Positions 1 to 64,000 of a DNA stretch of 64,000 nucleotides are shown piece after piece. A program made the translations under genes and the position numbers. Below the pieces are notes generated by a model. That model was not told where the DNA came from and ran no database searches. It saw only the letters and a program-made list of their open reading frames with translations. Numbering within the stretch: position 1 is the first letter of the stretch; each line of letters starts with the position of its first letter. Source of the stretch: an uncultured Ignavibacteria bacterium (lineage in GTDB: Bacteria; Zixibacteria; MSB-5A5; CAIYYT01); the NCBI GenBank assembly GCA_964537215.1, contig CAZIBI010000011.1, positions 4,517 through 68,516 on the forward strand, read 5' to 3'.

Positions 1-333
1 CAGTTTAACGCCTATTTGCGCTCGATCGTCTTGAATACGGTCTTGAAAGCGGCTGAAAGCGAAGCAAGGCTGGAGCCAAGCTCGGAGTCTGTGTTGCCGG
101 AAGCCACCAACGGCGACGAGTTCAAGCGGTTTGCCGACAAGGACGTGGTCGAATTTGTCCTCGGTCGCCTAAACTCCGGATGCCGTGAGCTCCTGACGCT
201 CAAGTACTTGCAAGATTTGGACAATTCCGAAATCGCAGAGAAACTGGGACTGCGCGAGGGTACAGTTAGAGTTCGAATTCATCGTTGCACCGAGGGCGCA
301 AAAGAAGTATTGAGGGACAATGGACTTCTGTAA
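1..333 (+). CDS. ECF (sigma-70 family) RNA polymerase sigma factor, C-terminal part; gene continues upstream of the window
   Basis: The translation contains a sigma region 4 helix-turn-helix (...LTLKYLQDLDNSEIAEKLGLREGTVRVRIHRCTEGAKEVL). The reading frame is open back to position 1, and the start listed by the ORF finder at 16 is a TTG. An anti-sigma factor gene follows immediately. Confidence 0.7.
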   Translation, partial: QFNAYLRSIVLNTVLKAAESEARLEPSSESVLPEATNGDEFKRFADKDVVEFVLGRLNSGCRELLTLKYLQDLDNSEIAEKLGLREGTVRVRIHRCTEGAKEVLRDNGLL

Positions 334-382
334 CAATAGCATCGGAACTGGTACCGATATGTTGGAGGCGTGGAGATAGCTT

Positions 383-1231
383 ATGGCTTGCAACGATCCG
401 CGCTACCAATTCTTGCTGGCTGATGCCGCATTGGGCAAACTGTCGCCAGGCGAGATGTTCCAGCTTCAGAGCCACTTGCGCAGCTGTCAAACTTGCCGTG
501 AGAGCTTCAGGGCCGGCGCGATTTTGGCAGGAAAGGACCACGAAGATTTGACTAAGGAATTTGGCGGGCATCCATCAAACGACGAAATTACGCAATACTA
601 CTCGGAGCGCGCCGGCTTGGCGCCCGCCGTTTTGCAATCGATTGAATCGCATCTGGAACTGTGCGCCTTGTGCCGCGAAGAATTGCAATTGTTCGAGCAG
701 GTCGAGCAGGAAATGCTTGCGGCAGCTACGGCAGGACAGAAAACAGCCGGCAATGACGGCGGCTGGCAACACGCTAAGGCGATTGTCCTCCACCCGGTTT
801 TTGCTGCGGCGGTGCTTCTTGTCGTGGCGACGCCGCTGTATCTGATGTGGCGAGATCAAGCCAAACTTTCGGCGCCGATAGTTCCAGGCATACCAACTGC
901 GATAGAACTAAGAGAACCGAGCCGATCGGGCGGAAGCATACAGACTATCCTCAAGCGGCCCGATGGCAGCTATCTGCATCTCATTCTGCCCTATCCTTAT
1001 CAAGTCAGCACGCGTCACTATTTTGTGCAGCTTCACGGTGCCGAAGCAATGAGCGCGGAATCACCGCCGGTCTGGTTGAGATTTTCGCAAGCCGGTAAGA
1101 TCGATGCGTTGATTGGGGCCGCCAATCTCCCCGAAGGGCGGTATGAGCTTACAGTATTCGATGTCGGACGCGAGTTACTGCCCGATACTCTTACCACCTC
1201 ATTCATCTTTGATCTCAAAATTCGAGATTAG
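383..1231 (+). CDS. ZAS-type anti-sigma factor: two zf-HC2 motifs, one transmembrane helix and a periplasmic C-terminal domain
   Basis: There are two HxxxCxxC motifs (HLRSCQTC and HLELCALC). A hydrophobic helix (AIVLHPVFAAAVLLVVATPLYLMW) is followed by a roughly 130-aa C-terminal domain. The gene lies directly downstream of the ECF sigma gene. Confidence 0.6.
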   Translation: MACNDPRYQFLLADAALGKLSPGEMFQLQSHLRSCQTCRESFRAGAILAGKDHEDLTKEFGGHPSNDEITQYYSERAGLAPAVLQSIESHLELCALCREELQLFEQVEQEMLAAATAGQKTAGNDGGWQHAKAIVLHPVFAAAVLLVVATPLYLMWRDQAKLSAPIVPGIPTAIELREPSRSGGSIQTILKRPDGSYLHLILPYPYQVSTRHYFVQLHGAEAMSAESPPVWLRFSQAGKIDALIGAANLPEGRYELTVFDVGRELLPDTLTTSFIFDLKIRD

Positions 1232-1267
1232 CATTTTCAGCGCCAGCAAAGTTGTCGAACAACGCAA

Positions 1268-4200
1268 CTATCTTCCAACCACAATAAAGGCTCCCCACGA
1301 GTATGGATGCGGCGGCATATTTGCTTCGCGAAGTTCACGTAGCGTGGCAAGCTGCGCTTTTCGCACAGCCGATGCAAAACCTTCTTGAAGATTTGTGTAG
1401 AGTCGCTGCATTAGTCGTGCTGTTGATTGGTCGGGCACGTTCCAAAGCGTGCTTACGATGGTCTCGACTCCGGCCAGTTGGAATGCCCGGCGCAGACCAT
1501 AGACGCCCTCGCCATCGTTCACAGTCCCAAGACCCGACTCGCAAGCGGAGAGGACCACGCATTTCGTGCCATGTAAGTCCATCGCAGCGATTTCCTCGCC
1601 GGACAGAACTCCATCCTCCCCGACCAAGGCTGAATCCGCGGGCGCGAGCACTGCCGCTCCGGCTAATAGCAATCCAGATAGCAAAAGAGGATTTGCCGTC
1701 GTGACTTCTTCAAGAGCTTTTGGAAAACAATCATGTGAGAGAAAGTAGGCATGCGTTGCCAGGTGAATAATCTCGTTTCCGCTCGCCAGCCGTTTGAAAT
1801 TCTCCTCGGAAGCTGCGTCACCTACGAGAATATATACCGGCTGCGAATGCGCGGCTCGCCATATTCGAGCGGCGCTTTTTACCTCGCTGCGTGAGGCGAC
1901 CAATGGCGTCAATGATTCCCTCGGAATTCGACAATTTGCCAGTATGCCGCGCGCTACACTATTTTTATTAGAACCCGGTGCATATGAGGCAATCTCCGGA
2001 TTCGTGCTGGCGAAACGTTTCGACAGATCAGCAGTGAAATTCGGGTCGCCGAGCGCCAGCAATCCCGATTGGCGATTTGCAGGGGCAACATCTCGATTGA
2101 GATCGCGAATGCTGTTCAGGTAGGAAAATTGATATTGTTCGATCAGAAACGAATTCGTTGAAGTCGGGAGTGATCCAAACGAAAGCGAATTCAGCGCGCC
2201 GTCGGGAATGACAAACACCTGTCCCGAATCGGGCATGAACTTGCTCAAGGGCTGCCACACGCTGGCAGCTATTTTTTGACCGACCGCGAGGTAAACCAAT
2301 AGCGAATTTGAGTCAGCATCGCCGCCGGTTTCCGACATTGCGCTCATCTGCAAACCGACCCGTCCGATGGCGTCTTCGATTGGCTCTGCCGCGCCCAAGT
2401 TGATCGCCCGCAAAGATCCTCTGTTCGCGATGAACGCTGCATATTGCGATACTCTGCGAGTTGCTGAATAATATTTGACAAACTCAATGAGCGGCGAATT
2501 TTCGCGCAGTAAATTTATCGTTTTATCTTCGCTTAGAATTAGGGTGCCGGGGTCGTCGCCAATCTCGTATCCCAGATGCACCAGCGATTCTTCCAAGAAC
2601 AGTTTTCGAGCGGCAAGGCGCTTGAGTCGACGGTCGAATTTTGCAAAAGAGGAGTCCGCATCGTTTTCAATTTGCGCTCGCGCCAATTGAAGTGAAACAT
2701 CCCGCAACGAATCAAGCAATGGAGACACTCGTTTGTTATTCGAATTCATCAGGTGGGCGCGGTGCTCCAGCACAGATTCCGACACGATCGCCCTCCCGGA
2801 AAGAATCACGGCTGCAAACTCGTCGACAGCGACCGATTTGAGATCGATTCCGGATCTTTCGGGCTGCCGTCGCTGATCGTCATCGGCAAAGAGCGAAGAA
2901 ATGAATTTGTCGCGCAGTTTGTTAATTTCACCGGCAAAACGAGCCGCCTTCAATTCCGGCAATACCTGCACAGCATCCTGAAATCCTGCAAGAGCAATTT
3001 GGTAGGCTCTGGCAAAAGACCGCTGCGCTTCTTTTACTCGATTGCTCCGCAGCTGCAATTCGCCATAGCTGGATAGCAATTCACTCATTCGTGTGCTCTT
3101 GGTTATTTCAACTGATTCGGCAATCGCGATTGCGCGTTGATAAACTGTGTCCGATTGAACAAGATCGCCGCGATCGCGGAGATATTCGGCATGTTCGACC
3201 AAAGGTCGAATTAGGCGGAAGTTGCTCTCGCCATCCCGGCGGTTAACAATGTCTATTACGAGGCGCACCAGACTGTCGGCCTTGTCCAATTGACCTTCGG
3301 TCTTGTCGATTTCTGCGATTGTCATCAGCGCATCACTGTCGAGACTGTCGCCGCGAGCCCCAAGGATGGCAAGCGCCTTGTTCGCTTCAACATGTGCCAG
3401 CGGCAGTTTGCGTTGCTTGATATGCAGTTTGGCTAAGTCGAGATAACCGAATGCGACCTCCGGGTGGTCCGCACCCAGAAATTTGCGTTTGACTCGTAGA
3501 ACCCGATCCAGCATCTCTTCAGCATCGTCGCTTCGCCCCCACTCATCATATAGCACGGCAAGATTCTGAAGAATGCTCACCGTCGCGGCATCATTGGCGC
3601 CAAGTACAGTTTCACGAATGCCAAGCGCCCGTCGCCAATAGGTTTCCGCCTCGGCGGTCCTTCCCTGATCGAAGCAGACTTTACCCAGAGAATTGAAGCT
3701 TGAAGCGATATCCGGATGGTCCGGCGGCAGAGCCTTTCTGCGGATTTCCAGCGCTACGTTGTAAAGGGATTCGGCGCGCGCAAATTGTCCCATCTGGCGA
3801 TAGAGACCGGCAAGGTTTGACGTCAAGGAAGCGACCTCCTGATGCCCTTCGCCCTGGGTTTGCTTTCTCAATTTTATGCCAAGTGTAATCAGTTCTATGG
3901 CCCGCGAGTACTCGCCTTCGGAAGCAGCGACGCCGCCCAGCCGATCAATACTTCCTTGGCATTCGATATGCTCCAATGGTAAAGCAGCCAAGTTGATTTT
4001 GTACGCTTCGTTCCAATACTGAATCGCCCTCGCGCGATCACCACGTCGTACGTAGTAGTCGCCCAGCCGATTGAGAACATAGCCGACACTGGCATCCGCA
4101 GTTCCCAACCTGGTTCGCGCGATTTGCAACGCCTCCTCTCCGAGTTTGATGGCGGAATCCTGCTCGGCAAACCGACTCTGGACATTTGTAAGAAGAAATT

Positions 4201-4870
4201 TGGAGGCACCCTCGGCAAGATCCATCAGCGCGATGACAACAACCTTGGCATCTCCCCTTTGATTCGCCCGCCACTCTTGGGCGATTTGGGCATCGATGCG
4301 CCAGTTATCTTTGAAACGAAGTAGTCTGACATAGACTCCAACCAACTCGTGCAGATAGGTGAGGCGATTGACCAAAGATGCGTCTACTGAAGTGTCTGAT
4401 AGCGCAAGATTCTCCAGAGAGTCTGCACGCCGTTCGTCGCCTTGCTCCTCTGCCATAATCATCTGGCGCCAGGCGATTGCACGACGAAGCGCAACATTCG
4501 TTGGATGAATTTTCGCCGCGAATGCGGCTGCTGCCGACCAAGACGAGTCGGCTTGGGCGACGGAACTGTCCCGCATGTGATAATCGCCGAGACAGATGAG
4601 TATTGCGGCTCGCGCGCTATCAGCATCCGGCGCTTTCGGATTGACCAATGCATAGGCTTCCCACGCCAGTTGCTTAGCAGAATCGCTCGGCCATATTGCT
4701 CGCTGGCGGGCAAAGGAAATGTCGCACGACAAGCGCTCCGCCAGCGCGAGGCGCGACACCCAATCATTTTGCTCTGCGAGCGAAATAGCTGTAGATAGCA
4801 GAACCGTGATTAGTATGGCCAGACTGCGGGCCAAAACTCCTCCCAGTTTTATTGGTCGGTCAAAGATCAC
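1268..4870 (-). CDS. Secreted or exported TPR-repeat protein with C-terminal CHAT (caspase-like, clan CD) protease domain
   Basis: The N-terminus looks like a signal peptide or anchor (RSLAILITVLLSTAISLA). A long TPR-like helical repeat region follows. The C-terminus has CHAT hallmarks (HLATHAYF..., ...VVLSACESG...). The gene converges on the anti-sigma factor gene. Confidence 0.65.
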   Translation of the reverse strand: MIFDRPIKLGGVLARSLAILITVLLSTAISLAEQNDWVSRLALAERLSCDISFARQRAIWPSDSAKQLAWEAYALVNPKAPDADSARAAILICLGDYHMRDSSVAQADSSWSAAAAFAAKIHPTNVALRRAIAWRQMIMAEEQGDERRADSLENLALSDTSVDASLVNRLTYLHELVGVYVRLLRFKDNWRIDAQIAQEWRANQRGDAKVVVIALMDLAEGASKFLLTNVQSRFAEQDSAIKLGEEALQIARTRLGTADASVGYVLNRLGDYYVRRGDRARAIQYWNEAYKINLAALPLEHIECQGSIDRLGGVAASEGEYSRAIELITLGIKLRKQTQGEGHQEVASLTSNLAGLYRQMGQFARAESLYNVALEIRRKALPPDHPDIASSFNSLGKVCFDQGRTAEAETYWRRALGIRETVLGANDAATVSILQNLAVLYDEWGRSDDAEEMLDRVLRVKRKFLGADHPEVAFGYLDLAKLHIKQRKLPLAHVEANKALAILGARGDSLDSDALMTIAEIDKTEGQLDKADSLVRLVIDIVNRRDGESNFRLIRPLVEHAEYLRDRGDLVQSDTVYQRAIAIAESVEITKSTRMSELLSSYGELQLRSNRVKEAQRSFARAYQIALAGFQDAVQVLPELKAARFAGEINKLRDKFISSLFADDDQRRQPERSGIDLKSVAVDEFAAVILSGRAIVSESVLEHRAHLMNSNNKRVSPLLDSLRDVSLQLARAQIENDADSSFAKFDRRLKRLAARKLFLEESLVHLGYEIGDDPGTLILSEDKTINLLRENSPLIEFVKYYSATRRVSQYAAFIANRGSLRAINLGAAEPIEDAIGRVGLQMSAMSETGGDADSNSLLVYLAVGQKIAASVWQPLSKFMPDSGQVFVIPDGALNSLSFGSLPTSTNSFLIEQYQFSYLNSIRDLNRDVAPANRQSGLLALGDPNFTADLSKRFASTNPEIASYAPGSNKNSVARGILANCRIPRESLTPLVASRSEVKSAARIWRAAHSQPVYILVGDAASEENFKRLASGNEIIHLATHAYFLSHDCFPKALEEVTTANPLLLSGLLLAGAAVLAPADSALVGEDGVLSGEEIAAMDLHGTKCVVLSACESGLGTVNDGEGVYGLRRAFQLAGVETIVSTLWNVPDQSTARLMQRLYTNLQEGFASAVRKAQLATLRELREANMPPHPYSWGAFIVVGR

Positions 4871-5200
4871 GACTGTCGAATATGGTACTAATATAACCCC
4901 TTTTATCGATTAAGTCAAGCTCTGTTGGCGCGAGCCTGCAGTCCTTACGACCGCCCCCTGCGAATTGCGCTCTGGAGAAGCGTCATTTTGAAAGAGGTCT
5001 TTGCAGTGAGCTGCAATGGTGATTCTGGGAAGCTCGATAATGTCCATGAAAGAAGAAGGAATCAATAGTGCCTGGAAGCGACATGTCCGCACGACTTTCT
5101 TGCGACCCGTTCAGTTGGAAGTGTGGAGTTCTTCAGTTGGGTCCACCCGGATAGCTACGTTCCGATGTCAGTCACAATACCGAGGCACAAAAATGGCACA

Positions 5201-5222
5201 CCCGGAGTCTTCGGACTCCGGG
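5201..5222 (-). terminator. Stable hairpin (9-bp stem, UUCG/CGAA tetraloop) downstream of the tRNA remnant; possible terminator
   Basis: The plus-strand sequence is cccggagtc-ttcg-gactccggg. On the minus strand it is followed, after a 6-nt spacer, by AUUUUUG. It sits where a tRNA gene terminator would be expected. Confidence 0.35.
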
Positions 5223-5261
5223 CGGGCTAGTGAAGATCATGATAACTCGTTGGCTAGTAAA

Positions 5262-5306
5262 TGCCGGAGGGGGGAATCGAACCCCCACGGGTTTATGGCC
5301 CGCCGG
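5262..5306 (-). other. tRNA 3'-terminal fragment (T arm plus acceptor 3' strand); putative prophage att core or remnant
   Basis: The minus-strand sequence reads GGGGGUUCGAUUCCCCC-CUCCGGC-A, a canonical T stem-loop (GTPsiC-type UUCGAUU) followed by a 7-nt acceptor 3' strand and discriminator. No complementary 5' acceptor strand (G[CU][CU]GG[AG]G) and no D or anticodon arm occur within 150 nt upstream. Instead there is an unrelated perfect hairpin, GACAGC-AAA-GCUGUC. Confidence 0.5.
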
Positions 5307-5454
5307 ATTTTGAGTCGCTCGGACAGCTTTGCTGTCATAGAGTTACGAATCGTGTAACTGCCGCAGTGTCACTCCAAGAAATTCTTGTCAATAATAAGCT
5401 ATGATCGGTCAACCTCATACTACATTTTTAGGCTCGAATTAGGAAGGAGTAAAA

Positions 5455-6312
5455 ATGTGGGATGAATTGATCAGGTGGATTGGTGCTTTACTTGTCGGTG
5501 GAGCAGGGGTAGGAACATCTCTTGCCGAAACTCGGTATATGGGTGAACTCAACATTAAGGGTCGGCTCTTTCTGTTGAGCACGATTGTTGGCCTGCTAAT
5601 GATCACTGCAGGCGAGGTTTACAATCATTTTGTTGAAGACCGCCTTCAACGTCAGAATCAAATTGAAAATAAGTTCAGTACTCTTAAGGAATTTCCAATC
5701 AGAAATTTGGTGTTTGAATTTCATGTGGACAGCAAGAAGCTTAGCGACTTCCCGACTTTTAGCGCCAACTTCAATATAGAGGCTTTTACACCCGCTAACA
5801 TGAAGTTATTCGCACCCGTCGTACATATGCTCGGCGGGGTCTGCCATGATAGAGATTCGGGATGGGTCACGGGTGGCCCCCCTACTTATCCATTTGAAAT
5901 AGAACACAGCGATACTACACTGAGGTTCATAATTGAAAATCCCATGCTATATGCTGGTCCTAAGAATCCAAAACTTCGAATATCAAAAATATCTGACCTT
6001 GCGGGCCTTGATCTCCAGGTCTTCTTGGTGAGAACAGGGTGGACTGGAGATTGGCGAGATGCAACTTTTTCTCCAAGCGCCAATCCACTTACCGAATGTG
6101 AAGTGTTTGCTGAGGCCACCTTTGGAAAGCAACTTGTTTTGAAGTTGATTCCGGTGTATGAGCGTGATGATTCGAGCTGTGTCGCTGTGTACCTCCCCGC
6201 CACCGAAGCTCTAAAGCTAAGTACCGTGTCGGACTTTCGTCGCGCAGGGTGGAAATATAATCACTTCACGGTTGATGTCGCTGAAATGAAGAACTATTTG
6301 GAAGTACAATAA
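5455..6312 (+). CDS. Membrane protein (two N-terminal transmembrane helices plus a roughly 200-aa soluble domain); cargo or moron gene at the prophage end
   Basis: It is the only substantial plus-strand gene in the prophage. It is visibly more AT-rich than its surroundings and has a strong RBS (AGGAAGGAG, 7 nt before the ATG). The two hydrophobic segments are IRWIGALLVGGAGVGTSLA and LFLLSTIVGLLMITAG. Its own terminator follows. Confidence 0.6.
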   Translation: MWDELIRWIGALLVGGAGVGTSLAETRYMGELNIKGRLFLLSTIVGLLMITAGEVYNHFVEDRLQRQNQIENKFSTLKEFPIRNLVFEFHVDSKKLSDFPTFSANFNIEAFTPANMKLFAPVVHMLGGVCHDRDSGWVTGGPPTYPFEIEHSDTTLRFIIENPMLYAGPKNPKLRISKISDLAGLDLQVFLVRTGWTGDWRDATFSPSANPLTECEVFAEATFGKQLVLKLIPVYERDDSSCVAVYLPATEALKLSTVSDFRRAGWKYNHFTVDVAEMKNYLEVQ

Positions 6313-6313
6313 A

Positions 6314-6348
6314 CCCCGTCAACTTTAGTCGACGGGGTATGTCGCTTT
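6314..6348 (+). terminator. Rho-independent terminator of the plus-strand cargo gene
   Basis: The sequence is ccccgtc-aactttagtc-gacgggg followed by the T-rich stretch tatgtcgcttt, placed 2 nt after the stop codon. Confidence 0.5.
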
Positions 6349-6375
6349 AGGGGACCGACCGGCATCGAGAGAGGG

Positions 6376-6435
6376 GGCAGGAAACTCCCGATACCACACG
6401 GTCGCTCCCCAGCCGTAAGATAGCAGTTTCCTGCC
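6376..6435. repeat. 11-bp perfect inverted repeat (ggcaggaaact / agtttcctgcc) enclosing a 38-nt loop, in the gap between convergent terminators
   Basis: Direct inspection of the sequence. Confidence 0.5.
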
Positions 6436-6458
6436 GTAGTCAAGCGATTTCTCAACAC

Positions 6459-6487
6459 AAAAAAAACCCGGCCGTTTCCGACCGGGG
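6459..6487 (-). terminator. Rho-independent terminator ending the minus-strand late or lysis operon
   Basis: On the minus strand the sequence reads CCCGGUCG-GAAA-CGGCCGGG followed by eight U residues (plus strand aaaaaaaa-cccggccg-tttc-cgaccggg). It lies about 40 nt after the stop of the 6528..6962 gene. Confidence 0.6.
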
Positions 6488-6527
6488 TCACCCTAAAGAA
6501 GAAGCACACCGCCGATGCGGAGTTCTG

Positions 6528-6962
6528 TTAGGCCGCCTTGACCAAGGTCGGTGCTGCCACCTTCTTGAGCCAGTCGGCGCCTTTGAATTTGTTCAGCCAG
6601 GCAATCGCGGCGTCGACGCCCTTGCCGATGATCCAGCCCTCGATCGATTCCGGGACAAACGGAATGTCAATGACGCGGTTGATGATCTCGACCAAAGCGT
6701 CGCGCTTCTCTTTGCTGATCAGCACGGCACCGGTGTCCTTGGCGATCTTCTCGATCAGCCAACCGGCAGTGCGCGAGATCTCTGCGACGGCGAGCATGTT
6801 GCCGGTGACGGCTTTGTCGAAGCCGACGATCTTGCCGGTGTCGTCGAGCTCGAACGGATTCCACCCTTCGACGCCGACCATGCCGACCAACTCCTTGATC
6901 TTGTCGACGTCGAGATATTTGACTAATTCCGTTTTCAGGAATGTCGCATCAATAGATGACAT
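6528..6962 (-). CDS. Hypothetical phage protein (144 aa), last gene of the late operon
   Basis: An ORF with a protein-like composition, positioned downstream of the lysis genes. Confidence 0.4.
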   Translation of the reverse strand: MSSIDATFLKTELVKYLDVDKIKELVGMVGVEGWNPFELDDTGKIVGFDKAVTGNMLAVAEISRTAGWLIEKIAKDTGAVLISKEKRDALVEIINRVIDIPFVPESIEGWIIGKGVDAAIAWLNKFKGADWLKKVAAPTLVKAA

Positions 6963-7022
6963 AGTTATCTCCTGTGATTTTGATTATGGATTTGAGGTGA
7001 GTGAACGAAAGTGTTGCGAGGT

Positions 7023-7505
7023 TTACGCGCCGCGCCGCGGAGAGCCGCCCCAGATGAAATTGCCGACCATGTAGATGATGATCGCTGCCACTGCCCCCTG
7101 CAGACCGAACCGTATTGAATACCAAAACCCGAAACCGGTCGGTGAGATGAAGGCCAGGAATATGCCGATCACGAACGGCAATGCTATTGACCGATTGTCG
7201 ACAAAGAAGAGCTCGCCGTTCTTCTTGACCTTGCGCTTCGTAAATTCCGTCAACACGAAGATCATGCCGACAAGCACGGCGAACAGAAACGGGTTTGCGC
7301 CAAAGTACCGCGCCAGTGACTCGATCGTGAGAATTTTGTCGAAGTCGAACGGCGACGGTGTGACGATAGTCGTATCCACAACAGTCGAGTCGAAGCTGCT
7401 CGCGGTTACGGTTCCGACTGCAGGCACGGCATTAGTCGGAATGGTCTGCTGAGCCCAGAGAGTGACTGGCATGATCAGCAGTGCCAGAACGAAAAGGATT
7501 CTCAT
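7023..7505 (-). CDS. Holin-like or lysis-associated membrane protein (signal peptide plus three transmembrane segments)
   Basis: The product begins MRILFVLALLIMPVTLWAQQ and has three further hydrophobic helices. It lies immediately downstream of the endolysin gene. The start is placed at the internal Met, because the 7023..7640 ORF would overlap the endolysin by 115 nt. Confidence 0.4.
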   Translation of the reverse strand: MRILFVLALLIMPVTLWAQQTIPTNAVPAVGTVTASSFDSTVVDTTIVTPSPFDFDKILTIESLARYFGANPFLFAVLVGMIFVLTEFTKRKVKKNGELFFVDNRSIALPFVIGIFLAFISPTGFGFWYSIRFGLQGAVAAIIIYMVGNFIWGGSPRRGA

Positions 7506-7525
7506 GTGTTTCAAATTCCCTCCAA

Positions 7526-8089
7526 TCATAGCACCGTCCGCGACAACCAGCCGTGGAGGTACCTGCGAAACTGTGAATTGTTGATTGCTAACTGCGTATA
7601 GAAGGCCCGCCGCAAATCCACCTGGCTCTCGGCGATCCAAGCGTAGTCTGACTTTGCCGCGGTCAATGCAGCAATCGTCTGATCGCCCATGACACCATCG
7701 ATCTTGACATCGATGCGCGACTGCGGACTTTTGTTGTGGACGTTTAACGCTGACTGCAAAAATATGACAGCCCGTTGGGCGCCGATATTCACAGCGGCGT
7801 CGAAAAGTTCGTTGGCTATTCGCTGGTGGATAATCTGGTTGCAGCGCAGTCGCTCCCAGATGTCGAGATAGAATGTCTCAACCTCGTCATTGATATCCGG
7901 GTCCAGCTCGAGCATGCGCGGGAAGCCGGGCCCCTTCTTCATCTCGTCGACCTTCACCCACCCCGGCCATTGTGGGTTGCGCTTGCGAGCAATGCCGCGA
8001 AACGTCTCGCCGCCTGGATCGGCGGGATCGATTGAATAGCCGCCCTCGTGCTTGGAAGTTTGCTCCCAAGCGTATTTGAATTCTGCCAT
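7526..8089 (-). CDS. Endolysin, glycoside hydrolase family 108 lysozyme domain with C-terminal peptidoglycan-binding domain
   Basis: The N-terminus carries the GH108 signature HEGGYSIDPADPGGETFRGI. The C-terminal part resembles PG_binding_3. Confidence 0.75.
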   Translation of the reverse strand: MAEFKYAWEQTSKHEGGYSIDPADPGGETFRGIARKRNPQWPGWVKVDEMKKGPGFPRMLELDPDINDEVETFYLDIWERLRCNQIIHQRIANELFDAAVNIGAQRAVIFLQSALNVHNKSPQSRIDVKIDGVMGDQTIAALTAAKSDYAWIAESQVDLRRAFYTQLAINNSQFRRYLHGWLSRTVL

Positions 8090-8092
8090 GGC

Positions 8093-9097
8093 TTAAGTCG
8101 TGGTACCGGCGACCTGCAACTCGTAGAAGCTATTTTGCGCCGCGTCGCCGGCGTTGAGTGTTAGCTCGCACCAAATGCCGATAGCATCAGCGGGCTCGAG
8201 GTTTCCGGTCGGCACGTTCTTGTTGCTCGAGTCAAAGGTTCCTGAAGGCGCAACCTTTCGGTTATTGCCGGAACCGTTCGTACCCGAGGCGTTGAGCGAG
8301 CCTTCGAGCATGAATGCTTCTTTGGTCGAAATACCCGACACGACTTCGCTGACAACTGCGTTGGAGAGCGCCAGCGTCGCGTGGGTATTCTTGGCGAAGA
8401 TCTTGTCGTAGCTCTTGACGTTCGAGCCACCGGTCGCGGCCGCGGCTTCGTCGAAGTGAATGCGACGGCACTGCATGATTTCGGTCGGTGTCTTCTCGAA
8501 AAACATTCCCGGAGCCACTTCAAATCCGGATCCGTTGGCCGGAGCCGTGCCCCAATCGTTGCGGACATAAGCACGCTTCAACGTGCCGTTGTACGCGACA
8601 ATCTCGTTAAGCCCGTTTGCACCGGTTCCGGAAGTTACGCGGACGACCTGGCCCTTGTAGATATCGTCTGTGGCCGAAGCGCCGGCGTCGAGATCGATGT
8701 AGGGCTGGCCATCGGCGTCAACACCGCCGCCGGTTGCCGTGTTCGATCGTGTGGCCGTATTGGACATCAGCGCAATATGGCCAGCGCAAGTGGCGGACTT
8801 GACCGCCTTCAACAGGCGCGCAAACGTCTTCGGCGTACCGGCCTGGACTGCCGTTGTTCCGTTCAGGTTGATCGTTTCGGTGATCTTCGCTCCGGAAGAC
8901 GAGCGGCCGGTGATCGCAATGTTCTGTGTCGTGTCGCCGGCGTTTGCCGAAACGGCCTTGAGCTGCACAGCCGAGCTCAATTCGCCCCAGACGACTTTCT
9001 TGGCGGTGTCAATCGCGCCGCCGATTTGCTGCACTGTGTCATCGTCCGGCATGGTAGCAGAACCATAGAACCGGATGTCGCGCTTAATAACGCTCAT
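8093..9097 (-). CDS. Putative tail fibre or receptor-binding-associated structural protein (334 aa)
   Basis: It lies between the giant fibre gene and the lysis genes. Its G/T/S/N-rich composition is typical of fibre or adhesin proteins. Confidence 0.35.
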   Translation of the reverse strand: MSVIKRDIRFYGSATMPDDDTVQQIGGAIDTAKKVVWGELSSAVQLKAVSANAGDTTQNIAITGRSSSGAKITETINLNGTTAVQAGTPKTFARLLKAVKSATCAGHIALMSNTATRSNTATGGGVDADGQPYIDLDAGASATDDIYKGQVVRVTSGTGANGLNEIVAYNGTLKRAYVRNDWGTAPANGSGFEVAPGMFFEKTPTEIMQCRRIHFDEAAAATGGSNVKSYDKIFAKNTHATLALSNAVVSEVVSGISTKEAFMLEGSLNASGTNGSGNNRKVAPSGTFDSSNKNVPTGNLEPADAIGIWCELTLNAGDAAQNSFYELQVAGTTT

Positions 9098-9136
9098 GCT
9101 CTACCTCGCTATTCGAAATGTTGGGATTGCTGAAAT

Positions 9137-9520
9137 TTAGACTGTGGCCAGATTGGTAATCTTGAACCGTAGTTCATCGACAAAGGTCTTGGGCTCAGCG
9201 CCCGCAAGGACGACGGTCAAAGTTAGGACGTGCGTTTCCTCGCAGATCTCGGCTCCGCCGCTGTACACGATCACCGCATCAGCCGGAGTGAGCTCCAAGA
9301 GAAATTCTCCATCTTCATTGAAGCATTCGATCAAGTTCATTGCATTGCGACCGTTGACTGCTGCTGTAGGTTTTCCCTCGACCGTGATTTTTCCCGTCGC
9401 CGATGCGATCATCGAGCGGACGACGACGGTTCCATCCGAGGTTTTCAATTCCTGATCGAAATACAGGTCGAAGGAATTTCCCTCGCGGACTGAACCGGTT
9501 ACGTTGATCGGCATTGTCAT
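9137..9520 (-). CDS. Hypothetical protein (127 aa), coupled to the giant fibre gene by a 4-nt overlap
   Basis: ORF with a 4-nt overlap; possibly a fibre chaperone or assembly factor. Confidence 0.35.
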   Translation of the reverse strand: MTMPINVTGSVREGNSFDLYFDQELKTSDGTVVVRSMIASATGKITVEGKPTAAVNGRNAMNLIECFNEDGEFLLELTPADAVIVYSGGAEICEETHVLTLTVVLAGAEPKTFVDELRFKITNLATV

Positions 9521-12500
9521 TGCCTCCGAATTCGTGCTTTGATTAGTTCTGTGACTCGCGTAATGGCCGCATTGAGCGATGCGGATTTCATCGCAGCGCC
9601 GGACAGCTGCAGGGATTGCAACAGAACTTCCGTTAGCTCCGGCGTCCGCAACATTGCGCCGCCGAGCTCCGGCACAAACAGCCTGGCGTTGGCAATCGCC
9701 AGGACCGCCAGAAAGACGCCTATGTATTCAACTGGAAGTTGCGACTGTGCAATGATTCCGCGCAGGGCTTCGACCTCGAGCCGCGAACGCAGGCTGAAGG
9801 CGCGATTGAATTCAATGTGAGTTGTGATAGATCCCGACACCGGGCTGACAAAGTCAATCGACATGTGGCCCGTCGCGCCAATTCTCCCCATCCATTCCGC
9901 GAGAATACCCTGGGCGGCCGAAATTGCCTTGTTATGCTCGACGGCAAGCCGGTTGGAAGCCGCGAAGGCCTTGCCGGTCTCAACCAGAAGAGTTCCGCCG
10001 ACAACGTTAATCGTCGCACGCGATTCGATCGGCAACCGCGTGTTGGCCGCGACTGACGCTTTCCACTCAACCGGAATCGCGGAACTCATTGAGACGACCG
10101 TTGCGCCGGAGAATTCGAGCGGCAGCTTTGTCGCAAGAATCACTTGCAGCGCGTGCTCGATATTGGTTTTCAATACGCTTGTGACAATCGTGCCCGTATC
10201 GATTTGAAATTGGCTCTGCGCGGCAAGCTTACGCAGGAATTCGGTATTCATGCCAGCGATCACGCCCGCCAACGCCCGGCTTAATTCAACCGGAGCATTC
10301 AATCCGCCGGAAACAGACTTGAGCGATTCCGCCGGCAGCAACGCCGAAAGCGTCCGGACTGAAAGCGACTCGATCTCGACGCGGCCGCGGGCGTCGACCG
10401 AACTGCGCCATTCGACCGGCAGCTGCGCCGACACTTGGAAGTTCTGTGCTCCCAACCACTCGACGGCGATCTGTTGGGCAAAGGTGATCGTGGCCGCCAG
10501 CTCAACCGGAGCCTTCGCCATCGACAACCGCTGCATCAAGACTTCGACCAGTACACTGTTCGCCGCTTGAAGAGTGCGAAGGTGCTCGGTAAGTAGCCGC
10601 GTGACAATCTGCGTGCTGGCCAACCATTCGACCGCGGCTGCGCTTTTAACTATCAGAGATCCGGAGAAATCGACAGCGAGTTTTTGCCCGGCCGCAATCG
10701 CCCTGTTGGTCTCTACCGGGACGATGCCGCTAATCTGAACAGATCCCAGGAATTCGACCGGCAACGCGTGAGTCATCGCTACCTGAAATTGCCCTGTCCA
10801 CTCAACGGGAAGACTGACCGCGTTCGCGACGCTGCGCAGTGATTCGACCGGAACGATTTGCCCGGCAGCTACCAGCTTATTGATCTCCGCCGGCGACGTC
10901 ATCGCCGCAGCAAGTTGCCGCAGCGTTTCGACTGGAGCGACTAAGACCACTGCGAATCCGCCGCGCAGCTCGATTGGAAGTTGAACCGCGGCTGTTAAAC
11001 CGCGTGCGTTTTCGACCGCCATTCCTGCCGGCGTAACCAGGCTGTGCAGCAGATCCGCCGGCATCCCCGATATTGCGGACAGCGAGCGGACATAATCAAG
11101 CGGCAACGTGAAAAGAATCGCGACATTGCCCTTGTACTCTGCCGGCAGCATACTTCGCAATTCGATCCCTGCGAGTGAATCGACAGGAAGCGGCGTGCTC
11201 GCCTGCAGCGTGGAACGCCATTCGGAGAATATCTGCTGGGCAGTCGCCAATTGCTTGTTGGCTTCAACCGGCACGGCGATCTTCGCCTGGAGCGAGCCGG
11301 AGTATTCGTCGGGTAATTTTGTCGCGATCGCAATCGCCGCGAGGCTTTCCATATACTGCTTTAGCGACGCAACCAATGCTGCGCTGAATTCTACCGACAT
11401 TCCTGATCGTGCCTGCAATGAACCGCGCAACTCCGTTGGCAAAAGTGAGCGCGTCTGAAGTGCGCTATTATTCTCGGATGCCAGTACGGCCGTTGATCGC
11501 GTAAAGTATTTGTCCAGCTTCATGTCGATCGTGAATTGCTCGACGCCGGCGCCAAGTAGCGCGATATCGGTCGTGAAGCCCGCAACCTCTTCCGGCTGCA
11601 GATCGATGACCGGGTTGAGATCCCACCAGTAGATTTTGATTTCTTCGATTTCGGCGGTGACGTTTCCCGATGTCGTTACAGTGACCGCGTAATAATCCAC
11701 CTTGACCGAGTACTGACCCAGCGGCAAGCCCAGCGCCTTCAAATCAAATGAAACGGTTGTGCTCTGGAAGCTCGTGGTCAGATTCGTAATCGTGGCCGTC
11801 GAGTTGGCAACAGCTTTCGTCGCATCGTAGGTTGCGCCGCTGGAGACCCACACGTGGAAGCTGGCACTGGAACCGGCCGAGCTCGAGGTCAGCTTCGCGC
11901 GAATCTTGACGTCGAGTTTCCAAACGTCATTCTGCGCCATTTCGTGCTTGCCGTCTTGCGTCGCTTCGTAGGTGGCTGTGTGATCCGTGCTGTAAGAAAT
12001 TGTGTTATCGGTGAAGCTCGATGTCACCGTTGTCGTTTGCCGCTTGTCCTTCTTGCGCTTGACGATGATCTGATCGAAGTACGATCCTTGATCCGCCTTC
12101 AATTTCCATTTCGTCGCATTCGCGATTGAACTTGTGATTTCATCGGCAATCTTGGTACCGCCAAACCAGGCAGAGCAGCCAACGGAAGTGATCTGCAGGG
12201 CGACTTGATACATCTGGCTCTCGAGCGCGTGCAAGCTGCTGTCGTGCCACCCGGTGGAATCTTCGTACTGCGCATAGCTCACGTCGCGATTGATACCGAC
12301 CGACAACACGGCCGCGGCCGCATTGACCAGCTGCAAATAAGTCCGCAGGTACAGCTCATCCATCCAGAGAGCGCAACTAACGATGATATCATCGAGCGCC
12401 GAAGCTAAACTCTTCTCGAGCGCGAAGGTGCCACCCGGAGCGGTTTTCAGCGACCGCGAACCGGTGGCTGTCTTGTTCGGATGATTCGGAGGGCTGACGT

Positions 12501-15474
12501 AAACGGATCCGCTACTCGAGGTCACGGTCATGCCGCGCACGCCATTGACATTCGCTCCGTCCGCGAGCGTCTCAAAGTTCTCATACCCGAGAGGATAGAC
12601 AATCGTCGGATCCGACTTCGGATTGGTCGCGATATCGGGAGCGCCGTAATAGACGTAGAGATCCTTAGCGCCGGCCTTCTTTCCGGCCGACAACGCTTCC
12701 GGTGCCCGGAAAGAGACTATCGTCTCTTCATAGTTGGCGTAATCGATCACGCGGTCCAGCTCGGTCGTGCCCCAATAGACGCGTAGGTCCTTTACGTCGC
12801 GGCGAATCTTCCCATAGGGCGAGGCCGTGAGCTGGAAGACGTCGTTGCCCGATGTCCACATCAGATCAATGCGGTTGTTGGTCAGGCTGTGCTTGATGTT
12901 AAGTATCGGGACGCCAATAGATGAATTGCCGGTAAGGCTCCGTTTTGCCCAGGTTGCACCCGCGTCGTTCGAGAGCAGCTCGATAATCTCAGACGAATAG
13001 CTCTCGTCATCGGATGCTTCGACGAATTCGACAAGGCGATTAACCCGGCTAACTCTGATCGACGCGCCGGCGGTGAGCTGCTTGAATCCAAACTCGACCG
13101 TCTCTGCGGCAGCTTTGGTCCAGGCTGCCGAGGTCGACGGGTTCGTCGTCCAGATATATATTTTCTCGCCATAGGCAGTGTTGGTCAAGACCAGGTCCGG
13201 GCTCTGATAATCCGTGCTCGAGATCCGCAAGATCGCCCGCAGGTCCGGCGTGCCGGAGACCTTCTTCGCAGCGATCGCGACACCGACACCGATGATCAGC
13301 ACATCCGAAGGCAGCGTTGCCGACTTGGTAAAGGAGGCCTCGCAGGTGGACGACGCATGGAGATAAGTATCGTCGGCGTCATAACGTTGAATGCCGTCGT
13401 CGACCAGCGCGTAGTTGACTGACCCGGTCGAGCGTGAAATGTTTGTATGAAAGCCGTCGGCGGCCGGAATGTGATGCTTGTATGCGCGCGAGTCGGCAAC
13501 AGTATAGCAGTGAATCGTGCCGTCCTTGTCGCAGATTGCCGGGCTGCCGCAACGTCCCATCCGGATATTGAAATCCAGATCTTCGGTCATATAGGTGTGC
13601 TGCCAGGCGCCGCTTGCATAGCGCGAGCTGCCAAGGCCACCATCACCATCTGGAGCCCCGAAATCTGGGGCGTAAGCCCACAATACCACCGGCTTATTGT
13701 CGCGCGTCAATGTCAGGTGCCGACAAAAGAAGCTGACGCGATTCCCCGTTTCGTTTTCAATCACTGCGCCAGCGCTGGCTTTGTTGATTCCGGTGCCGGT
13801 TGTACCGCACTGGATTCCAGCGATCGTTCGCCAGGTTGCAAAGCCTCCGGAGCCGCCTTCGTTGTAGTCGCTGTATGCGTACCAGACGCCGAGGGCAATA
13901 TTTGATCCTCCGACGAATGACCAGGCGATGTGAATGCGCTCATTCTTGTCGAGGCGCAAGCCATACATGTAAGTTCGATAAGAGCCGACGTCGTTGTAAT
14001 TGATGATCTCCTGCTCGGAGCTCCAGCTCTCCCCTACCGTGTCGGAATAGTAGAGCACGACCTTGGTCGCCGCGTCGGTTGGTCCCTTGCGCGCGAACAT
14101 GTAAATGCGATTCGAAGAAGGCACCACGATCGCGATCGGATAAGTGTTCTGCGATCCGAGCGTGCCTTTGAGCGTCCAGCCGGTTTCGCCGGCAAAAGCG
14201 CCGGACTGATTTGGTGAGACCGACTTTGCGTAATAGGTCGCCGTGTAATGACAGCCATAGAAGACGTGCAGGTAGCCGGTGTTGTCGATCGTGATCGTCG
14301 GATAGTAGTGGGTGTCAGTGCCTGTGTGCGCGTTATCGATCTTATAGGGCGTGCCCCACTTGTTGGTCACATAGTCATAGCTCTGGATGTAAATACCGAG
14401 ATAGAAATCGCTCTCGAGCTGGCCGAGATAGACGACGTGCTTCTTGGTGCCGAACTCCGCGACCGCATATCCGCTTTCCTGGATCGCTTCATTGTAAGCG
14501 CCGTTGGTTGCAATCTTGTACCGGTTGCCGGTCTTGATTTTGAACTCGTGCGTGTAGTCATCGGTGCATCCGGAGTGCTTCGTATTGAACAGCATCTTGC
14601 GGCGGAAACAATATTTCTCATCCGCCCAAATCCGGTTGATACCTTTGAATTGCGCGTAAGCGCTGTAGTCCGATTCAATCGCCGACCCGTCTTTGAACTT
14701 GATGCGCCAGTAGTACCAGCCATTCGGCGGATCAGATGACAGCTCGCTGCCGTTGTAATCGATCAGCTGGCAGCGGTTGCCGTGCGAAATATCAGTGATA
14801 TCAATCCAGCCCGAGTCCCACACCGTCGAAGCGAAATTAGAAACCGTCGAGACCTGAACATAAGCATGCGTCGCTGTTCCCGATCCGGCAGTGGCATTCC
14901 ACTGCGCCGAGAAGACGGGATCTTCCGAAGCGTCGGTCGGCTGCGACTGGCGCTCGCACTCGAGGTTTGTTGGCGACGGGTGATTCGCGAGGGTGTAATC
15001 GACAACGATCCACACCTGCGTAACTTCCGGATGTTCGCCGGCGACGCCGCGGGCCCGGCACTTGACTCCAGCTTGCAGCGAATCGATATCGCTCGCCGAC
15101 CAGCTACCACCGCCCGGTCGCGAGACCACTTGAGAGTATTCGGCCCAGGATGTCGTAATCGAGAACTGGCTGCCTTCGACCGTCGTGCCGCCGAGGCGCA
15201 GGATCGGGATTACCTGGTTGTTGGTCGAAGTTCCAACCTTGCGGCAGCGAACATAGACCGTGACCGAATTGACAGCGCCATACGCGCCCGCATGATTCTC
15301 CAGCGCATAGCTGTCGGTCAGGTAACTGGTGCCGGTCGTGAAGACGTAAGTCGTGGCATCATCAGCCGACGACTCCGCTACGCACTCCCAGTTGGTTAAG
15401 AGGAGTTCAGGATCTTGTGGCGTCAGCGCGGTGAGGTCACCGGCACCGTTCGGGCGTAAGAGTTCTGTTGACAC
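9517..15474 (-). CDS. Giant (1985 aa) tail fibre or host-specificity protein: N-terminal Ig/FN3-like and beta-propeller-like regions, then about 40 tandem degenerate 18-aa repeats (LPVEW-type) at the C-terminus
   Basis: A single uninterrupted ORF. Its C-terminal ~700 aa are periodic (...SLPVEWTGQFQVAMTHALPVEFLGSVQISGIVPVETNRAIAAGQKLAVDF...). At DNA level the CCGGTCGAA-type unit recurs about every 54 nt. Confidence 0.6.
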   Translation of the reverse strand: MSTELLRPNGAGDLTALTPQDPELLLTNWECVAESSADDATTYVFTTGTSYLTDSYALENHAGAYGAVNSVTVYVRCRKVGTSTNNQVIPILRLGGTTVEGSQFSITTSWAEYSQVVSRPGGGSWSASDIDSLQAGVKCRARGVAGEHPEVTQVWIVVDYTLANHPSPTNLECERQSQPTDASEDPVFSAQWNATAGSGTATHAYVQVSTVSNFASTVWDSGWIDITDISHGNRCQLIDYNGSELSSDPPNGWYYWRIKFKDGSAIESDYSAYAQFKGINRIWADEKYCFRRKMLFNTKHSGCTDDYTHEFKIKTGNRYKIATNGAYNEAIQESGYAVAEFGTKKHVVYLGQLESDFYLGIYIQSYDYVTNKWGTPYKIDNAHTGTDTHYYPTITIDNTGYLHVFYGCHYTATYYAKSVSPNQSGAFAGETGWTLKGTLGSQNTYPIAIVVPSSNRIYMFARKGPTDAATKVVLYYSDTVGESWSSEQEIINYNDVGSYRTYMYGLRLDKNERIHIAWSFVGGSNIALGVWYAYSDYNEGGSGGFATWRTIAGIQCGTTGTGINKASAGAVIENETGNRVSFFCRHLTLTRDNKPVVLWAYAPDFGAPDGDGGLGSSRYASGAWQHTYMTEDLDFNIRMGRCGSPAICDKDGTIHCYTVADSRAYKHHIPAADGFHTNISRSTGSVNYALVDDGIQRYDADDTYLHASSTCEASFTKSATLPSDVLIIGVGVAIAAKKVSGTPDLRAILRISSTDYQSPDLVLTNTAYGEKIYIWTTNPSTSAAWTKAAAETVEFGFKQLTAGASIRVSRVNRLVEFVEASDDESYSSEIIELLSNDAGATWAKRSLTGNSSIGVPILNIKHSLTNNRIDLMWTSGNDVFQLTASPYGKIRRDVKDLRVYWGTTELDRVIDYANYEETIVSFRAPEALSAGKKAGAKDLYVYYGAPDIATNPKSDPTIVYPLGYENFETLADGANVNGVRGMTVTSSSGSVYVSPPNHPNKTATGSRSLKTAPGGTFALEKSLASALDDIIVSCALWMDELYLRTYLQLVNAAAAVLSVGINRDVSYAQYEDSTGWHDSSLHALESQMYQVALQITSVGCSAWFGGTKIADEITSSIANATKWKLKADQGSYFDQIIVKRKKDKRQTTTVTSSFTDNTISYSTDHTATYEATQDGKHEMAQNDVWKLDVKIRAKLTSSSAGSSASFHVWVSSGATYDATKAVANSTATITNLTTSFQSTTVSFDLKALGLPLGQYSVKVDYYAVTVTTSGNVTAEIEEIKIYWWDLNPVIDLQPEEVAGFTTDIALLGAGVEQFTIDMKLDKYFTRSTAVLASENNSALQTRSLLPTELRGSLQARSGMSVEFSAALVASLKQYMESLAAIAIATKLPDEYSGSLQAKIAVPVEANKQLATAQQIFSEWRSTLQASTPLPVDSLAGIELRSMLPAEYKGNVAILFTLPLDYVRSLSAISGMPADLLHSLVTPAGMAVENARGLTAAVQLPIELRGGFAVVLVAPVETLRQLAAAMTSPAEINKLVAAGQIVPVESLRSVANAVSLPVEWTGQFQVAMTHALPVEFLGSVQISGIVPVETNRAIAAGQKLAVDFSGSLIVKSAAAVEWLASTQIVTRLLTEHLRTLQAANSVLVEVLMQRLSMAKAPVELAATITFAQQIAVEWLGAQNFQVSAQLPVEWRSSVDARGRVEIESLSVRTLSALLPAESLKSVSGGLNAPVELSRALAGVIAGMNTEFLRKLAAQSQFQIDTGTIVTSVLKTNIEHALQVILATKLPLEFSGATVVSMSSAIPVEWKASVAANTRLPIESRATINVVGGTLLVETGKAFAASNRLAVEHNKAISAAQGILAEWMGRIGATGHMSIDFVSPVSGSITTHIEFNRAFSLRSRLEVEALRGIIAQSQLPVEYIGVFLAVLAIANARLFVPELGGAMLRTPELTEVLLQSLQLSGAAMKSASLNAAITRVTELIKARIRRQ
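9520..11500 (-). repeat. Tandem degenerate ~54-nt coding repeats (about 40 copies) inside the giant fibre gene
   Basis: Recurrent ttcgaccgg / ctcaaccgg / ctcgattgg motifs at regular spacing, matching the P[VI]E[WF] periodicity in the protein. Confidence 0.6.
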
Positions 15475-15834
15475 TTAGTCCTTAGCTACTTCGAAGTACG
15501 CCCGGCCCTTAACGCCGTCATTGGAAAACGGCACGATGTACTTGAGATTTGCAGCGCGCCAGCCGATCTTGTAGCCTTCACCGCTGATCGCTCCGTTTCT
15601 CAAGTTCATGATGCGCCCGGCGCCGCAAACCGGCCGCGCATCGTCCGGAATGCTGATCTCGTGGATCACTGCACCAGTTTCGACCGCAATCAGGCGAACG
15701 GCAATGACCGCTCCGTAGCGGTCGTCCGGATTCTGAGGATCAATGCGCTCAATGCGCGATTGCGGTGCCCACTCGCTGCGCCGGAGAACTTTCTCCGCGA
15801 AGACGATTTCCCATTCAAACTTATCAGACTTCAT
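15475..15834 (-). CDS. Hypothetical tail-associated protein (119 aa)
   Basis: ORF in the tail-fibre region. Confidence 0.35.
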   Translation of the reverse strand: MKSDKFEWEIVFAEKVLRRSEWAPQSRIERIDPQNPDDRYGAVIAVRLIAVETGAVIHEISIPDDARPVCGAGRIMNLRNGAISGEGYKIGWRAANLKYIVPFSNDGVKGRAYFEVAKD

Positions 15835-16369
15835 CGAAATACAGAAAATGCACTTGCGCCGGCAGCGTTACAGATCCTTGCGCGAGATATTCCACCCGCA
15901 CCTGCAGGTAGAGATAATTCGTCTTCTCCCCCACTGCGTCGATCTTGCTGTCGCCCGGAACGACGCCGATCGAAAGGCCCGTGGCTTCGGAGTAATAGTT
16001 GCTGTGCTGCGCTGACGTCGCTTTGGTTGATTGTGTATTGACAGGGGTTGCGCCGGTTCCGGAAGTGCCGGCGTAGATTGTTACCTTGTTCGGTGGACTC
16101 GATTCGAAATCCGGCCGGTTGGCCGGTCCCGCATATTTGAAATTGTTACAGTAGCCATCCGGCGCCGCTGTACATTCCCAGCGGAGCACGAGCTCGTAGG
16201 AATAAGCCGGGCTCGATCCGGAGTCGCGCGGAATCGGAACCGGATTATTCGCCGCGACGTTGGTCGTCACGTCGGCCGATTGAAATGCCAGCGCTTTGCC
16301 GGAGATCGTCGTTTCCGTTCCGGCGCTTGAGCCGGTGCACTTCTTCAGTGCGAATGCCGCAAGGCCCAT
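15824..16369 (-). CDS. Hypothetical tail-fibre-associated protein (181 aa)
   Basis: ORF in a coupled series. Confidence 0.35.
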   Translation of the reverse strand: MGLAAFALKKCTGSSAGTETTISGKALAFQSADVTTNVAANNPVPIPRDSGSSPAYSYELVLRWECTAAPDGYCNNFKYAGPANRPDFESSPPNKVTIYAGTSGTGATPVNTQSTKATSAQHSNYYSEATGLSIGVVPGDSKIDAVGEKTNYLYLQVRVEYLAQGSVTLPAQVHFLYFDEV

Positions 16370-16372
16370 GGC

Positions 16373-17491
16373 TTACGAGTAGACGCCTTCGATGACGACT
16401 TTCCGAATGCCCGAGGATCCGGTGTAGGGACTGGCCGTAATCATCTTGATCGCGATATCCAGGATGGCATTTTCAGTAACACCGGAGACGTCAACCGTCA
16501 GCTCGACGAACTCATAGGCGCCGGCTGACGAAACCCGCGTGAATACCGCAGGAGTCAACGCGTTAACCGTGAGCGAGACTTGATTGCTACTGGTTGAGTT
16601 ATCCTGCCGAAACTCGAACTTGGCGCGGATCCTTTTATAGTTGCGCCGACGATAGGCCGCAATCTTCAGAACCGTATTCGAGACACCGGAGCCGGAGCTC
16701 GCCGGACGGAAACAGTTTGCGTAAGCGCTATCATAGTCGGTTATGACAGAATTCTCGGAGTAAGCCGCAGCCAAAGTCTGGCTGTAGAGCACGTCGACCG
16801 ACTCGCTAAGATCGACGCCGTCGATAGTGATAGCGGTATCTACCGGGAGATTGCCCTTGACAGAGACATCGCCATACGACAGCAGCGGCTCGAAGATCCG
16901 CAGTTTGTTCGTGATGTTGCCGTTGCTGATCGTGGCCACTCCGGACGTGCGCGCAATTTCCGCCAGCGCTATGTAGTAGTGCCCGGTTGGCGCAGCCGGA
17001 ATCGAAGGCAGGCCGCCGCCGATGGATCCCTGCAGAACAACGAAAGCAAGTGACAGTCGCTGATCAACGCAGGCTTCCGTACCGACGGCCGGATTGATCA
17101 GCGTTGCATCATCGCCGACGTCGATAATCGGGAAACTGATATCGAGATAGACGACATCGTTGCGATTGCCGCCCGACGGTGTCGTGAAACCGGTGATGGT
17201 TTGGTTACCGGTGAGAGTAACGACAAATGACTGGCTCGTGCTGATGTTCAAAATCGCCTGGCCCGCGGCCACTACGATTTGATTTGAGCCGCCAGTCAAA
17301 GCCCAACCGCTGCCGGAGCGCGCTTGCGCGCCGTCCGTGGCCAGCCGCGCAACTTCGTTCAACCGGTAGTCGGCCACCTGCCCGGCTTCATTGAAATCTG
17401 CGTCGACGATGTAGGTATCGCGCTGCGCGATCTTGCGCAGGACGCGTTTGCTTACGCTGAATTGGTCCCGAGTGATATCAGCAGTTCCCAT
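16373..17491 (-). CDS. Putative tail fibre protein (372 aa)
   Basis: It follows the gpI-like gene, the usual position of P2 gpH-type fibres. Its composition is G/S/T/A/V-rich. Confidence 0.4.
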   Translation of the reverse strand: MGTADITRDQFSVSKRVLRKIAQRDTYIVDADFNEAGQVADYRLNEVARLATDGAQARSGSGWALTGGSNQIVVAAGQAILNISTSQSFVVTLTGNQTITGFTTPSGGNRNDVVYLDISFPIIDVGDDATLINPAVGTEACVDQRLSLAFVVLQGSIGGGLPSIPAAPTGHYYIALAEIARTSGVATISNGNITNKLRIFEPLLSYGDVSVKGNLPVDTAITIDGVDLSESVDVLYSQTLAAAYSENSVITDYDSAYANCFRPASSGSGVSNTVLKIAAYRRRNYKRIRAKFEFRQDNSTSSNQVSLTVNALTPAVFTRVSSAGAYEFVELTVDVSGVTENAILDIAIKMITASPYTGSSGIRKVVIEGVYS

Positions 17492-17499
17492 AGTTCACC

Positions 17500-18723
17500 T
17501 CACACCCAGGCGACGGCAACGTCGATGGGCACAAATTGCGGAATGATCTTGGCTAAGTACTCTCTCTTGGCGGTCTCGAATTGCGGCGACCCGGAGAGTG
17601 TGATTGTCAATGTCTTGTCTGCCTGTCCGGCAGCGAAGAACTTCGGCTGCTTGCGCCGGTCCAGCACGCGCAGGATGTAGTTGTCAAATTCGACATCGGT
17701 GCCGAAGGCGCAGAACAGTCCCTTCTTGTTAGCTGCCACCAGCGCGGCATAGTTCTGTTCATAGATCAAAGTCGTCTCATCGAGTATGACGGTGATCTTT
17801 TCGCCGGTATCCCAGATCGTGATTCGATGCGTTCCGGTTCGCCAGGTTGTGCCGGTGATGTCGACGACGTGAATTGGAATCCACGTACCGCTGAAGACGT
17901 AGACCGTCAAGCTCTCAGCCGAGCCGCTCTTGTCGAGCGTCACTAAAAGTGCCTTCGTCGCGCTCTCATATCTGGCCACAGCACCAAACCAGCAATCGCC
18001 GGTTGTCAGCAGCCGGTACTCAAATTGCAGATTGTAATCCGAGGTCGTCTCCGGGAATGTCGCCGACATCGTCGGCGCCAAGGTTCCGCTCAAGGCTGAG
18101 CCGCGCAAGCTTTGCGCAATCGCTTTGAAATTGCCCAGCGCCTCATTCGTCCAGCCTTCCATCGAACCAGAATCCCACGAGTGCGAGACTTCCTTTGACG
18201 TCACTGCCAGACGCGACCAAAATTTGTGCCGGTTGAAGCGGCCGGAAATCTGATACTCCATATCCATTAGCGCCGTGAAGCCCAAATCCTCGATGATGCG
18301 CTTCACGGACCAAAACGTCCCGCGACGCTTGAGGATCGTGAATGCATCGCGCACTAAGCGCCGACGCTCGCGTTCAGTGGCGTACGGCAAATCGATCAAC
18401 TCGAATCCGAAGTTGGCCGCCAGATGCGACAGAAACCGCTGGTCACAGCGCTCATAGTCGCCGAGATACTGGAGCTCGCGCGCGCGGTCGTACATGGTGT
18501 TGAGCATGTCATTGAGCGGTCCGGCAAATTCGACCATGCCCGGCGATTTCTGGCAACCCGGCAAAAAGTCGAGAATGTCAATCGCTTGCGGCTTGATGCG
18601 CGTTTCCGGAAAAGGGCGCACGCCGCGGTGGTCAACCGGACCGCCGCCGATACCGGCCGGAAACTGCGGATTGAAGTCAAAAAAACCGCCGGGAGTCGGC
18701 GAGACATTGTGATCTAAAACCAA
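17500..18723 (-). CDS. Baseplate protein, P2 gpI-like N-terminal region with an extended C-terminus (407 aa)
   Basis: The N-terminal ~150 aa resemble the tail protein I family (...RRLVRDAFTILKRRGTFWSVKRIIEDLGF). The gene sits in the baseplate region. Confidence 0.4.
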   Translation of the reverse strand: MVLDHNVSPTPGGFFDFNPQFPAGIGGGPVDHRGVRPFPETRIKPQAIDILDFLPGCQKSPGMVEFAGPLNDMLNTMYDRARELQYLGDYERCDQRFLSHLAANFGFELIDLPYATERERRRLVRDAFTILKRRGTFWSVKRIIEDLGFTALMDMEYQISGRFNRHKFWSRLAVTSKEVSHSWDSGSMEGWTNEALGNFKAIAQSLRGSALSGTLAPTMSATFPETTSDYNLQFEYRLLTTGDCWFGAVARYESATKALLVTLDKSGSAESLTVYVFSGTWIPIHVVDITGTTWRTGTHRITIWDTGEKITVILDETTLIYEQNYAALVAANKKGLFCAFGTDVEFDNYILRVLDRRKQPKFFAAGQADKTLTITLSGSPQFETAKREYLAKIIPQFVPIDVAVAWV

Positions 18724-18726
18724 GGC

Positions 18727-20301
18727 TTAGTCCTTGCGCGTTTTCCGCGCATCGAGCACGGCGGGATTGTTATTGTGGTAGAATGTGATCGTCGCCTTTT
18801 TGGTGCCGGCCAGATAGACTTCGTAGCCGTCTTTGTAACCGCTGCCGTCGGCCGGAAGATATTTCGTCGAGCAGCCGGCGCACGAGCCGGCGACATACAT
18901 CATCATTTCGATCCACGACTCAAGACTGTCGGTGGCCGACAGTGCAGTAGTCAGCGAGTTGATGATGCTTGTAATCCGCGTGTCGTTTTGCGTTCCATTG
19001 GCCGCCAGAAGAACGGTTATCTCTGCAACCGCGTTAGAGCCATCGGCGTCAAAAGCTTCGTTCAGCCCGGTGATGCCAACAGTCGATCCGCCAAGCTGCG
19101 TCAGGTTCGTCACCGTCGCCAGCGTGCCGCTGGGAGCAAGCCTGGTTGAGACCGCAACGTCAAGATTCGGCGCTTCCGAGGAAGTGATCGCGCTGGCTGC
19201 AATCTTGGCCCCTGTTATTGCGTCGGTGCCAATTTCGCCAGCGTCGATAGTCCCGGAAGTATTATTCAGATCAATCCCGGCCTCGCCGGTGGCGTTAACG
19301 TCGAGCGTCCGCGCTGGTACTGTCGGTGCCAGGCGCGATGATACCGGAACGTCAAGCCCGATCGCTATGGCATCCTGCAAACCCTGCAGCTTTGTTTGCG
19401 CACCGGAGAATGAAGTATCGCTGTCCAATCCATTAGCTCCGAGCCGGACAAATCCACTGACGTTGCCGCTGAGATTTCCGAGCACATGCAATTCCGCCGA
19501 GACATAGTTCTCGTTGCCGTCGAACATTCCGTTGAGGCCGAGAATGCCAAAATTGGTACCGCCGAGCTGGGTGACGTTTGTCACGGTCGCCAGAGTACCA
19601 CCCGGTGCGAGCCTTGAACTAACAGCCGCATCGAGGTTCGGCGCCTTAGCTGCAGTGATCGCGCCGTCCGCGATCTTCGCGCCCGTCAAAAAGCCGTCGG
19701 CAAACTTGGCGGCAGTGAAAGAGTTGCTCTCCAGATCTCCAGCTCCGAGCAATCCGCTCGTAGCATCGAAGTCGACACCGGCGTAGCCGATACCGTTGAT
19801 CGCGAGGGTTCGACCTGCCACTGCGGGAGCAAGCCGCGAAGTCACCTGCGCATCGAGGTTTGCCATGATCCTTGCATCGACGGCCTCGACTGTGTTGGTC
19901 TTCACATCGTATTGGAACTTGGTTTCTGCTATGTCGCCGGCGCCGTAGAGAGTCACCGTCGTCGTGTACTGGCCAAGCCCGCCCGCCCCGTCGATGTCCT
20001 GTATCTGATCATACCAGATGTAGCTGGTATCTTCGCGGTTGACCACCATCGCAATACTGATGTCGTTGAATGGGAAGGTAGTCGAGAAAGCAAAGTAGGC
20101 CTGCCCTGTTCCCGCCAACACTGTCTTAATTGAAGCACTGTCGGGCTTGACCGGCACCACGACTGAACCAGAGGCGATCACGGGCTTAACCAGGTAGTCG
20201 CCGATGTTGTCAACGGCGCGCTTCTCGCCGAGATTGGATGCCACAAGCGGCAAAACCGGCAGGCTCAAAATGAGCAGCCGGAGCATGAATCTCCTGAACA
20301 T
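18727..20301 (-). CDS. Signal-peptide-bearing repeat protein (524 aa) with an internal ~170-aa duplication; putative fibre or adhesin, or a secreted moron
   Basis: The N-terminus (MFRRFMLRLLILSLPVLPLVAS) looks like a Sec signal peptide. The internal repeats are ...VSSRLAPGGTLATVTNVTQLGG... and ...VSTRLAPSGTLATVTNLTQLGG.... Confidence 0.45.
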   Translation of the reverse strand: MFRRFMLRLLILSLPVLPLVASNLGEKRAVDNIGDYLVKPVIASGSVVVPVKPDSASIKTVLAGTGQAYFAFSTTFPFNDISIAMVVNREDTSYIWYDQIQDIDGAGGLGQYTTTVTLYGAGDIAETKFQYDVKTNTVEAVDARIMANLDAQVTSRLAPAVAGRTLAINGIGYAGVDFDATSGLLGAGDLESNSFTAAKFADGFLTGAKIADGAITAAKAPNLDAAVSSRLAPGGTLATVTNVTQLGGTNFGILGLNGMFDGNENYVSAELHVLGNLSGNVSGFVRLGANGLDSDTSFSGAQTKLQGLQDAIAIGLDVPVSSRLAPTVPARTLDVNATGEAGIDLNNTSGTIDAGEIGTDAITGAKIAASAITSSEAPNLDVAVSTRLAPSGTLATVTNLTQLGGSTVGITGLNEAFDADGSNAVAEITVLLAANGTQNDTRITSIINSLTTALSATDSLESWIEMMMYVAGSCAGCSTKYLPADGSGYKDGYEVYLAGTKKATITFYHNNNPAVLDARKTRKD

Positions 20302-20314
20302 GGGGATCTCCTAT

Positions 20315-23300
20315 TTAGTCGATTTGTCTTTTCTTCTTGCGCAGAACAGTGCTGGGCTGCTCGCCGGATTGGAAAGTGAAGTTGAGAGTCGTTGGCTGGT
20401 TGATCGTGAACTGCTGCTGTTGCTCGACGAAGTTGTGCGTCACCTTTATCGTGTAGGGATTGTACAAGGCGCGGTCCGAGTTCTGGTTATAGGTCGTCGT
20501 CTTGGCCGAGTCACGGAATTCATCCAAGATCGTGATCAGTTGACCGGAAACTCCCGTAACGCCGGAATAGACCAGCGAGTCGAGCGCATTGCGGATCTCC
20601 ACGTTCGTGCCGGAAAGCGGCGCGGCCGTTTCGTTGCGGCTATTGATCGTCGCCGTCCACGAGATAAACCATTCGGTGCCGTCATTCGGCGTGGTGAGGA
20701 AATTATAAGCGCCGAACATCATCGTGCGCTCGAACGCCGAATCGGCCTCGGCGTCGCCGTAGCGATTGTCGATGAATCGCAAATCGCGGGACGACAGATA
20801 CGTGTTCTCGCCGTTCTTGGCCTTGCGCCAGTTCGGGGCGGTCAGCGTATCCTTGAAATCGAAAAAATTATCGCGGAATTCGAGGCCAACCGAGTTGACA
20901 CCAACGCCGCGCAGCAAGAGTCCATTGGAGATAAAATTGTTGTGCCGCATTTCCATGAAGTCGACGCCCGCCTGGTAGCTCCAGCTCGGGTAGTAAAGCT
21001 GCAGCGCCGATCCCGTCACCGTTCCGGTCGAGAAGCCTCGGAAAGTATTGTCGTGGATGAACCACTTGAAACTGCCGGAGCGCGTAATCCGGATGCCGTC
21101 GACGGCCGGCGCACTCGGATTGATCGCCAGCGCCGTCGCGTAATTGTTGCGCAGAGAACAAATCGGCGCGCCCTCGATCTGGATACCGTAAGCGAGATTC
21201 CCGTAGCCATATTCCTGCGAGTACTGGTAGGACTCGACAGAAATGATGTTGCCCTCGACAATCGACCACTGCATCGAATCCGGATCAACTGCCTTGGTGG
21301 TTATATGGATGCCGGTGCCGTGGTAGGTCCCGGTGCCGAAGACCTTGTTGTAACGAATGATGCTCGCAGCATTGCCATAATCTTCAATCGCGAATCCGTT
21401 TGTGAGTACTGTCTTGGGGTAGAATTCGCAATTCTGAACGATGTTGCGCGGGTATTGGAGTATCCCGTCACCTGTCACGTCGCGCTTCGTGGTTACATAG
21501 ACGCCCTGGTAGGGATAATTATAGAAGCGGCAATGATCAATGACAGAACTATATCCATAGCCTCCCTTGTCGGCTCGCAGATTCACCCCGACCGAAGGCA
21601 CCGCCTCGCGCTTGGTGTAATGGAATGACAGCGGATTATCCGGGAAGGTGACATCGGTCGAATCGACATTCCAGCGAATAGCGTTCCAGGTGAAAATGCC
21701 ATTGGGATTTGAACCCTTCGGGAAGATCGTCGCCTTCTTGATCGTGACATCCGAGCAAGTATAGGAGCCGTAAATACCGACGCTGAACAGCGACGGCTGA
21801 ACCGGCTCAATGCGGAGATCTCTGATGATCGTCCCCTCGCCAACACCGCCGGCGACGCCGAGTCCCCAAAACTCGCGGTTGCTCGCTGTCGTGCCGTAAC
21901 AAGTGCCACCATCGACAGCCATCGTATCGCCCGCGGCATCGTGATAGCGCTGCGCGTTCATCATGTCGAGCACGAGCGAACAGGTGTCCGGTTCAAGCGC
22001 GACGCCGAACGATCGGAACGTCGTATGCAGAACATGATCGAAGTAGACTTGATCGGAGCTTGCAGCTGTGCTGCCGCCGGTAATCTGAATGAAAATCTTG
22101 TAACTCTCCACCGAATTGCCGGTCATGAAATGCACCCAAACCGGTTCGGAACCCCGCTCCATCGTACCAGTGTTGTTCGTCGCGGAATAAGCGGTATCGC
22201 CGCCTGCGGTTAGTAGTCCCATCGTCACGCGGACGTTGGTGTTGGCTGTGTTCAGATACGCCATTTCGATCGCGTGATGAGTCTTCGGTGCAAAATTGTA
22301 GAATGCCGCGCTCTTGACCGTCTGCGTTGTGCAAGGGAGCTGTACTCGCAGTGCATAGCCGCCATCCCAAACCGACGGTTCATCGCTGCCCTCCAGGACA
22401 ACTTCATAGTGACCGGACCTGCGCGTAATCGCCGGCGCATCGCTGAAGTCCCAATTCACAGCCCGGGTCGGATCGGTGTCGGGAGTCTCAAAGGAATTGT
22501 TAGCGATGTTGTTCAGCGCAACGGAGTCTGGCGCCAGCTTATAACCATTGCCGAGGATGATCACGGGCGTCTGAATAACCAGTCCCCACTTCTTATTGCG
22601 GCAATAAACATTCTCGATGAAATTGAGCGTGTCGCCTGAGGCGAATCCATTCGCCGTATTGACAAGCCCGCCGTAATTGTCATGCCACATCTGCCCGATA
22701 TCGTGCCACTTGGGACTGTGCGAAGGCGCGGCCGGCTGCCAGGCACCATAGTAGGTGTGTGGCTTCCCGCCGTAAGTGAAGTTCATTTGCGCCGGAGCGG
22801 TTGGTCGGCCGAAGTTTCGATTCTCCGGATCGGTCAGAAGCGGATCGACGTTCGGGGTACTGTGAGCATCGAGCCCGCAAGCCTGCCATTGCGTCCAGTT
22901 CGTGCTATTGGAATTGCAGTAGCCGATGAACGACGTCGCGGGGTCAAAGTACATGTTGCTGTCAATACTGATGAATTCCTGCGGCTGATGACCATTCCAG
23001 GAAACCAGTCGCATCCAATTGTCATATTGATTCGATGCGTGCAGATAATCGTACATTAGGTTGTACTTGACGACGGTGCCGCTCCCGGAGATAGCCTCCT
23101 GCGCCCCAAACAGGGCATTGCACTTATAGGCTGTATTGTTGCAGATGAAATTGCCGCCGCGAGCATATCCGGTTGAATCCGTCGCGCTGGCGCCGGAAAG
23201 TTGTATGAACGTGGTTGGTAGCTTATAGCCGATGTTTGTGTATGCCGAGCAGGCTTCCGCCTTCTCTCCGATCCAGATCCCATATTCCCTTTGCCCAATG

Positions 23301-24406
23301 CAAGTGCAGTTGCGCACGACATTGCCGACCGCATGATGGCCAAAGTCCGGATAGTTACCCATCTTGAGGCTGACGCCGGCCGCAAAGACCGTTGAGTCGA
23401 AATAACAGCCGTCGATGACCGTCTCTCTTGTCGCGTAAAGTGCAATCCCCGATCCACCATGAGGCGTCACTGCCGTGCCGCTCAAATCGCCGCGCACGTG
23501 CCACAAAGAACAGTTCAATATTTCATTGAATTGCGACCACGAGGAAAGTGCGGAGCCGTAGGTCGCTCCGTGGAAGATTGCCGCGGGATTGGAGTATTTG
23601 AAATTTGATGAATACTTCAGATTACATTGTTCGATTCGCCAGTTATCGCCCCCGCCACCATCGGATGTTCCCTGCGCAATCAGGTAATGGCCAAGATAGA
23701 TATTCAGCCCGTAGATCGTGACATAGTCGCAGGTCTCACTGCGACTGCTGAATACTTCCTGGACTGCTGCCATGTAAGTTAAGGTGTTCGGATTGACGCG
23801 CGTGGACGGCCAGATATATAAAGTGTCGGTGATGGCCTGATAGTAGAAAGTCCCAGGGCCGTTCATCCAGACAGATGTATCCTGCGCGAGCTGCGATCCA
23901 TAGATAGAATACTCGCCGCTGTTGAGCACACGGCACGGCCGCATGAGAACATTCGTGCCCTCGATGACGCAAGTCACAACGTCCGTGCGGCTATACCAGG
24001 CGTTTCTGGCTGAGGCTGTCGGCGCGTACACCTTCTTCCACTTCCAATTCGAACCGCTCGAATCAAAGCAGACCCACGAAGCGCCGCCAACGACTTCGCC
24101 GCCCCAGAGGGTTGTGCGGTAGGCGGAACCAACAGTAAAGGTCGAGCAGGCATAGACGGTTCGGTCTGTTGCCGAAGTGCCACCCGACGGTACATTGATG
24201 CGAACATTGTACCAGTTGCCGGTACCGAAAAGGACGGTATCACCGGCAACAACAGTCGAATTGATCTTTGTATGCGTCGCCCAAGCCGTCGCCCAAGACG
24301 TTCCATTGTTGGCATCACTGCCGCCGATTGCGACGTAATAGGTCAGCGCGTTTGCTGTCACCGACCAAAGCAGCAGCAGGGCCAGTAGCCCGATGATTCT
24401 CTTCAT
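20315..24406 (-). CDS. Signal-peptide-bearing right-handed parallel beta-helix (pectate-lyase fold) protein, 1363 aa; putative tailspike, depolymerase or secreted polysaccharide lyase
   Basis: The N-terminus MKRIIGLLALLLLWSVTANA precedes the beta-helix entry motif LTYYVAIGGSDANNGTSWATAW. The body is a long N/G/T/Y-rich repetitive region typical of beta-helix carbohydrate-active proteins. Confidence 0.5.
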   Translation of the reverse strand: MKRIIGLLALLLLWSVTANALTYYVAIGGSDANNGTSWATAWATHTKINSTVVAGDTVLFGTGNWYNVRINVPSGGTSATDRTVYACSTFTVGSAYRTTLWGGEVVGGASWVCFDSSGSNWKWKKVYAPTASARNAWYSRTDVVTCVIEGTNVLMRPCRVLNSGEYSIYGSQLAQDTSVWMNGPGTFYYQAITDTLYIWPSTRVNPNTLTYMAAVQEVFSSRSETCDYVTIYGLNIYLGHYLIAQGTSDGGGGDNWRIEQCNLKYSSNFKYSNPAAIFHGATYGSALSSWSQFNEILNCSLWHVRGDLSGTAVTPHGGSGIALYATRETVIDGCYFDSTVFAAGVSLKMGNYPDFGHHAVGNVVRNCTCIGQREYGIWIGEKAEACSAYTNIGYKLPTTFIQLSGASATDSTGYARGGNFICNNTAYKCNALFGAQEAISGSGTVVKYNLMYDYLHASNQYDNWMRLVSWNGHQPQEFISIDSNMYFDPATSFIGYCNSNSTNWTQWQACGLDAHSTPNVDPLLTDPENRNFGRPTAPAQMNFTYGGKPHTYYGAWQPAAPSHSPKWHDIGQMWHDNYGGLVNTANGFASGDTLNFIENVYCRNKKWGLVIQTPVIILGNGYKLAPDSVALNNIANNSFETPDTDPTRAVNWDFSDAPAITRRSGHYEVVLEGSDEPSVWDGGYALRVQLPCTTQTVKSAAFYNFAPKTHHAIEMAYLNTANTNVRVTMGLLTAGGDTAYSATNNTGTMERGSEPVWVHFMTGNSVESYKIFIQITGGSTAASSDQVYFDHVLHTTFRSFGVALEPDTCSLVLDMMNAQRYHDAAGDTMAVDGGTCYGTTASNREFWGLGVAGGVGEGTIIRDLRIEPVQPSLFSVGIYGSYTCSDVTIKKATIFPKGSNPNGIFTWNAIRWNVDSTDVTFPDNPLSFHYTKREAVPSVGVNLRADKGGYGYSSVIDHCRFYNYPYQGVYVTTKRDVTGDGILQYPRNIVQNCEFYPKTVLTNGFAIEDYGNAASIIRYNKVFGTGTYHGTGIHITTKAVDPDSMQWSIVEGNIISVESYQYSQEYGYGNLAYGIQIEGAPICSLRNNYATALAINPSAPAVDGIRITRSGSFKWFIHDNTFRGFSTGTVTGSALQLYYPSWSYQAGVDFMEMRHNNFISNGLLLRGVGVNSVGLEFRDNFFDFKDTLTAPNWRKAKNGENTYLSSRDLRFIDNRYGDAEADSAFERTMMFGAYNFLTTPNDGTEWFISWTATINSRNETAAPLSGTNVEIRNALDSLVYSGVTGVSGQLITILDEFRDSAKTTTYNQNSDRALYNPYTIKVTHNFVEQQQQFTINQPTTLNFTFQSGEQPSTVLRKKKRQID

Positions 24407-24422
24407 GATGTCCTTGAGAGTT

Positions 24423-25934
24423 TTAGAGTTCGAAGTCGAGGATCGTACGCGACACCGATGTGCCGCCCTGATTGGCCGTTATCGCAATCGAAGCGATATT
24501 CCTGATTTGATAAAGCGGCATCGTCAAATCCGAGGCCGGCGAATCGATAACAACGCGGTCGATGCCCTTGACATTTTGGATCTCGCGCGAAAGCTTGGAG
24601 AGTGCGACGACAGCGCCGAATTCGTTTGGATAGAGTCCGTCGGCGTCGCGGTAAGTCGGCGAACCGAAGCGCACGATCGCTTGCCGCACTTGCTCAATGA
24701 CCTGATCACGGAAATAGCCGTCGGCAATCCAGATCTCGATATCGTAACCGACATCCAAATAGGACGGATCGGATACTCTAACCTCGGTGAGAATTGCTCG
24801 GATATCATCGCCGTTCAGATAGGCGGCAACTTCGGCTTTGAACCCGGCGGCCGGATTGCCCCCGGAAGCGGGCACGAAACGCACGTCGATGGTTAGATTG
24901 TCAATTCCCACAGCAACCGCCTGTGCGATTGCGCCATAATCTTCAGAAACATAGTCGAGCAGTAGCGACTTGATGGCTTCCGAGGTCAGACCCGACATCT
25001 GTGCGCGCCACTTCGCGAGTGCCAGAACCTTGGCGTGCCGAACCGTCTCGGCATCCATGCCGCCAGTGGCCGCCAATGGATTTGTGACGGATTGCACGTG
25101 ATCGATGACGGTGAGAAGTTCCGTGATCGTGTTCGCGCCGACATTACCGGTCGATCCTCCACCGGTGCGATACGTCGCCCGAATGTTGTTGGTGCCGGCG
25201 GCCGGGACAGCTCCCATTTCACCATCGCCGAACTGCAGATAAACCCAGCCTTCGTTGTCGATCGTTATCGTATAGTGTTTCGCCGTCGGGCTGGAGTCCA
25301 CCAGATCGATAACTCTTGTCCATGTCACCCAGGCTGATCCGTCAAAAACGTCGATGCCTTCCGATTGCCACACCACCGGCCGGCGCTTCAGATAGAACCG
25401 CTGCCGCGCCGTGCCGTTCGATGAGCCCACGACTTCGTGGATCACTGACTCGCCCTGGATCACCGGAACCGAAGCCGTCGCCGCATCGGCGAGCACCAAA
25501 ACGTCTTGCGTGCTTTCGAACGGGATCGCGTCGTCAGTGATGCTGGTGTCGGTTGCGAATCGAGTGCGAGCAGGGATCGTTAGTTCTGCATGCGGAACCT
25601 CGAACGTGAATTGCACCGACGTTGTCGCCGAGGTCCTCTCCCTTACCATGTGCCCTACCTGCCGGCAGAGCGAGCGCACATCTTCGCGCCGGTCAGCCGT
25701 CACGAGAAACGCATTACGCGCTGCTTGGTTGGCTGCCTGCTGGGTGATGTGAGATAAGGAAGAAAAGACCGAGAGCAATTGATTGCCCGGATCGGTTGCC
25801 GAGTTGTCGGTCCAGCTCGGAGCGACAACTGACTTGATCGCGAGCGCGTTGTCGAGTAAATCCTGCAGCGAGTACTCACTGAACGGAATCTCGACCAGCG
25901 GGATCTTCCGCGTTCTGTCGGGAACTAAAACCAT
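24423..25934 (-). CDS. Baseplate protein, gpJ-like (503 aa)
   Basis: Its size and position immediately after the gp25/W-like gene (1-nt overlap) fit gpJ in the canonical V-W-J baseplate order. Confidence 0.5.
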   Translation of the reverse strand: MVLVPDRTRKIPLVEIPFSEYSLQDLLDNALAIKSVVAPSWTDNSATDPGNQLLSVFSSLSHITQQAANQAARNAFLVTADRREDVRSLCRQVGHMVRERTSATTSVQFTFEVPHAELTIPARTRFATDTSITDDAIPFESTQDVLVLADAATASVPVIQGESVIHEVVGSSNGTARQRFYLKRRPVVWQSEGIDVFDGSAWVTWTRVIDLVDSSPTAKHYTITIDNEGWVYLQFGDGEMGAVPAAGTNNIRATYRTGGGSTGNVGANTITELLTVIDHVQSVTNPLAATGGMDAETVRHAKVLALAKWRAQMSGLTSEAIKSLLLDYVSEDYGAIAQAVAVGIDNLTIDVRFVPASGGNPAAGFKAEVAAYLNGDDIRAILTEVRVSDPSYLDVGYDIEIWIADGYFRDQVIEQVRQAIVRFGSPTYRDADGLYPNEFGAVVALSKLSREIQNVKGIDRVVIDSPASDLTMPLYQIRNIASIAITANQGGTSVSRTILDFEL

Positions 25935-26308
25935 TAGCGCAGTCCTATGCTTATTGTCTGCCCTTGCGAGCTGTCCTTGTGGCGAAACTCAACCGAATAT
26001 CCCATCTGCCCAGCCGCAAATCGTTCAAGATTGATCGGGCGCACTGCAATCAAATCGACATTGCGACACCATACCCGGATTGAATCCGCGGTATCCGCCT
26101 GCAGCATCGCCGAACGGCTGACCGACGTGAAGACACGTTTGGGAAGTTCCGATCCGAATGTTGGCCAGAACGGCAATTCGCCGTGCGCCGTCATCAGCAC
26201 CTGGGCAATCGATTCCTTGAGATGTTGCACTCCGGATGACATCAGTAGCTTGCCGTCCGGTCCGAACTCAAGCGGAAATTTCAATCCGCGAATGTCGTCG
26301 AGCTTCAC
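25934..26308 (-). CDS. Baseplate wedge protein, gpW / gp25-like (124 aa)
   Basis: The sequence GELPFWPTFGSELPKRVF and the overall size match the GPW_gp25 family. Confidence 0.6.
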   Translation of the reverse strand: MKLDDIRGLKFPLEFGPDGKLLMSSGVQHLKESIAQVLMTAHGELPFWPTFGSELPKRVFTSVSRSAMLQADTADSIRVWCRNVDLIAVRPINLERFAAGQMGYSVEFRHKDSSQGQTISIGLR

Positions 26309-26571
26309 GAGATCTTGCCTGTCGCCGCGGTGGTTGTTGAGGGTGAATGTACGTGCGGCGCGCCGTCGTTAGGGGTCATTGTCACAGTCAGCACATCGAT
26401 TGTGGCATATTGATTGATGTGCGCTATGATCACCGCGGCCATCGCCCGATAGCGCGCCTGTCGATAGGCCGCGTGATTGGCCGGGTTGGCGTTCTCGCCG
26501 ATGTAGTTATTGTAAACAGCGTCCTCGGCTGCCATCATGGCGTCGCCCAGGACGTTAGCGTTCATGGCCAT
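26305..26571 (-). CDS. Hypothetical baseplate-associated protein (88 aa)
   Basis: ORF coupled by 4-nt overlaps to the spike-like and W-like genes. Confidence 0.35.
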   Translation of the reverse strand: MAMNANVLGDAMMAAEDAVYNNYIGENANPANHAAYRQARYRAMAAVIIAHINQYATIDVLTVTMTPNDGAPHVHSPSTTTAATGKIS

Positions 26572-26572
26572 A

Positions 26573-27091
26573 TCAACCTGCCTTCACGTTTCCGAGTCCC
26601 TGCGGGTGCTCCTTGCCTGTATAAGCGCAAACCATTTTCGTCGTCACCAGTTTTCCCGCAGCTCCATTGAGTTCGATATTGCCGTTCTCGCGGACCTTGA
26701 TCTCCGCGCCGCCGGAACTATGGATAATGATGTCGCCGTCTTCAACGAACTGCAGCCGGTGCCCGGCTGGAGTTTTGAAGACGCGAGTGTTGGCGTTTGC
26801 TTCACTTGGCTTAGGTTGCGTTCCTGTCCACTGATAGCCGAGAATCATGAACTCCCCGTTTCCCATTGGCGCCAAAATTGCCGTGTCGCCGATTTCCGGC
26901 AAACAGTAGAAGCCGAAGCCGGGCCCGGCGAATGGCGCGCAACTGTGACACCAGGCGGTGATATTTGCTCTCGGGTAGGAGTTATTGATGCCAAGCTCCG
27001 GGCTGCAAAATCCATGCACCTTAATCTTCACGCGCCCCTGTTGCTTTGGGTCAGAGACGTTGACGACAGTACCGCGATAATTCCTATACAC
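26573..27091 (-). CDS. Baseplate spike or assembly protein, gpV-like (172 aa)
   Basis: Its size and position between the gpD-like and gpW-like genes fit gpV. A G-rich beta-strand motif GDIIIHSSGGAEIKV is present. Confidence 0.5.
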   Translation of the reverse strand: MYRNYRGTVVNVSDPKQQGRVKIKVHGFCSPELGINNSYPRANITAWCHSCAPFAGPGFGFYCLPEIGDTAILAPMGNGEFMILGYQWTGTQPKPSEANANTRVFKTPAGHRLQFVEDGDIIIHSSGGAEIKVRENGNIELNGAAGKLVTTKMVCAYTGKEHPQGLGNVKAG

Positions 27092-28241
27092 TCAAAGCAC
27101 TCCGCTCGACATCGAAGGAAGTCCGGTAGCCTTCGTCGCGCGACCAATTGTGCTCGGTACCGGTGATGAAATAATCGCCGGAATACTTGGCGCCAAAATC
27201 ATTGAACCCGCGCACGATAAAATTGTGTGTCTGTCCCATCCGGACATGCGGCCAGCCCTTGAGTGATCCTTGTCCTTCGATGAACTTGCGCGCCCGCTTT
27301 TCAATCTCCGCTTGCGCGAGAATAATTGCTTCGTTGGTGCTGCGCACGGAGCCGCTGACAACCAAAGTCTCGACGCGGGTTGTGGCTACTTTGAGCATCG
27401 TGTAATCGAGCTGCCCGCGCTGCGGCTGCAGATCTGCACTACCGCGTTTCTTTCCTTGCGCATCGACCGAAGTCCAGGCAATCAGTTCGACCTTTTGGCG
27501 TTGCTTCAGCGGCCGGCGTCGCGGTCGGAAATGGTATAGCTCCACTCCCAGCGGATCGACTTCTTGTTCGGCCAGCGGCCGATAGTAGAAATTCAATTTG
27601 AACGTCGGCACAATCCCGACTTGCGTCGCTGTCGGCTGCAAAAATGAATCGTAGGCGACCAGATAGATTGTCTTGTTGCGCACAAACAGGGCGAGATCGT
27701 TTTCCTCAGCGATCAAACTTAGAAAGTACCAGTCCGTCTGATCGTCCGGGCGAAATCCGACTTGATAGTCGTTCAGTATGTAATCCTTGAGCGGCGCATT
27801 GGTGTCGATGACATAATCGAACCCGTCCGGCCGGTATTTGTCCAGGACAGCTGTCACGACTTCGAGCAGCTTGTTTTTGGCGTAAACTTCCGGTGGCCAC
27901 TCGAAACGTTTCAGGCGCCAGCTCCGATCGTAAGCTGTCAGCCGCAGTTCATTCGGCCGCATGTGAGCAAACTCCGGCGCATCTTCGGTCAGTTCGCCAT
28001 TGAAGACCTCCACCAGCTCGTGCTCCCATCCGATCTGCAGCGAGAATTCACTCTCCGGCGCTACTGCGGCAACGGTCAGATCAAACAACTCGCCGTCCTC
28101 AAACGTGACTTCGACCTTGCTGGTACTGCCGAGCTTTTCCTCAAAGGTGATTTCCTTCACCGCAAGCTTGGCGTTCTCGCTCAACTCCGCGCCGTTGATC
28201 GCAATCTGCCAGCGCGGCGTTAGCCGGCTGCTGTTGATCAT
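27084..28241 (-). CDS. Tail protein, late control gene D-like (385 aa)
   Basis: Its size and position after the tape measure, gpU-like and gpX-like genes match the P2 and Mu order. Confidence 0.5.
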   Translation of the reverse strand: MINSSRLTPRWQIAINGAELSENAKLAVKEITFEEKLGSTSKVEVTFEDGELFDLTVAAVAPESEFSLQIGWEHELVEVFNGELTEDAPEFAHMRPNELRLTAYDRSWRLKRFEWPPEVYAKNKLLEVVTAVLDKYRPDGFDYVIDTNAPLKDYILNDYQVGFRPDDQTDWYFLSLIAEENDLALFVRNKTIYLVAYDSFLQPTATQVGIVPTFKLNFYYRPLAEQEVDPLGVELYHFRPRRRPLKQRQKVELIAWTSVDAQGKKRGSADLQPQRGQLDYTMLKVATTRVETLVVSGSVRSTNEAIILAQAEIEKRARKFIEGQGSLKGWPHVRMGQTHNFIVRGFNDFGAKYSGDYFITGTEHNWSRDEGYRTSFDVERSALSV

Positions 28242-28420
28242 AGCGCCGCCGGGTTCTCGCCGCGGACGCGCAACTGCAGATCCGGATGCGGATAGAACAA
28301 ATCGGCATCACCGTTCAATGCGGCAATGCGCGTGTACTGCAGTGGGTCTTTGGCATAAGCCCGCTCCGCAATCTGATCAATTCTCTCGCGCGGCAGCGGG
28401 TTCAGAAACTGTTCATCCAT
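28238..28420 (-). CDS. Small tail protein, gpX-like (60 aa)
   Basis: A 60-aa ORF coupled between the gpU-like and gpD-like genes. Confidence 0.4.
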   Translation of the reverse strand: MDEQFLNPLPRERIDQIAERAYAKDPLQYTRIAALNGDADLFYPHPDLQLRVRGENPAAL

Positions 28421-28996
28421 TTATCGAATTCTCGCTAATCCTCTTGGCCCGTTGATTCCAAAGCTTACCGGCGAACGCCACTCTTTGAAACCGACGCGCA
28501 GGCCTCCCCGCCGAATAGTCCCATCCTTGAACCGCTCGTCAATCCGGAATGAAAACCGCGTCATACGGCCGTTGTAATACCAGTCGTCGCCGATTATCAC
28601 CCGCACGAGCGATGAGCGCCCATTGTCGGGCCGGATGTTTCCCCAGTCGCGCAGCGCACCGATCACATTTTCGATTTTCACCAGCTTGTTGTCGGCACCG
28701 TCATCGTAGACGAGGTTCCGGTCAAGGTTATGCCGAACCACGGGTGCGGCCGGATCGACAACCCAGTCCGAGACGATTTCCATTTCCGTTTGGCCGACGC
28801 CGAGGAACTGCACGTCGATCTTGTCGGCTCCCGTCCACTCGGTGTCTGACCAACCGTAGGAAACGGCCGGCTCGATCATCTGCGGATTGAATTGCAAACT
28901 GAAAAATCTGTTATCATCCAGATTGTAGAGCTGCGCCCTGGCTATCGCCTGCGGTGCGCGTGACGTCACGAGCCGAATTGGTATGACAATGTTCAT
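28421..28996 (-). CDS. Tail protein, gpU / DNA-circulation-like (191 aa)
   Basis: Its start overlaps the tape measure stop by 1 nt, which is the canonical position for gpU. Confidence 0.4.
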   Translation of the reverse strand: MNIVIPIRLVTSRAPQAIARAQLYNLDDNRFFSLQFNPQMIEPAVSYGWSDTEWTGADKIDVQFLGVGQTEMEIVSDWVVDPAAPVVRHNLDRNLVYDDGADNKLVKIENVIGALRDWGNIRPDNGRSSLVRVIIGDDWYYNGRMTRFSFRIDERFKDGTIRRGGLRVGFKEWRSPVSFGINGPRGLARIR

Positions 28997-31227
28997 TAGA
29001 ATTGCGCCTCTGGCGATCTATCCGCCTTGTCTTTGACATAGCGGTCGAACGCGTCGACATAATCTTGCGGGTTGGATCCCGCCGGCGTCACGATGTAGAT
29101 ATTGCCGAAGTTCTGCTGCACGGCCGGAGCGGCGTCGTTCGCCTTGCTGCCAAGCGAGGTGTCAAAATAGACTCGCGCCAGTGCATCCATGCTTTCGCGC
29201 ATTCTCTGATTGTGGTCAAGCGTCGTACCAAGACGCTGATCTGAAACCGGGTTGAACATTCCCGTCTCGATCAGGTTTGCCCGGATATCTCCATGCCGGA
29301 TTGCGCCACTCATTAGAGCTCGCTCGACATCGGCGGAATATCCAAGCTTTGAATCGAACGGCGTCGGAATGATGCTGGCAGCCGCAAGCGGCACGAATCC
29401 CTTGGCCGCGCCAAAAATACCTTTGCCCATCATGCCGGCAAGTTCGCGCGCTGCGCCGCGCTGGGTCTCGCGCGCAACAGCAGTTGCGGCATCTTCAATG
29501 AGCGCCTTGCCGAGAATGTTCTTAGGCAGCTCCTTGGCCGCCGTAAATTCGCTGAAGAACGCGTCATCTGCTGCAGTCGCAGTTGACTTTACAATCTGCT
29601 TGACTGCGTCGTCTACTTGGCTCGCCGCCGCCTTTGCCCCCGCAACTGCTGCGTCGTCGGCGACGGTTGCCGCTGCCTGGGATGCGGCCTTCATTTCTCG
29701 CATCAGTCGCCACGACTTGTATCCGAGATATGTATTCATCGCGGCACCGCCGAGTACCATCGCACCACCGCCGAGTTCCGCCGCACCTCCTACAATTCCG
29801 CCGCTGACTAAGGCGGTCTTGACGAAGTTCGGATTGTTCTTCGCAAAGTCAGTGAGGTCTTGCAGCCACGGCCGTATCTCTTTGGAGAGATCCTTGACGA
29901 CCGGCAGCAGATTCGTTCCGATATCTTCCGCGAGGTTGCCGAATTGATTCTTCAATATCTGCAGCTGAAAATCCGCATCCTCGGCCGTGGCGCCGAACGC
30001 CTCGGTGATGTAACCCGTGTCGCGGAACTCGACTTCCATGCGTTTGATCGCTTCGGACTTGCCGATGAAATTGCCGATCTGGATTCCAAAGGAGTCGATC
30101 AAAGCCCGCTGTGCATCGCCGGTCAGACCGAGGGCCGCCATGCGTTGATTCTCCGGAATCTTCCCTGCCGCGATTTGCTCATCCACCTTGGCCATCGCTT
30201 CTTTGGTGATCCCCATCGTCGATTCGATATCGGAGAGTACTTCGGTGAATCCACGCATTTCGCCACCCGGTCCGGTCATCCGGATATTCATCAGCTTCGA
30301 CATCTGCGGCGAAATGCTCTTGCGCAATTCATCTTTGGCGAGGAAGTCGGTAAGTGAAAGTTCCGGCTTACCCAGTTCCTTGCGCATGTCCTTTACCTTC
30401 TTGTCGAAGTTGAGCATGTTCACCATCACTCCCGCAACGCCCGACCCAACCATACGATCCAGCTTGCCCATCGCCAGAAGCGGCGTCATCAGCGCGAACG
30501 TCTGTTCCATACTGGGATTCATGATCCCGGCTTCCTCGGTAAACTGCCGCAGGGCGCCGGTCATGCTGCTGACGTCGAAGGAATATTTCCGCGAAGCGAA
30601 CGCCAGCGCATTGGTGATGCGCAGCGATTTTTCCTGCTCGGAAATATTGCCCATGCTGTCCTTGAACATTTTATAGGCGATATTGTAAGCTTCGACGGAC
30701 TGCACGGCGTCGGTAGTCGTCACTGCGGCCATGCGCATGATATTCTGATACGAAGCCGCCGCAGCCTCGCTGTTGTTCATCAAGCCCTGCAGCTTGATAA
30801 ATGCCGCGTCCATCTGATCCGACGGCAACCCGATTTCCGAGTTGGCCAGCGAGTCGACGAAGTCCTTCTCTTTCGCCATTATCCGCACGGCTTCCAGCCG
30901 GCTGAGATTCTGTTGCGCCATCGCCTGCGTAACACGCCCGGTCCACATGTGCTCATCCTGCATCGCTTTGCGGCCCGCGACGAATGCCGGAGCGAGCAGG
31001 GCCGCGCCGCCGGCCATCACCGATGCGCCCTGCACCATCATCTGCCGACTGCGCGCCGCTTGCTTCTCGATCATCTCCGCCTGTTTGACATAGTCCTTGG
31101 TCAAATCCTGAACTTCACCCTTGAGGTTGCGGAGCTCTTTCGCCGCGGCACGAGCTTCTTTTGAGGTTTTATCTGTGAACTCGAGCACGAACCCAAGTCC
31201 CATTTGTTTGATTAGATCAAAACTCAT
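28996..31227 (-). CDS. Tail tape measure protein (743 aa)
   Basis: A long alpha-helical protein with an internal Gly-rich hydrophobic segment (LVSGGIVGGAAELGGGAMVLGGAAM). It lies after the tail chaperone genes. Confidence 0.7.
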   Translation of the reverse strand: MSFDLIKQMGLGFVLEFTDKTSKEARAAAKELRNLKGEVQDLTKDYVKQAEMIEKQAARSRQMMVQGASVMAGGAALLAPAFVAGRKAMQDEHMWTGRVTQAMAQQNLSRLEAVRIMAKEKDFVDSLANSEIGLPSDQMDAAFIKLQGLMNNSEAAAASYQNIMRMAAVTTTDAVQSVEAYNIAYKMFKDSMGNISEQEKSLRITNALAFASRKYSFDVSSMTGALRQFTEEAGIMNPSMEQTFALMTPLLAMGKLDRMVGSGVAGVMVNMLNFDKKVKDMRKELGKPELSLTDFLAKDELRKSISPQMSKLMNIRMTGPGGEMRGFTEVLSDIESTMGITKEAMAKVDEQIAAGKIPENQRMAALGLTGDAQRALIDSFGIQIGNFIGKSEAIKRMEVEFRDTGYITEAFGATAEDADFQLQILKNQFGNLAEDIGTNLLPVVKDLSKEIRPWLQDLTDFAKNNPNFVKTALVSGGIVGGAAELGGGAMVLGGAAMNTYLGYKSWRLMREMKAASQAAATVADDAAVAGAKAAASQVDDAVKQIVKSTATAADDAFFSEFTAAKELPKNILGKALIEDAATAVARETQRGAARELAGMMGKGIFGAAKGFVPLAAASIIPTPFDSKLGYSADVERALMSGAIRHGDIRANLIETGMFNPVSDQRLGTTLDHNQRMRESMDALARVYFDTSLGSKANDAAPAVQQNFGNIYIVTPAGSNPQDYVDAFDRYVKDKADRSPEAQF

Positions 31228-31427
31228 GATGCACGACTAATTCCAAACGAGAATTTTACCTTTGCCCTGCAGTTCCAGCATCTTGCTGACGCGACGGCAA
31301 AGCGAAACGCGGTAGTGATGTGACAAGTTGAGAATCTCATTTTGTGATAGCGAGGTTTGCGTCAAGAGGAAGGCCTCTTGCTCCTGGTAGGTTTCGTCCT
31401 GAACGAATAGACCGGCGACCTGGTCGG

Positions 31428-31910
31428 CTACTTTTCGGCCGCCGCGGGAGCTTCCCCCAGTTCTTTTTTCAACTCTGCATTGATCTCATTGCGCAGGCCA
31501 TCCGACAGCCTGACCGAATCGAGAATCGCGAGTACGCGGTCAATTTTGATCAGTCGGCCGCCGGAGCCGTTCTGATAGGCGATCATGATCCCGATATCGC
31601 GCGCCGTCAGCTTATAGAATACATCATCGGCGCGGAGCGTTGTCTGCTCGATTGTTCCGATTGACAACACCGTCTGCTTAAAGACGATGCAGTAATACTG
31701 GTTGAATTCTGCCAGGGCAAATTGACGCTCAACGGGATTCGGCGATTCAAGGTCGTACTTCGACGATAGCAGCTTGCGCGCTGTAGTGTCCATATCCTTG
31801 ATCGTGATCTGGTCCTGCATCGTCAGCCGCCGCATGACAACGTCTTTGTGAACAGTTCCGCCGGCATCTTCGTAACCGTCAAGTAACTCAAATGTGATGC
31901 GGTCTTGCAT
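31428..31910 (-). CDS. Tail assembly chaperone (160 aa)
   Basis: Positioned between the tube gene and the tape measure gene. Confidence 0.45.
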   Translation of the reverse strand: MQDRITFELLDGYEDAGGTVHKDVVMRRLTMQDQITIKDMDTTARKLLSSKYDLESPNPVERQFALAEFNQYYCIVFKQTVLSIGTIEQTTLRADDVFYKLTARDIGIMIAYQNGSGGRLIKIDRVLAILDSVRLSDGLRNEINAELKKELGEAPAAAEK

Positions 31911-31924
31911 GTGCTTCTTCTCCT

Positions 31925-32449
31925 TTAGCCAATTCCGATAAATGCGCCGACCGGCGCTTCTTCGATTTCTTCGTAAGTAATTGTCACTCGCTCCAATGCG
32001 AGATCGTTCGCCATCGCGTTATTCTCCGGTCCGTCCCACGCGGAGGGGAACGCCTTGAACAAGTCCCAGCCGCGCCGCGCAATTGAGACCTCGCCGGTGA
32101 CTTCCTGAAGCGCATAGATCGTCACGGTCCGGTGATAGTCCTTTTCGCCCGGCTGCCATTCTTTTGCTGCCTTAAACCAGCGAAACAGGAAACCGGAGAC
32201 ATCGAGCACCTTGGTCAGGGTCACTTCCTTGTAGGTCGCTCGCTGGGGAAAATTCCGCCGCTTGTTATCGCCTGGCTCATTGATCGTGAAACTTTCCAGC
32301 GTTCCGCCCGGCCCGCTCGATTCGCGAAAGCCGCCGAAACCGACAACCAGCGGGTTTGTCTCCCCTTCGATGATGATAGCGAAACGCGCCACCTGAAGTT
32401 CAGGCAGCGCGATCGTTAAGGCATTCTGGATATCTTGTTCGAGTGCCAC
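31925..32449 (-). CDS. Tail tube-family or tail assembly protein (174 aa)
   Basis: Positioned after the tube gene, with an RBS AGGAGA before the next gene. No slippery site is evident. Confidence 0.4.
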   Translation of the reverse strand: MALEQDIQNALTIALPELQVARFAIIIEGETNPLVVGFGGFRESSGPGGTLESFTINEPGDNKRRNFPQRATYKEVTLTKVLDVSGFLFRWFKAAKEWQPGEKDYHRTVTIYALQEVTGEVSIARRGWDLFKAFPSAWDGPENNAMANDLALERVTITYEEIEEAPVGAFIGIG

Positions 32450-32452
32450 GGA

Positions 32453-32902
32453 TTACAGAGCAACCTCGTAGACACGCGGCGTCGCGATCTTGATTTCAAA
32501 TGTTGCCTTGGCGGTATTGTCGTTCGCATTGGCAGCGGGCGTCTTCACACTGACGCAAATGGCATTCTCGAACACGACCCGGTGATAGGGCGTACCCGTT
32601 TCCGGATGCCGGAATGTGATTGTACCCGACTTCTTCATCTGGCCGCCCTTCTGACGCCAGTCGATAAATGAATTGAGTACAATCTGGTCGAGCTCGCGCG
32701 CCACCTTGCGCAGCGTGATCGTCACCGGCTCGTGATTGCCCAGCGTCAGAGTCATGTAGTTCGGATCGGTACCGTCGCGGTTCTGGATCAACGCCCGCGC
32801 CTGTTCCGGAACATCGATTTCCTCGAACGCCGCGACAGTGATTCCATCCAGCTCGATTTCGAAAGCCGTCCCGACTATGGGATTTTTGAGTTGGTCACTC
32901 AT
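32453..32902 (-). CDS. Tail tube protein (149 aa)
   Basis: Its size and position immediately after the sheath gene fit a tube protein. Confidence 0.55.
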   Translation of the reverse strand: MSDQLKNPIVGTAFEIELDGITVAAFEEIDVPEQARALIQNRDGTDPNYMTLTLGNHEPVTITLRKVARELDQIVLNSFIDWRQKGGQMKKSGTITFRHPETGTPYHRVVFENAICVSVKTPAANANDNTAKATFEIKIATPRVYEVAL

Positions 32903-32942
32903 GTTTTGGTTATCTCCTCTTCACCCCGGAAATCTCCCGGGA

Positions 32943-34661
32943 TTACGCCGCTGCGCCGAGTGAAGACTCGACGAAACCGGTGTTATCAAAGCTCATCACA
33001 TAATCAATCTTCTCGGCCACTCCGACGAGTCCGATTGACAGATTCACCCGCAACGTGTCCGAGCCGACCTGTGAGATTGCCACGCCATAAGACGTGATCT
33101 CGCCGTCGTTCAGCTTGTTGCGGAAATAGTTGTCCAGACGCCGCTGCAGCATCGCCTTGGTGCGATCATTGATCGGCTTGAACGCGACATCGCCGGTCTC
33201 GGACTTGAGCGTCTGCGCGATGTCGTTAAACTGCTCGGAATGATTCAGGAATTTCCACAGCGGATTTGCGGCCAGTGTGTATCCGCCCCAGACGCGCGCG
33301 CCGTTGGGCGTAATTGTGTTGATATTGCTTTGCGACATCAACTGATCATTGGCCTCGGAGTATTTGTAGTACGGCTTGCCGCGCAGCACGATTTCTTTGT
33401 TGCCGACCGATTCAAAGATGCCAAACGAGGCGTCTTTCTTCGCCGCCACGCCGAGCACGGCGCCGATAACCGGACTTACCACAGTCGCGCCATTGACCAA
33501 TCCCGTCTGCCAGTCGTACCAGTTGGCGATCTCTCTGCCCTCGAACTTGCGCGCGAACAGGATCGCGTCGGTGACCGACGTATTGAACGGCGTCTCCATA
33601 TACAATTCGAAGCCGCGTGCCTTGGCAGTCTTGGCTTTGGCGTAGGCCAGCAGCGCCCGCATCACAGCCTCATAACCGTCGGCCGGCGAAGTGTTGATCT
33701 TCGGATTCGGGCAGGCGATTCGGAACAGTCCCTCGATTGTCTCAAACGCATAGAGCCCGGTGCCGTTGTCGGCCGAACCGATCCAATGCGAAGACTCCAG
33801 TCCGCCAACGTCGTCGGTGCCGCCGGTCAAAGCCACCGGTGTCGTCGCCGAAGCCACACTCGGCCACTGGTCATAGAGCGGCGTCGAAGGCGAAGTCACA
33901 TCCACCGTTTCGATCGGATAATTCTTCTCGTCGATGTTGACGACCTTGGTGTGGAAGAATGATACGAGCGGATTCTTGGACAATCCCTTGAAACGCTCGA
34001 TCTCAAGCGTCCGGTGATAGACGATGATCATGAACTCCTGCGAGCTCGCGGTCGTCAATGCGACGGTGTAGGTGTTCGTCAGGCCGCCGGTCCAGGTCAC
34101 AATGCCCGTACCGTCGCCGGAAGCGCTCGGCGTCACCGTATCCAGCGTGACCTTTTCGCTCTGCGTGCCGTTGTCGAACTTCAGCACCGAGCCGGTCTCA
34201 AGCTGCGCCACCGACTGAAGCGTCGCCGTTGTCGCCGAGGCGCTCACCTGCGCCGTCAATCTGGTAATCAAACGGCTGTCCGGAGCAATTGAGACGCGTA
34301 AGAGATTTCCCCAGGCGCCAAACCACTTACAGCGGATCGTCAAAGTCGGCTGCGGTGAGCTGTCGATATCATTGACAGTCACAAAGGCGCGAACCGCTGC
34401 CGGTCCCTTGACATTGACAACAGCAAGTTGCGCGTCGCCTGCGTTGTTGAAGAAATCGACCAGGTCATAGTGCGAGGTCGTTCCCGTGACCGCTTCATTG
34501 CCAAACAGACCCTGCGCTTCGGCCATACTGCCGACGAAGACGGCTTTGTTGAGCGGGCCCTTCTGGAAGGTACCCATCAAGCCGGTAATACGTGCGCCGC
34601 GGCCGGTAATCGCAGCAACGCCCAAGCCCTCGCGGACGTTGACACCTTTCTGTAGTGTCAT
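32943..34661 (-). CDS. Contractile tail sheath protein (572 aa)
   Basis: Its size and its position upstream of the tube, chaperone and tape measure genes fit a sheath protein. Confidence 0.55.
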   Translation of the reverse strand: MTLQKGVNVREGLGVAAITGRGARITGLMGTFQKGPLNKAVFVGSMAEAQGLFGNEAVTGTTSHYDLVDFFNNAGDAQLAVVNVKGPAAVRAFVTVNDIDSSPQPTLTIRCKWFGAWGNLLRVSIAPDSRLITRLTAQVSASATTATLQSVAQLETGSVLKFDNGTQSEKVTLDTVTPSASGDGTGIVTWTGGLTNTYTVALTTASSQEFMIIVYHRTLEIERFKGLSKNPLVSFFHTKVVNIDEKNYPIETVDVTSPSTPLYDQWPSVASATTPVALTGGTDDVGGLESSHWIGSADNGTGLYAFETIEGLFRIACPNPKINTSPADGYEAVMRALLAYAKAKTAKARGFELYMETPFNTSVTDAILFARKFEGREIANWYDWQTGLVNGATVVSPVIGAVLGVAAKKDASFGIFESVGNKEIVLRGKPYYKYSEANDQLMSQSNINTITPNGARVWGGYTLAANPLWKFLNHSEQFNDIAQTLKSETGDVAFKPINDRTKAMLQRRLDNYFRNKLNDGEITSYGVAISQVGSDTLRVNLSIGLVGVAEKIDYVMSFDNTGFVESSLGAAA

Positions 34662-34734
34662 ATTGCTATTCTCCTATTGAATGGAATCTAAGAATCGAAT
34701 GAGGGATCATTCCGGCTGAAGCCGGAATCGAAAA

Positions 34735-34950
34735 CTAATTATCGTCGTCTGCAGGAGCGCCGGAAACATCCGCGCCGGTCTCGTCAACCTTGACGGCGAT
34801 TGAAATAATGTCGCGCTGTTCGAGCAGGCGGATTTCTTCGCTCAGAGCGCCGCGCCCAGAGGCCTCGACCTCGAAGCTGCTGCCCTTGACCAACTGATTG
34901 CCGGCAAGTGTAAACGGCGCATCGACCAAACTGGTGATCGTGAAAATCAT
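34735..34950 (-). CDS. Hypothetical small structural protein (71 aa)
   Basis: Coupled ORF. Confidence 0.3.
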   Translation of the reverse strand: MIFTITSLVDAPFTLAGNQLVKGSSFEVEASGRGALSEEIRLLEQRDIISIAVKVDETGADVSGAPADDDN

Positions 34951-35540
34951 TCTTCCTCCTGCAAAGTAATCGTCTGACCCTGATATTGTAGCTGCACGCC
35001 AAGTACGAGTGCGACTTCCTCGATATCGCGCGGATCGTCAAACCAAACCGGCGAATGGAATCGAATAACTTTATGGAAGTCGCCGTCGAGTAGATCGTCT
35101 TGATTGTCGCCCGGCTCGGGATGCATCTCGTAGTTTGTGATATTGGGAGCCTGCAGAGTGCCATGGTTCACCGGAAATGAAGTCCGCGCTGCCATCATCA
35201 CCGAAAGCGGCTCGACCAGATTCCAGTCGTCGACCGAAGTCCGACAGAAGGTGTCGATCTGAATAAACGCGCGAAACGGCACCGGCAGTCGCTTGAGTTC
35301 CGCTGTTTGCGCCTGAAGGTCAATCGACTCTTCCTGGAAGTAGCCGGAATAGCGCAGGTCCGGGGCGGGTTCAAATCCGTAAAGCGACAGTGTCAACTTC
35401 GGCGGATCGGTTTTTACATCGTCGCTGGTGACAACGCGGTCATCCGGAATCGCAACGCGGATATCGTCCGCAATGATGCCGTCCAGCTTGCCTGCCAGGT
35501 GCGTCTTGAGACCGTCGAAAATCTGATAGATCTTGCTCAC
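34947..35540 (-). CDS. Head-tail joining or tail completion protein (197 aa)
   Basis: Based on position only. Confidence 0.35.
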   Translation of the reverse strand: MSKIYQIFDGLKTHLAGKLDGIIADDIRVAIPDDRVVTSDDVKTDPPKLTLSLYGFEPAPDLRYSGYFQEESIDLQAQTAELKRLPVPFRAFIQIDTFCRTSVDDWNLVEPLSVMMAARTSFPVNHGTLQAPNITNYEMHPEPGDNQDDLLDGDFHKVIRFHSPVWFDDPRDIEEVALVLGVQLQYQGQTITLQEEE

Positions 35541-36208
35541 TAATCAGCCTTGAAGATCATCCGCACTTGAACGCCCTTGATTGTCGCGGCGACAAAGTCA
35601 ACGCCCATCGTGATACAACGCTGCGCCTCGACAGAAATCGGCGCCTGGTCAACATGCGCCCAGCGGTAGCGTTCCGCCTGCGGATTGCATTGTACCGACC
35701 AGATCGAATTTGATCCGAACGTCAAGGCTGAGGCTCCGGCCGCGGCTCCTTTGAGTATATGAATCGTCGCATTGGCCGTCGCATCGGCGTATTGAACCGT
35801 GGCGACAATGGAGAGTATCTTGCCCGCCGCCGGTGTGTAGTAAATTGCGGTGTTCTCGCTCTCATTGACGTCGGCTCCAATTGTGCCGTTGATCCGGCAG
35901 ACCCAGGTCTCGGGGAATTTGGTGAGATAGTCGGCGGGTGCGTGGATAAACGTCTCGCGCAGCAGCCCGTCAATCCAAATGTCGTATTCGCCGACCGGCA
36001 GCGCCGTCAGCTTGATAATTCCGTCGGCGTCGGCAGTCCCCGATCTCACGATCGGGGTCGTGGTACCGGTGGCATAGAGCACGTAAGGCGCATTGCGGTA
36101 GACCCGGAGAATGTCCGAACCCACCGAAAGGCGCTGTGCGATTAGATATTTTTCATTCGCCATATTTACACACTGCCGAGCACGGCCTTGCGCACTTCGA
36201 CTCTCCAA
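35540..36208 (-). CDS. Structural protein with a carboxypeptidase-regulatory-like (prealbumin-fold) domain (about 210 aa)
   Basis: The motif DGIIKLTALPVGEYDIWIDG is present. Confidence 0.35.
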   Translation of the reverse strand: MESRSAQGRARQCVNMANEKYLIAQRLSVGSDILRVYRNAPYVLYATGTTTPIVRSGTADADGIIKLTALPVGEYDIWIDGLLRETFIHAPADYLTKFPETWVCRINGTIGADVNESENTAIYYTPAAGKILSIVATVQYADATANATIHILKGAAAGASALTFGSNSIWSVQCNPQAERYRWAHVDQAPISVEAQRCITMGVDFVAATIKGVQVRMIFKAD

Positions 36209-36627
36209 TTCTCATAGAGTTCATCGCGGATTTGTTCAATAGTTGGGCGTAGGTATGACCGCGCAGGTATCCGGAGGAAGTAGGTTGTTCCAGTCTTGGA
36301 ATTCGTCACATATCCCATGAATCCAAACTCATGCACGCGGGCGATGTTCACGAGCGAGTCGCCTGATTTCTTTCTGCTGGCTGTTCGCAGGACGCCCACG
36401 AACGCCGAGTACGGATTGATCGCTTTGAATGTGATCGAGTTGAGCAAATCGCCCTTGTCGATGAGCATCTTCGAAGATCCCTTGCGGGCTATTGTCGCCG
36501 CCTGCAATGGCTCCCAGTCGAACACTTGGTCGCGGATGTTGCGTCTGACCTGCTCGGCTGCAAACGAAGCATTCTTCTTGGTTGCCTTCTCGGCCGCTTG
36601 CCTCACGATGTCCGGCAACTTGTTCAT
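36166..36627 (-). CDS. Head-tail joining protein, HK97 gp10-like (153 aa)
   Basis: Its C-terminal motif ...VNIARVHEFGF... and its size match the HK97 gp10 family. Confidence 0.45.
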   Translation of the reverse strand: MNKLPDIVRQAAEKATKKNASFAAEQVRRNIRDQVFDWEPLQAATIARKGSSKMLIDKGDLLNSITFKAINPYSAFVGVLRTASRKKSGDSLVNIARVHEFGFMGYVTNSKTGTTYFLRIPARSYLRPTIEQIRDELYENWRVEVRKAVLGSV

Positions 36628-36667
36628 CGCATTTATCGCGCCGTCCCAGTCGCCGGTCGTGTATGCT

Positions 36668-37090
36668 TTAGCGATTGCGTTTCTCCCCGGCCTTGCGCGT
36701 CAAGGCAACCTGATAGCCGAAATATTTTCCGCGACTCTGCATGTGTGGCATGACCTTATCTACGTAGAACATTTCTGCGAATTCCGGCAGAGTGAAGCGG
36801 TCCTTAGTTGTGAGAGTGATCGCCAATGCTGTCAAATCTCTCTTCGTGACGAGCAGGACAGCAGCAACATCTTCCTTCAGCCCGAGCTTCGTCCGCATCG
36901 CCTGACTTGGCGCCATTTCGATTTGCGCCTTGAGCGTCTTGTGCGACCCGCTCGGATAACAAGCATCTTCATCCGCGACCTGTTTGGTCAAAGAATCAAC
37001 GCCGGTCTCGACGAACTTCTGATAAGTGACATTCGACCCGCAGCGATCGATCATCGACTGCAGATTGATTTCAAAAGCGTCAGTTACCAT
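36668..37090 (-). CDS. Head-tail connector or head-closure protein (140 aa)
   Basis: Based on position only. Confidence 0.35.
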   Translation of the reverse strand: MVTDAFEINLQSMIDRCGSNVTYQKFVETGVDSLTKQVADEDACYPSGSHKTLKAQIEMAPSQAMRTKLGLKEDVAAVLLVTKRDLTALAITLTTKDRFTLPEFAEMFYVDKVMPHMQSRGKYFGYQVALTRKAGEKRNR

Positions 37091-37362
37091 TAGTCACCGT
37101 TTCGGGCAATCATCTTCTGAATTAACAGATTGTTCTGATCGACGACTTTCGTCACAAGTCGGACAGCTTCCTGGTGTAGACTGATAGCTTGATTCACGCG
37201 CTCCGAAAGGTGATCATCTTCATTGTGCAGTTGCTCAATGTCCTTTTCAGCCGCCTGAAGCTTGATTGCTTGGTCATCTTGCGACTTTTTTACCCAAACC
37301 GCCATCCCACCCAAACCGATCAGCAGTCCGATCGTCGTAAACAAAACATTCGTTAAATCCAT
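37090..37362 (-). CDS. Small membrane-anchored coiled-coil protein (about 90 aa), i-spanin-like in architecture
   Basis: A transmembrane helix (LFTTIGLLIGLGGMAVWV) is followed by a coiled-coil segment. The start is placed at the internal Met (MDLTNV...) to avoid a 100-nt overlap with the upstream gene. Confidence 0.35.
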   Translation of the reverse strand: MDLTNVLFTTIGLLIGLGGMAVWVKKSQDDQAIKLQAAEKDIEQLHNEDDHLSERVNQAISLHQEAVRLVTKVVDQNNLLIQKMIARNGD

Positions 37363-37369
37363 AGCTCCC

Positions 37370-38011
37370 TTACACAGCAGCCATCCGTAGCCGCCGATAA
37401 CGTGCCAATGTTTGCGCGATCTCGGAATCGCCGGTCCAGCCGTGACTCGTGATCGCAGTTTGTGCGTATTCAAACTCCGCCGGTCCGAGCCTCTCTCTCA
37501 CGATATCGCCGCGCCCGGCTGTTGCTACTTCCTCGACCGGCGTCTTCAATGCGAATGCGACGATCCGAATAATCAGCCGCCTGATCAGCGCCGGCGGCAA
37601 GTACACCACTGGCGAAGATCCTGGCTTGGCGATGACATGCCCGAACGATCCAACGATTTTGATATTGCGATTTCCCGTCGACCAAACGCCGCCAATTCTC
37701 CGCAGCTGCGGTTTGAACAAGGCGTGCTCAACGATCAGGTCCGTTACAATCTCATAGTCGCCGGAATCGAGCGCCCTGCCGTTCTCTTCGATCGAAGTAA
37801 TGCTGATTGCCGGATGCTCAAGGTTAAGCAGCTCCTTGCTGTAGCCGGAAACGTACATCGTGTGGTTATCGACCTTTCGGAAGAGGCGGCCGGTGACAGA
37901 CTCAACCGTCTGCTCGGCCAGGTCGATCAAACCGTTGACGCGCGTTATGGCGTACGGGGGATCCGTAATCCCCTCGCACGCCAGTTCGCTGAATTCAATG
38001 ATCTGACCCAA
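37370..38011 (-). CDS. Head-tail connector protein (213 aa)
   Basis: Based on position only. Confidence 0.35.
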   Translation of the reverse strand: MGQIIEFSELACEGITDPPYAITRVNGLIDLAEQTVESVTGRLFRKVDNHTMYVSGYSKELLNLEHPAISITSIEENGRALDSGDYEIVTDLIVEHALFKPQLRRIGGVWSTGNRNIKIVGSFGHVIAKPGSSPVVYLPPALIRRLIIRIVAFALKTPVEEVATAGRGDIVRERLGPAEFEYAQTAITSHGWTGDSEIAQTLARYRRLRMAAV

Positions 38012-38014
38012 CGC

Positions 38015-38569
38015 TTAACCCTGCAGAATCGGCATCGGCTGATCCGGGATGTCGAACGGAGAAATTGCGTTGTTGTACTCCTGAGTCAGAGCCGTGGCGC
38101 CGGTACACTTGAGGCGCGTCTCACCGACGCACATCCAAATGACATCGTCACCAAAGCCCAGCGCCGTTTTGATCTGGGCGATTGTCGGACGAACGACCGT
38201 CGCGTGCGCGGCCACCGTTCCCGGCACCCAAGCGGACCGAACGGCGCCGTCGCCCTTCGATCTCCAATAAATCAGACAGTAGATGACCGACTGTCCGGAT
38301 GCCAGCGGAGCGGCCGATCCCGAATTCGACAGATCGATGTCAGCCAGCGGATTGACGTTTACGACAACGCCGTCAACTGCCAGTGCTCCCGCACTGAGGT
38401 TGACGTTGAAATCATGCGCCGGAGTTCCGGTGTTGATGGTGCTTGCGTTCGTCGGCGCACCGATGATGCAGCCGCGCAGGACTTTGGTCTTGTCCTGAAA
38501 GTCGGCGGCACCAACGCCGCCTGGCATGTACCGGTTCGAAAAACCGTTATAGTGATTCTGATTTCCCAT
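38015..38569 (-). CDS. Hypothetical head protein (184 aa), possibly a decoration protein
   Basis: Based on position only. Confidence 0.3.
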   Translation of the reverse strand: MGNQNHYNGFSNRYMPGGVGAADFQDKTKVLRGCIIGAPTNASTINTGTPAHDFNVNLSAGALAVDGVVVNVNPLADIDLSNSGSAAPLASGQSVIYCLIYWRSKGDGAVRSAWVPGTVAAHATVVRPTIAQIKTALGFGDDVIWMCVGETRLKCTGATALTQEYNNAISPFDIPDQPMPILQG

Positions 38570-38635
38570 CGGGAACCTCGAATTATCTGGTTAAAGATTA
38601 GTTACTGCGAAATGTTCATTTGAGCCCGGCAGGCA

Positions 38636-39178
38636 TTAGTTGCCGGGTGCACCCGCATCCTGTCCGGTGCCGGCTGCCGGCTTGTTATCGCCCGCGCCTG
38701 GCTCGGTGTTGGCTCCCGGAGCTGGCGGGGCTGCTGTCGATTTAGTCGTGACTGCATCCAGAGCGGTCCGTATTCGCTTGAGTCGACCTTCGCCGATCCC
38801 GTTGACGGCCAGCAACTGTTCGTCGCTCATCGCCGCGAGAGATTTGATCGAGTCGATTCCCGCTTGCTTGATGAAGCCCACTGTCACTTCGTCGATGTCG
38901 AGATTATCGAGTTCGTGATCGCCTTGCCCCACGCGCGACGGCATCTCCACATTGACAAGGCTCTCGAGATAGTCGGGCCTGAAGATTCCGAGAGGAATGT
39001 CCGGACGAACCGGGAGATCGAGGTCAGTGGCGAAGAACGCGTCGCTCACGAACAGCTTGCAGAGCGGGCTGTTCGCGGGCAACGTGATTGTGAAAGGCGA
39101 TTCAAGCTTAGCTCCAAAGCAGGGAGACTCGAAGCTCTGCGGCCTAAGCGTGAATCGTTTACATGCTACTTGTGACAT
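38636..39178 (-). CDS. Helix-hairpin-helix-containing protein (180 aa) adjacent to the major capsid gene
   Basis: The C-terminal sequence ...LLAVNGIGEGRLKRIRTALD is HhH-like. The protein has a Pro/Ala/Gly-rich tail. Confidence 0.3.
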   Translation of the reverse strand: MSQVACKRFTLRPQSFESPCFGAKLESPFTITLPANSPLCKLFVSDAFFATDLDLPVRPDIPLGIFRPDYLESLVNVEMPSRVGQGDHELDNLDIDEVTVGFIKQAGIDSIKSLAAMSDEQLLAVNGIGEGRLKRIRTALDAVTTKSTAAPPAPGANTEPGAGDNKPAAGTGQDAGAPGN

Positions 39179-39209
39179 TTACTGTCTCCTGCTTGGGAAG
39201 AAATCGGGG

Positions 39210-40484
39210 TTATGTCAACGAAACTTCGGGCAGGCGAATACGAGTGATCTTCGACACCGCCTTGGGGATGACGAGGATGACATCGTAGTCAAAGAAATTC
39301 CGGAACCAGATGCGCTCGTAGTTCGATTCGAACTCCGAGTAGTTGCGCCAGTCGTCCGAAATACAGAGACCGAAGTTAAGCGGGTTGCAATGGATGATCG
39401 TGGTTTCGTCAGCGACGTAAACGCGATAGTTGGTCGCGGTTGTGTTGGCAGCACCGAGCCCGTAGAAGTCGGTGGTGTCAAATTCCAGATGGCTGGACAC
39501 ATCCGAGACGCGGCCAGTGCGCGTCTGACCAGTCGGGATATATACGACCTTGACGCGGCGGCCGGCATGCGCCGAATTGTAACCACCGAAAGCGGTGTCG
39601 CAACGCACGCGGGTAAAGCCCGACTGCGCGGAAGCCGCATCAGCAAGAGCGCTCGGACCGCCCTTGGTCGAAATCTGCGGAATACGCAGGAAAGGAATCG
39701 AGAAGGGAGCTGTGATGCCGCGCTGTGTGAGCGCCTCAGCGGTCAAACCGGCGTACGAGGAACTCGTGTTCACATAGCCGATTTCTTCCTGCCACTTGTC
39801 GATGATGGCCGGGTTGCAGATCCAGCGAGTGGCATCGTCGCCGGAGAAGTCTTCGTCCATCAGCTCGCGCAGCTTGGCGAAGAACTTCTTGTTGAGCGGA
39901 AGGCTTAATGCGTCATAGAGCTGAGTCCCGGTGTTGGTTAACTTGAGAATGCCGTCGTTGACCGAACGCGAGTACTCGATGTCATTTGCGGGCGAAGCTG
40001 CGAGCGCCTCATCGCCGTTCATGAGGTTGTCGGCCATGTCATTAGAGACAACCGTAGCCCAGCGGGTCTTGATCATCTCGGTGACGTCGGTGATGCCATT
40101 GGCCTTGAACTGCCGGATCATCTGGCGAGTGATGGCCAGATCGGAACGTACACCGGCTGTCTTGAACGGGCGCTCGGTGAATTCCGGAGAAGTGGTCTTC
40201 TCGTAGCCCTTGTTTTCCTTTGCCGGGAAGACGGCGCGCTGCGTCCAGTCCATGACCGGCGCGTCGCCAGCCGGGCCGGCGACCGGAATAACCTGAATCG
40301 CCGCAAGCACAGAGGACTTTTGCTTGATCATGTCGATCATTTCCAGGCGCTGTTCAGGCGACAGGCTGCCTGTCAGCAGCTCGCTGGTGACAACGCTCTT
40401 CGTGATTGCCCCTTCCGGATTAAACTCGACACCTACGTCGTTGGCAATCTTCGAGAGAGCATCAATCGGATTTACCTTGCTCAT
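39210..40484 (-). CDS. Major capsid protein (424 aa)
   Basis: Its size and its position directly after the protease-scaffold gene fit a major capsid protein. Confidence 0.6.
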   Translation of the reverse strand: MSKVNPIDALSKIANDVGVEFNPEGAITKSVVTSELLTGSLSPEQRLEMIDMIKQKSSVLAAIQVIPVAGPAGDAPVMDWTQRAVFPAKENKGYEKTTSPEFTERPFKTAGVRSDLAITRQMIRQFKANGITDVTEMIKTRWATVVSNDMADNLMNGDEALAASPANDIEYSRSVNDGILKLTNTGTQLYDALSLPLNKKFFAKLRELMDEDFSGDDATRWICNPAIIDKWQEEIGYVNTSSSYAGLTAEALTQRGITAPFSIPFLRIPQISTKGGPSALADAASAQSGFTRVRCDTAFGGYNSAHAGRRVKVVYIPTGQTRTGRVSDVSSHLEFDTTDFYGLGAANTTATNYRVYVADETTIIHCNPLNFGLCISDDWRNYSEFESNYERIWFRNFFDYDVILVIPKAVSKITRIRLPEVSLT

Positions 40485-40557
40485 TATGAACCTCGTATTG
40501 TGAGACTAAATGTTTTCGGATTGTTGCCTTGCCCCGCTTTGATCCACCCGCCTGCGA

Positions 40558-41880
40558 TTAGGCGGGATTCGAGAGTTTCTCTTCCGCCAGAAGCGAAAGA
40601 CTCTTGAAGATGGCGTCCGTCGAAGACGTCTTTTTCGGCGGATCATCGGCCTTCTCGATGACAATGTTCGAGCCAAGTGATTTCTTGAGAACAGCCGAAA
40701 TGTTCTCAACCTTGGTATTGAGGTTGACCACCGCCTTGGCCATCGTCGCGGTGATCTCACCCTCCTCACCCTTGACGAGCTTGTCCAGCTTGCCGGTGAG
40801 ATCGGTGACCGACTGCTGCAGCGCGTTGAGATCGCCCGTAGCCTTCTTGACTTCGTCGAGCTTGTTGGTGATGGCCTTGTTGACGGCATCCGGTAGCGCC
40901 GCGGAGATACCATCCGCGATCATCTTGTTCAGTTGTTCCGGCGTCAATTGCATTTCGATTTCTCCTTCTTGAGGCGGCTTCGCGCCGCCGTCGTTATCCA
41001 GATTGAATTCAATTTTCTCGGGTTCTCTCTCCACACCCTTGCGCAGCTCAATGACTGACTTGGACATCTTCTCCAGGACGCCCATAATCTGAGCCATCTT
41101 GTTCCAGAACTGGTCGAGTGATTCCTTGATCGCGGCAAGCTTTTCGGCGTCGGATTTTCCGTCTTCGTACATGGCGGAGACTATTGCGGAGTAGATGGTG
41201 TCCATCATCTTGGGTAGATTGTCCCAGAACTCCTGCAGGCGCATCGCTTGGTCGAAGTCGATTGACTTGACTATCGCTTCGATGTTGTCAGCCGGAACGT
41301 AGCCCGCTTTGCGCAACAGGGAATCCAGCCCGCGCTCGACAAAGCTCTTTTCAACCGGACTGCGCTTCGCGTAGCCACCGATCGACACTCCGGTAATCTC
41401 GCCTTTGACGATCTTGTCCCAGGTGGCGTCGGTGCACTGAATGCAGATCCACCAGGCGCCCGGATAGACTTTCTCAAAGCCGTGAGCCTTGCCCAGAGCG
41501 CCGTCCTTGTCGATAGCCGACTGGACCGCATTGCCGACGTTGTCGAATATCTTGTGATCGATTCCGGTTCCGGTGCCTTTTTGGGTACCGACGGACAGGT
41601 TTGTCATGAAGGAATTGCACGCACGCTCGACCTGTTCTTCGTGAACGGCCTCACCGTCGCGGTGTGGCAGCTCCGGCACCAGCGCATAGAGCAGGACTTG
41701 CTTCTTGACAGTGTCAACTTTGGTGAACTCAAAGAAGCGTTCGACCTTTTCGTAGCCTTGAGGCGCGGTCGCAGCTGACTTCATGACTTGGATCGTTGCT
41801 TCCGGCACCATTGGCGTGCCGCAAAGCGAGACCTCGACAACCGAAATCTCTGACAGATATGCCTTGATATCTCCGGGCAT
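40558..41880 (-). CDS. Prohead protease fused to a coiled-coil scaffold domain
   Basis: The N-terminus looks like an HK97-type prohead protease (...ISVVEVSLCGTPMVPEATIQ...). The C-terminal 200 aa are coiled coil (KLDEVKKATGDLNALQQSVTDLTGKLDKLVKGEE). The start is placed at MPGDIKAY. Confidence 0.55.
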   Translation of the reverse strand: MPGDIKAYLSEISVVEVSLCGTPMVPEATIQVMKSAATAPQGYEKVERFFEFTKVDTVKKQVLLYALVPELPHRDGEAVHEEQVERACNSFMTNLSVGTQKGTGTGIDHKIFDNVGNAVQSAIDKDGALGKAHGFEKVYPGAWWICIQCTDATWDKIVKGEITGVSIGGYAKRSPVEKSFVERGLDSLLRKAGYVPADNIEAIVKSIDFDQAMRLQEFWDNLPKMMDTIYSAIVSAMYEDGKSDAEKLAAIKESLDQFWNKMAQIMGVLEKMSKSVIELRKGVEREPEKIEFNLDNDGGAKPPQEGEIEMQLTPEQLNKMIADGISAALPDAVNKAITNKLDEVKKATGDLNALQQSVTDLTGKLDKLVKGEEGEITATMAKAVVNLNTKVENISAVLKKSLGSNIVIEKADDPPKKTSSTDAIFKSLSLLAEEKLSNPA

Positions 41881-41917
41881 CTTGACTCCTGTATGACTGT
41901 GAATGGAAAGTTCCGAA

Positions 41918-42436
41918 TTAGATCTGGGCGAATCGAGGATCGTAAGTTGCGAGCTCTTCGCTCTGCTCAATCTTGGTTATCTCACCGCGTTTGATTGCAG
42001 CCAGCGCCCTTGTGAGTGCCCGCAACCCGGCAGGAATGAATCGCGCGTGGTACGCGCGGCCGGCGCTCTCACCTGGCTTCAGTAGGACGGCCTCTTGTTC
42101 ACAAATCGGGCCGGTGTCAATTCCCTCGTCGCACCAAAACCAAGTGACTCCGGAAACACGTTCGCCGGATGCAATCGAGTGTCGAATTGCGTCAGGACCG
42201 CGGCGATACGGAAGGATTGACGGGTGAAAGATCAGCGTGCCGAGTATTGGCGCGGACCATTCAGAGCGCTTGAGAATCCTGTTCAGCCGCGGCGCAAGGG
42301 CGAAACATGCCAAGTGCGGATTTGCGCATAAATGGAATCCGGCATCCCGGCAAAGCGCCAAACACTCGAGTCCGAATTTCTCACCGCCACCATAGATAAA
42401 GACATTGCTATGGACGACCTCGGCGAGCGCGCTCAT
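41918..42436 (-). CDS. Formyltransferase-domain protein (172 aa), Fmt/PurN N-terminal-domain-like
   Basis: The motifs HPSILPYRRGPDAIRHSI and GVTWFWCDEGIDTGPI resemble the Fmt SLLP and DTG motifs. The catalytic Asn position reads LIFHPS, with no Asn. The gene overlaps the upstream gene by 4 nt (ATGA). Confidence 0.5.
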   Translation of the reverse strand: MSALAEVVHSNVFIYGGGEKFGLECLALCRDAGFHLCANPHLACFALAPRLNRILKRSEWSAPILGTLIFHPSILPYRRGPDAIRHSIASGERVSGVTWFWCDEGIDTGPICEQEAVLLKPGESAGRAYHARFIPAGLRALTRALAAIKRGEITKIEQSEELATYDPRFAQI

Positions 42437-43593
42437 TGCTTCACCTCGCCATAGTAGCGGAATCCCTGCACAGCGCGGAAGTGACCGCCGTATCCGGAAG
42501 AGGGGGCATCAACGCGTCCTAAGCGGGCCGCCGACTTTTGTATCGAGGCGGCGCTCTTTGCCTTCGATGATCCAAAGAGCTTCGCGGAAACTTGCCGCCA
42601 CCGTTTGTCGTGGCGCAGAGCCGAGCACAAGCCAGGATGGGAAGTATGGAAGATCGTTCGTAGCTTGCGCCCTGGAATCCTGCCCTTGCCCTCGAGCTGC
42701 AGCTGGCAGATGAAATTCAGGAACCGCATACCGACGCCGGCGCCTTGCCATTCCGGCATGACGACCAATCGGCAGGCCCTTGCTTCTATTCCGTCGCCGC
42801 AATTCTTGGTTGAGACCGCCAGGTGTACGACCGGCTCACCGTCTACCGAGCCAACGTAGCACTTGGCGCCGATCATCTTCGGAATTTTCAGATAGTGATG
42901 CGGCTCAAACAAGTCCCAGTAACGCCAGTCCGTCTGCCAAACCGAGAGCTCAAACTTTGGCCGTCGCCAAAGGCCCCTCCCAGAGTACTTTCCGGTCCCG
43001 GTGTCGAACACCCAGTCGGGTTCCAGCCAGTCGATGATATCGTAATGGCATGAGAGCAGCACGCACTTGCCGACGCCGCGCTTCCACGACTTGGCAAAGG
43101 CCAGCGCTCCGAAGCGGGCGATCTGACGATCAACGACCGACGTGAATTCATCGATAACGATCGAATCCGGCCGTTCGGCAATTACCCGAGCGAGATCCGC
43201 TCGAAACTTTTCTCCGTTCGACAGAACGCGATACGGCCGCAACCAAGTCGGTACCGATCCGAGGCCGACCGATGCAAGCGCCGCAGTGACATCGTTGAAG
43301 TCGCCGCTGGCCGCGATTGCGTCGATGATCGGCTTGTTGCCCGGCCAGTCGGTAGACTGGTAAAACGCTTGCTTGCCGAGAACCTTTTCACCCAGCGAGC
43401 TCTTGCCGCTTCCACTGGGACCGACAATCAGTCCGAGTTTCCAATCTGCGTCATCTATCGGCAGATCAACTACGAGATCGAAGTTTGCTCCGGACTCGGC
43501 GTTGAAGAGTGACTTTACTCGGGCGGCCCGGTAGCTCCGGAAATTGGCGCAAGACTTGTGGACCTCAATCTTCATGTGGTCACCACCTTGCAC
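42433..43593 (-). CDS. ABC-type ATPase domain fused to a C-terminal GNAT-like domain (386 aa)
   Basis: ABC hallmarks are present: Walker A GPSGSGKSSL, the signature LSNGEKFRADLARVI, Walker B / D-loop DSIVIDEFTSVVD and an H-loop LSCHY. The C-terminal sequence RLVVMPEWQGAGVGMRFLNFI resembles GNAT motif A. Confidence 0.5.
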   Translation of the reverse strand: MQGGDHMKIEVHKSCANFRSYRAARVKSLFNAESGANFDLVVDLPIDDADWKLGLIVGPSGSGKSSLGEKVLGKQAFYQSTDWPGNKPIIDAIAASGDFNDVTAALASVGLGSVPTWLRPYRVLSNGEKFRADLARVIAERPDSIVIDEFTSVVDRQIARFGALAFAKSWKRGVGKCVLLSCHYDIIDWLEPDWVFDTGTGKYSGRGLWRRPKFELSVWQTDWRYWDLFEPHHYLKIPKMIGAKCYVGSVDGEPVVHLAVSTKNCGDGIEARACRLVVMPEWQGAGVGMRFLNFICQLQLEGKGRIPGRKLRTIFHTSHPGLCSALRHDKRWRQVSAKLFGSSKAKSAASIQKSAARLGRVDAPSSGYGGHFRAVQGFRYYGEVKQ

Positions 43594-44132
43594 TGGTAAC
43601 CTTGCTTGGTCAGCTTCGCATAGACCGCGGACTGCTCTTTCTCATTTGCGCAGGTGACAATGACGCCGAACTGTTCCCGATAGTTGTTCTCGTCGGGGAT
43701 TGGCGCCGCAAGGTCTGACAGATCGGCGGAGCCGATTTGCTTGGCGAGAGCCTTCAGGTCCTCGTCGCCAAAGCCGAGGTCTAATGCCGTGATGTCGAGC
43801 GATTGAGTGATGCTCTCTATCTGCTGTAGCAGCTGGGCTTCATCCCAGCTCGACAGCTCGCCGGTTCGATTGTCGGCGATAGCGAACGCCTTCGCCAAGG
43901 TGCCCTTCAGTTCCGTGCGGACAACGTCAACCGTCTTCCAGCCGAGTTCGCGGGCAGCGGCAACGGTACCGTTGCCGGCGATTACGAAATTCTTTGCATC
44001 GACGACGACCGGTTTCTGTTGCCCGTATCTCGTCAGCGAATCCTTGATTGCAGCGAGATTCTTCTCGTTATGCAATCTCGGGTTGGCCGGGTGCAGCTTT
44101 AGCCGCTCCAGCCGGACACGCTCCAGCTTCAT
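43572..44132 (-). CDS. ParB/Srx-like N-terminal-domain protein (186 aa)
   Basis: The sequence VRLERLKLHPANPRLHNEKNLAAIKDSLTRYGQQKPVVVDAKNFVIAGNGTVAAARELGWKTV matches the ParB N-terminal fold. The GxRR arginine pair is replaced by GNGT. Confidence 0.5.
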   Translation of the reverse strand: MKLERVRLERLKLHPANPRLHNEKNLAAIKDSLTRYGQQKPVVVDAKNFVIAGNGTVAAARELGWKTVDVVRTELKGTLAKAFAIADNRTGELSSWDEAQLLQQIESITQSLDITALDLGFGDEDLKALAKQIGSADLSDLAAPIPDENNYREQFGVIVTCANEKEQSAVYAKLTKQGYQCKVVTT

Positions 44133-44180
44133 GGTTCACCTTCCGATAAGATTAGATATACCACACCCCAAAAGGGATAT

Positions 44181-44240
44181 GGCACAGTGGAAAGTGACAC
44201 GGTGAGCTGCTAACTTTGCGTGTCATGGGGGCACTGTGCC
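44181..44240. promoter_or_regulatory. Nested inverted repeats (outer 9-bp ggcacagtg/cactgtgcc, inner gtgacacg/cgtgtca) in the 140-bp gap between the head-morphogenesis gene and the three-gene insert
   Basis: Direct sequence inspection. This is the only sizeable intergenic gap in the head operon. Confidence 0.45.
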
Positions 44241-44274
44241 CTCCAGAAAAGTGCTTAGAATCGTTCGGCGCTTA

Positions 44275-45231
44275 CTACGCCGCTCGCCTGAAATGTCTTG
44301 AGATATCGCCCCGCATCTTGCGCATGAATGAGACAACTGTACACCGGCAACTGAAATGGAACGGCGGCAGTATCATGCCCTTATCCATTATCTGGCCAAT
44401 GTCCAGTCCTGAGATATCATCGAATGACAGCCACGGCGAAACCGCCTTGACGTCTTCCGGATTCTCGCTTGCGATCATGCGCTCGACCTGGCCGTAAGCC
44501 TTGCCGACCGGAATGATCTTGCCGTTCATCTCGCCGCAGATCGGGCAAGTGCGCTCGTCATCCATCGCAATGATTTCGAGCTCGGCGATGTCGACTTCTT
44601 TGTAGCCGCGAATCAATCCGAAATTGCGACTGCGATTCATGGCGCTGCCGGCGAGGCCCGACCAGTAGTTCTGCGGTTTGGCCGGTACGCCTGGATAGTC
44701 TTCGAAGAAATTGCTGAGCAGCTTGCCGACTTCATCGCGGCCGAGTCCCTGCTCGAGTCCGCTGGCCACCGTTTGGGAAATGGCGCCGGATATATTCTTG
44801 TCGAAGTAGTTGCCGATCCAATAGGTGTGATGGTTGGTCAACCAATTGACCGACACCTCATCGCGGAGACTGAAACTCACATCGAGCAACTGCTGACTGA
44901 GCCCAATCGCCTTGCCGTTCAGATAAGACTTGCCGAACAAGGTCAGGAGGCCTTCGCGCATATCCTTGGCCATCTTCGGGCCTGCCTCCGACCGCAGGAC
45001 TTCGATTATCACCTGGAGGTCATCCTGCGTCACCCGAGTACTGACCTCGTGGATGTACGCCATTGCGGTCTTCAACCCGCGACGCGTTGCTGCTATCCAG
45101 CCGGTATATACCAGCTCGAGCATGTCAGCCTCGTACGGAATTGTCTCGCGCTTGTTGATCGCGTCAACGGAGCGATCAATAATTTGGATTGCGAGATTGC
45201 GCTCGTCAGCGGTGAGGCAGTCAAGGCACAT
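44275..45231 (-). CDS. Head morphogenesis protein, Mu gpF / SPP1 gp7 family (318 aa)
   Basis: A C-terminal ...PPFHFSCRCTVVSF motif is present. The gene lies directly after the portal gene. Confidence 0.6.
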   Translation of the reverse strand: MCLDCLTADERNLAIQIIDRSVDAINKRETIPYEADMLELVYTGWIAATRRGLKTAMAYIHEVSTRVTQDDLQVIIEVLRSEAGPKMAKDMREGLLTLFGKSYLNGKAIGLSQQLLDVSFSLRDEVSVNWLTNHHTYWIGNYFDKNISGAISQTVASGLEQGLGRDEVGKLLSNFFEDYPGVPAKPQNYWSGLAGSAMNRSRNFGLIRGYKEVDIAELEIIAMDDERTCPICGEMNGKIIPVGKAYGQVERMIASENPEDVKAVSPWLSFDDISGLDIGQIMDKGMILPPFHFSCRCTVVSFMRKMRGDISRHFRRAA

Positions 45232-45233
45232 AA

Positions 45234-46859
45234 CTATTGCACCGCGTGCTTCTTTTCGATCGCTTTTCTTAGACCGCTTAGTCCATCGATAAGCGAACGA
45301 CCGAACGGGTCGCCACCCGATCCACCGGAACCGAATGGGTCAAACGCCGGAGCGAATTGCTGCTTGTACTCGCCGTAGAGCATGTTGCGAATCTTCTCAT
45401 CCAGCTTCGGCGGCTCCTTGCCCATCAGTGAGCAGAGGAAGTCAACAGCGTGGCCAACCGGTATCAGATCCGGAGTCTTGCTCATTGCGTCGAGGATTTC
45501 GACATTGTCGACGATGGGTAACGGCAGAGATTCGAAACGCCAGTTCCGGATTCCCATGCTCAGGCAGATCTGGTTAAACATCTCGTCATCGGCGTGGCGC
45601 AGTGGCGCAAACGCCTGCTGCTCGGAAATGACCTTGGCCTCTTTGACAGCTGCGTGACTGTAATCTGTCGACGCGCCAACCAGCGCCGGAGCGATACGAA
45701 ATTTCTTAAGGACAGCGTCGGCGTTGTTCTTGATGTAATTCTGGAAAAGCGCGTCCTGCTGCATGTATTGTGCAAGCGGCACGAACTCGATCTTGACTGG
45801 GCTGGCCTTTTCCCCACCGGAGGCATCTTCGTACTTAAAGGGCTCGGCCTGTAGAATCATCGACTTGTGGAAGTTCTGAACTCCGGCGATGTTCGTTTCG
45901 ATGAACCCCCGGATACTCTCGGAAGCATCTTCGCCGGCTTCTCCGGTAGGTAGGAAGCCGCCGGAAACGAGAATCGCAAACTGCGGTATGCCCTTGTTAT
46001 CGAAGTAGAGATAGTTGACGTCCTTGGCGAGCTTGGCGCCAACGATGTTGATTATCTCACTGACCCAGGGCGCTTCACCGTAAGGCGAATTGTTCGAAGG
46101 GTAGCAATCGAAGATAAGCTCGGTCGCTTCGAGATTGAGCGGCCAGCGGCTGTCGCCCTTGCCGAACTCTCCCGTCAGCTTGTTGAGGCTGCGCGGATCC
46201 CCGAATGACTTAAACCAAACTTTCTTGTTTCCGATTTGCTGGCAGAACTTCCGGAAGCGAGTGACGCTGGTCTTCTCTTCCCAGCTGCCGTCATCCATCC
46301 GGACCGCATAGTTAACCTCGATGTCCGTTGTGTCCGGCTTGCTCATGCGGACGGTCTTGGCCGGCACGCGATAGAGCTCTACAGGATCGCCGATAAAATT
46401 GCGGACAATCTCGGTGCAGCGATAGCCGGTATAGCTTTTGTCCATCCGCAGCTCCGCGCGAAACTTGCGCAAAGACTGATGCGGATTGGGCTGCCGGAAG
46501 AGAAGCTCGACGCGCTTGAGATCGGCCAGGTCGGCGGCGCCTGGGTTTTGATCGGGGTTCGCCCTGGGCGCCTGAAACTTGATCGCGTAACCGGTGTAGT
46601 CGACGTTGACCGTCAGGGCTTCAACGCATTGCGAGATCGTATCGGAGTTGAATGAGAATGTGCAGAGCGTAGCCGGATCAAACATCGGCCGCAAGAGTTC
46701 ATTCTTGCCATAGCTCTGTTCGAAGCCGTCGATGATGTTGGACTGCGGCCCCGTCATCGCCTTTTCGACGATGGACGACATCATGCGCGGCTGTATGAAC
46801 TTCAGCCCGGCTTGTTTGTCCTTGGTGACAATCCTCGACGTCGCTACAACTTCGCCCAT
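45234..46859 (-). CDS. Portal protein (541 aa)
   Basis: Its size and its position between TerL and the Mu F-like gene fit a portal protein. Confidence 0.6.
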   Translation of the reverse strand: MGEVVATSRIVTKDKQAGLKFIQPRMMSSIVEKAMTGPQSNIIDGFEQSYGKNELLRPMFDPATLCTFSFNSDTISQCVEALTVNVDYTGYAIKFQAPRANPDQNPGAADLADLKRVELLFRQPNPHQSLRKFRAELRMDKSYTGYRCTEIVRNFIGDPVELYRVPAKTVRMSKPDTTDIEVNYAVRMDDGSWEEKTSVTRFRKFCQQIGNKKVWFKSFGDPRSLNKLTGEFGKGDSRWPLNLEATELIFDCYPSNNSPYGEAPWVSEIINIVGAKLAKDVNYLYFDNKGIPQFAILVSGGFLPTGEAGEDASESIRGFIETNIAGVQNFHKSMILQAEPFKYEDASGGEKASPVKIEFVPLAQYMQQDALFQNYIKNNADAVLKKFRIAPALVGASTDYSHAAVKEAKVISEQQAFAPLRHADDEMFNQICLSMGIRNWRFESLPLPIVDNVEILDAMSKTPDLIPVGHAVDFLCSLMGKEPPKLDEKIRNMLYGEYKQQFAPAFDPFGSGGSGGDPFGRSLIDGLSGLRKAIEKKHAVQ

Positions 46860-46872
46860 GATTTCCTATTTC

Positions 46873-48516
46873 TTAGATTAGAGTGATGCCGGCAGGCTGC
46901 TTTCGGATCTTTCTCTTCGCCGTCGGCTGCGTTGCCACATCCACGGGCACCGTTGGTTCTGTCCTCACCTTTGCCTGAGACACATGTCCGACTCGCTCCA
47001 GGTATCTCAAGAACCACTGAACACCCCGCTCGGTGATCCAAGCTGCCGAGAGCTGGTCGTCGTGATCACAGGCCGTCGGATCGTGAAGCTCTTCGATCAG
47101 ATTGTCAGTGATTTCCTTATCTTCGGGAGTCTTGTACGGGAAATGGATTTGGCGGTTCTCACAGAGCACCGAGAGCGATGGATAGCCTGCGAATGGATCG
47201 TACTTATTGCCGCCGGTGTAGTGCTTTTTGATCGGGACGCCGGTCTCTTCTCTGATATGCCAGCTGTAGATTTCACCGAAGGCATTTTCTTCGAAGAACA
47301 TCCGGTTCGGGCGATGAAGTCGGCACTGGTTGACGATCGTGCTCTTGACTGTCTTCGGCGACATTCCGCGATCGCGGAAGAGATCCAGCAGATACCGATG
47401 TTCGTTTTCCGCGATGCCCCAGGTCATATTGACAAAGAAATCGGTGTCGTTTTTCTCGGCCCGCTTCTTGTCAGTAACTAAGGCCGGGTCGCACCCGGAA
47501 ATGATGCCAAGGAATTTCTTCCGGTCGTACTCGCGGTAGCTAATTGTATCATCGCAGCACGCCTTGAGGTCGTCTCGCGAGATAAGTGCGCTAACATCGT
47601 CGCTCGCCTCCTGCTGATATTTCAGGTTGAAAGCGACAGTGCCAATTTCGCGGCGCAGAGCGAGCAGTCGTTTGACCGGATATCGCTCTTCGGTGAGTGC
47701 CTTGCCCGGAAACTTTAGGTCAATTTCGACGCGCCACTTACTGCGGTCGCCGAATTCATTGACCTCATGCCGCGGCAGCTCGACGATGCGGTAATGCTCT
47801 GGCCCCGGATCCTCGACCAGCGCCTTGCTGATAATCATGTGGTAGTCGGCAAGGCCCGCAAGGTACGCGTAGATGTCCTTGGGGTGCTGCTTATTGGCGA
47901 GCACCAACAAACGGCCGCCCGGTACCAAACGCGTACGAATCGCGTTCTGGAACATGTGGACGTGGAACTTCCGCGTCTTCTCGCTTCTGACGTTGAGATC
48001 GTTCTGGATGTCATCCAGAAGGATCAAGTCATAGTGCTTCCCGTAGAAGCGCTTCGAGTCCATGCCGTAGGCCTCGAAGGTGCGCTCTTTCGCATTGAGG
48101 TCGCGGCGAACTTGGAAGCGACGATCCGACCAATACTTCGCAGTCCTAAACGGTCCGAAGTCCTCGATGATTCTATCGTTCTCGAGGTCTTGGCGGAGCA
48201 CCGAGCCGGAGGCCTCCGAAAGGTCGCCGGTCGATGAAATATAGCAAATGCGGATGTTGCGATTGAATGTTATCGACCGCAGCGGAACAAGCCGCGCGAT
48301 AACTTCGGTCTTGCCGGAATCCGGCGGGCCGACGATGCCACCCTTGGTGATCTCGCGCAGTTCTTCGAACCACGCCTTTTGACACGCCCAGAGATTTAAG
48401 TCAAGATAGTACGCCGCATAGAATTTGATCGACTTCGCGGCAAGCTTGCGCCTCGCTGTCGGGGTGCTTGCACCCAAATCTCTAAGTGCGGCATTGATCT
48501 CACTTGGGCTTATCAC
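46873..48516 (-). CDS. Terminase large subunit (547 aa)
   Basis: An N-terminal P-loop (GIVGPPDSGKTEV) and a C-terminal nuclease-like region (DTDFFVNMTWGIAE) are present. The gene lies between the TerS-like and portal genes. Confidence 0.75.
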   Translation of the reverse strand: MISPSEINAALRDLGASTPTARRKLAAKSIKFYAAYYLDLNLWACQKAWFEELREITKGGIVGPPDSGKTEVIARLVPLRSITFNRNIRICYISSTGDLSEASGSVLRQDLENDRIIEDFGPFRTAKYWSDRRFQVRRDLNAKERTFEAYGMDSKRFYGKHYDLILLDDIQNDLNVRSEKTRKFHVHMFQNAIRTRLVPGGRLLVLANKQHPKDIYAYLAGLADYHMIISKALVEDPGPEHYRIVELPRHEVNEFGDRSKWRVEIDLKFPGKALTEERYPVKRLLALRREIGTVAFNLKYQQEASDDVSALISRDDLKACCDDTISYREYDRKKFLGIISGCDPALVTDKKRAEKNDTDFFVNMTWGIAENEHRYLLDLFRDRGMSPKTVKSTIVNQCRLHRPNRMFFEENAFGEIYSWHIREETGVPIKKHYTGGNKYDPFAGYPSLSVLCENRQIHFPYKTPEDKEITDNLIEELHDPTACDHDDQLSAAWITERGVQWFLRYLERVGHVSQAKVRTEPTVPVDVATQPTAKRKIRKQPAGITLI

Positions 48517-49105
48517 CGCGACGCTGCTTGATTATGTCATCGGCGATCGTGTCGCCGAGTTCCTCGAGGTTGACCTGCGCAACCTGTTCGAGCTTGTCGA
48601 GTATGGCCGCAACGCGATCCGTCTTCTGTTCCGTGGGCTCCGGTGTGTCGAGCGGAATCTCCGGAGTCACCATGTCGAGCAACTCCATTTTTGTTTTTAC
48701 CAGCTCGCGGTAATCTTTGAGGTCGCCCTTAATGCCCCTTACTTTGCCAGTACCCTGGCAGGCCTCGCAATTCCCGCCGGCAACTTTGCCGGTAGCGCTG
48801 CAGTTCGGACATGGCCGCGGATACTTCGCTTCGAGGACGATGTTGTTCACGACGCCGGCGATGAAGGTATTGGTCTCCATCAGCTGGTTGGCCATCGAAT
48901 ACGATGCCCGGTTATCAGCAATCCTTTGTGCCTTTTGCCGGCGCTCTTCTATGCGCTCATCCCAACGGTCCCGCTTCTTGATCCGCGAGATCGTAACCTC
49001 TGAAATCCCGAAGGTCCGACTAAGTTGAGCAAAAGGCGTGTCCTGCTCGTAGAGCTTGAACATCGCAACGGCGATGTCTTTCGTTACTTTGCGTTGGACT
49101 GGCAT
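48500..49105 (-). CDS. Putative terminase small subunit / HTH DNA-binding protein with an internal zinc ribbon (201 aa)
   Basis: The N-terminus has an HTH (FAQLSRTFGISEVTISRIKK). A CPNC...CEAC ribbon follows. It is the first gene after the late intergenic region and overlaps terL. Confidence 0.5.
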   Translation of the reverse strand: MPVQRKVTKDIAVAMFKLYEQDTPFAQLSRTFGISEVTISRIKKRDRWDERIEERRQKAQRIADNRASYSMANQLMETNTFIAGVVNNIVLEAKYPRPCPNCSATGKVAGGNCEACQGTGKVRGIKGDLKDYRELVKTKMELLDMVTPEIPLDTPEPTEQKTDRVAAILDKLEQVAQVNLEELGDTIADDIIKQRRGDKPK

Positions 49106-49400
49106 TAGGAGTTGAGACTTTCGGGTTCAATGCAGCGCGGCGTTATTGGCGCCGCGCCGCTACTTCAGGGAGGTACTGGCTTACATATAAAGGAAGGACT
49201 GTACTTTGTGACTGGGGATGTTGTTGGCGTTGAGTTGATTAACTCAAGTTGGGTGTTTTTGCACCCGTTGGTGGACAAGGAGTTACTGGTGTATTGCGAG
49301 CGGAATTTCAAAAAACTATTTTTTCGGCGAGTACGACTAAACTTGGCTTAAGTTATTCGCCGATATGTTTTTGCGGAAAGTGAAAGTTTTTTTGTCTACC
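49106..49400 (-). promoter_or_regulatory. 295-bp AT-richer intergenic region upstream of the packaging and late operon, with a terminator-like GC hairpin and a 7-bp palindrome
   Basis: The hairpin gcgcggcg-ttattgg-cgccgcgc lies at about 49131-49153. The palindrome TTGAGTT-gatt-AACTCAA lies at about 49232-49250. There are A/T runs around 49310-49400. Confidence 0.45.
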
Positions 49401-49667
49401 CTAATATACTTCCCGGAAATCGCATTTGTCGCACTGAATTATTTGACTAACGAGGTCACCGTCGCCACCTTCTTCGGTGTCAAAACACTCCTGTGTGTAA
49501 TGGATGAGTCCGCCGCATTTGCATCGTTTGGGGAATTTCTCATTCCTAAGTGTGCCAAACTGGTTCCAATCGAGGCAGCCAGAGCAATTCTCTACCGCCC
49601 GAAAGTGTTCCGGCCAGGCAATATTGAAACCTTCGTTGTCGCTGAAGAAAAACTGGCTTGGGATCAT
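49401..49667 (-). CDS. Cys-rich zinc-ribbon protein (88 aa)
   Basis: The Cys clusters are CSGC...CKCGG...C...CDKC. Its start and the stop of the upstream 80-aa gene overlap in an ATGA. Confidence 0.4.
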   Translation of the reverse strand: MIPSQFFFSDNEGFNIAWPEHFRAVENCSGCLDWNQFGTLRNEKFPKRCKCGGLIHYTQECFDTEEGGDGDLVSQIIQCDKCDFREVY

Positions 49668-49906
49668 CCGAGAAGCTCCCTTGGGACGCCGAGGCTGACA
49701 GTGCCCGCCTCCAGGTACTGTTTGAAATTCCGGTCGTCCATGATGTACCTCATGAATATTCCGTACTCGGAAGTTAGGGTGACTCCCAGATAGAGCTGGC
49801 CGAAGAACGCTGGATCGCGCCTCGCGCGTTCCATTAGCCTTCTCACCGTCCGCTTTGTTGCCTTCCGTCTCCGCCCCGGGCAGACGCCGCGCTTCCAAGC
49901 CTTCAT
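49664..49906 (-). CDS. Small basic protein (80 aa)
   Basis: An ORF with a protein-like composition, coupled by ATGA overlaps on both sides. It is preferred over the overlapping 177-aa frame, whose N-terminal half is low-complexity. Confidence 0.4.
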   Translation of the reverse strand: MKAWKRGVCPGRRRKATKRTVRRLMERARRDPAFFGQLYLGVTLTSEYGIFMRYIMDDRNFKQYLEAGTVSLGVPRELLG

Positions 49907-50403
49907 TTCCCCTCCGCCAAATCAGCCGCGTCAATCGGGTCGCTGAATACTCTAAAGCTGAAGTCGTAGCGATCAGGGTGCGTCACTTCTTCCGGATGTC
50001 TCATTCTCCAGACCCAAGTACTTCTCGACCCGTTGGGCAGGTTCCACTTCTCGCCTTTGTAGATCAGTGTTATGACGTCAGTGGCGACGACTTTCCTAAA
50101 TCGGTAAACGCCCGGACCCTCCTCGTATGAATATAGGCTGTCGAGCCGATAGAGCATTTCGCCATTGCCCTTTACGCCATCGGCTTCGGCAACTCCAGAG
50201 CTTAACGGCGGCAACTGATTGCCAAACCGTTCAGTCATCCCTCTGACCAGCGAGGCATTGGTTTCGATTTCCTCAAGGTTGCGATTGATCTCGCCGGCAG
50301 CGTATAGGACATAAATCAAAGCTGACACGGAGAAGATCAAGCTGAACACGTGAAACCATGTGCCAATAAGCGAATAATCATGTATGGATTTCTTCGCTGT
50401 CAT
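49903..50403 (-). CDS. Membrane protein (166 aa; N-terminal transmembrane helix plus C-terminal domain)
   Basis: The transmembrane segment is IGTWFHVFSLIFSVSALIYVLYAAG. The gene lies directly downstream of the HerA-like gene. Confidence 0.45.
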   Translation of the reverse strand: MTAKKSIHDYSLIGTWFHVFSLIFSVSALIYVLYAAGEINRNLEEIETNASLVRGMTERFGNQLPPLSSGVAEADGVKGNGEMLYRLDSLYSYEEGPGVYRFRKVVATDVITLIYKGEKWNLPNGSRSTWVWRMRHPEEVTHPDRYDFSFRVFSDPIDAADLAEGK

Positions 50404-50416
50404 TCTTCCTCCACCT

Positions 50417-52258
50417 CTAACTTAACTGATCCGCTATCAGCTGCGATAGCCTTATTTCGGACGATCCTTCTATCAGGCCGAGCGAGCGCATGCGCGAAAG
50501 ATACTCGCCGAAAGTCCCACCGCTCGCTACCACACCCACCAAATCGGCAAGCTCTGCCCTGCTGATTCCTTTGGGGTGGTCCAGGATAATATCGAGCATC
50601 TCAGCTTGCCGCGCGTTCAAATGGTTGGCCTTATACCAGTCGATCAACTCCCTTCCGATCGGCAGCGGCTCGACATCGCGGACGGTGGCCTCGCCTGTGG
50701 CGGTTATTCGGATGCTATCCCGTTGCCCCTCAATCAGTCTGGCTACTCGTAGGCGCGAGAGATACTCCCCAAACGTACCGCCGGTACTCTTGAGCCCGAC
50801 CAGCGTCCCGATTATCCGAGCACTGGTCGACTCAAAACCCATCTGTTGACGCTGCGAGAGAGCTACCAGAATGCGCTTCTGGGAAGCGTTGATTTTGAAG
50901 TCGCCGTCAACTTGTTCAGCTTTCTTTACATCTTTCGGAACATGTAAAGTTTCGGGGCGATTTCTGAACGAGTTTGGCTGTTCCTTGGCGACTTTTACAG
51001 ATTCCGTTATTGTGTTATCTTCCTCACGGACTGTAAGGTGCCGGGTGCCTGGTGTGAAGGTTCGGTGAACTCGCATTTCCGTTGAATGACCTTTCGGGTC
51101 GACCTCTTCAACTCTCTTTTTGTTCTCGATTATAACTCCGGCCATCGCGTGGACGTCCTCAATGAAGCTTTCGGCGGGAGAGAGGCGTTTAACCAACCTT
51201 CCGACAAGCCTTTCCGCGTCAATTAGGCTCTTGCGAAGACCCATGATTTCGGTTCCATGATCGCACGGCTTCACCTGGCTCTTTTCCGCCAGCGTCAACT
51301 TGCGCTTAAGGTCGGTTATCTCCCTGCGGAGATCCTCCGTCGTGCGCGCCTGCTCTTCGGCTTCCTGCGGGAGATCTGCGAGTTTAGCGAGGATGTCCTT
51401 AACCTTTGCGTTCGGCGCCGGCGGCGTCTCGAGGAAACGAGCCCCGACCTTGGGGTGGTGCGTCTCAACCGGACCGACCTTGAGCAATAGGACACCGGGG
51501 GCTTCCTGTTTGTCGGTTCGCCAAGCCGGACCGTAAGCGTAGAAGTCCCCGGGTCGGAGGATTCGCAAGGCTGTTCTGTCGGCCTTGCCGATGAGTCCAA
51601 GTTCGTCGGCGGCTCTTGCCTGGTCGATGTCGAGAGACGTTCGGCCAATAAGCTTGTTACCCAGTTCCGCACAGACGTCCTTGTGGAACTTCGATAGTCT
51701 TTGTGTGGCTGCTACGAGACAAAATCCACGTTTCCTTCCCCTCGTGGCCAGATCAATTACGGATGGTGCGGATTCAGCTTGGCCTTTTTCCGGACAGAAG
51801 TGATGAGCTTCGTCGATCACTACAAGTATCGGACGCCACAAATCTTTCTTGACCATCATGAGAGACTCGAGGAAAAGCCGCACAAATCGGATTCTGTCAT
51901 GGGCTTTCAGCTCGTAGAGATCGCAGATCGCGGAGACCTGCAGCTCCATCAGCTTTTGCGCGAGTAGCCCGGCCGTCTTGGGCGAAGCCTGCACGTCGCC
52001 GTTCTTGCTGGCGATGATGTAATCAAATTTAGAGCGGAGCGTCGAGAACTCGCCTTCGAGGTCGATGACAATCTGCTGCACCTGTCCGTGCGATTGTTCG
52101 AGCAGCCGGCGAATCGCCCAAGACTTTCCGGCGCCGGATTGCGCCTGAATCAACGCCCGTGATTCGATCAAAGTCGGAAGGTCGAGATCGAGATCGCGGC
52201 CTTCGTTGGTCTTGCCGATGTTAAGTTTCATCGCCGGTTCCTCCGAAAGAACTTCCAA
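50417..52258 (-). CDS. HerA/FtsK-superfamily P-loop ATPase (DUF87-like) with two C-terminal winged-helix repeats (613 aa)
   Basis: Walker A (AQSGAGKSWAIRRLLEQ) and Walker B (PILVVIDEAHHFCPEKG) are present, as is ATRGRKRGFCLVAATQRL. The C-terminus carries a tandem ...GGTFGEYLSR(L/M)R...LIEG... duplication. Confidence 0.55.
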   Translation of the reverse strand: MEVLSEEPAMKLNIGKTNEGRDLDLDLPTLIESRALIQAQSGAGKSWAIRRLLEQSHGQVQQIVIDLEGEFSTLRSKFDYIIASKNGDVQASPKTAGLLAQKLMELQVSAICDLYELKAHDRIRFVRLFLESLMMVKKDLWRPILVVIDEAHHFCPEKGQAESAPSVIDLATRGRKRGFCLVAATQRLSKFHKDVCAELGNKLIGRTSLDIDQARAADELGLIGKADRTALRILRPGDFYAYGPAWRTDKQEAPGVLLLKVGPVETHHPKVGARFLETPPAPNAKVKDILAKLADLPQEAEEQARTTEDLRREITDLKRKLTLAEKSQVKPCDHGTEIMGLRKSLIDAERLVGRLVKRLSPAESFIEDVHAMAGVIIENKKRVEEVDPKGHSTEMRVHRTFTPGTRHLTVREEDNTITESVKVAKEQPNSFRNRPETLHVPKDVKKAEQVDGDFKINASQKRILVALSQRQQMGFESTSARIIGTLVGLKSTGGTFGEYLSRLRVARLIEGQRDSIRITATGEATVRDVEPLPIGRELIDWYKANHLNARQAEMLDIILDHPKGISRAELADLVGVVASGGTFGEYLSRMRSLGLIEGSSEIRLSQLIADQLS

Positions 52259-52617
52259 ATGATCGGATCGAGGTTATACGTCCACGATGGGTAAAAGCGG
52301 CCGAGCGTCAGCAACCCGACAGTAGCTTCGGCGAAGTTGATGACTGCATAAGTCAAGTCATCCAGGAACTCAGCACCCCAGAAGCGATACTCAATCGAGA
52401 AAGCCGCTATCTCATTGATCCGCTTTTTGAATTGTTCCGCCAACTCTTCGTTGTTCTTTCCTGCTGTCATTTCTTCCCGCCTTCCCTTTCCGCCAAATTC
52501 AGAAGCGAATCTACTTCGGCATCGGTCGGATTTGTATCGAGTTTCAGCCTTCCACCATCGGTACCACCAGGTAGGGGATAATAAATACCGCCTCTGCCTT
52601 CGTGAGCGTCGATACAA
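52228..52617 (-). CDS. Hypothetical protein (true start probably the internal Met, about 80 aa)
   Basis: The ORF overlaps the HerA-like start. The alternative overlapping frame 52467..52763 carries a signal-peptide-like N-terminus. The two could not be resolved by eye. Confidence 0.25.
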   Translation of the reverse strand: MYRRSRRQRRYLLSPTWWYRWWKAETRYKSDRCRSRFASEFGGKGRREEMTAGKNNEELAEQFKKRINEIAAFSIEYRFWGAEFLDDLTYAVINFAEATVGLLTLGRFYPSWTYNLDPIIWKFFRRNRR

Positions 52618-52729
52618 TAACTTAGGCCGGAGCGAAATGATTTTCGTCTCTCATCCCGAACCCATAGCCACGCAAGCAGTGGTTGGCTTAGAATCAGGGT
52701 ACAGAGGATGACCGCTCGAGTGACCTTAC

Positions 52730-53215
52730 TCATCCCTTCCCCTTTCCCACGCAGGCGGAGCAAAGATCGGGTTCGACCCAGTGGCAGAAGCCTTCATCCG
52801 TAGAGCATGCGGAAAATTCTGTGCATGCACAAACGCGGCACTTCTTATTGGCATCAGTCTGTGCAGCCTTCCGTTCCCGCGTCATGTTGAAAAAGTCCCG
52901 CGCGGCAAAGACGCGTCCGATGCCCATGATCTCACGCGCCCTGTTGGCTTCTGCCACGGTCCAGCGCTGTCGCGGCTTCCGCTGAATCTTGTTCATCTCG
53001 AAGATGTCGCAGATTGTCAGCTCCAACTCTTCAACCCGCTTGTTCATGGCAACAATTTCGTCGAGTTCATTTACTGCCGCGAGCAATCCCTGATAAGCAA
53101 GCCTCGTATGCTCGACCTGCTCTTTACTGTCTAATGAGAGGTCCTCGAATTGCGTCCGGCATCCCTTCGCCGCCTCCTCGATGCGGCGAATAATGTCGAT
53201 CTTCGCTCGGTTCAC
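52730..53215 (-). CDS. Hypothetical protein with a C-terminal Cys cluster (161 aa)
   Basis: The C-terminus reads CRVCACTEFSACSTDEGFCHWVEPDLCSAC. The gene overlaps the ParB-like gene by 4 nt. Confidence 0.4.
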   Translation of the reverse strand: MNRAKIDIIRRIEEAAKGCRTQFEDLSLDSKEQVEHTRLAYQGLLAAVNELDEIVAMNKRVEELELTICDIFEMNKIQRKPRQRWTVAEANRAREIMGIGRVFAARDFFNMTRERKAAQTDANKKCRVCACTEFSACSTDEGFCHWVEPDLCSACVGKGKG

Positions 53216-54831
53216 TTCTTCCCTGCCTTCTTCTCCGGTGCGGCGCCGACCTTCGGCTTCGCGTCGGGGATCGCTTTCACCGCGTCCGCTTCGAGGTCGG
53301 ACCAGTTGAGGCCGAGCAGGTGAATTGCAATCTGTTGCGTTGCCTGCCAGTCATCAACGTAGATGCTCTCCGATACGACTCTCCAGATTTCCTTAAGCGC
53401 CGCACCTTCGCTCATATTCTTCCACTTCGCGAGTCCGTCAAATTTACCGTGATCGTTGCAGATAAGCGCGGATGCAAAGAGCCTCATGACGTCCATCGGG
53501 GTGAGCAAAACAAGATGCGCCGGTGGGTTAGAGCGCGAATCGAAGGAATTCATTATCTTCTCGCGAATCCACTGCTCGCGCCGTGCCGCAATTTCTTCGG
53601 CTTTCTGTTTCTCAACTTGTTCCGGCGTCATCTTCTTGACATCAGCCTTGGTCGGTTTCTTCGGCTCATCCGCCTTCTTGATCTTGATGTAGCTGATCGA
53701 TCCAAGCCCTCTCTCGTTGATCGTCATGGCGGGGACTGCGCCCTTGTCACTCTTCCTGACGACCTCGTAACCTAAGTCACTACTCCACGGTTTGGGCTTA
53801 ATGAGGGTGTTGCCGCGCGACAAACCTCCGACGATCCGATTATCGCCCCTGCCCCAGCCGGAGTTCTTATCCAAAAGCACAAGGTTCGGATGTTTGGCTT
53901 GCGCCTCTGCAAGCTTCTGCTTGCCGAATTTTTCCAGCTTCTTGTTCCAGCAGGCGATGTCCAAACACTTGTCCTCCGGCGATGCTTTCTTGCCATCGAC
54001 TTCGCCGTCGAAAAGCAGCGACTGGCAGGACGACCGTTTCGGGCAGGCGCTACAAGCACCGGCAGCCGGGAACAAAATCGCGTCATCGAGCTTCCACGGC
54101 GCGGACTTGAGCGTTCGATCGAACGCCGATAGCTCGCGCTTAACATCGTTGACGGTCGGGACGTTGCTGCTCTTCAAGTAAGATTGCAGTAGCTTGCCCT
54201 GTACGCTCGGCTCATAACTGGCGATCATTTCGAACGCGGCCACTGATAGAGCTTTGCCTTCTCGCAAGTTGGCGATGTACTTCATCCATTCCGGCGTGAG
54301 CTTATTGAGCTGCTCGCGCCGCGCTACCGCCTGCGGTGTCATCCCCAGATCGGCGGCAATATCTTTCGTCTCGCGGCCGTCGTCGCGCAGATTCTTGATC
54401 GCGGCCGCTTCTTCGAATGCGGTGAGCTGCAAGCGGTGAAGATTGGCAGTGAGCTGGATCGTCTGCATTTTGTCACCAGGCATGTCTTCGGCGATCTCTA
54501 TCACGCGCGCGGTCTTGGTTTTGTTCTTCTGCAGAGCGGCGAACCTCCGATGGCCGTCAACCAGCAAATACTTCTCGTTGCCTTTGATGTCGCCGCCGTC
54601 CGGAATGTGCTGCACGATTAACGGAATTTGCAGTCCGATTGCGGCGATGGATTTCGCCAACGTGTCGATATCACGCAGGCGGTCGTTCCCTTGACTCGCC
54701 CGAATGTGACTCAATTCAATTTCTTTTACTTCTTCTCTTGCGGTGGTCATTACTTCCTCACTTGGTTCGTTGAAAACTCTCCGGCTCCCAGAAGACCAGC
54801 CAGCGGTCGACTGTCGCAGTCGGTTCCTCAA
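53212..54831 (-). CDS. ParB-like nuclease / partition-family protein (539 aa)
   Basis: An N-terminal ParB domain (...YLLVDGHRRFAALQ...) and a central HTH-like region are present, followed by a Lys-rich C-terminus. Confidence 0.6.
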   Translation of the reverse strand: MRNRLRQSTAGWSSGSRRVFNEPSEEVMTTAREEVKEIELSHIRASQGNDRLRDIDTLAKSIAAIGLQIPLIVQHIPDGGDIKGNEKYLLVDGHRRFAALQKNKTKTARVIEIAEDMPGDKMQTIQLTANLHRLQLTAFEEAAAIKNLRDDGRETKDIAADLGMTPQAVARREQLNKLTPEWMKYIANLREGKALSVAAFEMIASYEPSVQGKLLQSYLKSSNVPTVNDVKRELSAFDRTLKSAPWKLDDAILFPAAGACSACPKRSSCQSLLFDGEVDGKKASPEDKCLDIACWNKKLEKFGKQKLAEAQAKHPNLVLLDKNSGWGRGDNRIVGGLSRGNTLIKPKPWSSDLGYEVVRKSDKGAVPAMTINERGLGSISYIKIKKADEPKKPTKADVKKMTPEQVEKQKAEEIAARREQWIREKIMNSFDSRSNPPAHLVLLTPMDVMRLFASALICNDHGKFDGLAKWKNMSEGAALKEIWRVVSESIYVDDWQATQQIAIHLLGLNWSDLEADAVKAIPDAKPKVGAAPEKKAGKK

Positions 54832-54997
54832 TCCGAGAAATCTTCGCGACAGCTACGCAGTGCGGGCCATCAAAGAACCTGATCTTATCTCCGACTTTTC
54901 CGTCGGGAACGTACTTCTTGGAAATGTTAGTGATCTCGCCGCGAACGCAGGCGTCCACCAATTCATCAACCCGCCGGGCGGGTATCCTGTGATTCAT
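54758..54997 (-). CDS. Small hypothetical protein (79 aa)
   Basis: ORF only. Confidence 0.3.
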   Translation of the reverse strand: MNHRIPARRVDELVDACVRGEITNISKKYVPDGKVGDKIRFFDGPHCVAVAKISRIEEPTATVDRWLVFWEPESFQRTK

Positions 54998-55611
54998 TCG
55001 TCTCCCTTCTTTGGATCAAGACTCTTTAACTTCGCCGTGTCGACTGGCGCCAAAGTTGAATCCGGCGACCAGCCGTCTATCTGGTTAAAGTCGATCACGC
55101 TCGTGTTCATCATCATCATCTGATCGGTGATCGCTTCCCTCGCGCTTTCGGAGACGATCCAGTAAATGCCGCGGATTGAATCCCGGCTGGTGATCGCGTA
55201 GACCTTGCGAATGCCTCTTCCCCGCGCGACTTCAATGCCGCCGAATTGCTGCGACGTCCAATTGGTGTCCTCGGTATAGGTCTCAACAACCTGGGGAAAC
55301 TCGCCATCGAAGAGGAAGAACGACCGCGGACACTCGCAGGGTTTCGGTTCCGGTCCGCCCGCAAAGATGTAGTTGATCAGCCACACGGCATCGCCCATCG
55401 TGATGCGGCCGTCACCGTCGCAGTCGCCACCGGTTGAGGCTTTAGCAATTTCGATGGCGCTATTCAATGTCCAGAGCGCCGCGGCAATAAGAAGAACTCT
55501 GAAAATGATCAGAATGATAGCGGCACGTTTCGTAGTCATCGCGTCTTCTCCTTCTCTTTGTGCTCTAAGTCGCAACCCATCCAGCCGCCTTCCCCCTTGC
55601 AGATATCGCAC
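54994..55611 (-). CDS. Membrane-anchored protein with a dockerin-type Ca-binding repeat
   Basis: A hydrophobic anchor (AAIILIIFRVLLIAAALWTL) is followed by DCDGDGRITMGDAVWLINYIF, which fits the dockerin consensus D-x-D-G-D-G-x-I-x-x-x-D-x-x-x-L-x-x-Y-I. Confidence 0.45.
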   Translation of the reverse strand: MRYLQGGRRLDGLRLRAQREGEDAMTTKRAAIILIIFRVLLIAAALWTLNSAIEIAKASTGGDCDGDGRITMGDAVWLINYIFAGGPEPKPCECPRSFFLFDGEFPQVVETYTEDTNWTSQQFGGIEVARGRGIRKVYAITSRDSIRGIYWIVSESAREAITDQMMMMNTSVIDFNQIDGWSPDSTLAPVDTAKLKSLDPKKGDE

Positions 55612-56120
55612 TGGACATTGAGGTCTTCATCCGGTTCGAGACAACAGCAACAGTCTTCACCGCAATCGTGATATGCGCCTTCGCCGGAACAACTCCAGCA
55701 GCCAATCCATTCCAGCGGGGCACCACATTCTTTGCAGTAGCCATCATCGTCGGGAACGTACTGCTCTACGGTGAAGCCTTCCGGCAAGTCGAACAGCCCC
55801 AGCTTCCCTTTGACTGAAACCGATACGATGCGCTGCACGTCTTCCAAAATCCACGCCCACGCTTTCGGATAGACTTGGCATTTCGCGGCGGCCTCGTGAA
55901 CCTGTGTCATTGGAACACAATCGACCAATCTCACAAGGCAGAGGGCAATGCCCTTGGGGAGCTTGTCCATTTCGTCCTTGCTGAAGTTCGGATTGGGTGT
56001 CTTGCTCGCACAGATCAGAATGTCGCCTCGATAGTTCGTCTTGTACGTCCGCGTTTCAATAGTCTTTTCTCCGGACGCAATCATCGAAGCCCAGGGTTGG
56101 ATAATGGAGAGGGCTTTCAT
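55536..56120 (-). CDS. ASCH (PUA-like) domain protein with a C-terminal poly-Cys tail
   Basis: The N-terminus reads MKALSIIQPWASMIASGEKTIETR. The C-terminus carries about 16 Cys residues (...CKECGAPLEWIGCWSCSGEGAYHDCGEDCCCCLEPDEDLNVQCDICKGEGGWMGC). Confidence 0.55.
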   Translation of the reverse strand: MKALSIIQPWASMIASGEKTIETRTYKTNYRGDILICASKTPNPNFSKDEMDKLPKGIALCLVRLVDCVPMTQVHEAAAKCQVYPKAWAWILEDVQRIVSVSVKGKLGLFDLPEGFTVEQYVPDDDGYCKECGAPLEWIGCWSCSGEGAYHDCGEDCCCCLEPDEDLNVQCDICKGEGGWMGCDLEHKEKEKTR

Positions 56121-56623
56121 CCTGCAAAGCCTTTCTCTAAAACGCCGAGTGTGTGTTTGGCTTCCTTAAGATCCAAGATTGCGTTGCAGAGATAGCATCC
56201 AACGACGCCGTCACTGTTTGCGTGCTGGCAGGCGCCTCTCGTGACTTCGCTTAAGAGCTTGTCAGCTGCGAGGCGATAATCGTGAATCGCCGCTGTCCGC
56301 CTGCCCTCGACGGTCAGCGCTTCTTCCACGAGTGCAATTGCGGCATCCCGATTCGCTGAGCCGGTTGGTATGATTAGACCAGCACACTTGAGTAATTCTT
56401 CCACCGCACCAACCAGACGCGGCTTGAATTCGAGGTGATCCGCCTGTACCGCCTGCACCTGCAACGGCTGCAAGAATTCTTCCGCCTGCGCTAAGAATTG
56501 AGCGATGCACTGATCGCAGATGTCCATTGACTTGTTGACGTTCCCACCAACCCCGTCGAAATGTGCGTGGGCAAGGAGTCCGGCATTTGCTCCCTTCGCC
56601 CCGCAACGATCACAGATAATCAT
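56117..56623 (-). CDS. Zinc-finger-containing hypothetical protein (168 aa)
   Basis: The N-terminus has CDRC...CDQC; further Cys residues occur near the C-terminus. Confidence 0.35.
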   Translation of the reverse strand: MIICDRCGAKGANAGLLAHAHFDGVGGNVNKSMDICDQCIAQFLAQAEEFLQPLQVQAVQADHLEFKPRLVGAVEELLKCAGLIIPTGSANRDAAIALVEEALTVEGRRTAAIHDYRLAADKLLSEVTRGACQHANSDGVVGCYLCNAILDLKEAKHTLGVLEKGFAG

Positions 56624-56958
56624 ACTTTCTTCCTCTTTTCCAAGCTCGACATGTCAATCCAGAGCTTGCCGTTTCTAATCTCGTGTGGCACGATGGTCGT
56701 ACCCATTTGCGAGAAGACATTGAGATAGTTGGCGATCGCGCTGAACGGAAATCCGTTGTAACTCCGACGCGCCATCGAGTAACAATTCCAGCCCTCTTCT
56801 TTTTCCCGCGTCAATCGCACCATGCCGGTCTTGCGGTCTACTTCGACCGAAACGAAATCAGCATCGAAGATTTGGCGCGGAATCATCACCCGCCCCAGCC
56901 CGACGCGGATTTGCGGATTGTTCGTCCTGTTATCAATCTTCAACTTCTCGAACGCCAC
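56620..56958 (-). CDS. Hypothetical protein (112 aa)
   Basis: Coupled ORF. Confidence 0.3.
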   Translation of the reverse strand: MAFEKLKIDNRTNNPQIRVGLGRVMIPRQIFDADFVSVEVDRKTGMVRLTREKEEGWNCYSMARRSYNGFPFSAIANYLNVFSQMGTTIVPHEIRNGKLWIDMSSLEKRKKV

Positions 56959-56959
56959 G

Positions 56960-57241
56960 CTACTTTCTCCTAAACTCTTTCGCCGCCGGGCAGTCCGCGA
57001 AGTGCGGCTCCAGCGTGTCGGCGTTGACCGGAATGAATTTTCCCGTCTTCGGATTCTTGTAGAAGAATATCTTCGCCGGACACTTGCTGCATTTTTGGAT
57101 CAGCTCCGTCGTGTGCGGGTAGGTGATCTTCTTGCGGTCAGTCATCGTCATCCTCGGTCTCAAAATCGGATTCATAATCATCGAGCGCATCATCGTGGCG
57201 CTCGGCCGGTGTGTCCGATACGCAGTGAGTGCAGTCGCCAA
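56960..57241 (-). CDS. Zinc-ribbon protein (93 aa)
   Basis: The Cys pattern is CSKCPAK...HFADC. Confidence 0.35.
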   Translation of the reverse strand: MATALTAYRTHRPSATMMRSMIMNPILRPRMTMTDRKKITYPHTTELIQKCSKCPAKIFFYKNPKTGKFIPVNADTLEPHFADCPAAKEFRRK

Positions 57242-57408
57242 GCGAGTTCAGTGCGCAATCGCACGGCTCGCCGCAAACGTCGCAAGTGTGCATCACTTCC
57301 TCCGATTGATCCGGCGCGACCGCCGAGCTTGCTTGTTTCGCGCTTTGATCTTGCCGCGCGGCTCGCGAAACCCGCCGTTAGTATTCGATGTCGTGGTTGA
57401 TTGCGATT

Positions 57409-57666
57409 TCATCGCTTGTTCCTCCGGAGCATCGCCTTGAGGCATTTGCCGCAGCCGATGAACGAATGTTGGTCAAAGAAACCATCGAACCAATCGAGGT
57501 ACTTGAAGCTCTTGTAGCTGCGGCCACACTTGCATTTCTCAATCGTGTATTTCGCCATTGTCTCTCCCTGTAAATTTCCGGCGCTGTCCAAGAAGCACGT
57601 CCGTGTGCAGCGCCGGAGTTGGTTGATTGAACTACGGTTTGTCCTTCGGCCTGAATCGCAGCTCAC
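57409..57666 (-). CDS. Zinc-ribbon protein (85 aa)
   Basis: The Cys pattern is CKCG...CGKC. Confidence 0.35.
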   Translation of the reverse strand: MSCDSGRRTNRSSINQLRRCTRTCFLDSAGNLQGETMAKYTIEKCKCGRSYKSFKYLDWFDGFFDQHSFIGCGKCLKAMLRRNKR

Positions 57667-57780
57667 CGCGCACGGCCTCGTCTTTCCGGCGTCGCTTGCA
57701 GATCTTGATGATCCAGTCGGCGACGATGCCGAGCAGAATTGCCGAGATACAGGCGATAACGATCTTGACGCCGATGGACA

Positions 57781-58146
57781 TTAGGCGGCTACCTTCGCCT
57801 TCCAGACCAAGGTGCTGGTCACAGCTTCCGGATGCAGCGCCGGGTCAAGGAACTGGATCGATCCGGTACAGATGATCTCCTTGACCTCGTCACCGAAACG
57901 TGCGTCGACGATCACCGTCACCGTAGCGACATCGAGGTCGGTAATCGCCGCGAAGTCGGGAACGGTAACATCGAGAACGCGACCGGTTTCAAATCCGCCC
58001 GGTACAGCGGCGACGACACCGTGGTGGTCGCAAACGACCGACAGGATTTTCTCGACCGGGACCTCCTGGGTCATCGCCTCGTCGGCGTAGAATTTCATCT
58101 CGCCTTCGAGTCCGTTGGGGTTCTCCCCGAGCTTCCATGTAAACAT
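57781..58146 (-). CDS. Hypothetical protein (121 aa)
   Basis: ORF only. Confidence 0.3.
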   Translation of the reverse strand: MFTWKLGENPNGLEGEMKFYADEAMTQEVPVEKILSVVCDHHGVVAAVPGGFETGRVLDVTVPDFAAITDLDVATVTVIVDARFGDEVKEIICTGSIQFLDPALHPEAVTSTLVWKAKVAA

Positions 58147-58242
58147 TGTCTCTCTCCTATGAGATTGGTTGTATGTTGTCCCGCCCGTGTTGCCCCGGCC
58201 GGGTGTTATCTGCTAAGGCAAGCCGCGCCGGCTTGAAGTGAA

Positions 58243-58371
58243 CTACTGCGGTAGATCAGGCGGTTTCGCCGAACGCGGCTGTGCTGGTTTCTTCTTCTTA
58301 TTTGGCCAGTCGATCTCAATCTTCAGCCCGCAAAGAGCGAGCACGATTATGAGCCATCCCCACCAAGGCAT
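58243..58371 (-). CDS. Unlisted small membrane peptide (42 aa, MPWWGWLIIVLALCGLKIEIDWPNKKKKPAQPRSAKPPDLPQ)
   Basis: Found by hand translation. An RBS GGAAGGA lies 7 nt upstream of the ATG. A hydrophobic helix is followed by a basic tail. The ORF fills an otherwise empty 230-bp gap. Confidence 0.3.
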   Translation of the reverse strand: MPWWGWLIIVLALCGLKIEIDWPNKKKKPAQPRSAKPPDLPQ

Positions 58372-58375
58372 AGAA

Positions 58376-59017
58376 TTATCCTTCCTTCTCGACCGCGACA
58401 CGCGGCACTGGCGACATCACCGGGATCTCAATGCGCGCGCCGTTGCCGGTCCAGACGAGGCGCTGTTCCGAGTAAAGTCTCACAAGGCCGGGGTTGCCTT
58501 CCGTGGCAATCCAGAGAGTGATCTCTTCACCTGGATTCGCTCCATCAACACCCGGCCGCCAAGGGTCGCTATTGCCGTAGACCGGCATGAAGCGCACCTT
58601 GCCGCCAACTTCGAGCTGCCCGTATCCGCATGTGATTCCCGCCGGCGTCCGGGCGATCAGCTTTGTTCCGTCCGGCGTCGGGATCAGATTTCCGTTTTCT
58701 TCTTTGATTTGGAATTTCGAGCACCAGAGGCTGACCCACGTCTGCGTGATCACAACGCCGTAGTGCAGTAGCTCCGCGATGTAAGCCTGCATGCCCGGCA
58801 GGCTCATCCAATAGGTGACCAGCGGCCGCGGATCGTCGAAGGTCTTCACGAATGAAGTCCACGGCATTCCGTTCGCGCAGTAGGTCTCAACGATCGTGTT
58901 GCCGACCTCGAGTACTGATACGCCCTCGAGGTGAATGTCAACCGCGACGCGGCCCGAAGGCATCACCGGGTTGAAGTCGAAATTTTGTCCCATCATTCCG
59001 TACATCTTTGTCCTCAC
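58376..59017 (-). CDS. Hypothetical protein (213 aa)
   Basis: ORF only. Confidence 0.3.
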   Translation of the reverse strand: MRTKMYGMMGQNFDFNPVMPSGRVAVDIHLEGVSVLEVGNTIVETYCANGMPWTSFVKTFDDPRPLVTYWMSLPGMQAYIAELLHYGVVITQTWVSLWCSKFQIKEENGNLIPTPDGTKLIARTPAGITCGYGQLEVGGKVRFMPVYGNSDPWRPGVDGANPGEEITLWIATEGNPGLVRLYSEQRLVWTGNGARIEIPVMSPVPRVAVEKEG

Positions 59018-59490
59018 AGTCTCCGATATTTGGATATTTCGATTGTTGTCTTGATGAATGCTTTGACGTCGGAATCTTCCACCGACTCGTAAGGGTAGCG
59101 CAGCGGATTGGACACCTGGCGCTTGCCCTCAAAGACTCGCTGCCAGTGTTCGACGTCGCCGCCTAAGTCGAGCTTGGCGGTGATCGCGGCGCGCGCGTGA
59201 CTGGCAGTCGCGAAGTAGATGCAGTATTCGCGCAGGAGAGCGAAGACTGCTTTGAATGCCGACTCCAGTGTGCCGCGGCTGCCGAATCCGAACCGCTTCA
59301 TGATCTCGCTGTCGCACAATCCCAATTCGATCTTCGCTGCCACCAGCTCGCGCTCCGCCGGCGTCAGATGATCCACGGCTTTCCGCATGAGCTCGACCAG
59401 CTCACTGGCCTCCATGTCGCGGCCAAGAATATCCTTGAGTCTATGCGCGATCGAGCGAATTGACTTTTCGGTCAAGTAACCGTACGTCAT
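59014..59490 (-). CDS. Sigma-70 region 4-like HTH protein (possible phage late regulator)
   Basis: The sequence ...LTPAERELVAAKIELGLCDSEIMKRFG... is region 4-like. The true start may be the internal Met at about 59415, which removes the overlap with the upstream gene. Confidence 0.4.
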   Translation of the reverse strand: MTYGYLTEKSIRSIAHRLKDILGRDMEASELVELMRKAVDHLTPAERELVAAKIELGLCDSEIMKRFGFGSRGTLESAFKAVFALLREYCIYFATASHARAAITAKLDLGGDVEHWQRVFEGKRQVSNPLRYPYESVEDSDVKAFIKTTIEISKYRRL

Positions 59491-59989
59491 CTATCCTCAC
59501 TGTGCATCTCGTGGGCCGGCCCACGAAGGTTATCTCCAACACCACTGATCCGCGCGGTCCCGCGTTCAGCACCTTCCCGTAGGTTCCACCGAAAGCGCCG
59601 CCGACGATCTCGACGGTCCGGCCGCGGTTGATGTCGCCAAAGTCGGCCGACTTCACATGCTTGCGGATTTCCACCGAAGCCCGTTCTGTGGATGCTTTGA
59701 TCTTGTCGATTTGCGCGTCGGTAAGAATCGCGATGCGGCCGCCGAAGATCACCCAGCGCAGCGGCAGCATTGCCGGCAGCGCTTCCGGATCCACGCCGCC
59801 GGTGTCGCGGACAAAGAGGTAATTGAAGTAGAGCGGCTGGGGTCTTTGCACTATCCCCGCGTCGGAGTAGATCGGCACCAGCACGGTCGGCTGGTAGATC
59901 TCCATGCTTAACTTCTTGAGTCGAAGACTCCGGTAGAGCCTTTCGATTTCGCCTAAGTGAACAGCAGTCATCCATGACATTATCCTCAC
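59441..59989 (-). CDS. NusG/RfaH-family (NGN + KOW) transcription antitermination-like protein (182 aa)
   Basis: The N-terminal NGN-like segment is WMTAVHLGEIERLYRSL...YLFVR. The C-terminal KOW motif is GRTVEIVGGAFGGTYGKVLNAGPRGSVVLEITFVGRPTRCTV. Confidence 0.5.
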   Translation of the reverse strand: MRIMSWMTAVHLGEIERLYRSLRLKKLSMEIYQPTVLVPIYSDAGIVQRPQPLYFNYLFVRDTGGVDPEALPAMLPLRWVIFGGRIAILTDAQIDKIKASTERASVEIRKHVKSADFGDINRGRTVEIVGGAFGGTYGKVLNAGPRGSVVLEITFVGRPTRCTVRIDDVRLLDRKVNSLDRA

Positions 59990-59996
59990 CTATCCC

Positions 59997-60599
59997 TTAG
60001 AATTCTTCCTCGACGAAATTCCCCGGCCTGGGGCGTCTTGTCGTTTTTGTATCCCCGAAATTCAATTTGCTTTGTTCGACGTGCGGCTGGAATTCGCCCA
60101 CGACCTCGAGCGCGACAACGATCCATTCATCGAAGCCCGGCTCGGTCACAAACCATTCCTTGCCCGGAAATGGATAGGCGTTGACGACGTTGTCGTTGAT
60201 GTAGAGGAATCGAGTGTCGACAAACGGATTCTTCTTTGTCTTTCGATCGCGCTGCAGCGAATCCTTGACGCCCTTCTTGAGATTGTCTTCATCGAGCAGC
60301 GCCCGCGTTCTCGTCTGTGACTTGAGCGGACGGCCGTTCTTGTCTGCGAATTTCTTCCGCATCGTCTTTTGGTGGCTGGCGACGTGGTACTCGAGGTACA
60401 TCACGATCGGAGTCTTGACATCCGGAACGATCCATCCGGATTTCTTCTTGGCCCTTTCCAGCTCGCGCCGCGCCCGCTCCCGGAATGCTTTGTAATCGCC
60501 CTCCAGGAAGACCATCTTCCTGCCGTTCTTCCACGCCTCGATACGGCGATGGTCGAATCCGAGCGGACCGGGAATGATGAATTCGATGCGCTGGCTCAT
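59997..60599 (-). CDS. RusA-like Holliday junction resolvase (200 aa)
   Basis: The motif ...LLDEDNLKKGVKDSL... matches the RusA D-x-DN-x-x-K-x-x-x-D signature. The gene overlaps dnaB by 4 nt. Confidence 0.5.
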   Translation of the reverse strand: MSQRIEFIIPGPLGFDHRRIEAWKNGRKMVFLEGDYKAFRERARRELERAKKKSGWIVPDVKTPIVMYLEYHVASHQKTMRKKFADKNGRPLKSQTRTRALLDEDNLKKGVKDSLQRDRKTKKNPFVDTRFLYINDNVVNAYPFPGKEWFVTEPGFDEWIVVALEVVGEFQPHVEQSKLNFGDTKTTRRPRPGNFVEEEF

Positions 60600-61993
60600 A
60601 GCGGCAGTCCCTGCTGGCTACCGGCCAGCGATTCAAACGAGACCAAATCGCCGCACCAGAAGAGCGAGGCCTTCCCAAGTGGATTTTGTCTCGACTTCTT
60701 CAGGAGAATTCGCGCGTGATTCTTGGGGAACTCATTCAGGCGATCGGGATAATCCATATAGGGATGCCAGACGAAGAGCACGTTGTCGGCGTCCTGTTCG
60801 ATCGATCCAGATTCTCTCAAGTCCGTAAGCTGCGGCTCTTTGTTCTGACGCTGCTCGACCAAGCGATTCATCTGGCAGAGGCCGATAACCGCGACCGATA
60901 ATTCCCGAGCCATGCGCTTCAGAAAGCGCGTGATGAAGCTGACTTCGGCGACGCGCTCATTGGCCTTGAATCCGCCGACTTCGATGAGCTGGACGTAATC
61001 TATGATGATCACCTTCGAGTTGCGCTCGCGGATGGAGCGCCGCGCGAGCCGCCGCAATGTGTATGGGCCGGGATCGTCAATGAGGTAGTGGTATTTGACG
61101 AGCGATTCCTGCCCGACAGCGCGCTGAATCGCCGCATACTCTTCCGCGGAGAGCCCGCGGCCGTTCTTGATCTTGGCATGAGGAATCCGGGTCCGCCAGG
61201 AAACCCGGCGCGACTCGATTTGGACCTCGTCCATTTCGTACGAAAAGAAATCAGATGCGATCCCGATGTCGCTCAAGTGCTCGGCCATTTGCTGCGCCAG
61301 CGCCGACTTCCCTTGCCCCGGCCTGCCGGCCAAAACTGTGAATGTACCGTCGTCGAACTCATCGAAGAGATCGTCGACTTCAGGAAACCCAGTCCGCACC
61401 AGCGACCGCACTTCTTCCGGATGCTCGTTTGCGTAGATTCGTGCGTCGAGCTTCTTGAGAAACGCAAGTCCGGAATCCACCGGCGATATTTCTTTGTCGA
61501 CCTTGGCTTCAACCGCCAGCTTGAACAGCTTGTGGTCAGCGAACTCGAGTACATCTGATGGACTCTCGTGTTCATTTGCCCGCTTGAATACTTCAGCGGA
61601 GAAGTGCATCAGCTTGCGGAGGATCGCTTTCTCCTTGACGATCTGCGCATAGCGCTCGCAGTTGGCGGCAGAGTAAACATCTTCCTGCAATTCCACCAGA
61701 TAGGCGCGGCCGCCGATCGCTTCAAGTTGCCCCGCGCTCACCAGCTGATCAGTCACCGTCACAATGTCCGCCGGCTGCGCCTTGTCGTTGATCTCCAGGA
61801 TCGCCTTAAATATCTCGATGTGGCGCCGCTCGTAGAAATCATCCGGAGCGACTATCGAGCGAGCAGCGTCGATGTAAATGTTGTCGATCATCAGTGCGCC
61901 GAGCAGCGACATCTCCGCCTGCCGGTCCTGTGGTGGAATCTTGTCTAAGGTCGCTTGGTCGATTTCACCAGCCGGCGCGTTTGTATGACTCAC
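60596..61993 (-). CDS. dnaB: Replicative DNA helicase, DnaB family (465 aa)
   Basis: The N-terminal DnaB domain reads SLLGALMIDNIYIDAARSIVAPDDFYERRHIEIFKAIL. Walker A is LAGRPGQGKSALAQQMAEH. RecA-like C-terminal motifs follow. Confidence 0.85.
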   Translation of the reverse strand: MSHTNAPAGEIDQATLDKIPPQDRQAEMSLLGALMIDNIYIDAARSIVAPDDFYERRHIEIFKAILEINDKAQPADIVTVTDQLVSAGQLEAIGGRAYLVELQEDVYSAANCERYAQIVKEKAILRKLMHFSAEVFKRANEHESPSDVLEFADHKLFKLAVEAKVDKEISPVDSGLAFLKKLDARIYANEHPEEVRSLVRTGFPEVDDLFDEFDDGTFTVLAGRPGQGKSALAQQMAEHLSDIGIASDFFSYEMDEVQIESRRVSWRTRIPHAKIKNGRGLSAEEYAAIQRAVGQESLVKYHYLIDDPGPYTLRRLARRSIRERNSKVIIIDYVQLIEVGGFKANERVAEVSFITRFLKRMARELSVAVIGLCQMNRLVEQRQNKEPQLTDLRESGSIEQDADNVLFVWHPYMDYPDRLNEFPKNHARILLKKSRQNPLGKASLFWCGDLVSFESLAGSQQGLPL

Positions 61994-62981
61994 TTGCGTA
62001 CTCCATTACTTTTGCCGGGTCCTTGAGTTGAGTTTTGAAATAGGCGATCACGGAGCCAAGCGTTTTCGGCCTTCCGTTCGTCGACGAAACGTGTTCATCC
62101 AGGACTTGCTTTAGAAATGCGATTAGAGCTTCCGGTGGCGGCCAGGTATCAACGCGATTGATGTCCTTGAAGTAGACCTCAACGATCAGTCCATTGGCGA
62201 TGTTACCGGCAATGCCGCCGATGTGCTTCATGTCCGCGCACGGCAGCAACTCTCCGAAGTATTCCTTGACCGCCGCGACATAATCACCGCGAGTTAATTT
62301 TTCAGCTTGAGATTCAATAGGCGCCGTAGGCGCACTTGGTTGTGGCTCCGGATATGGTTCCGGTTCTGGATCAGGTTCTGGTTCTGGTATTGCCGAACCG
62401 TTTGCCGAACCCTCCGGGAACGGTATGGGTAACGGTATGGCAGACAGTTCGGCGAACCGTTTCTGTAACCGTTCGTGTAACGGTTTGCCTAACCGTTCGG
62501 AGATGGTTTCGGAAGTCGCCTTGAGAAACGGGCAAAGCGAGTCATAGAAGTCTTTGAAGATTGGAGTCGCCGGTAGATCAAGAGCTCGCTTAAGCATGCC
62601 GATTGCGACGTTGACATTGTCCGGAGCGTCGTACTCGTGCCACTTGGTGCAAAAGACGATCTTCTTTTCGAAGTCGTACTTGATCCAACCCTCATCAGCG
62701 AGCGCGATTAATTCGGCCCTGACGGCCTCTATGGCCGCCTTGAAGGCGATTGGATCGGTCTGCTCGATATCTATGCCGTCAACCTCATCAACAATCGTTA
62801 GAATCGGCAGACGGTAGAGTCCGGGGTTGCCGGTGGCGTGCTCGTTAGACCATAGATATGCGAGCAAACACTTTGTATCACGAGGCTTGACCTTGAACCT
62901 TTTCGAGTTCCAAGTCTTCCGTACGATCTTGCCGTATGGAGTGCGGCCACCTTTGCTTAGTTCACTCATCAAGAGTCCCAC
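61965..62981 (-). CDS. Replication initiator / replisome organiser protein with an internal Pro-Glu linker (338 aa)
   Basis: It lies immediately upstream of dnaB. It contains an internal linker EPEPDPEPEPYPEPQP. An iteron-like repeat array lies inside the gene, as in lambda O-type initiators. Confidence 0.5.
   Translation of the reverse strand: MGLLMSELSKGGRTPYGKIVRKTWNSKRFKVKPRDTKCLLAYLWSNEHATGNPGLYRLPILTIVDEVDGIDIEQTDPIAFKAAIEAVRAELIALADEGWIKYDFEKKIVFCTKWHEYDAPDNVNVAIGMLKRALDLPATPIFKDFYDSLCPFLKATSETISERLGKPLHERLQKRFAELSAIPLPIPFPEGSANGSAIPEPEPDPEPEPYPEPQPSAPTAPIESQAEKLTRGDYVAAVKEYFGELLPCADMKHIGGIAGNIANGLIVEVYFKDINRVDTWPPPEALIAFLKQVLDEHVSSTNGRPKTLGSVIAYFKTQLKDPAKVMEYASESYKRAGW
62411..62520. 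repeat. Iteron-like array: six copies of AACGGTT / AACCGTT (direct and inverted) at ~12-bp spacing inside the initiator gene; candidate origin of replication
   Basis: The copies lie at about 62419, 62431, 62454, 62467, 62479 and 62491. The array is preceded by GGTTC(T/C)GG tandem repeats at 62336-62400. Confidence 0.5.
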
Positions 62982-62996
62982 GATGTGTATTCATCT

Positions 62997-63398
62997 TCAT
63001 ATAGCCATTCCCATTCCTGCGTTGATGATTGGCAGCTCCGATTGGATCGCTACCACTTCGGCTTTACTGGGGAGTTGTGCGCAGCGCTGTTCGACTGCGA
63101 CGCGGACGATGTGAATCTTGACCTCGCGCTGGTAGAGATGATCGCGCGTCGATTGGAGATCCTCGCGCCACCAAGCCCACGAGAACCCCTTGCCGCCGGA
63201 AGCGATCTCTTTCATCTGTAGCCGGAGCCAACTTATAAGCTGGCGCGTATCGGCCTCGCGCTCGTGCAGAGCATCGGCCAACACCCCGGCATAGATCGGC
63301 TTGTCGGAGGTGCGCAGGATGTCAATTAGCAACTGCGCCTTTCCTTTCAGCCGATCCGAGAGATCGCTGTTGACGTTTTCGTATCCGGTGAGATTCAC
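62997..63398 (-). CDS. Hypothetical early protein (133 aa)
   Basis: ORF only. Confidence 0.3.
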   Translation of the reverse strand: MNLTGYENVNSDLSDRLKGKAQLLIDILRTSDKPIYAGVLADALHEREADTRQLISWLRLQMKEIASGGKGFSWAWWREDLQSTRDHLYQREVKIHIVRVAVEQRCAQLPSKAEVVAIQSELPIINAGMGMAI

Positions 63399-63421
63399 TA
63401 CCCGTCCGCCCTATGCCCTTA

Positions 63422-63955
63422 CTACTTTCCCTTTCCAGATTTGCCGGTCTTGCCCTGCTTGGCGGACTTCTTCTCGTCTCCGCCGTCGGCAAAGTCTTCG
63501 TCGACCGACTCCTCTTCTCCATCACCATCGCTTTCGTCGAGCGGCAACGGCAATTGCGCCGGCGTAAGTGTGACCTCAATCAAACTCGCGAGCAGCACGT
63601 CCCAAAGCAGGTCAATGTCCGTCAGCTCGCGCCTGGAACACGAGACCGGGAGGACGACAAACCGGGTTGTCACATCGCCGGAGTCGCTCTTGCGGCTGTC
63701 GCAGGTGAACTCATAGTCATTCTTGGTATTGAAGCTGACTTGCAGATCCTGCGCGGGATCCTTGATGATCAGCTTAAAGGGATTGCCGTCGCAGAACCCT
63801 TCGAGGGTTTCGAGTGTGTGGAATTGTGACTGTTCGATCTGCAACTTGAATGTGCATCCTGGCACCTTCTTGCCGTAAACGTCCAGCACTTGGGCGCGAC
63901 AGCGGAGGTCGCCGTCGGGGATAGCTTCGAATTTGATTGGCTTGCGAGTCGCCAT
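63422..63955 (-). CDS. Hypothetical early protein with an acidic and Lys/Gly-rich C-terminus (177 aa)
   Basis: ORF only. Confidence 0.3.
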   Translation of the reverse strand: MATRKPIKFEAIPDGDLRCRAQVLDVYGKKVPGCTFKLQIEQSQFHTLETLEGFCDGNPFKLIIKDPAQDLQVSFNTKNDYEFTCDSRKSDSGDVTTRFVVLPVSCSRRELTDIDLLWDVLLASLIEVTLTPAQLPLPLDESDGDGEEESVDEDFADGGDEKKSAKQGKTGKSGKGK

Positions 63956-64000
63956 TAAATCACTCCATGTGTGATAAGTTCCATCTGCCTGTTAATAGCC

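Follow-up and report, generated by a model that had tools for sequence, protein, structure and literature searches.

The fibre-type protein encoded within the 64,000-nucleotide stretch of DNA analysed here (the window) ends in a long tandem array of 14-residue units with an LPVEW core, which, by profile comparison, is a previously undescribed fibre-repeat family carried by a protein of otherwise known kind. The overall explanation that we favour, and hold to be reasonably probable, is that the protein consists of glycan-recognising modules borne on the fixed-length β-repeat shaft of a phage fibre.

The 1985-aa reading frame stands as first annotated (Table 1) and is identical to the NCBI entry P0151, also of 1985 aa. 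The upstream frame ends at 15475 and so directly abuts the fibre start. The gene lies between baseplate genes (Baseplate_J/wedge, Tail_P2_I) and a GH108 endolysin gene, within a module that runs in the order sheath, tape measure, baseplate wedge, Tail_P2_I, fibre, GH108 endolysin. Two related prophages (L003 and L010) show identical synteny around the fibre gene, and L010 carries an integrase and host genes. This position in a contractile-tail module, together with the shared synteny, bears out the initial reading as a phage tail fibre, and the gene would encode a large protein serving as a fibre or side appendage in a temperate phage with a contractile tail, present as a prophage. The adjoining 127-aa frame has orthologues at the same position in L003 and L010 (56-73% identity) and is a candidate partner or assembly factor; Pfam and PHROG matches to it were looked for and none was found. 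Its identification as a Gp77-like protein was rejected (hhalign probability 0.3%).

Table 1. Features of the fibre gene and the adjoining reading frame, in positions of the window.
Feature	Position (nt)	Strand	Basis or remark
Tail-fibre-type protein, whole ORF, 1985 aa	9517..15474	-	GTG start; stop codon 9517-9519
N-terminal unknown-function domain, aa 6-140, phrog_2448	15055..15459	-	PHROGs E=9.2e-17
Ig-like domain, aa 168-277	14644..14973	-	weak Pfam PF25788 match (Rha78A N-terminal Ig domain)
BNR_4-type β-propeller, aa 367-631	13582..14376	-	Pfam PF15892
Second unknown-function domain, aa 713-798, phrog_6368	13081..13338	-	PHROGs E=1e-15, two stretches
Optional ~135-aa domain, aa ~1141-1275, just before the array	11650..12054	-	BLAST HSPs break at aa 1140 and 1276
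Repeat array, ~42 units of 14 residues, aa ~1330-1925	9700..11487	-	lag-14 z=11.4; profile scan
C-terminal tail, non-repeat, 60 aa (aa 1926-1985)	9520..9699	-	tail BLAST, orthologue consensus
Conserved 127-aa ORF, ATG overlapping the fibre stop (ATGA)	9137..9520	-	orthologues in L003, L010

The array makes up the C-terminal ~30% of the protein (the last ~600 residues, closed by the tail). Within it 37-39 units were scored, with ~42 deduced from its length, in agreement with the ~40 C-terminal tandem copies of an L-P-V-E-W/F core described in the first-pass annotation. The 18-residue unit and ~54-nt DNA period given there were, in contrast, replaced by 14 residues and 42 nt. BLOSUM62 autocorrelation, taken against 1000 shuffles, gave z scores of 11.4, 10.0 and 9.0 at lags of 14, 28 and 42 residues, against 0.6, 1.6 and -0.2 at lags of 18, 36 and 54. 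Likewise, DNA self-identity was 0.346 at lag 42 and 0.271 at lag 54, over a background of 0.276, and the spacings of the plus-strand motif TTCGACCGG, the reverse complement of CCG-GTC-GAA (Pro-Val-Glu), were exact multiples of 42 in 8/12 cases and of 54 in 0/12. Most units are exactly 14 residues long, with a few of 15-16 (for example at aa 1554, 1668 and 1783). The consensus of the array is x-L-P-V-E-[WF]-L-[GR]-S-[LV]-A-A-A-x, and that of the repeat family x-[ILV]-P-[VILA]-E-[WYF]-L-[GA]-[GSA]-[LVI]-x-x-[DS]-x. A six-frame profile scan of the whole window gave matches only at nt 9703-11484. Tandem Repeats Finder reported nothing on the array DNA because its copies are too diverged, with self-matches of only 14-35 nt at 60-93% identity.

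As first supposed, the repeat is not part of any named family of fibre repeats; nothing covering it was found in Pfam, NCBIfam, PHROGs, PDB sequences or papers. Among 1.84 billion (1.84e9) proteins searched with the repeat profile, only 231 clusters contained it (E<=1e-3). A period of 14 residues, or the doubled 28, was present in 70/70 clusters examined, the 28-residue period being equal to or stronger than 14 in several members, and the array in these clusters is mostly close to the C-terminus, with a short tail behind it. The genomic contexts examined were phage tail modules, and the repeat is found in tail proteins of unrelated phages. The N-terminal partners are typical receptor-binding modules, with Laminin_G_3 in 13/60 and also DUF4082, fn3, DUF2341 and BNR_2. 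The genes of the highest-scoring repeat-bearing relatives (P0002, P0003, P0005 and P0006) lie 1-7 genes upstream of a Gp77-family gene in podophage tail modules; on four podovirus contigs the repeat protein is encoded in the tail module near the Gp77 fibre-tail adaptor gene.

Among the globular modules of the fibre protein, the propeller matched Pfam BNR_4 with E=4.2e-21 (76 bits against a cut-off of 27.3), the PL25 ulvan lyase 5uam in the PDB with E=0.0023, and the BT3686-type rhamnosidase equivalog NF052497 of NCBIfam with E=2.5e-8 (33 bits against a cut-off of 700). By these matches it is distantly similar to GH145 α-L-rhamnosidase and PL25 ulvan lyase, and is a putative glycan-binding or glycan-cleaving domain. 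One relative bears the NCBI name 'BNR-4 repeat-containing protein'. The Ig-like match (E=1.3e-4), at 22.6 bits, lies below its 27.4 cut-off; PF25788 is also precomputed on the relatives P0152 and P0166. Using tblastn, residues 4-139 of the N-terminal domain matched hypothetical proteins of Brevundimonas jumbo phages, and the phrog_6368 domain is apparently of the same type as this phrog_2448 domain. A shorter relative, P0018, starts with Met and aligns from aa 665 of the fibre protein. The C-terminal tail opens with a hydrophobic stretch, IGVFLAVLAIANARL, beyond which it is probably helical, the helices being predicted by AlphaFold at low confidence. BLAST found the tail in P0014 (52%), P0033 (41%) and others, with an orthologue consensus of ..IxNARLxxPGLxGA.. 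and conservation limited to full-length orthologues.

In the architecture that we propose, the first ~1300 residues would form a string of globular modules (the phrog-type domain twice, Ig-like, propeller and more β-rich domains), with the BNR_4 / GH145-PL25-like propeller probably binding or cleaving surface polysaccharide. Within each unit, positions 2-7 would form a short β-strand of alternating hydrophobic L/V/W, positions 8-9 (Gly/Ser) a turn and positions 10-12 a second short strand, with a second turn from around Asp/Ser13 to Pro3. Stacking of such units would give a shaft that is thin, rigid and probably oligomeric, assumed by analogy to be trimeric, with its length set by unit number (~20 nm with the β-solenoid rise of 0.48 nm per unit, ~55 nm with the triple β-spiral rise of ~1.3 nm per unit). 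The shaft, being of fixed length, would space the glycan-recognising modules from the virion, and we infer that the 60-residue tail probably registers the chains of the oligomer and/or docks the shaft.

Fibres are usually anchored by the N-terminus and bind through the C-terminus, and it was fair to call a long C-terminal repeat atypical, as was done at first pass. A reversed polarity, with tail and array as the virion-proximal stalk and the N-terminal lectin/enzyme modules distal and in contact with the host, would refine the proposed architecture rather than replace it, and we advance it tentatively, as a real possibility that falls short of being the expected one. In P0118, an ORF that separate assemblies from ENA and JGI both contain, the array is followed directly by a domain matching the Pfam Gp77 fibre-tail adaptor (aa 928-1007, E=1.9e-17), and in GP4 the Gp77-type adaptor forms a ring around the head-tail adaptor and keeps the fibres in place (PMC11445570). 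Moreover, what the repeat proteins of the four related podophage contigs have in common is limited to the array and the Trp-rich tails (E 1e-4 to 1e-6), and over their first 300-540 residues they are at most marginally similar (best E=0.001); P0008 and P0018 look N-terminally shorter with array and tail retained, and partners of receptor-binding type occupy the N-terminus across the family. However, the P0118 fusion is a single case, and the shortness of P0008 and P0018 could come from truncated gene calling. The 1476-aa tail protein of Aeromonas phage BUCT552 combines a Phage-tail_3 domain of tail-tip type (aa 689-820) with a probably related array at its extreme C-terminus, which would place the array distally. 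Furthermore, the N-terminal domain of the fibre protein is as conserved among orthologues as the tail, and P0158 has a diverged C-terminal region (23.5% identity) with an N-terminus that is 49% identical.

The β-type character of the array is seen in its hydrophobicity, with a harmonic power of 183 at period 2.0 against 23 at period 3.5. Gly and Pro together account for 66% of residues at unit position 3 (Pro alone in 65% of units) and 23-26% at positions 8-9. AlphaFold, given a 66-row in-register alignment, returned strands only, at low confidence (mean pLDDT 55.7, pTM 0.40; range over the five models 29 to 56). Together, these features suggest strand-turn-strand units of β type, so that a β-type form of the extended shaft first envisaged is the best reading; the structure prediction then called for, β-solenoid against α-helical, came out as strands without helices, though at a pLDDT of only 55.7. 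Prediction of the whole region as a monomer failed (pLDDT 39.7), as would be expected of an intertwined oligomer.

A monomeric two-sheet β-solenoid with one coil per 14 or 28 residues (curli, bactofilin or antifreeze type), in place of an intertwined trimer, is unlikely. It fits the β periodicity, the two turns per unit and the strength of the 28-residue period in several family members, and all weak fold-search neighbours are β-solenoids (ice-binding proteins, bactofilin, CsgA, FapC). However, none of the structural neighbours of the better AlphaFold model was significant (best E=0.39, TM<0.3), and pLDDT here was 40-56, whereas monomeric solenoids are usually predicted confidently by AlphaFold. 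In addition, each 14 residues hold 4-5 large hydrophobics (L/I2, V4, W6, L7, L10), which a coil of this size could hardly bury unless part of them lay in an oligomer interface.

An α-helical array, whether a trimeric coiled coil punctuated by Pro or a supercoil of helix-turn-helix units resembling the head-fibre stem of phage phi29, appears quite improbable. Fourteen residues are exactly two heptads, Ala, Leu and Glu are abundant, several helices appeared in the first AlphaFold model, and the repeat profile matched nothing in the PDB but helical bundles or filaments of de novo design (8ub3, E=1e-7; 6nyk, E=0.13). However, the period-3.5 harmonic is weak and the deep-alignment model has no helix, and with Pro at position 3 and Gly/Pro at 8-9 an unbroken helix could span no more than ~5 residues. 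In some relatives Gly-Pro or Pro falls within the unit, and neither phi29 gp8.5 nor natural coiled-coil fibres were matched in PDB sequence searches.

Returning to the β-repeat shaft, its length was compared among relatives at 47-50% identity. The orthologues P0153, P0154 and P0157 (47-49% identity) have arrays without internal indels, and P0152 and P0014 differ by one whole 14-aa unit, at the N-terminal edge. Units are positionally orthologous between relatives, with even the irregular 15-16-residue units staying in place. Length differences among close relatives stem not from the array but from the optional 135-aa non-repeat domain, present in the fibre protein, P0152, P0014 and P0155 and absent from P0153, P0154, P0156 and P0157. 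In more distant orthologues the larger indels are mostly of 14 or 28 aa, that is, whole units. Unit number is ~26-57 among full-length orthologues and ~6-65 across the family, and P0007 and P0033 show a super-period of ~115 residues, indicating past block duplications. The copy-number comparison suggested at first pass thus revealed differences at deeper divergence but near-fixity among close relatives. Given that copy number shifts by whole units mainly at deeper divergence, array length changes slowly over evolution and is not a rapidly variable trait, which indicates a length-constrained shaft. The contrary proposal, a variable-length cassette prone to expansion and contraction in which slippage or recombination alters fibre length and hence host range, is very improbable: the wide range of copy number, the whole-unit indels and the super-period would suit it, but the array DNA copies are too diverged to offer a substrate for either process, and close relatives differ by at most that one edge unit.

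Triple β-spiral shafts (adenovirus fibre, reovirus sigma1, avian reovirus sigmaC and phage PRD1 P5) resemble the array in their short tandem repeat (15 residues, 14 here), alternating hydrophobics, Pro at the unit start and Gly-rich mid-unit turn, in a shaft length tied to a repeat number that differs between relatives, and in their occurrence in viral attachment fibres. Van Raaij and colleagues reportedly described the alternating hydrophobics, unit-start Pro and mid-unit Gly-rich turn of the adenovirus shaft in 1999. The number of 15-residue repeats of the adenovirus type sets shaft length and varies between relatives (PMC7248032). However, the LPVEW unit is one residue shorter and has a near-invariant Glu/Asp (91%) and a frequent aromatic that the triple β-spiral motif lacks; the array is C-terminal, not N-terminal, to the globular domains, and the fibre protein ends in its 60-aa tail instead of a globular knob. 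The repeat profile detected no triple β-spiral protein in PDB sequence searches.

GP4/SU10-like podophage fibres (Gp77 adaptor) are linked to the family by P0002, P0003, P0005 and P0006, encoded in such tail modules, and by the adaptor domain fused to the C-terminus of P0118. The phage here is, in contrast, contractile-tailed with no detectable Gp77 homologue, and the deposited GP4 chains did not match the repeat profile in PDB sequence searches. For the N-terminal part only, BNR_4 / GH145 / PL25 propellers are comparable through the Pfam match well above cut-off and through weak similarity to PL25 ulvan lyase, to a chain annotated as neuraminidase and to BT3686-type rhamnosidase; here, however, the propeller is embedded in a 1985-aa phage structural protein, and its 33 bits compare with 700 required for the rhamnosidase equivalog.

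The 'putative tail protein' of BUCT552 (QVW27843.1, Casjensviridae) is likewise large and ends in ~20 tandem units of exactly 14 residues, in which Glu5, Leu7 and the turn position line up with those of the LPVEW repeat (register x-V-Q-A-E-L-L-A-P-Y-N-L-R-S). Its array scored 45.8 bits against an 8-unit profile, a single score inflated by repetition; the original tblastn match to this phage was rejected as an antisense-strand artefact. It differs in placing Pro at position 9 instead of 3, in lacking Trp, in ending almost directly after the array, in being a siphovirus tail-tip protein with the Phage-tail_3 domain, and in the near identity of its units to each other, which suggests recent amplification. 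On its profile score, the BUCT552 array is probably related to the LPVEW repeat.

The reading frame of 1985 residues is real, and an identical protein, P0151, is recorded at NCBI. From about 7.5 kb on, almost all genes lie on the minus strand and make up a contractile-tail structural module, in which head protease and capsid-type proteins are followed by the sheath, tape measure, baseplate wedge, a 1363-aa protein and Tail_P2_I, then by three small ORFs without assigned function, the fibre, a 127-aa ORF, a 334-aa ORF and a GH108 endolysin. The window protein occupies the classical tail-fibre position, and its orthologues P0014 and P0154 sit in the same gene order at two further loci, L003 and L010 respectively. 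At L010 the tail module is followed by an integrase, then by a sigma-factor-like gene and a TPR-CHAT gene (L010 21677-25577). Considering this synteny, together with the L010 integrase and the host-type genes, the element is therefore a prophage or a temperate phage of the myovirus type. A TPR/CHAT gene flanks both the window prophage and the L010 prophage (beyond the integrase in the latter), which suggests a conserved integration neighbourhood.

Features of the window, of the fibre protein within it and of the compared phage BUCT552
Feature	Nucleotide position	Strand	Residues	Remarks
zf-HC2 protein	383-1231			host-type gene left of module
TPR + CHAT-domain protein	1268-4870	-		1200 aa; host-type gene left of module
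GH108 endolysin	7526-8089	-		
127-aa ORF	9137-9520	-		ATG overlaps fibre stop codon (ATGA)
Tail-fibre-type ORF	9517..15474	-		1985 aa, GTG start
Repeat array	9700-11487	-	~1330 to ~1925	~42 units, then 60-aa non-repeat tail
Optional non-repeat domain	11650-12054	-	~1141-1275	~135 aa, directly upstream of array
Second copy of N-terminal domain, phrog_6368	13081-13338	-	~665-800	PHROGs
BNR_4 beta-propeller			367-631	Pfam PF15892, 76 bits vs cut-off 27.3
Ig-like domain			168-277	weak match
N-terminal domain without assigned function, phrog_2448	15055-15459	-	6-140	PHROGs
Tail_P2_I	17500-18723	-		
Large tail-module protein	20315-24406	-		1363 aa; borderline right-handed beta-helix match, aa 955-1125
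Baseplate wedge / Baseplate_J-like	24423-25934	-		
Tape measure	28996-31227	-		
Sheath	32943-34661	-		
BUCT552 tail protein, QVW27843.1	L009 8831-13261 (MW978786.1)	-		1476 aa; cultured siphophage

The neighbouring baseplate ORFs comprise Tail_P2_I and proteins of 372, 181 and 119 aa. Two neighbours of the fibre are shared with the syntenic loci. Orthologues of the 1363-aa protein, which is possibly a tailspike-like depolymerase, measure 1348 aa in L003 and 1762 aa in L010, where the gene runs off the locus end. The 127-aa ORF has the same position in both loci (56-73% identity) and matched no family, Pfam included; the overlap of its start codon with the fibre stop codon suggests that the two genes may be translationally coupled. 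A role for this ORF as a Gp77-type fibre-tail adaptor was considered and rejected (hhalign probability 0.3%, no Pfam match).

The C-terminal L-P-V-E-W/F tandem repeat, estimated at about 40 copies in the first-pass annotation, is genuine, with ~42 units over ~30% of the protein. The unit is, however, 14 residues long and not 18, as had been proposed. Autocorrelation over aa 1344-1925 (BLOSUM62, with z from 1000 shuffles) gave peaks at lags 14, 28, 42, 56 and 70, with z-scores of 11.4, 10.0 and 9.0 for the first three, compared with 0.6, 1.6 and -0.2 at lags 18, 36 and 54. Read in this register, most units have exactly 14 residues and a few have 15-16. Likewise, the supposed DNA periodicity of ~54 nt is not present, self-identity at lag 54 being 0.271 against a background of 0.276 and a value of 0.346 at lag 42. 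The motif ttcgaccgg is the reverse complement of CCG-GTC-GAA (Pro-Val-Glu), and 8 of 12 spacings between Pro-Val-Glu motifs were exact multiples of 42, with none a multiple of 54. The DNA copies are highly diverged (longest direct repeats 14-35 nt at 60-93% identity) and Tandem Repeats Finder reported nothing relevant on the DNA; the repeat is detectable at the protein level only. Within the 64-kb window it is confined to the fibre gene.

Four longer units of 16 residues (P-V-E-W-x-G-x-x-x-V) are found at aa 1554, 1668, 1783 and 1912, spaced ~114-129 residues apart, and are kept in the orthologue alignment. Among the orthologues, a lag of ~115 gave the strongest autocorrelation in P0007 and was also present in P0033, with the peak in P0016 at 126. 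This spacing suggests an ancient super-repeat of ~8 units; in the window protein itself a super-repeat of ~114 residues is weak, lag 115 being strong only in P0007 and P0033.

Neither Pfam, PHROGs nor NCBIfam has a model on aa 1300-1985 of the window protein or on the arrays of its relatives, and the curated models of named fibre-repeat families (e.g. the Phage_fiber repeats of T4 gp34/gp37 type) were without match to the array. PDB sequence searches with the protein and with 3-unit and 8-unit profiles returned no natural protein matched by the repeat; the matches of the repeat profile were de novo designed helical bundles, which reflect heptad-like composition and not homology. Literature on the motif, on 14-residue repeats in phages and on BUCT552 yielded no description of the repeat. 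With no family model, no natural PDB relative and no published description found, the suspicion that this is an unnamed fibre-repeat family was borne out.

The repeat is rare in sequence databases. Among 50,697 phage records, neither a megablast with the gene nor a tblastn with the repeat region gave a match; related-locus searches of viral contigs and genome contigs gave zero relatives, and a word-indexed search with an 8-unit alignment gave no match at E<=1e-5. When the array itself was compared with 5.8 billion clusters in a word-indexed search, two proteins were returned, each with the 14-residue unit behind unrelated N-terminal domains. An exhaustive HMM search (3-unit profile, 1.84 billion representatives) gave 231 proteins at E<=1e-3, of which 92 reached E<=1e-10 and 18 reached E<=1e-30. 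The best internal period was 14 or 28 in 70 out of 70 family proteins examined, in which copy number ranges from ~6 to ~65 units; in most of them the array is close to the C-terminal end, with a short tail behind it that usually measures 30-65 aa. The arrays of P0001 and P0003 are more regular than that of the window protein. The logo built from 2446 units is [TAQS]-[ILV]-P-[VILA]-E-[WYFSH]-L-[GA]-[GSA]-[LVI]-x-x-[DSA]-x, with proline at position 3 in 65% and glutamate or aspartate at position 5 in 91%.

We propose the family 'P-x-E-W', whose units repeat every 14 residues, carry Pro3 and Glu/Asp5 and form arrays of 6 to >60 copies, and, secondly, whose array usually lies near the C-terminus with a short non-repeat tail, in a protein encoded in a phage tail module; the window protein displays both sets of features. 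This is a new repeat family inside an already known kind of protein, rare and clean, and we infer its function from genomic context. At present the relatives go under the labels 'hypothetical', 'putative tail protein' or 'BNR-4 repeat-containing protein'. The N-terminal partners include Laminin_G_3 (13 of 60), DUF4082, fn3, DUF2341, BNR_2 and Gly_rich_2, which are typical phage receptor-binding modules. Four high-scoring members (P0002, P0003, P0005 and P0006) come from podophage tail modules of the GP4/SU10-like kind, in which a Gp77 fibre-tail adaptor gene follows 1-7 genes downstream, and these modules contain P22-type portal or phage cement/minor-capsid genes, then the adaptor. The window repeat belongs to a contractile-tail phage and these relatives to podophages; the module is thus common to phages of different tail types. 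The tails of the four podophage proteins (loci L001, L006, L004 and L005) carry a Trp-rich mini-repeat, W-x-A-[DE], at ~9-12-residue spacing and often with Cys, and these Trp-rich tails are common to the four at E 1e-4 to 1e-6.

Ahead of the array, the phrog_2448/phrog_6368 domain occurs twice in the window protein, and a shorter relative, P0018, starts at the second of these. The first also has matches among hypothetical proteins of Brevundimonas jumbo phages. The propeller exceeds the gathering score of PF15892 and shows faint similarity to PL25 ulvan lyase and GH145-type rhamnosidase, any catalytic role being putative. The domain at aa ~1141-1275 behaves as a cassette, being present in the window protein, P0152, P0014 and P0155 and cleanly absent in P0153, P0154, P0156 and P0157. 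Its indel is the source of the length difference among close relatives: the latter four are ~125-150 aa shorter, and the missing piece is this non-repeat domain, not repeat units.

The array had been suggested to be prone to expansion and contraction, as a module for host-range variation; this does not hold on short timescales. A global alignment of aa 1276-1985 showed no array indels against P0153, P0154 and P0157 (47-49% identity). Over the N-terminal part of the protein these three are 54-55% identical to the window protein, and P0154 is represented by more than 20 contigs. P0152 and P0014, which like P0155 are 48-49% identical to the window protein over the full length, differ by one 14-aa unit at the N-terminal edge of the array, and the sole indel in P0156 is a 20-aa deletion in the tail. 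Moreover, single units, including the irregular ones of 15-16 residues, are conserved in position among orthologues. At greater distance the larger indels are mostly whole units (28, 14 and 14 aa in P0033; 28 aa in P0116), and orthologue arrays range over ~26-57 units. Comparison of copy number across relatives hence supports whole-unit change at deep divergence but not rapid variability, the array being unbroken at 47-49% identity. Whole-unit indels and unbroken arrays in close relatives therefore mark the unit as the step size of change and the length of the array as constrained, as expected of a rigid spacer. P0158 shares 49% identity with the window protein over its N-terminal 1140 residues but only 23.5% in the C-terminal region, where recognisable units are far fewer; this looks like an occasional (mosaic) replacement of the whole C-terminal part, or its rapid divergence in one lineage.

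It is possible, although we hold this reading only tentatively, that the polarity of the fibre is reversed, with the C-terminal tail and array anchored to the virion and the N-terminal heads facing outward. P0118 carries a Gp77 adaptor domain fused directly behind its array, the four related podophages keep only arrays and Trp-rich tails, with essentially unrelated N-terminal regions, and N-terminally shorter variants are found. In GP4, this adaptor is known to carry three sets of fibres (PMC11445570). However, the N-terminus of the window clade is conserved to the same degree as the tail, and the tail protein of the cultured Aeromonas phage BUCT552 combines a Phage-tail_3 domain with a probably related 14-residue array at its end, which would place the array distally. 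A second C-terminal Gp77 fusion, considered for P0027, was unsupported by Pfam.

At its C-terminal end the BUCT552 protein has ~20 units of 14 residues that hardly differ from one another (LLAPYNLRSTVQAE). Its sense-strand array scored 45.8 bits against the repeat profile and is probably a distant relative of the window repeat. The antisense frame likewise yields a 14-residue repeat (RPVPWIAGCTGPAA); a tblastn match to BUCT552 lay on this strand, opposite to the annotated gene, and is an artefact.

We consider it rather unlikely that the P-x-E-W repeat is, all taken together, a new shaft class with a fold absent from the PDB, occurring in myo-, podo- and possibly siphophages with reversed polarity, using Gp77-type adaptors in podophages and presenting interchangeable N-terminal lectin or enzyme heads outward. 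If the C-terminus were anchored to the virion, the family would offer natural 'swap the N-terminal head' platforms for receptor binding, of use in retargeting phages and tailocins, and an annotation gap among the relatives would be filled.

The extended fibre shaft initially envisaged for the repeat is favoured, in the form of a beta-structured shaft. Among the harmonics of unit-averaged hydrophobicity, period 2.0 was the strongest (power 183), followed by 2.8 (83), 7 (52) and the helical 3.5 (23). Glycine and proline together make up 66% of residues at position 3 and 23-26% at positions 8 and 9, and the combined pattern is the signature of strand-turn-strand units. For aa 1300-1985, an AlphaFold model based on 10 orthologue sequences was uninformative (pLDDT 39.7); with 8-unit segments and a 66-row in-register alignment AlphaFold returned strands only, at low confidence (pLDDT 55.7, pTM 0.40; 29 to 56 across the five models). 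A fold search with the better model found no significant neighbour, the weak matches being generic beta-solenoids. Because of the hydrophobicity and turn signature and the low-confidence, strand-only model, the array is likely to form a beta-structured fibrous shaft, for which a trimeric, beta-spiral-like arrangement would be reasonable by analogy. The rise per unit would be ~0.48 nm in a solenoid and ~1.3 nm in a beta-spiral-like fold. A helical array, whether a helix-turn-helix supercoil of the phi29 gp8.5 type or a coiled-coil fibre, is improbable in view of the weak period-3.5 harmonic and of PDB matches to the repeat profiles that include no natural helical fibre.

A further fibrous repeat in a phage fibre is unsurprising by itself, and the rarity of this one (231 clusters in 1.84 billion proteins) sets a limit to its reach. 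Its regularity and quantised length, and its absence from curated family libraries and the PDB, nevertheless make the repeat a clean target for structure determination. Known fibre-shaft folds are few, namely the triple beta-spiral, the triple beta-helix, the coiled coil, collagen-like repeats and the phi29 helix-turn-helix supercoil, and each has already been used as a scaffold in receptor-binding protein engineering and nanomaterials. A collagen-like shaft does not fit, since Gly-X-Y periodicity fails in the window array, where glycine (~6%) is concentrated at positions 8-9; likewise, Pfam reported no collagen-like family on the window protein.

The triple beta-spiral is known from the adenovirus shaft, in which the number of hydrophobic 15-residue repeats sets shaft length (PMC7248032), and from reovirus sigma1, avian reovirus sigmaC and PRD1 P5 (PMC2588538). 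Its pseudo-repeat has 15 residues (PMC7248032), whereas the window period is 14 (z=11.4) without signal at 15, and no adenovirus, reovirus or PRD1 chain was matched by the 3- and 8-unit profiles among all PDB sequences at E<=10. In the triple beta-spiral proteins the shaft leads to a C-terminal globular receptor-binding head; in the window protein only 60 residues follow the array and the globular domains are N-terminal. An alternating hydrophobic strand, a Gly/Pro turn and a second short strand nonetheless fit the window unit, given the dominant period-2.0 harmonic, the Gly+Pro maxima at positions 3 and 8-9 and the strand-only model of low confidence; besides being one residue shorter, the unit differs in its near-invariant acidic residue.

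Follow-up and report, generated by a model that had tools for sequence, protein, structure and literature searches.

Two predicted Sec-exported proteins encoded between the baseplate wedge genes of a contractile-tailed phage are candidates for late action on the infected cell's envelope glycans

In the uncultivated phage analyzed here, a polysaccharide-enzyme-like protein (ORF-A) and a fibre-like protein (ORF-B) probably leave the cytoplasm, the site of tail building, as predicted export signals are found on both, in this phage and in all known relatives. We tentatively read them as truly Sec-exported late proteins that would act on the envelope glycans of the infected cell, with a probability of roughly 45%. 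The analysis was wholly computational and covered a window of 64,000 nt, meaning the entire stretch of DNA, and all coordinates are window positions. The features discussed below are as follows:

17500-18723, minus strand: gpI-like baseplate gene, directly downstream of ORF-B
18727-20301, minus strand: ORF-B, 524 aa, ATG start
18730-18939, minus strand: conserved C-terminal domain of ORF-B (aa ~455-524), with invariant C474/C477 and the basic end ARKTRKD
18979-19368, minus strand: ORF-B repeat unit 2 (aa 312-441), from self-alignment
19414-19869, minus strand: ORF-B repeat unit 1 (aa 145-296), LDxxVSSRLAP...GRTL... module, from self-alignment
20236-20301, minus strand: predicted signal peptide of ORF-B (aa 1-22), from n/h/c features
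20315-24406, minus strand: ORF-A, 1363 aa, ATG start
20318-20344, minus strand: polybasic C-terminal tail of ORF-A, LRKKKRQID, a motif in all proteins of this slot (slot A)
20345-22726, minus strand: C-terminal region of ORF-A (aa ~561-1354), with a second Beta_helix match at aa 955-1125
22727-24343, minus strand: N-domain of ORF-A (aa 22-~560), a right-handed parallel beta-helix of carbohydrate-active-enzyme type
24344-24406, minus strand: predicted signal peptide of ORF-A (aa 1-21), MKRIIGLLALLLLWSVTANA followed by L, from n/h/c features
24423-25934, minus strand: gpJ-like (T4 gp6-type) baseplate wedge gene, directly upstream of ORF-A

The original prediction of two genes with signal-peptide N-termini between a gpJ-like and a gpI-like gene was borne out to the nucleotide, and profile matches identify both flanks as P2-type baseplate wedge J and I proteins above Pfam gathering scores. 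The upstream product matches Pfam Baseplate_J (8.6e-13; 48.6 bits against a cut-off of 21.1) and a PHROG baseplate wedge subunit family (4.4e-35), and the downstream product matches Tail_P2_I (2.7e-11; 43.9 bits against 20.6). Homologues of gpV, gpW, gpJ, and gpI follow one another in an order like that of the P2/Mu-type baseplate operon (V-W-J-I-H). The gpJ and gpI genes normally lie side by side, whereas here they are 5.7 kb apart with the two signal-peptide proteins between them, and the P2 counterparts are smaller than the 503-aa gpJ and 407-aa gpI of this phage. The surrounding genes encode a sheath, tube, tape measure, gpD, capsid, portal, and GH108 endolysin (7526-8089), the last without a signal peptide, and downstream of gpI are fibre candidates of 372 aa and 1985 aa (the latter with BNR_4) that have conserved N-termini and likewise lack signal peptides. 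At its left end (1-7 kb), the window has a cellular appearance, and the phage element could therefore be a prophage; the part of the window that was scanned showed no integrase or repressor. The metagenome-assembled genome labels are at odds (Ignavibacteria, Zixibacteria, Phycisphaeraceae) and are unreliable for host identity.

The ORF-A leader divides into the n-region MKR, the h-region IIGLLALLLLWSV, and the c-region TANA, with predicted cleavage between MKRIIGLLALLLLWSVTANA and a mature start of LTYY; that of ORF-B divides into MFRRFMLR, LLILSLPVLPLV, and AS, with MFRRFMLRLLILSLPVLPLVAS followed by NLGEKR. Both combine a basic n-region, a hydrophobic core of 12-13 residues, and small residues at -3/-1, as expected of Sec substrates cleaved by signal peptidase I (positive n-region, 7-15-residue h-region, small uncharged -3/-1). 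In a simple home-made hydropathy and charge screen, an N-terminus of this kind was predicted for just 2 of the 61 minus-strand phage ORFs, ORF-A and ORF-B. A further apparent signal peptide, in ORF 7023-7640, was discarded when the region was re-read as a 160-aa multi-transmembrane holin-like gene. The leader architecture recurs in 10 ORF-A and at least 9 ORF-B orthologues, and its character is retained in every orthologue while the leader sequences themselves diverge; the feature is, as judged from these sequences, more than chance. Alignments of ORF-A orthologues start at aa 20-22, and the signal peptide persists even ahead of an unrelated body (L019). In ORF-B orthologues, variable leaders precede a conserved mature start, (A)NVGEKRAVD, and the L007-type and L019-type homologues have different yet typical leaders ending in AQS. 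Two other export routes were rejected. The cysteine in some ORF-A leaders, which is absent from the ORF-A of the window, follows LLL and does not form the lipobox of signal peptidase II substrates ([LVI][ASTVI][GAS]C), and the RR of the ORF-B leader in the window (MFRRF), which could suggest a Tat substrate, is replaced in orthologues (MIRKII, MNWRII, MKHTLT).

For the body of ORF-A, we predict a beta-helix domain like those of polysaccharide hydrolases, lyases, and epimerases, and beyond it a second region that also contains a beta-helix. The beta-helix entry motif that had been noted in the larger protein is present, as YYVAIGGSDANNGTSWATAW at aa 23-42, and the N-domain has the right-handed parallel beta-helix of tailspike depolymerases, with a fold like that of AlgG and RbmB, which are periplasmic or secreted exopolysaccharide-processing enzymes. 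The C-terminal region gives a Pfam Beta_helix match of 1.2e-5 (aa 955-1125), slightly under the gathering score. Sequence searches of the PDB with ORF-A and with the ORF-B profile gave nothing meaningful, a tblastn search of ORF-A against the phage GenBank collection gave no match, and a profile search of a word-indexed database for further ORF-A homologues added almost nothing new. In the ORF-A beta-helix family, 110 of 135 representatives have a signal-peptide-like leader of 15-45 residues directly before the 'TYYV' start. Among them is P0005, a cellular homologue from Zixibacteria (31% identity, E 1e-54 to 1e-61), whose gene lies within a glycosyltransferase/MBOAT exopolysaccharide locus and which, like 19 other family members, ends in a T9SS-type C-terminal domain (CTD), although the CTD-like NCBIfam match of P0005 (aa 940-1018) scores 35.8 bits, under the curated cutoff of 260. 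T9SS cargo carries an N-terminal Sec signal and a C-terminal CTD of ~70-100 residues; no such domain was found with NCBIfam in ORF-A or ORF-B, which end in a basic tail of only ~10 residues. ORF-A shares its domain family, leader position, and fold with cellular secreted beta-helix proteins and enzymes of the AlgG/RbmB/WceF kind, but differs from P0005 in lacking the CTD and in being encoded between phage baseplate genes.

These features bear on whether ORF-A and ORF-B might be ordinary tail fibres or tailspikes assembled in the cytoplasm, with hydrophobic N-termini that serve oligomerization or baseplate docking. Their position in the tail module, the occurrence of the beta-helix fold in tailspikes, and the fibre-type repeats of ORF-B would suit this explanation, but we consider it improbable. 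Virion tailspikes with beta-helix depolymerase domains (P22 gp9, the CBA120 TSPs, and Klebsiella phage capsule depolymerases) have an N-terminal particle-binding domain and no signal peptide, whereas the beta-helix of ORF-A begins at residue 22, directly after the leader, with no N-terminal anchor domain between the two, and the protein has the signal peptide and the C-terminal tail as its conserved termini. The N-domain is instead the more variable part (28-80% identity). The leaders vary while keeping their n/h/c pattern and small -3/-1 residues, where a docking segment would be expected to show the reverse, and the positive n-region predicts an N-in/C-out topology. The earlier suggestion that the N-termini merely resemble signal peptides is also difficult to reconcile with the family-wide leader, which is homologous in position to the genuine signal peptides on cellular proteins of the T9SS cargo type.

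The order gpJ, signal-peptide protein, ORF-B homologue, and gpI is kept in 11 of 11 relatives, down to 44% gpI identity and with gpI always directly downstream of the ORF-B homologue, and gpJ is ~70% identical in 8 relatives. IMG/VR scans with gpJ, as a single sequence and as an alignment, found no relatives, and a metagenome scan added only one locus. Full-length ORF-A orthologues with 52-61% identity occur in L008, L009, L014, and L017, and that of L010 (55%) matches from aa 294 on and over aa 20-100. The C-terminal region is 67-70% identical in L008, L009, L010, and L014 but is swapped for unrelated sequence in L002, L007, L015, and L019. The tail motif, (hydrophobic)-[KR]4-x-I-x-[DE], is found in 10 of 10 slot-A proteins, including that of L019, so that the only invariants of slot A are the signal peptide and the ~10-residue polybasic tail, with an exchangeable body between them. 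The ORF-A N-domain is 81% identical to one encoded by a phage with which head-protein identity is only 26-39%, which argues that it is a horizontally exchanged, host-specific module. A frameshift fusing ORF-A to ORF-B at a putative slippery site in the lysine-rich end of ORF-A was considered and rejected: the +1 frame meets a TAG, the -1 frame is not that of ORF-B (read over the 25 nt upstream of ORF-B), and the tail is conserved as protein across different codons.

This conservation argues against the original description of the pair as inserted. The gaps between gpJ and ORF-A, ORF-A and ORF-B, and the ORF-B stop and gpI start are 16, 13, and 3 nt, respectively, and the GC (0.55-0.57) and GC3 (0.67-0.68) of both genes equal those of neighbouring tail genes. 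We also consider very unlikely the proposal that they form a moron or lysogenic-conversion cassette, in which secreted enzymes would be expressed from a prophage separately from the tail operon and would remodel the lysogen's surface. In its favour are the secretory look of both proteins, the possible prophage nature of the element, and the occurrence of cellular homologues of the N-domain in an exopolysaccharide locus; in addition, signal peptides are present on ~5% of the carbohydrate-active enzymes of prophages (PMC13507307). However, the pair is present in every relative, its base composition is indistinguishable from that of its neighbours, the gaps are too short for separate signals, no integrase or repressor was seen in the scanned part of the window, and promoter-like sites (7 vs 6.6 in shuffles, in a scan for sigma-70-type promoters) and terminator-like sites (13 vs 12.1) are at chance level.

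ORF-B consists of the signal peptide, a beta-rich N-domain, a duplicated fibre-type repeat, and a C-terminal CxxC domain. Its description as a repeat protein held up, as aa 145-296 and aa 312-441 align with 74 of 152 residues identical (score 323 vs 44 +/- 8 in shuffles). There are ten full-length orthologues (55-75% identity), and the C-terminal domain is the most conserved block of their alignment and is also found in the divergent P0019. ORF-B itself has no PHROG or Pfam match, but its repeat module is common to ~70 other proteins, and 2 of 10 of these that were tested (P0022 and P0051) match PHROG tail-fibre families 892 and 21412. An AF2 monomer model built from 11 sequences had a pLDDT of 37 and was therefore kept out of the fold search; a poor monomer model is common for obligate fibre oligomers, which would fit a cytoplasmic fibre, although the alignment was also shallow.

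The main alternative is that the pair is exported and then attached to the virion, as a depolymerase (ORF-A) and a fibre (ORF-B) that fold in the periplasm after Sec translocation. Finished baseplates would capture them in the lysate, or after the inner membrane has been opened by the holin, and the conserved C-termini would serve for docking in place of an N-terminal anchor. We regard this as a serious but doubtful possibility. It would account for the location of the genes between wedge genes in all relatives, for the tail of slot A as a docking peptide for a conserved phage partner, and for the conservation of the ORF-B C-terminal domain, and the presence of the repeats in tail-fibre families fits it as well. 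In P0035, P0058, and P0069, a signal peptide precedes the N-terminal domain with which signal-peptide-less relatives begin, and four other uncultivated phage types (L003, L005, L012, and L013) have signal-peptide proteins in the distal tail module, at the receptor-binding-protein position just ahead of holin-like genes. The phage also has a canonical holin and a signal-peptide-less endolysin, which would mix cytoplasm and periplasm at lysis. On the other hand, assembly following membrane rupture would be brief and dilute, conventional signal-peptide-less fibre candidates are already present, and a need for oxidative folding is not evident, as cysteine is only moderately raised in ORF-A (1.7%) and ORF-B has two. 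Our literature search on Sec signals of tail proteins found no tailed phage with Sec-processed tail proteins, returning only signal-peptide and signal-anchor-release endolysins, PVC (Photorhabdus virulence cassette) loading signals, and signal-peptide prophage carbohydrate-active enzymes. The broader proposal, that in this lineage and several other uncultivated phage types receptor-binding and depolymerase proteins pass through the host Sec system, mature in the periplasm, and are attached to the baseplate beyond the cytoplasm by a short conserved C-terminal peptide, is unlikely, if worth entertaining; the phage types with such signal-peptide proteins probably infect hosts of the Fibrobacterota-Chlorobiota-Bacteroidota (FCB) group.

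For the preferred reading, action on the envelope glycans of the infected cell, the evidence is the restriction of leaders to these two ORFs and their retention across diverged orthologues, the start of the beta-helix at the predicted cleavage site as in its family and in P0005, the fold shared with polysaccharide-active enzymes, the fixed gene order, and the horizontal exchange of the N-domain. The absence of signal peptides from the fibre candidates downstream of gpI also suggests that ORF-A and ORF-B have a different destination. In this model, the two form a fixed two-gene module of the late baseplate operon that would be co-transcribed with gpJ and gpI late in infection, as suggested by the short gaps and the lack of separate signals. 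Both would then cross the membrane via Sec and lose their leaders to signal peptidase I, in keeping with the sequence features and family-wide leaders, and would fold outside the cytoplasm, where the C-terminal peptide of ORF-A probably binds a conserved partner, for which ORF-B is the obvious candidate. Rather than being built into the baseplate in the cytoplasm, they would target polysaccharide in the envelope of the infected cell or outside it, stripping or blocking glycan that would otherwise trap progeny virions or easing escape through the matrix. Against this, the ORF-B repeat module is typical of tail fibres and odd for a non-virion protein, the location between two wedge genes and the conserved C-terminal peptide also suit a virion component, the signal-peptide proteins of other phage types sit in the expected receptor-binding slot, and neither protein has a T9SS C-terminal domain for passage beyond the periplasm. 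No paralogues of ORF-A or ORF-B, which would hint at an exported decoy of a virion fibre, were found elsewhere in the window.

Exported phage proteins have precedents. The T5 Llp, Cor (phi80/N15/T1), and lambda Lom and Bor proteins have export signals and are encoded in or near tail and receptor-binding genes; llp and cor illustrate that exported receptor-blocking proteins can be encoded beside receptor-binding genes, and proteins of this type are proposed to keep phage off infected cells or debris. They are, however, small, being lipoproteins or outer-membrane proteins that are expressed on their own, whereas ORF-A and ORF-B are multi-domain proteins of 150 kDa and 55 kDa with signal peptidase I-type leaders, packed inside a wedge operon. 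The signal-peptide endolysin Lys44 of fOg44 and signal-anchor-release endolysins also pass through the host Sec system late in the phage cycle, ahead of lysis (PMC6116005), but these are peptidoglycan hydrolases of the lysis cassette, while the proteins described here belong to a baseplate operon.

The tails of tailed phages are thought to assemble wholly in the cytoplasm, and depolymerases are treated as virion parts freed by lysis. A conserved Sec-signal pair in a wedge operon, together with similar proteins in the receptor-binding slot of other phages, challenges this cytoplasm-only picture, implying either that large glycan-active proteins are commonly exported before lysis, so that receptors are destroyed or matrix is cleared from inside the cell, or that some tail proteins mature outside the cytoplasm. 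If the latter is true, Sec-routed receptor-binding proteins would amount to a final stage of tailed-phage assembly outside the cytoplasm that has not been described before, and docking by a C-terminal peptide would reverse the usual N-terminal anchoring. The arrangement of slot A, with an exchangeable body between signal peptide and polybasic tail, offers a concrete, testable sorting or docking signal, and both options matter for the annotation of host-range genes and 'auxiliary' carbohydrate-active enzymes in viromes.

From ~7 kb to 64 kb, the window contains the genome of a contractile-tailed phage, encoded on the minus strand. The gene order runs from DnaB, the portal, a Mu-F-like protein, an S78 protease, the capsid, the sheath, and two tube proteins to the tape measure, a gpD-like hub, the gpV spike, an 88-aa protein, gpW, and gpJ; ORF-A and ORF-B come next, followed by gpI, proteins of 372, 181, and 119 aa, a 1985-aa giant protein, proteins of 127 and 334 aa, the endolysin, and a holin-like gene. 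A 386-aa head-module protein (42433-43593, minus strand) has a weak ABC_tran match, and a 613-aa HerA/Zot-like ATPase (50417-52258, minus strand) adjoins a 166-aa protein containing a long hydrophobic stretch (49903-50403, minus strand). Neither a tRNA nor an integrase was seen within the window. The genes that bear on the argument are as follows.

24423-25934, minus strand: gpJ-like gene
20315-24406, minus strand: ORF-A, 1363 aa
18727-20301, minus strand: ORF-B, 524 aa
17500-18723, minus strand: gpI-like gene
9517-15474, minus strand: giant protein, 1985 aa, no signal peptide, BNR_4 (sialidase-like propeller) domain
7526-8089, minus strand: endolysin, GH108 and PG_binding_3, no signal peptide
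7023-7505, minus strand: holin-like gene, 160 aa, about four hydrophobic segments, 21 nt past the endolysin and probably a holin
1268-4870, minus strand: CHAT-TPR protein, 1200 aa, TPR and CHAT domain
383-1231, plus strand: zf-HC2 (anti-sigma-like) protein

The last two flank the lysis end of the phage, where positions 1-7 kb look cellular, and represent either host DNA beside a prophage or accessory or defence genes carried by the phage.

ORF-A and ORF-B exactly fill the interval in which the original prediction placed two genes, and both flanking genes pass Pfam thresholds, as Baseplate_J and Tail_P2_I. P2 and Mu have J directly next to I, so the premise that the two genes are separated here holds. 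In every relative retrieved (L002, L007, L008, L009, L010, L014, L015, L016, L017/L018, and L019), the order is gpJ, a signal-peptide protein of 1196-1781 aa in the position held by ORF-A (slot A), an ORF-B homologue, and gpI, with the contig of L016 being partial, beginning inside slot A and lacking gpJ. Identities are ~70% for gpJ and 67-79% for gpI (gpJ not available for L016), falling to 55% and 44%, respectively, in the more distant L019, and no relative with adjacent J and I was found among those retrieved. The gaps between gpJ, ORF-A, ORF-B, and gpI are 16, 13, and 3 nt, the GC and GC3 of both genes match those of neighbouring tail genes, and promoter-like and terminator-like sites are no commoner than in shuffled sequence, in a scan whose promoter search was limited to the sigma-70 type. 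The proposals of an insertion and of a moron find no support in these results, and ORF-A and ORF-B as lysogenic-conversion genes would be a poor fit and very improbable. The module is instead predicted to have long belonged to the baseplate operon and to be transcribed with it.

Each N-terminus combines a basic n-region with a hydrophobic core of 12-13 residues, and positions -3 and -1 are occupied by small residues. A uniform signal-peptide screen of 61 minus-strand phage ORFs passed these two only. The region 7023-7640, which appears in the ORF list as a 205-aa TTG ORF, was rejected as a further candidate, as it is the multi-transmembrane holin-like gene starting at 7505. Leaders of the signal-peptide type occur in 10 slot-A proteins and at least 9 ORF-B homologues despite diverged sequence, and alignments between orthologues begin at the predicted cleavage site, which would leave mature proteins beginning with LTYY (ORF-A) and NLGEKR (ORF-B). 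The N-termini are probably genuine signal peptides, and Sec export of both proteins can be inferred. At aa 1-4 of ORF-B (20290-20301), the leader MFRRF(M/I)L, shared by the window, L002, and L015, resembles a twin-arginine motif. The Tat route is nonetheless unlikely for these leaders, since the remaining orthologues have no RR. Ordinary cytoplasmic fibres would likewise fit the data poorly, and we regard this explanation of ORF-A and ORF-B as improbable.

ORF-A, whose conserved residues include H316, D254, and N423-N424-T425, comprises four parts.

aa 1-21: leader
aa 22 to ~560: N-domain, a right-handed parallel beta-helix in the AF2 model (pLDDT 69, pTM 0.78)
aa ~561-1354: C-region, with a second, weak Beta_helix match
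20318-20344, minus strand: C-terminal tail, LRKKKRQID

The mature N-domain, as query of an exhaustive HMMER search, has 362 representative homologues, in 135 of which the match starts at the first domain residues; in 110 of these 135, a signal-peptide-like leader of 15-45 residues directly precedes the same TYYV start. A cellular homologue, P0005 (L006 10001-13072), from the Zixibacteria MAG GCA_023138975.1, combines the beta-helix with F5/F8 type C (discoidin) domains and, at its end, a T9SS-type C-terminal domain. Its gene lies in an exopolysaccharide locus, between two glycosyltransferase/MBOAT gene sets, and the protein is probably an exopolysaccharide-processing surface enzyme. Cargo of the type IX secretion system (T9SS) requires a Sec leader, and the leader of ORF-A is thus, as judged from alignment, positionally homologous to working signal peptides. 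Short basic C-terminal tails recur in the family (at least three K/R among the last 10 residues in 53 of 138 members versus 1.6% expected from composition; for example, RVRARFR and IKGVVIK among P0096-P0240), and another 20 members end like T9SS C-terminal domains. The family includes short members that consist of a signal peptide, the beta-helix, and a basic tail.

Within the clade, identity among slot-A N-domains varies between 28% and 80%. Five phages share the C-region at 67-70% identity, unrelated sequence takes its place in L002, L007, and L015, and the body of the L019 protein has no detectable similarity to the others. Every slot-A protein (including those of L002, L007-L010, L014, L015, L017, and L019) retains a signal peptide and the tail hydrophobic-[KR]4-x-I-x-[DE], and the parts between behave as modules. 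P0002, from phage L001, is 81% identical to the ORF-A N-domain (22733-24346), whereas the head proteins of the two phages share only 26-39% identity (L001 1-7308 compared with 12055-14820 and 22733-24346 of the window), which suggests recent horizontal transfer and points to the signal peptide plus beta-helix as a host-specific module. In L001, the P0002 gene follows a homologue of the giant fibre rather than lying between J and I, with two more signal-peptide proteins after it.

ORF-B consists of a leader, a beta-rich region, a tandem duplication (aa 145-296 versus aa 312-441, 74/152 identical, well above shuffles) with the pattern LDxxVSSRLAP...GRTL..., and a strongly conserved C-terminal domain, in which CxxC is invariant and the end is basic (18730-18750); the AF2 monomer model of ORF-B (pLDDT 37) is unusable. 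The repeat module is present in ~70 other metagenomic proteins, ~20 of which carry signal-peptide-like leaders, and 2 of 10 tested proteins sharing it match PHROG tail-fibre families. In P0035, P0058, and P0069, the leader precedes the N-terminal domain with which signal-peptide-less relatives begin.

Other types of uncultivated phage also have between two and six distal-tail genes in a row whose N-termini resemble signal peptides.

L003 2259-15924 (with L004) and L005 945-10079: siphovirus-like, five or six consecutive leader-bearing distal-tail genes
L013 6283-11005: two signal-peptide proteins past the tape measure
L012 8865-12013: small prophage, leaders on the last two structural-module genes
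L001 4726-11156: three signal-peptide proteins past the giant-fibre homologue

The L003/L004 and L005 runs contain papain-family (Peptidase_C1) proteins, with a holin-like gene directly next, and the signal-peptide genes of L003 and L012 lie directly upstream of holin-like genes. For P0003 (L005 5941-6004), the annotated start (MAATYYVE) probably lies too far downstream, as an in-frame GTG upstream gives VKRLLYSLIFVVLICCNLMA followed directly by ATYYVE, restoring a signal peptide. Such proteins in the receptor-binding slot of other phages, together with the position among wedge genes, the invariant slot-A tail, and the fibre-type repeats of ORF-B, argue for the main alternative, in which ORF-A and ORF-B would first be exported and then attach to the baseplate via their conserved C-termini. 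However, its timing is awkward and the literature searched yields no precedent, and we consider it possible but doubtful.

Comparative sequence analysis establishes two real genes with conserved leaders of the signal-peptide type, a fixed placement between J and I, and a body that is modular while the leader before it and the tail after it are conserved. We favour, at a probability of roughly 45%, the tentative reading that both are late proteins that are exported and would act on the envelope or matrix polysaccharide of the infected cell, probably as an A-B pair, because selection acts on the leaders, the domain family is secretory and tied to exopolysaccharide loci, and the phage also has conventional fibre candidates that lack signal peptides. 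Among these, the giant protein, with a weak alpha-L-rhamnosidase-like match, a Rha78A-type Ig domain, and an N-terminus (MSTELLRPNGAGDL) kept in relatives, is likely a conventional virion fibre or enzyme. The favoured reading also has precedent in llp of T5 and cor, exported receptor-blocking genes beside receptor-binding genes. The components are of known kinds, namely glycan enzymes with a beta-helix, repeats of the fibre type, and phage proteins with Sec leaders, and ~5% of prophage carbohydrate-active enzymes have been reported with signal peptides in a study that excluded tail genes (PMC13507307). In the literature searched, we found no description of two Sec-signal proteins fixed inside a wedge operon, or of the layout of leader, body, and polybasic tail and the way it recurs elsewhere among uncultivated phages, and there is a substantial chance that ORF-A and ORF-B hide something more unusual.

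Follow-up and report, generated by a model that had tools for sequence, protein, structure and literature searches.

The window, the whole 64,000-nucleotide stretch of DNA that was analysed, contains three co-directional, translationally coupled genes on the minus strand. They encode a 186 aa ParB-like protein (43572-44132), a 380 aa fusion of an ABC-ATPase with a GNAT domain (42433-43575; ABC::GNAT), and a 172 aa formyltransferase-fold protein of the FDH/ALDH1L1 N-terminal type (41918-42436; Fmt-like), at positions confirmed by re-reading the ORFs. The upstream flank of this cassette is a gene for a MuF-like minor head protein (44275..45231, minus strand; Pfam Phage_Mu_F, 31.8 bits), and the downstream flank encodes a 440 aa prohead protease/scaffold protein, Peptidase_S78_2 of the XkdF type (40558..41880, minus strand; Pfam E 4e-16; phrog_3017). 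ORFs and domain calls both confirm this placement, which was reported in an earlier note on this DNA. The protease start (ATG at 41880) agrees with gene calls on identical contigs, and the gap to the cassette measures 37 nt rather than the 38 nt given before. An ATGA is found at both cassette junctions; the earlier note had it at one of them and a 22-nt overlap at the other. The ATG at 43575 (MKIEVH...) is almost certainly the start of the ABC::GNAT gene, because all homologues and a 100%-identical 380 aa database protein (P0001) agree with it, and the overlap of this gene with the ParB-like gene is therefore 4 nt, not 22 nt. The surrounding genes form a MuF-type head module as had been proposed, but they do not belong to a transposable Mu-like phage; the prophage in the window encodes a DnaB-type helicase.

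A structured 142-nt leader with three hairpins (44133..44274, minus strand) precedes the ParB-like gene. In a shuffle test it folds with z = -4.3 and none of 200 shuffles folds as well; by the same test the remaining head-operon gaps are not strongly structured (z +1.8, +1.05, -1.2, and +0.3), which upholds the description of the leader as the only structured intergenic gap in the operon. It contains a perfect 9-nt inverted repeat (44181-44189 / 44232-44240). The repeat is real, but the minimum-energy fold puts each arm in a separate local hairpin. The Shine-Dalgarno sequence GGAAGGUG is able to pair with CACUUUCC upstream, and the leader is kept in a relative (L088) in which two changes in the third hairpin preserve pairing. 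The leader may serve to control translation or processing. Site calling gave neither a terminator-like nor a promoter-like site in it, and it is not a canonical terminator.

The ParB-like protein begins with a ParB/Srx-type N-terminal domain and a helical linker (amino acids 1 to ~145; 43695..44132, minus strand), with profile matches to phrog_620 (E 7e-37), TIGR00180 (E 1e-7), and Pfam ParB_N (E 8e-5, 23 bits, just below the 26.3 cut-off). The domain best matches the ParB portion of phage proteins in which ParB and a DNA methyltransferase are fused (phrog_498, E 2e-31; N-terminus of PADLOC MTase_II, E 3e-15). The protein reads IAGNGT, and the GxxR phosphate-binding (CTP/NTP) motif is without its arginine; profile matches and direct reading agree with the ParB/Srx fold and the change of GxRR to GNGT noted before. 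Variants of the motif among cassette-linked ParB domains are GNGT, GHGR, GHLR, and GNKT. The rest of the protein is a ~40-residue C-terminal domain (YREQFGVIVTCANEKEQSAVYAKLTKQGYQCKVVTT; 43572..43694, minus strand) that matches phrog_28816 (E 2e-12, amino acids 150-185) and, judged from its sequence pattern, resembles a beta-alpha-beta unit. In other loci it can be a separate protein of 42-63 aa, for example phiE255 gp28, and it also occurs in a distant clade (P335 Orf23, EastWest gp74). A role as a chromosome or plasmid partition ParB was rejected: the protein is 186 aa long, its N-domain alone is matched, its C-terminus is the ~40-residue partner domain, and no ParA gene adjoins it among the neighbouring genes in the window.

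The ABC::GNAT protein consists of an ABC head (amino acids ~1-200) with Walker A, a Q-loop region, LSNGEK, the Walker B D-E, and an H-loop, a GNAT domain (amino acids ~215-335) with motif A PEWQGAGVG, and a conserved C-terminal extension (FHTSHPG ... GYGGHFRAVQGFRY). Motifs read in the trio are GNGT, GPSGSGKS (Walker A), LSNGEK, IVIDEF (Walker B), SCHYD (H-loop), PEWQGAGVG, LIFHPSILPYRRG, and IDTG. Motifs and both folds substantiate the reading of this protein as a compact ABC ATPase fused to a C-terminal domain with GNAT motif A. It matches phrog_11143 from end to end (E 2e-145) and has hallmarks of that family, an intact ABC head and GNAT motif A in one polypeptide. We found >7,900 homologues, mostly 60-75% identical, with 60-70% identity across bacterial phyla. 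Between phages whose portal proteins share only 44% and 30% identity, ABC::GNAT reaches 87% and 73%, and in the same comparisons portal, MCP, and TerL together range from 26 to 66%. Such conservation would fit a universal substrate such as DNA and not a host-specific or capsid-specific protein. The head looks like ABC modules of the transporter type or of soluble proteins (ABCE1, PhnK/L, SufC-like), not like classical DNA-binding ABC ATPases. Annotation as an ABC transporter was rejected, as the nucleotide-binding domain is fused to GNAT and has no conserved membrane permease partner in the loci compared.

The third protein matches Pfam Formyl_trans_N with 53 bits against a cut-off of 26.1 and reads IDTG, as expected of an Fmt/PurN-like domain that lacks the catalytic Asn and keeps the DTG Asp. 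Catalytic His71 and Asp107 are present and are among the residues invariant in 35 family members (H71 P72 S73 L75 P76 R79 G80 A83 D107 G109 Q158). Two positions ahead of the His, the window protein has Ile and most family members have Gly; Asn never occurs there. The window protein is a short form in which ~50 residues of the N-terminal subdomain are missing. Against the PDB, the family profile scores 159 bits with FDH (E 1e-45), at most 101 bits with Met-tRNA formyltransferase, and 56 bits with HypX. The closest solved relative is thus the N-terminal ("hydrolase") domain of ALDH1L1, aligned over the full length, with HypX/HoxX more distant. Common to ALDH1L1 and the phage family are the His of HPSLLPxxRG, the Asp, and the lack of the Asn that is present in PurN, Fmt, and ArnA; ALDH1L1 reads IIYHPSLLP, with Ile at the same position as in the window protein. 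The missing Asn had seemed a sign of an impaired enzyme, but it is also absent in the active ALDH1L1/FDH domain, and because of this shared state the family is, by sequence, not a dead enzyme. Unlike ALDH1L1, the phage proteins are stand-alone (160-250 aa) and have no carrier or dehydrogenase domain. Methionyl-tRNA formyltransferase (Fmt) was rejected as an identity: the 172 aa window protein has no C-terminal tRNA-binding domain, its alignment to Fmt stops near Fmt residue 205, and its TIGR00460 score of 48 bits falls short of the cut-off of 201.

The trio was found in >580 viral contigs and in the genomes of at least 532 bacterial species, which span many phyla. We compared a set of 84 loci (4 GenBank phage records and 80 viral contigs) with a separate set of 80 genome loci. 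The ~40-residue domain lies directly upstream of ABC::GNAT in 80/84 loci and in 80/80 genome loci, and the Fmt-like gene lies downstream in 72/84 (the misses are mostly contig ends) and 67/79, or ~85% overall. About half of the cassettes have the fusion to a ParB N-domain. No conserved neighbour outside the cassette genes was found in the 84 and 80 loci. The window copy has both conserved neighbours of ABC::GNAT, each with an ATGA overlap. Among GenBank phages, 21 of 22 with a close ABC::GNAT have the Fmt-like gene and none of 48 with only a distant one does; in this collection the gene is essentially restricted to this ABC::GNAT clade. It is missing in MT835521 and in the whole distant clade, and formyl therefore cannot be a universal mark, the gene being dispensable in some members. 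The invariant core is the ~40-residue partner domain and ABC::GNAT. Cultured phages with the cassette infect Burkholderia, Pseudomonas, Gordonia, and Porphyromonas, and the ABC::GNAT family also occurs in some jumbo phages and in the T4-like Aeromonas phage PX29. GenBank labels on the trio genes include "ABC transporter", "ABC iron siderophore transporter", "phosphoribosylglycinamide formyltransferase", and "tRNA-methyltransferase". With the same order and coupling in hundreds of phages and prophages, the trio suspected in the earlier note is a real co-occurring unit.

In the phages examined, the cassette adjoins terminase or portal genes or opens late operons. Its site differs among related head modules (before the terminase genes in L090, in the MuF-protease gap in the window lineage), as befits the inserted cassette that had been proposed; the place between MuF-like and protease genes is unusual for the ABC::GNAT family. 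The form of the partner domain goes with location. When fused to a ParB N-domain, it usually adjoins terminase or portal genes, and when free it usually lies behind a Com-type activator in the mom position of Mu-like phages. In these phages the cassette follows tail-fibre genes directly behind a Com homologue, has no ParB, and is far from packaging genes; phiE255 and Komp_PAO1_1 thus have the com-mom layout of Mu. A Com homologue (Pfam Zn_ribbon_Com, E 9e-21; BLASTP to Mu Com, E 4e-9) is directly upstream of the cassette in 24/84 loci and in 30/80 genome loci. In 4/4 other phages sampled (B3, KS5, AP3, and phiARM81ld), the gene behind the Com homologue encodes a DNA methyltransferase. We found no Com in the window, where the only matches are weak and fall on the Cys motif of the MuF-like gene.

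We predict that the cassette is a late, post-replicative DNA base-acylation system, Mom-like in action and unrelated to Mom, and consider this reading probable. The mom position behind Com and a ParB of the methyltransferase-fused type lend weight to the earlier suggestion, by analogy with Mom, of a nucleic-acid modification or anti-restriction module. The earlier note did not recognise the combination as a described one, but Iyer, Zhang, Burroughs & Aravind (NAR 2013) had already predicted that the ABC-ATPase+GNAT core acylates a DNA base, as passages in Viruses 2021 (PMC7824862) restate. Their system has the same architecture and belongs to the same family (phrog_11143) as the window protein, and the functional prediction was reached here independently. 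Against DNA acylation stand the purely contextual nature of the evidence for DNA as the target, the lack of Com and of the ParB NTP-binding arginine in the window copy, the dissimilarity of the ABC head to classical DNA-binding ABC ATPases, and the shortened Fmt-like protein of the window. In literature of limited coverage, we found no report of a modified base in any cassette-bearing phage, and likewise no experimental paper.

In phage Mu, Mom makes N6-methylcarbamoyl-adenine and Com is the translational activator of mom; Mom is tightly regulated and highly toxic (PMC7261163). The cassette shares with com-mom a GNAT catalytic fold, late expression, and, in Mu-like phages, the position behind a true Com, and its purpose is likely protection from restriction, as for com-mom. 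Homology to Mom itself was rejected (BLASTP E 1.7; profile-sequence hhalign probability 0.2%). Mom is a single 231-aa protein that uses iron and, unlike the cassette, has no ATPase, partner protein, or folate enzyme; in the window copy, a ParB fusion and a structured leader stand in for Com. By experiment, post-replicative T-dioxygenases of phages need ParB-like proteins as activators on dsDNA (5mYOX/ParB pairs, PNAS 2026), and the NTP-binding residues of ParB are dispensable in these pairs (PMC13229309). In those pairs and in phrog_498, as in the cassette, a ParB N-domain is beside or fused to a post-replicative DNA-modifying enzyme. The partner enzyme is a dioxygenase or a methyltransferase there and ABC::GNAT here, and the ParB domain of the cassette is joined via the dedicated ~40-aa domain and is absent from about half of cassettes.

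In the predicted system, phage DNA would be marked just before or during packaging, and host restriction and other DNA-targeting defences would be blind to it. The ParB domain may recruit the complex to dsDNA or activate it there, a step modelled on the ParB-like partners of phage thymine dioxygenases. ABC heads would dimerise with ATP, clamp or distort the DNA, and offer a base to the GNAT pocket, and GNAT would then move an acyl group from a CoA thioester to the exocyclic amine of the base. All of the catalytic motifs are conserved (Walker A/B, H-loop, GNAT motif A, and formyltransferase His/Asp). A more speculative step is suggested only by FDH homology and the CoA-binding nature of GNATs. 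In the FDH/ALDH1L1 N-terminal domain, the acceptor of formyl is a 4'-phosphopantetheine arm (PMC8748788), and CoA has this arm too. The Fmt-like enzyme might likewise move formyl from 10-formyl-tetrahydrofolate to the CoA pantetheine thiol. Formyl-CoA, a labile donor, would then arise where it is used, and N-formyl would be the mark. Another option is that the enzyme formylates a group already installed by GNAT. That a two-enzyme folate/formyl-CoA relay places an N-formyl or other one-carbon-derived acyl mark on the exocyclic amine of a base is a tentative proposal, and we consider it rather unlikely to be correct as it stands.

Late in infection the cassette could instead N-acetylate or N-formylate virion proteins (portal, capsid, or packaged) or host proteins. 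The place of the window cassette inside a head-morphogenesis operon agrees with this, as do known phage GNATs that acetylate host proteins, such as Rac of phiKMV-like phages, cited in a passage of PMC7824862. We think such protein modification unlikely: elsewhere the cassette is found after tail genes or before terminase genes and not among head genes, ABC::GNAT keeps 87% identity where capsid identity is down to 26%, and 60-70% across phyla, and Com regulators and ParB fusions otherwise partner DNA-modifying enzymes. Conservation of this kind would also suit a universal RNA substrate, and the architecture of an ATPase with a GNAT domain is reminiscent of TmcA/NAT10, in which an NTPase is coupled to a base-acetylating GNAT by the same general logic. 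Acylation of tRNA or rRNA and action of the Fmt-like protein on aminoacyl-tRNA could serve a takeover of translation; hits of the third protein to Met-tRNA formyltransferases have E values of 1e-11 to 1e-28, and ribosome-binding ABC-F and ABCE1 are among the weak matches. Yet the Fmt-like protein has no tRNA-binding C-terminal domain and is clearly nearer to FDH (159 vs 101 bits), and the ParB N-domain and Com contexts indicate DNA, so that RNA modification seems improbable to us. The specific link to TmcA drawn before did not hold up, as TmcA is absent among the best 60 structural matches. A TmcA-type RNA acetyltransferase (helicase-type ATPase, GNAT, and tRNA-binding domain) was rejected; the ATPase of TmcA is of helicase type where that of the cassette is ABC, and the genomic context is also different.

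We give little credence to a small-molecule target (such as nucleotides of defence signalling, polyamines, or antibiotics) that would be acylated for anti-defence or metabolic ends, with the ABC head as a mere regulatory switch. The small upstream protein is labelled "acr candidate" in Porphyromonas phages, but that label is based on size alone, and the ParB N-domain fusion, Com control, proximity to packaging genes, and the need for an ABC ATPase would be left unexplained. A similarly small chance goes to DNA handling that leaves bases unmodified. In this view ParB and ABC would assist packaging by recognising, condensing, or delivering the DNA, and the GNAT and formyltransferase folds would sense ligands and not catalyse. 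The organisation of cellular DNA does involve ParB and SMC-like ABC proteins, and the cassette often adjoins terminase or portal genes. However, GNAT motif A and the His/Asp of the formyltransferase vary little or not at all, which favours catalysis, and Mu-like phages have the cassette far from packaging genes and without ParB. The earlier note had also allowed for ordinary accessory genes that have nothing to do with one another and are not found together in other phages. They would be a plain ParB, a piece of an ABC transporter, and a piece of fmt or purN taken from a host, and GenBank annotations such as "ABC transporter" and "phosphoribosylglycinamide formyltransferase" point that way. 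There is practically no chance of this: strict order and co-occurrence over hundreds of loci clearly refute it, a membrane partner is absent, the ABC head is fused to GNAT, and the Fmt-like gene is essentially tied to this ABC::GNAT clade in GenBank phages.

The analysis defines a minimal gene set (partner domain, ABC::GNAT, and Fmt-like gene), presents Com homologues as a marker for DNA-modification genes, and corrects widespread misannotations ("ABC transporter", "PurN", and "tRNA methyltransferase"). If the prediction of DNA base acylation is true, a very common phage and prophage cassette encodes a DNA modification. The mark would bear on restriction, CRISPR, BREX, and other defences that sense DNA, and also on the sequencing and cloning of such phage DNA and the choice of phages for therapy. 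If the formyl relay is also true, it would be the first folate-dependent acyl DNA modification, a DNA mark so far observed in no organism, and by its distribution it would be among the commonest unrecognised phage DNA modifications.

The window encodes a phage late operon on its minus strand, with genes for a TerS-like protein (48500-49105), the large terminase (46873-48516), the portal (45234-46859), a MuF-like minor head protein (44275-45231), a three-gene cassette, a Peptidase_S78_2 prohead protease/scaffold (40558-41880) and the major capsid protein (39210-40484). The cassette comprises a 186 aa ParB-like protein (43572-44132, minus strand), a 380 aa ABC-ATPase::GNAT fusion (ABC::GNAT; ATG at 43575, minus) and a 172 aa formyltransferase-fold (Fmt-like) protein (41918-42436, minus). 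We confirm this trio, as described in an earlier note, with small corrections. The ORF lister places the start of ABC::GNAT at a GTG (43593), but all homologues begin with MKIEVH and a 380 aa database protein is 100% identical to the translation from the ATG at 43575, which is therefore the real start. Consequently both junctions within the trio are ATGA overlaps; of the two overlaps first described (22 nt and ATGA), the ATGA stands and the 22 nt overlap does not. The protease gene follows after 37 nt, not 38 nt.

The 142-nt gap preceding the ParB-like gene has strong structure (z = -4.3; none of 200 shuffles folds as well), which the remaining gaps of the head operon lack, as had been noticed from the sequence. 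The structure is kept in one relative, with two pairing-preserving changes within one hairpin, and the fold is able to sequester the ribosome-binding site. No consensus terminator or promoter was found in this leader, which may act in the control of translation or processing. Strong structure (z = -3.05) is also present upstream of the TerS-like gene (49106-49255, minus), where a GC-rich hairpin of 12 bp (GCGGCGCGGCGCC...GGCGCCGCGCUGC) occurs; this region may mark the late-operon boundary.

The phage encodes a DnaB-type helicase and is thus not a transposable Mu-like phage. It is uncultured and has no near-identical DNA among GenBank phages; its closest relatives are prophages of Ignavibacteria-type MAGs. 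Its early/middle region contains a second, far larger ParB-like protein (539 aa, 53212-54831, minus; phrog_4715, E 4e-19). Upstream of the real terminase genes is a gene for a 613 aa protein (50417-52258, minus), residues 34-224 of which resemble large terminase subunits (phrog_2666, E 3e-18). Directly after the major capsid gene is one for a 180 aa protein (38636-39178, minus) that has a weak signature of the DNA-binding helix-hairpin-helix type (HHH_5) and ends in a low-complexity tail, which is unusual among head-module genes.

ABC::GNAT aligns along its whole length with PHROG family 11143 ("unknown function"; E 2e-145) and has more than 7,900 homologues in a large protein database, the majority 60-75% identical. 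GenBank phages that carry it include Burkholderia phiE255, Pseudomonas Komp_PAO1_1, ten phages of Gordonia and five of Porphyromonas. We compared 84 viral loci (4 GenBank phage records and 80 viral metagenome contigs, drawn from at least 583 matching contigs) and 80 bacterial species genomes drawn from at least 532, including Ignavibacteria, Gemmatimonadota, Acidobacteriota, Planctomycetota, Verrucomicrobiota, Chloroflexi, Bacteroidota and Proteobacteria. A domain of about 40 residues, which forms the last 40 residues of the window ParB-like protein, lies directly upstream of ABC::GNAT in 80 of the 84 viral loci and in all 80 genome loci. The Fmt-like gene lies directly downstream in 72/84 viral loci (most misses are contig ends) and in 67/79 genome loci. 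This co-occurrence refutes the view that the trio is a set of unrelated accessory genes or an ABC transporter, as gp29 of phiE255 was taken to be (PMC2920897); the gene-neighborhood test bears out the note on this point. Recurrent neighbors in the 84 and 80 loci are only Com (see below), ParB, the small domain, Fmt and ordinary phage structural genes; a search there for conserved nucleases, readers or genes of biosynthesis found none. The cassette is flanked by ordinary prophage genes, either baseplate/tail upstream or terminase/portal downstream. Neither the whole ABC::GNAT protein nor the cassette has a curated family in Pfam, NCBIfam or PADLOC, which give just generic ABC and GNAT matches and a weak mad3 match.

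The Fmt-like gene accompanies a close ABC::GNAT in 21 of 22 GenBank phage records and a distant one alone in 0 of 48, and is otherwise almost absent from GenBank phages, host-contaminated records aside. The single record with a close full-length ABC::GNAT and no Fmt-like gene (MT835521.1, 3010-4380) has in its place a 70 aa ORF followed by a small terminase gene. A distant clade (including Lactococcus P335, phages of Streptococcus and Oenococcus, Arthrobacter EastWest and the T4-like Aeromonas PX29) retains the ParB::small-domain protein and ABC::GNAT, sometimes as two ORFs, without the Fmt-like gene and without any shared third gene. The core of the system is therefore the small domain plus ABC::GNAT, and the Fmt-like enzyme is an addition in one large clade, to which the window belongs. 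No natural fusion of the small domain to ABC::GNAT was found; longer family members carry other N-terminal extensions.

Several observations concern individual carriers. In Firmicutes phages ABC and GNAT are separate adjacent ORFs with BLAST matches in two to three pieces, for example Orf24 and Orf25 of Lactococcus phage P335 (3962-5016) and likewise in Streptococcus and Oenococcus phages; these may be two true polypeptides or a recoding/frameshift site. Two genes downstream of ABC::GNAT in Aeromonas phage PX29 is a 415 aa protein (4742-5989), the C-terminal part of which belongs by profile match with DNA methyltransferases (phrog_21201, E 4e-42), a further DNA-modification neighbor. Gene 3 of Gordonia phage Sisko and relatives (1814-2464), labelled "tRNA-methyltransferase" in several Gordonia phages, is the Fmt-like cassette member by alignment and by tblastn with the window protein (E about 1e-5), and the label looks wrong.

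The cassette moves as a unit. It is present in phiE255 and absent from its close relative BcepMu (PMC2920897). In L090, a related phage with the same head-module type, ABC::GNAT is 73% identical to that of the window and the portal only 30%. The trio precedes the terminase genes in L090 and occupies the slot between the MuF-like and protease genes in the window lineage. The same slot in L090 (14572-15189) holds an unrelated 205 aa gene with no family match, and looks like a site for cargo genes in head modules of this kind.

Two architectural classes were found. In class A the small domain stands alone as a 42-63 aa protein, and a gene for a Com-family zinc ribbon lies directly upstream in 23 of 32 viral class A loci and 30 of the 80 genome loci (match to Pfam Zn_ribbon_Com above threshold, E 9e-21; BLASTP match to Mu Com, E 4e-9). 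Com is the translational activator of the phage Mu DNA-modification gene mom. The gene order in phiE255 and Komp_PAO1_1 is tail fibre, tail-fibre assembly, Com-like, small protein, ABC::GNAT and Fmt-like, so the cassette shares both position and regulator with mom; it has no homology to Mom. Their Com-like genes, which encode IRCGxCxRKLA...IKCPRCG, immediately precede the cassette, at about 21359-21478 in phiE255 (CP000622.1), where the gene is unannotated, and at 22093-22239 in Komp_PAO1_1 (PQ287647.1), where it is not recognised as Com. Other Com homologues (Pseudomonas B3, Burkholderia KS5 and AP3, and Aeromonas phiARM81ld) overlap a downstream DNA methyltransferase gene in four of four cases, so Com precedes a DNA-modifying enzyme in every case sampled. 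The cassette adds a third type of gene to those that occupy the slot behind Com.

In class B, which includes the window, the small domain carries a fused ParB N-domain and the cassette usually adjoins terminase or portal genes. Com was found at none of 44 class B loci; weak matches in the window are a Cys motif of the MuF-like protein. The window ParB domain best matches ParB domains fused to phage DNA methyltransferases (phrog_498, E 2e-31; PADLOC MTase_II, E 3e-15). The small domain is joined to ParB domains of several subtypes, some with the GxxR arginine and some lacking it, and ParB is thus an exchangeable accessory. ParB-like proteins are needed to activate phage post-replicative thymine dioxygenases on double-stranded DNA, and their NTP-binding residues are dispensable for activation (2026, PMC13229309). 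These activators are a direct precedent, also for the GNGT variant in the window.

ABC::GNAT keeps Walker A, the signature, Walker B (D-E), the H-loop and GNAT motif A without variation, so we predict an ATPase cycle and CoA-thioester binding. A PDB sequence search with this protein returned only weak matches to ABC nucleotide-binding domains. A profile of 35 Fmt-like proteins matches the N-terminal domain of ALDH1L1 (10-formyl-THF dehydrogenase, FDH) over its full length with 159 bits (E 1e-45), compared with 101 bits for the best Met-tRNA formyltransferase and 56 bits for HypX. His71, Asp107 and the HPSxLPxxRG loop are invariant. Asn is never found at position His-2, where ALDH1L1 has Ile, and so the catalytic Asn is absent and the Asp kept, as first read, family-wide. 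The protein as a degenerate Fmt or PurN is ruled out by this closeness to FDH with His71/Asp107 invariant. CoA bears a phosphopantetheine arm, and CoA thioesters are GNAT substrates. The ALDH1L1 domain strips formyl from 10-formyl-THF and hands it to the same arm (4'-phosphopantetheine; PMC8748788). By analogy, the Fmt-like enzyme might make formyl-CoA beside the GNAT site, in which case the mark in the Fmt-bearing clade would be a formyl group; we regard this relay as rather doubtful. Alternatively, the Fmt-like enzyme could formylate a group already installed by GNAT. Its N-terminal, acceptor-binding half is poorly conserved, and about 50 residues shorter in the window, its close relatives and Porphyromonas phages, which is consistent with a partner protein presenting the acceptor. 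Where the Fmt-like gene is lacking, the donor would be an ordinary acyl-CoA, probably acetyl-CoA.

We think that the cassette probably modifies DNA. ABC::GNAT is 87% and 73% identical between phages with portal, capsid, protease and terminase proteins that are 26-66% identical, and 60-70% identical between bacterial phyla. Such conservation suits an enzyme acting on universal molecules (DNA, ATP, CoA, folate). It is at odds with a phage-specific or host-specific protein substrate, and we consider a protein target unlikely. Modification of RNA is favored by the ATPase plus GNAT logic and the similarity of the third protein to Fmt, but that protein has its affinity to FDH and no tRNA-binding domain, and there is no relationship to TmcA; this alternative appears improbable. 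Acylation of a small molecule, or a purely architectural role in packaging, would leave the full partner set unexplained, and we give either very little weight. Both architectural classes and the evolutionary rate point to DNA.

The proposal of a modification module is thus supported, with its function predicted, but the combination is not undescribed as the note had it. An ABC-ATPase plus GNAT protein as a DNA-base acylating system was already predicted computationally, as a passage in PMC7824862 restates (citing Iyer et al., NAR 2013). A full-text literature search found no experimental work on the ABC::GNAT family. The window cassette is a further, unusually placed copy of a system known only as a computational prediction; the cassette is very common, and cultured phages that carry it exist.
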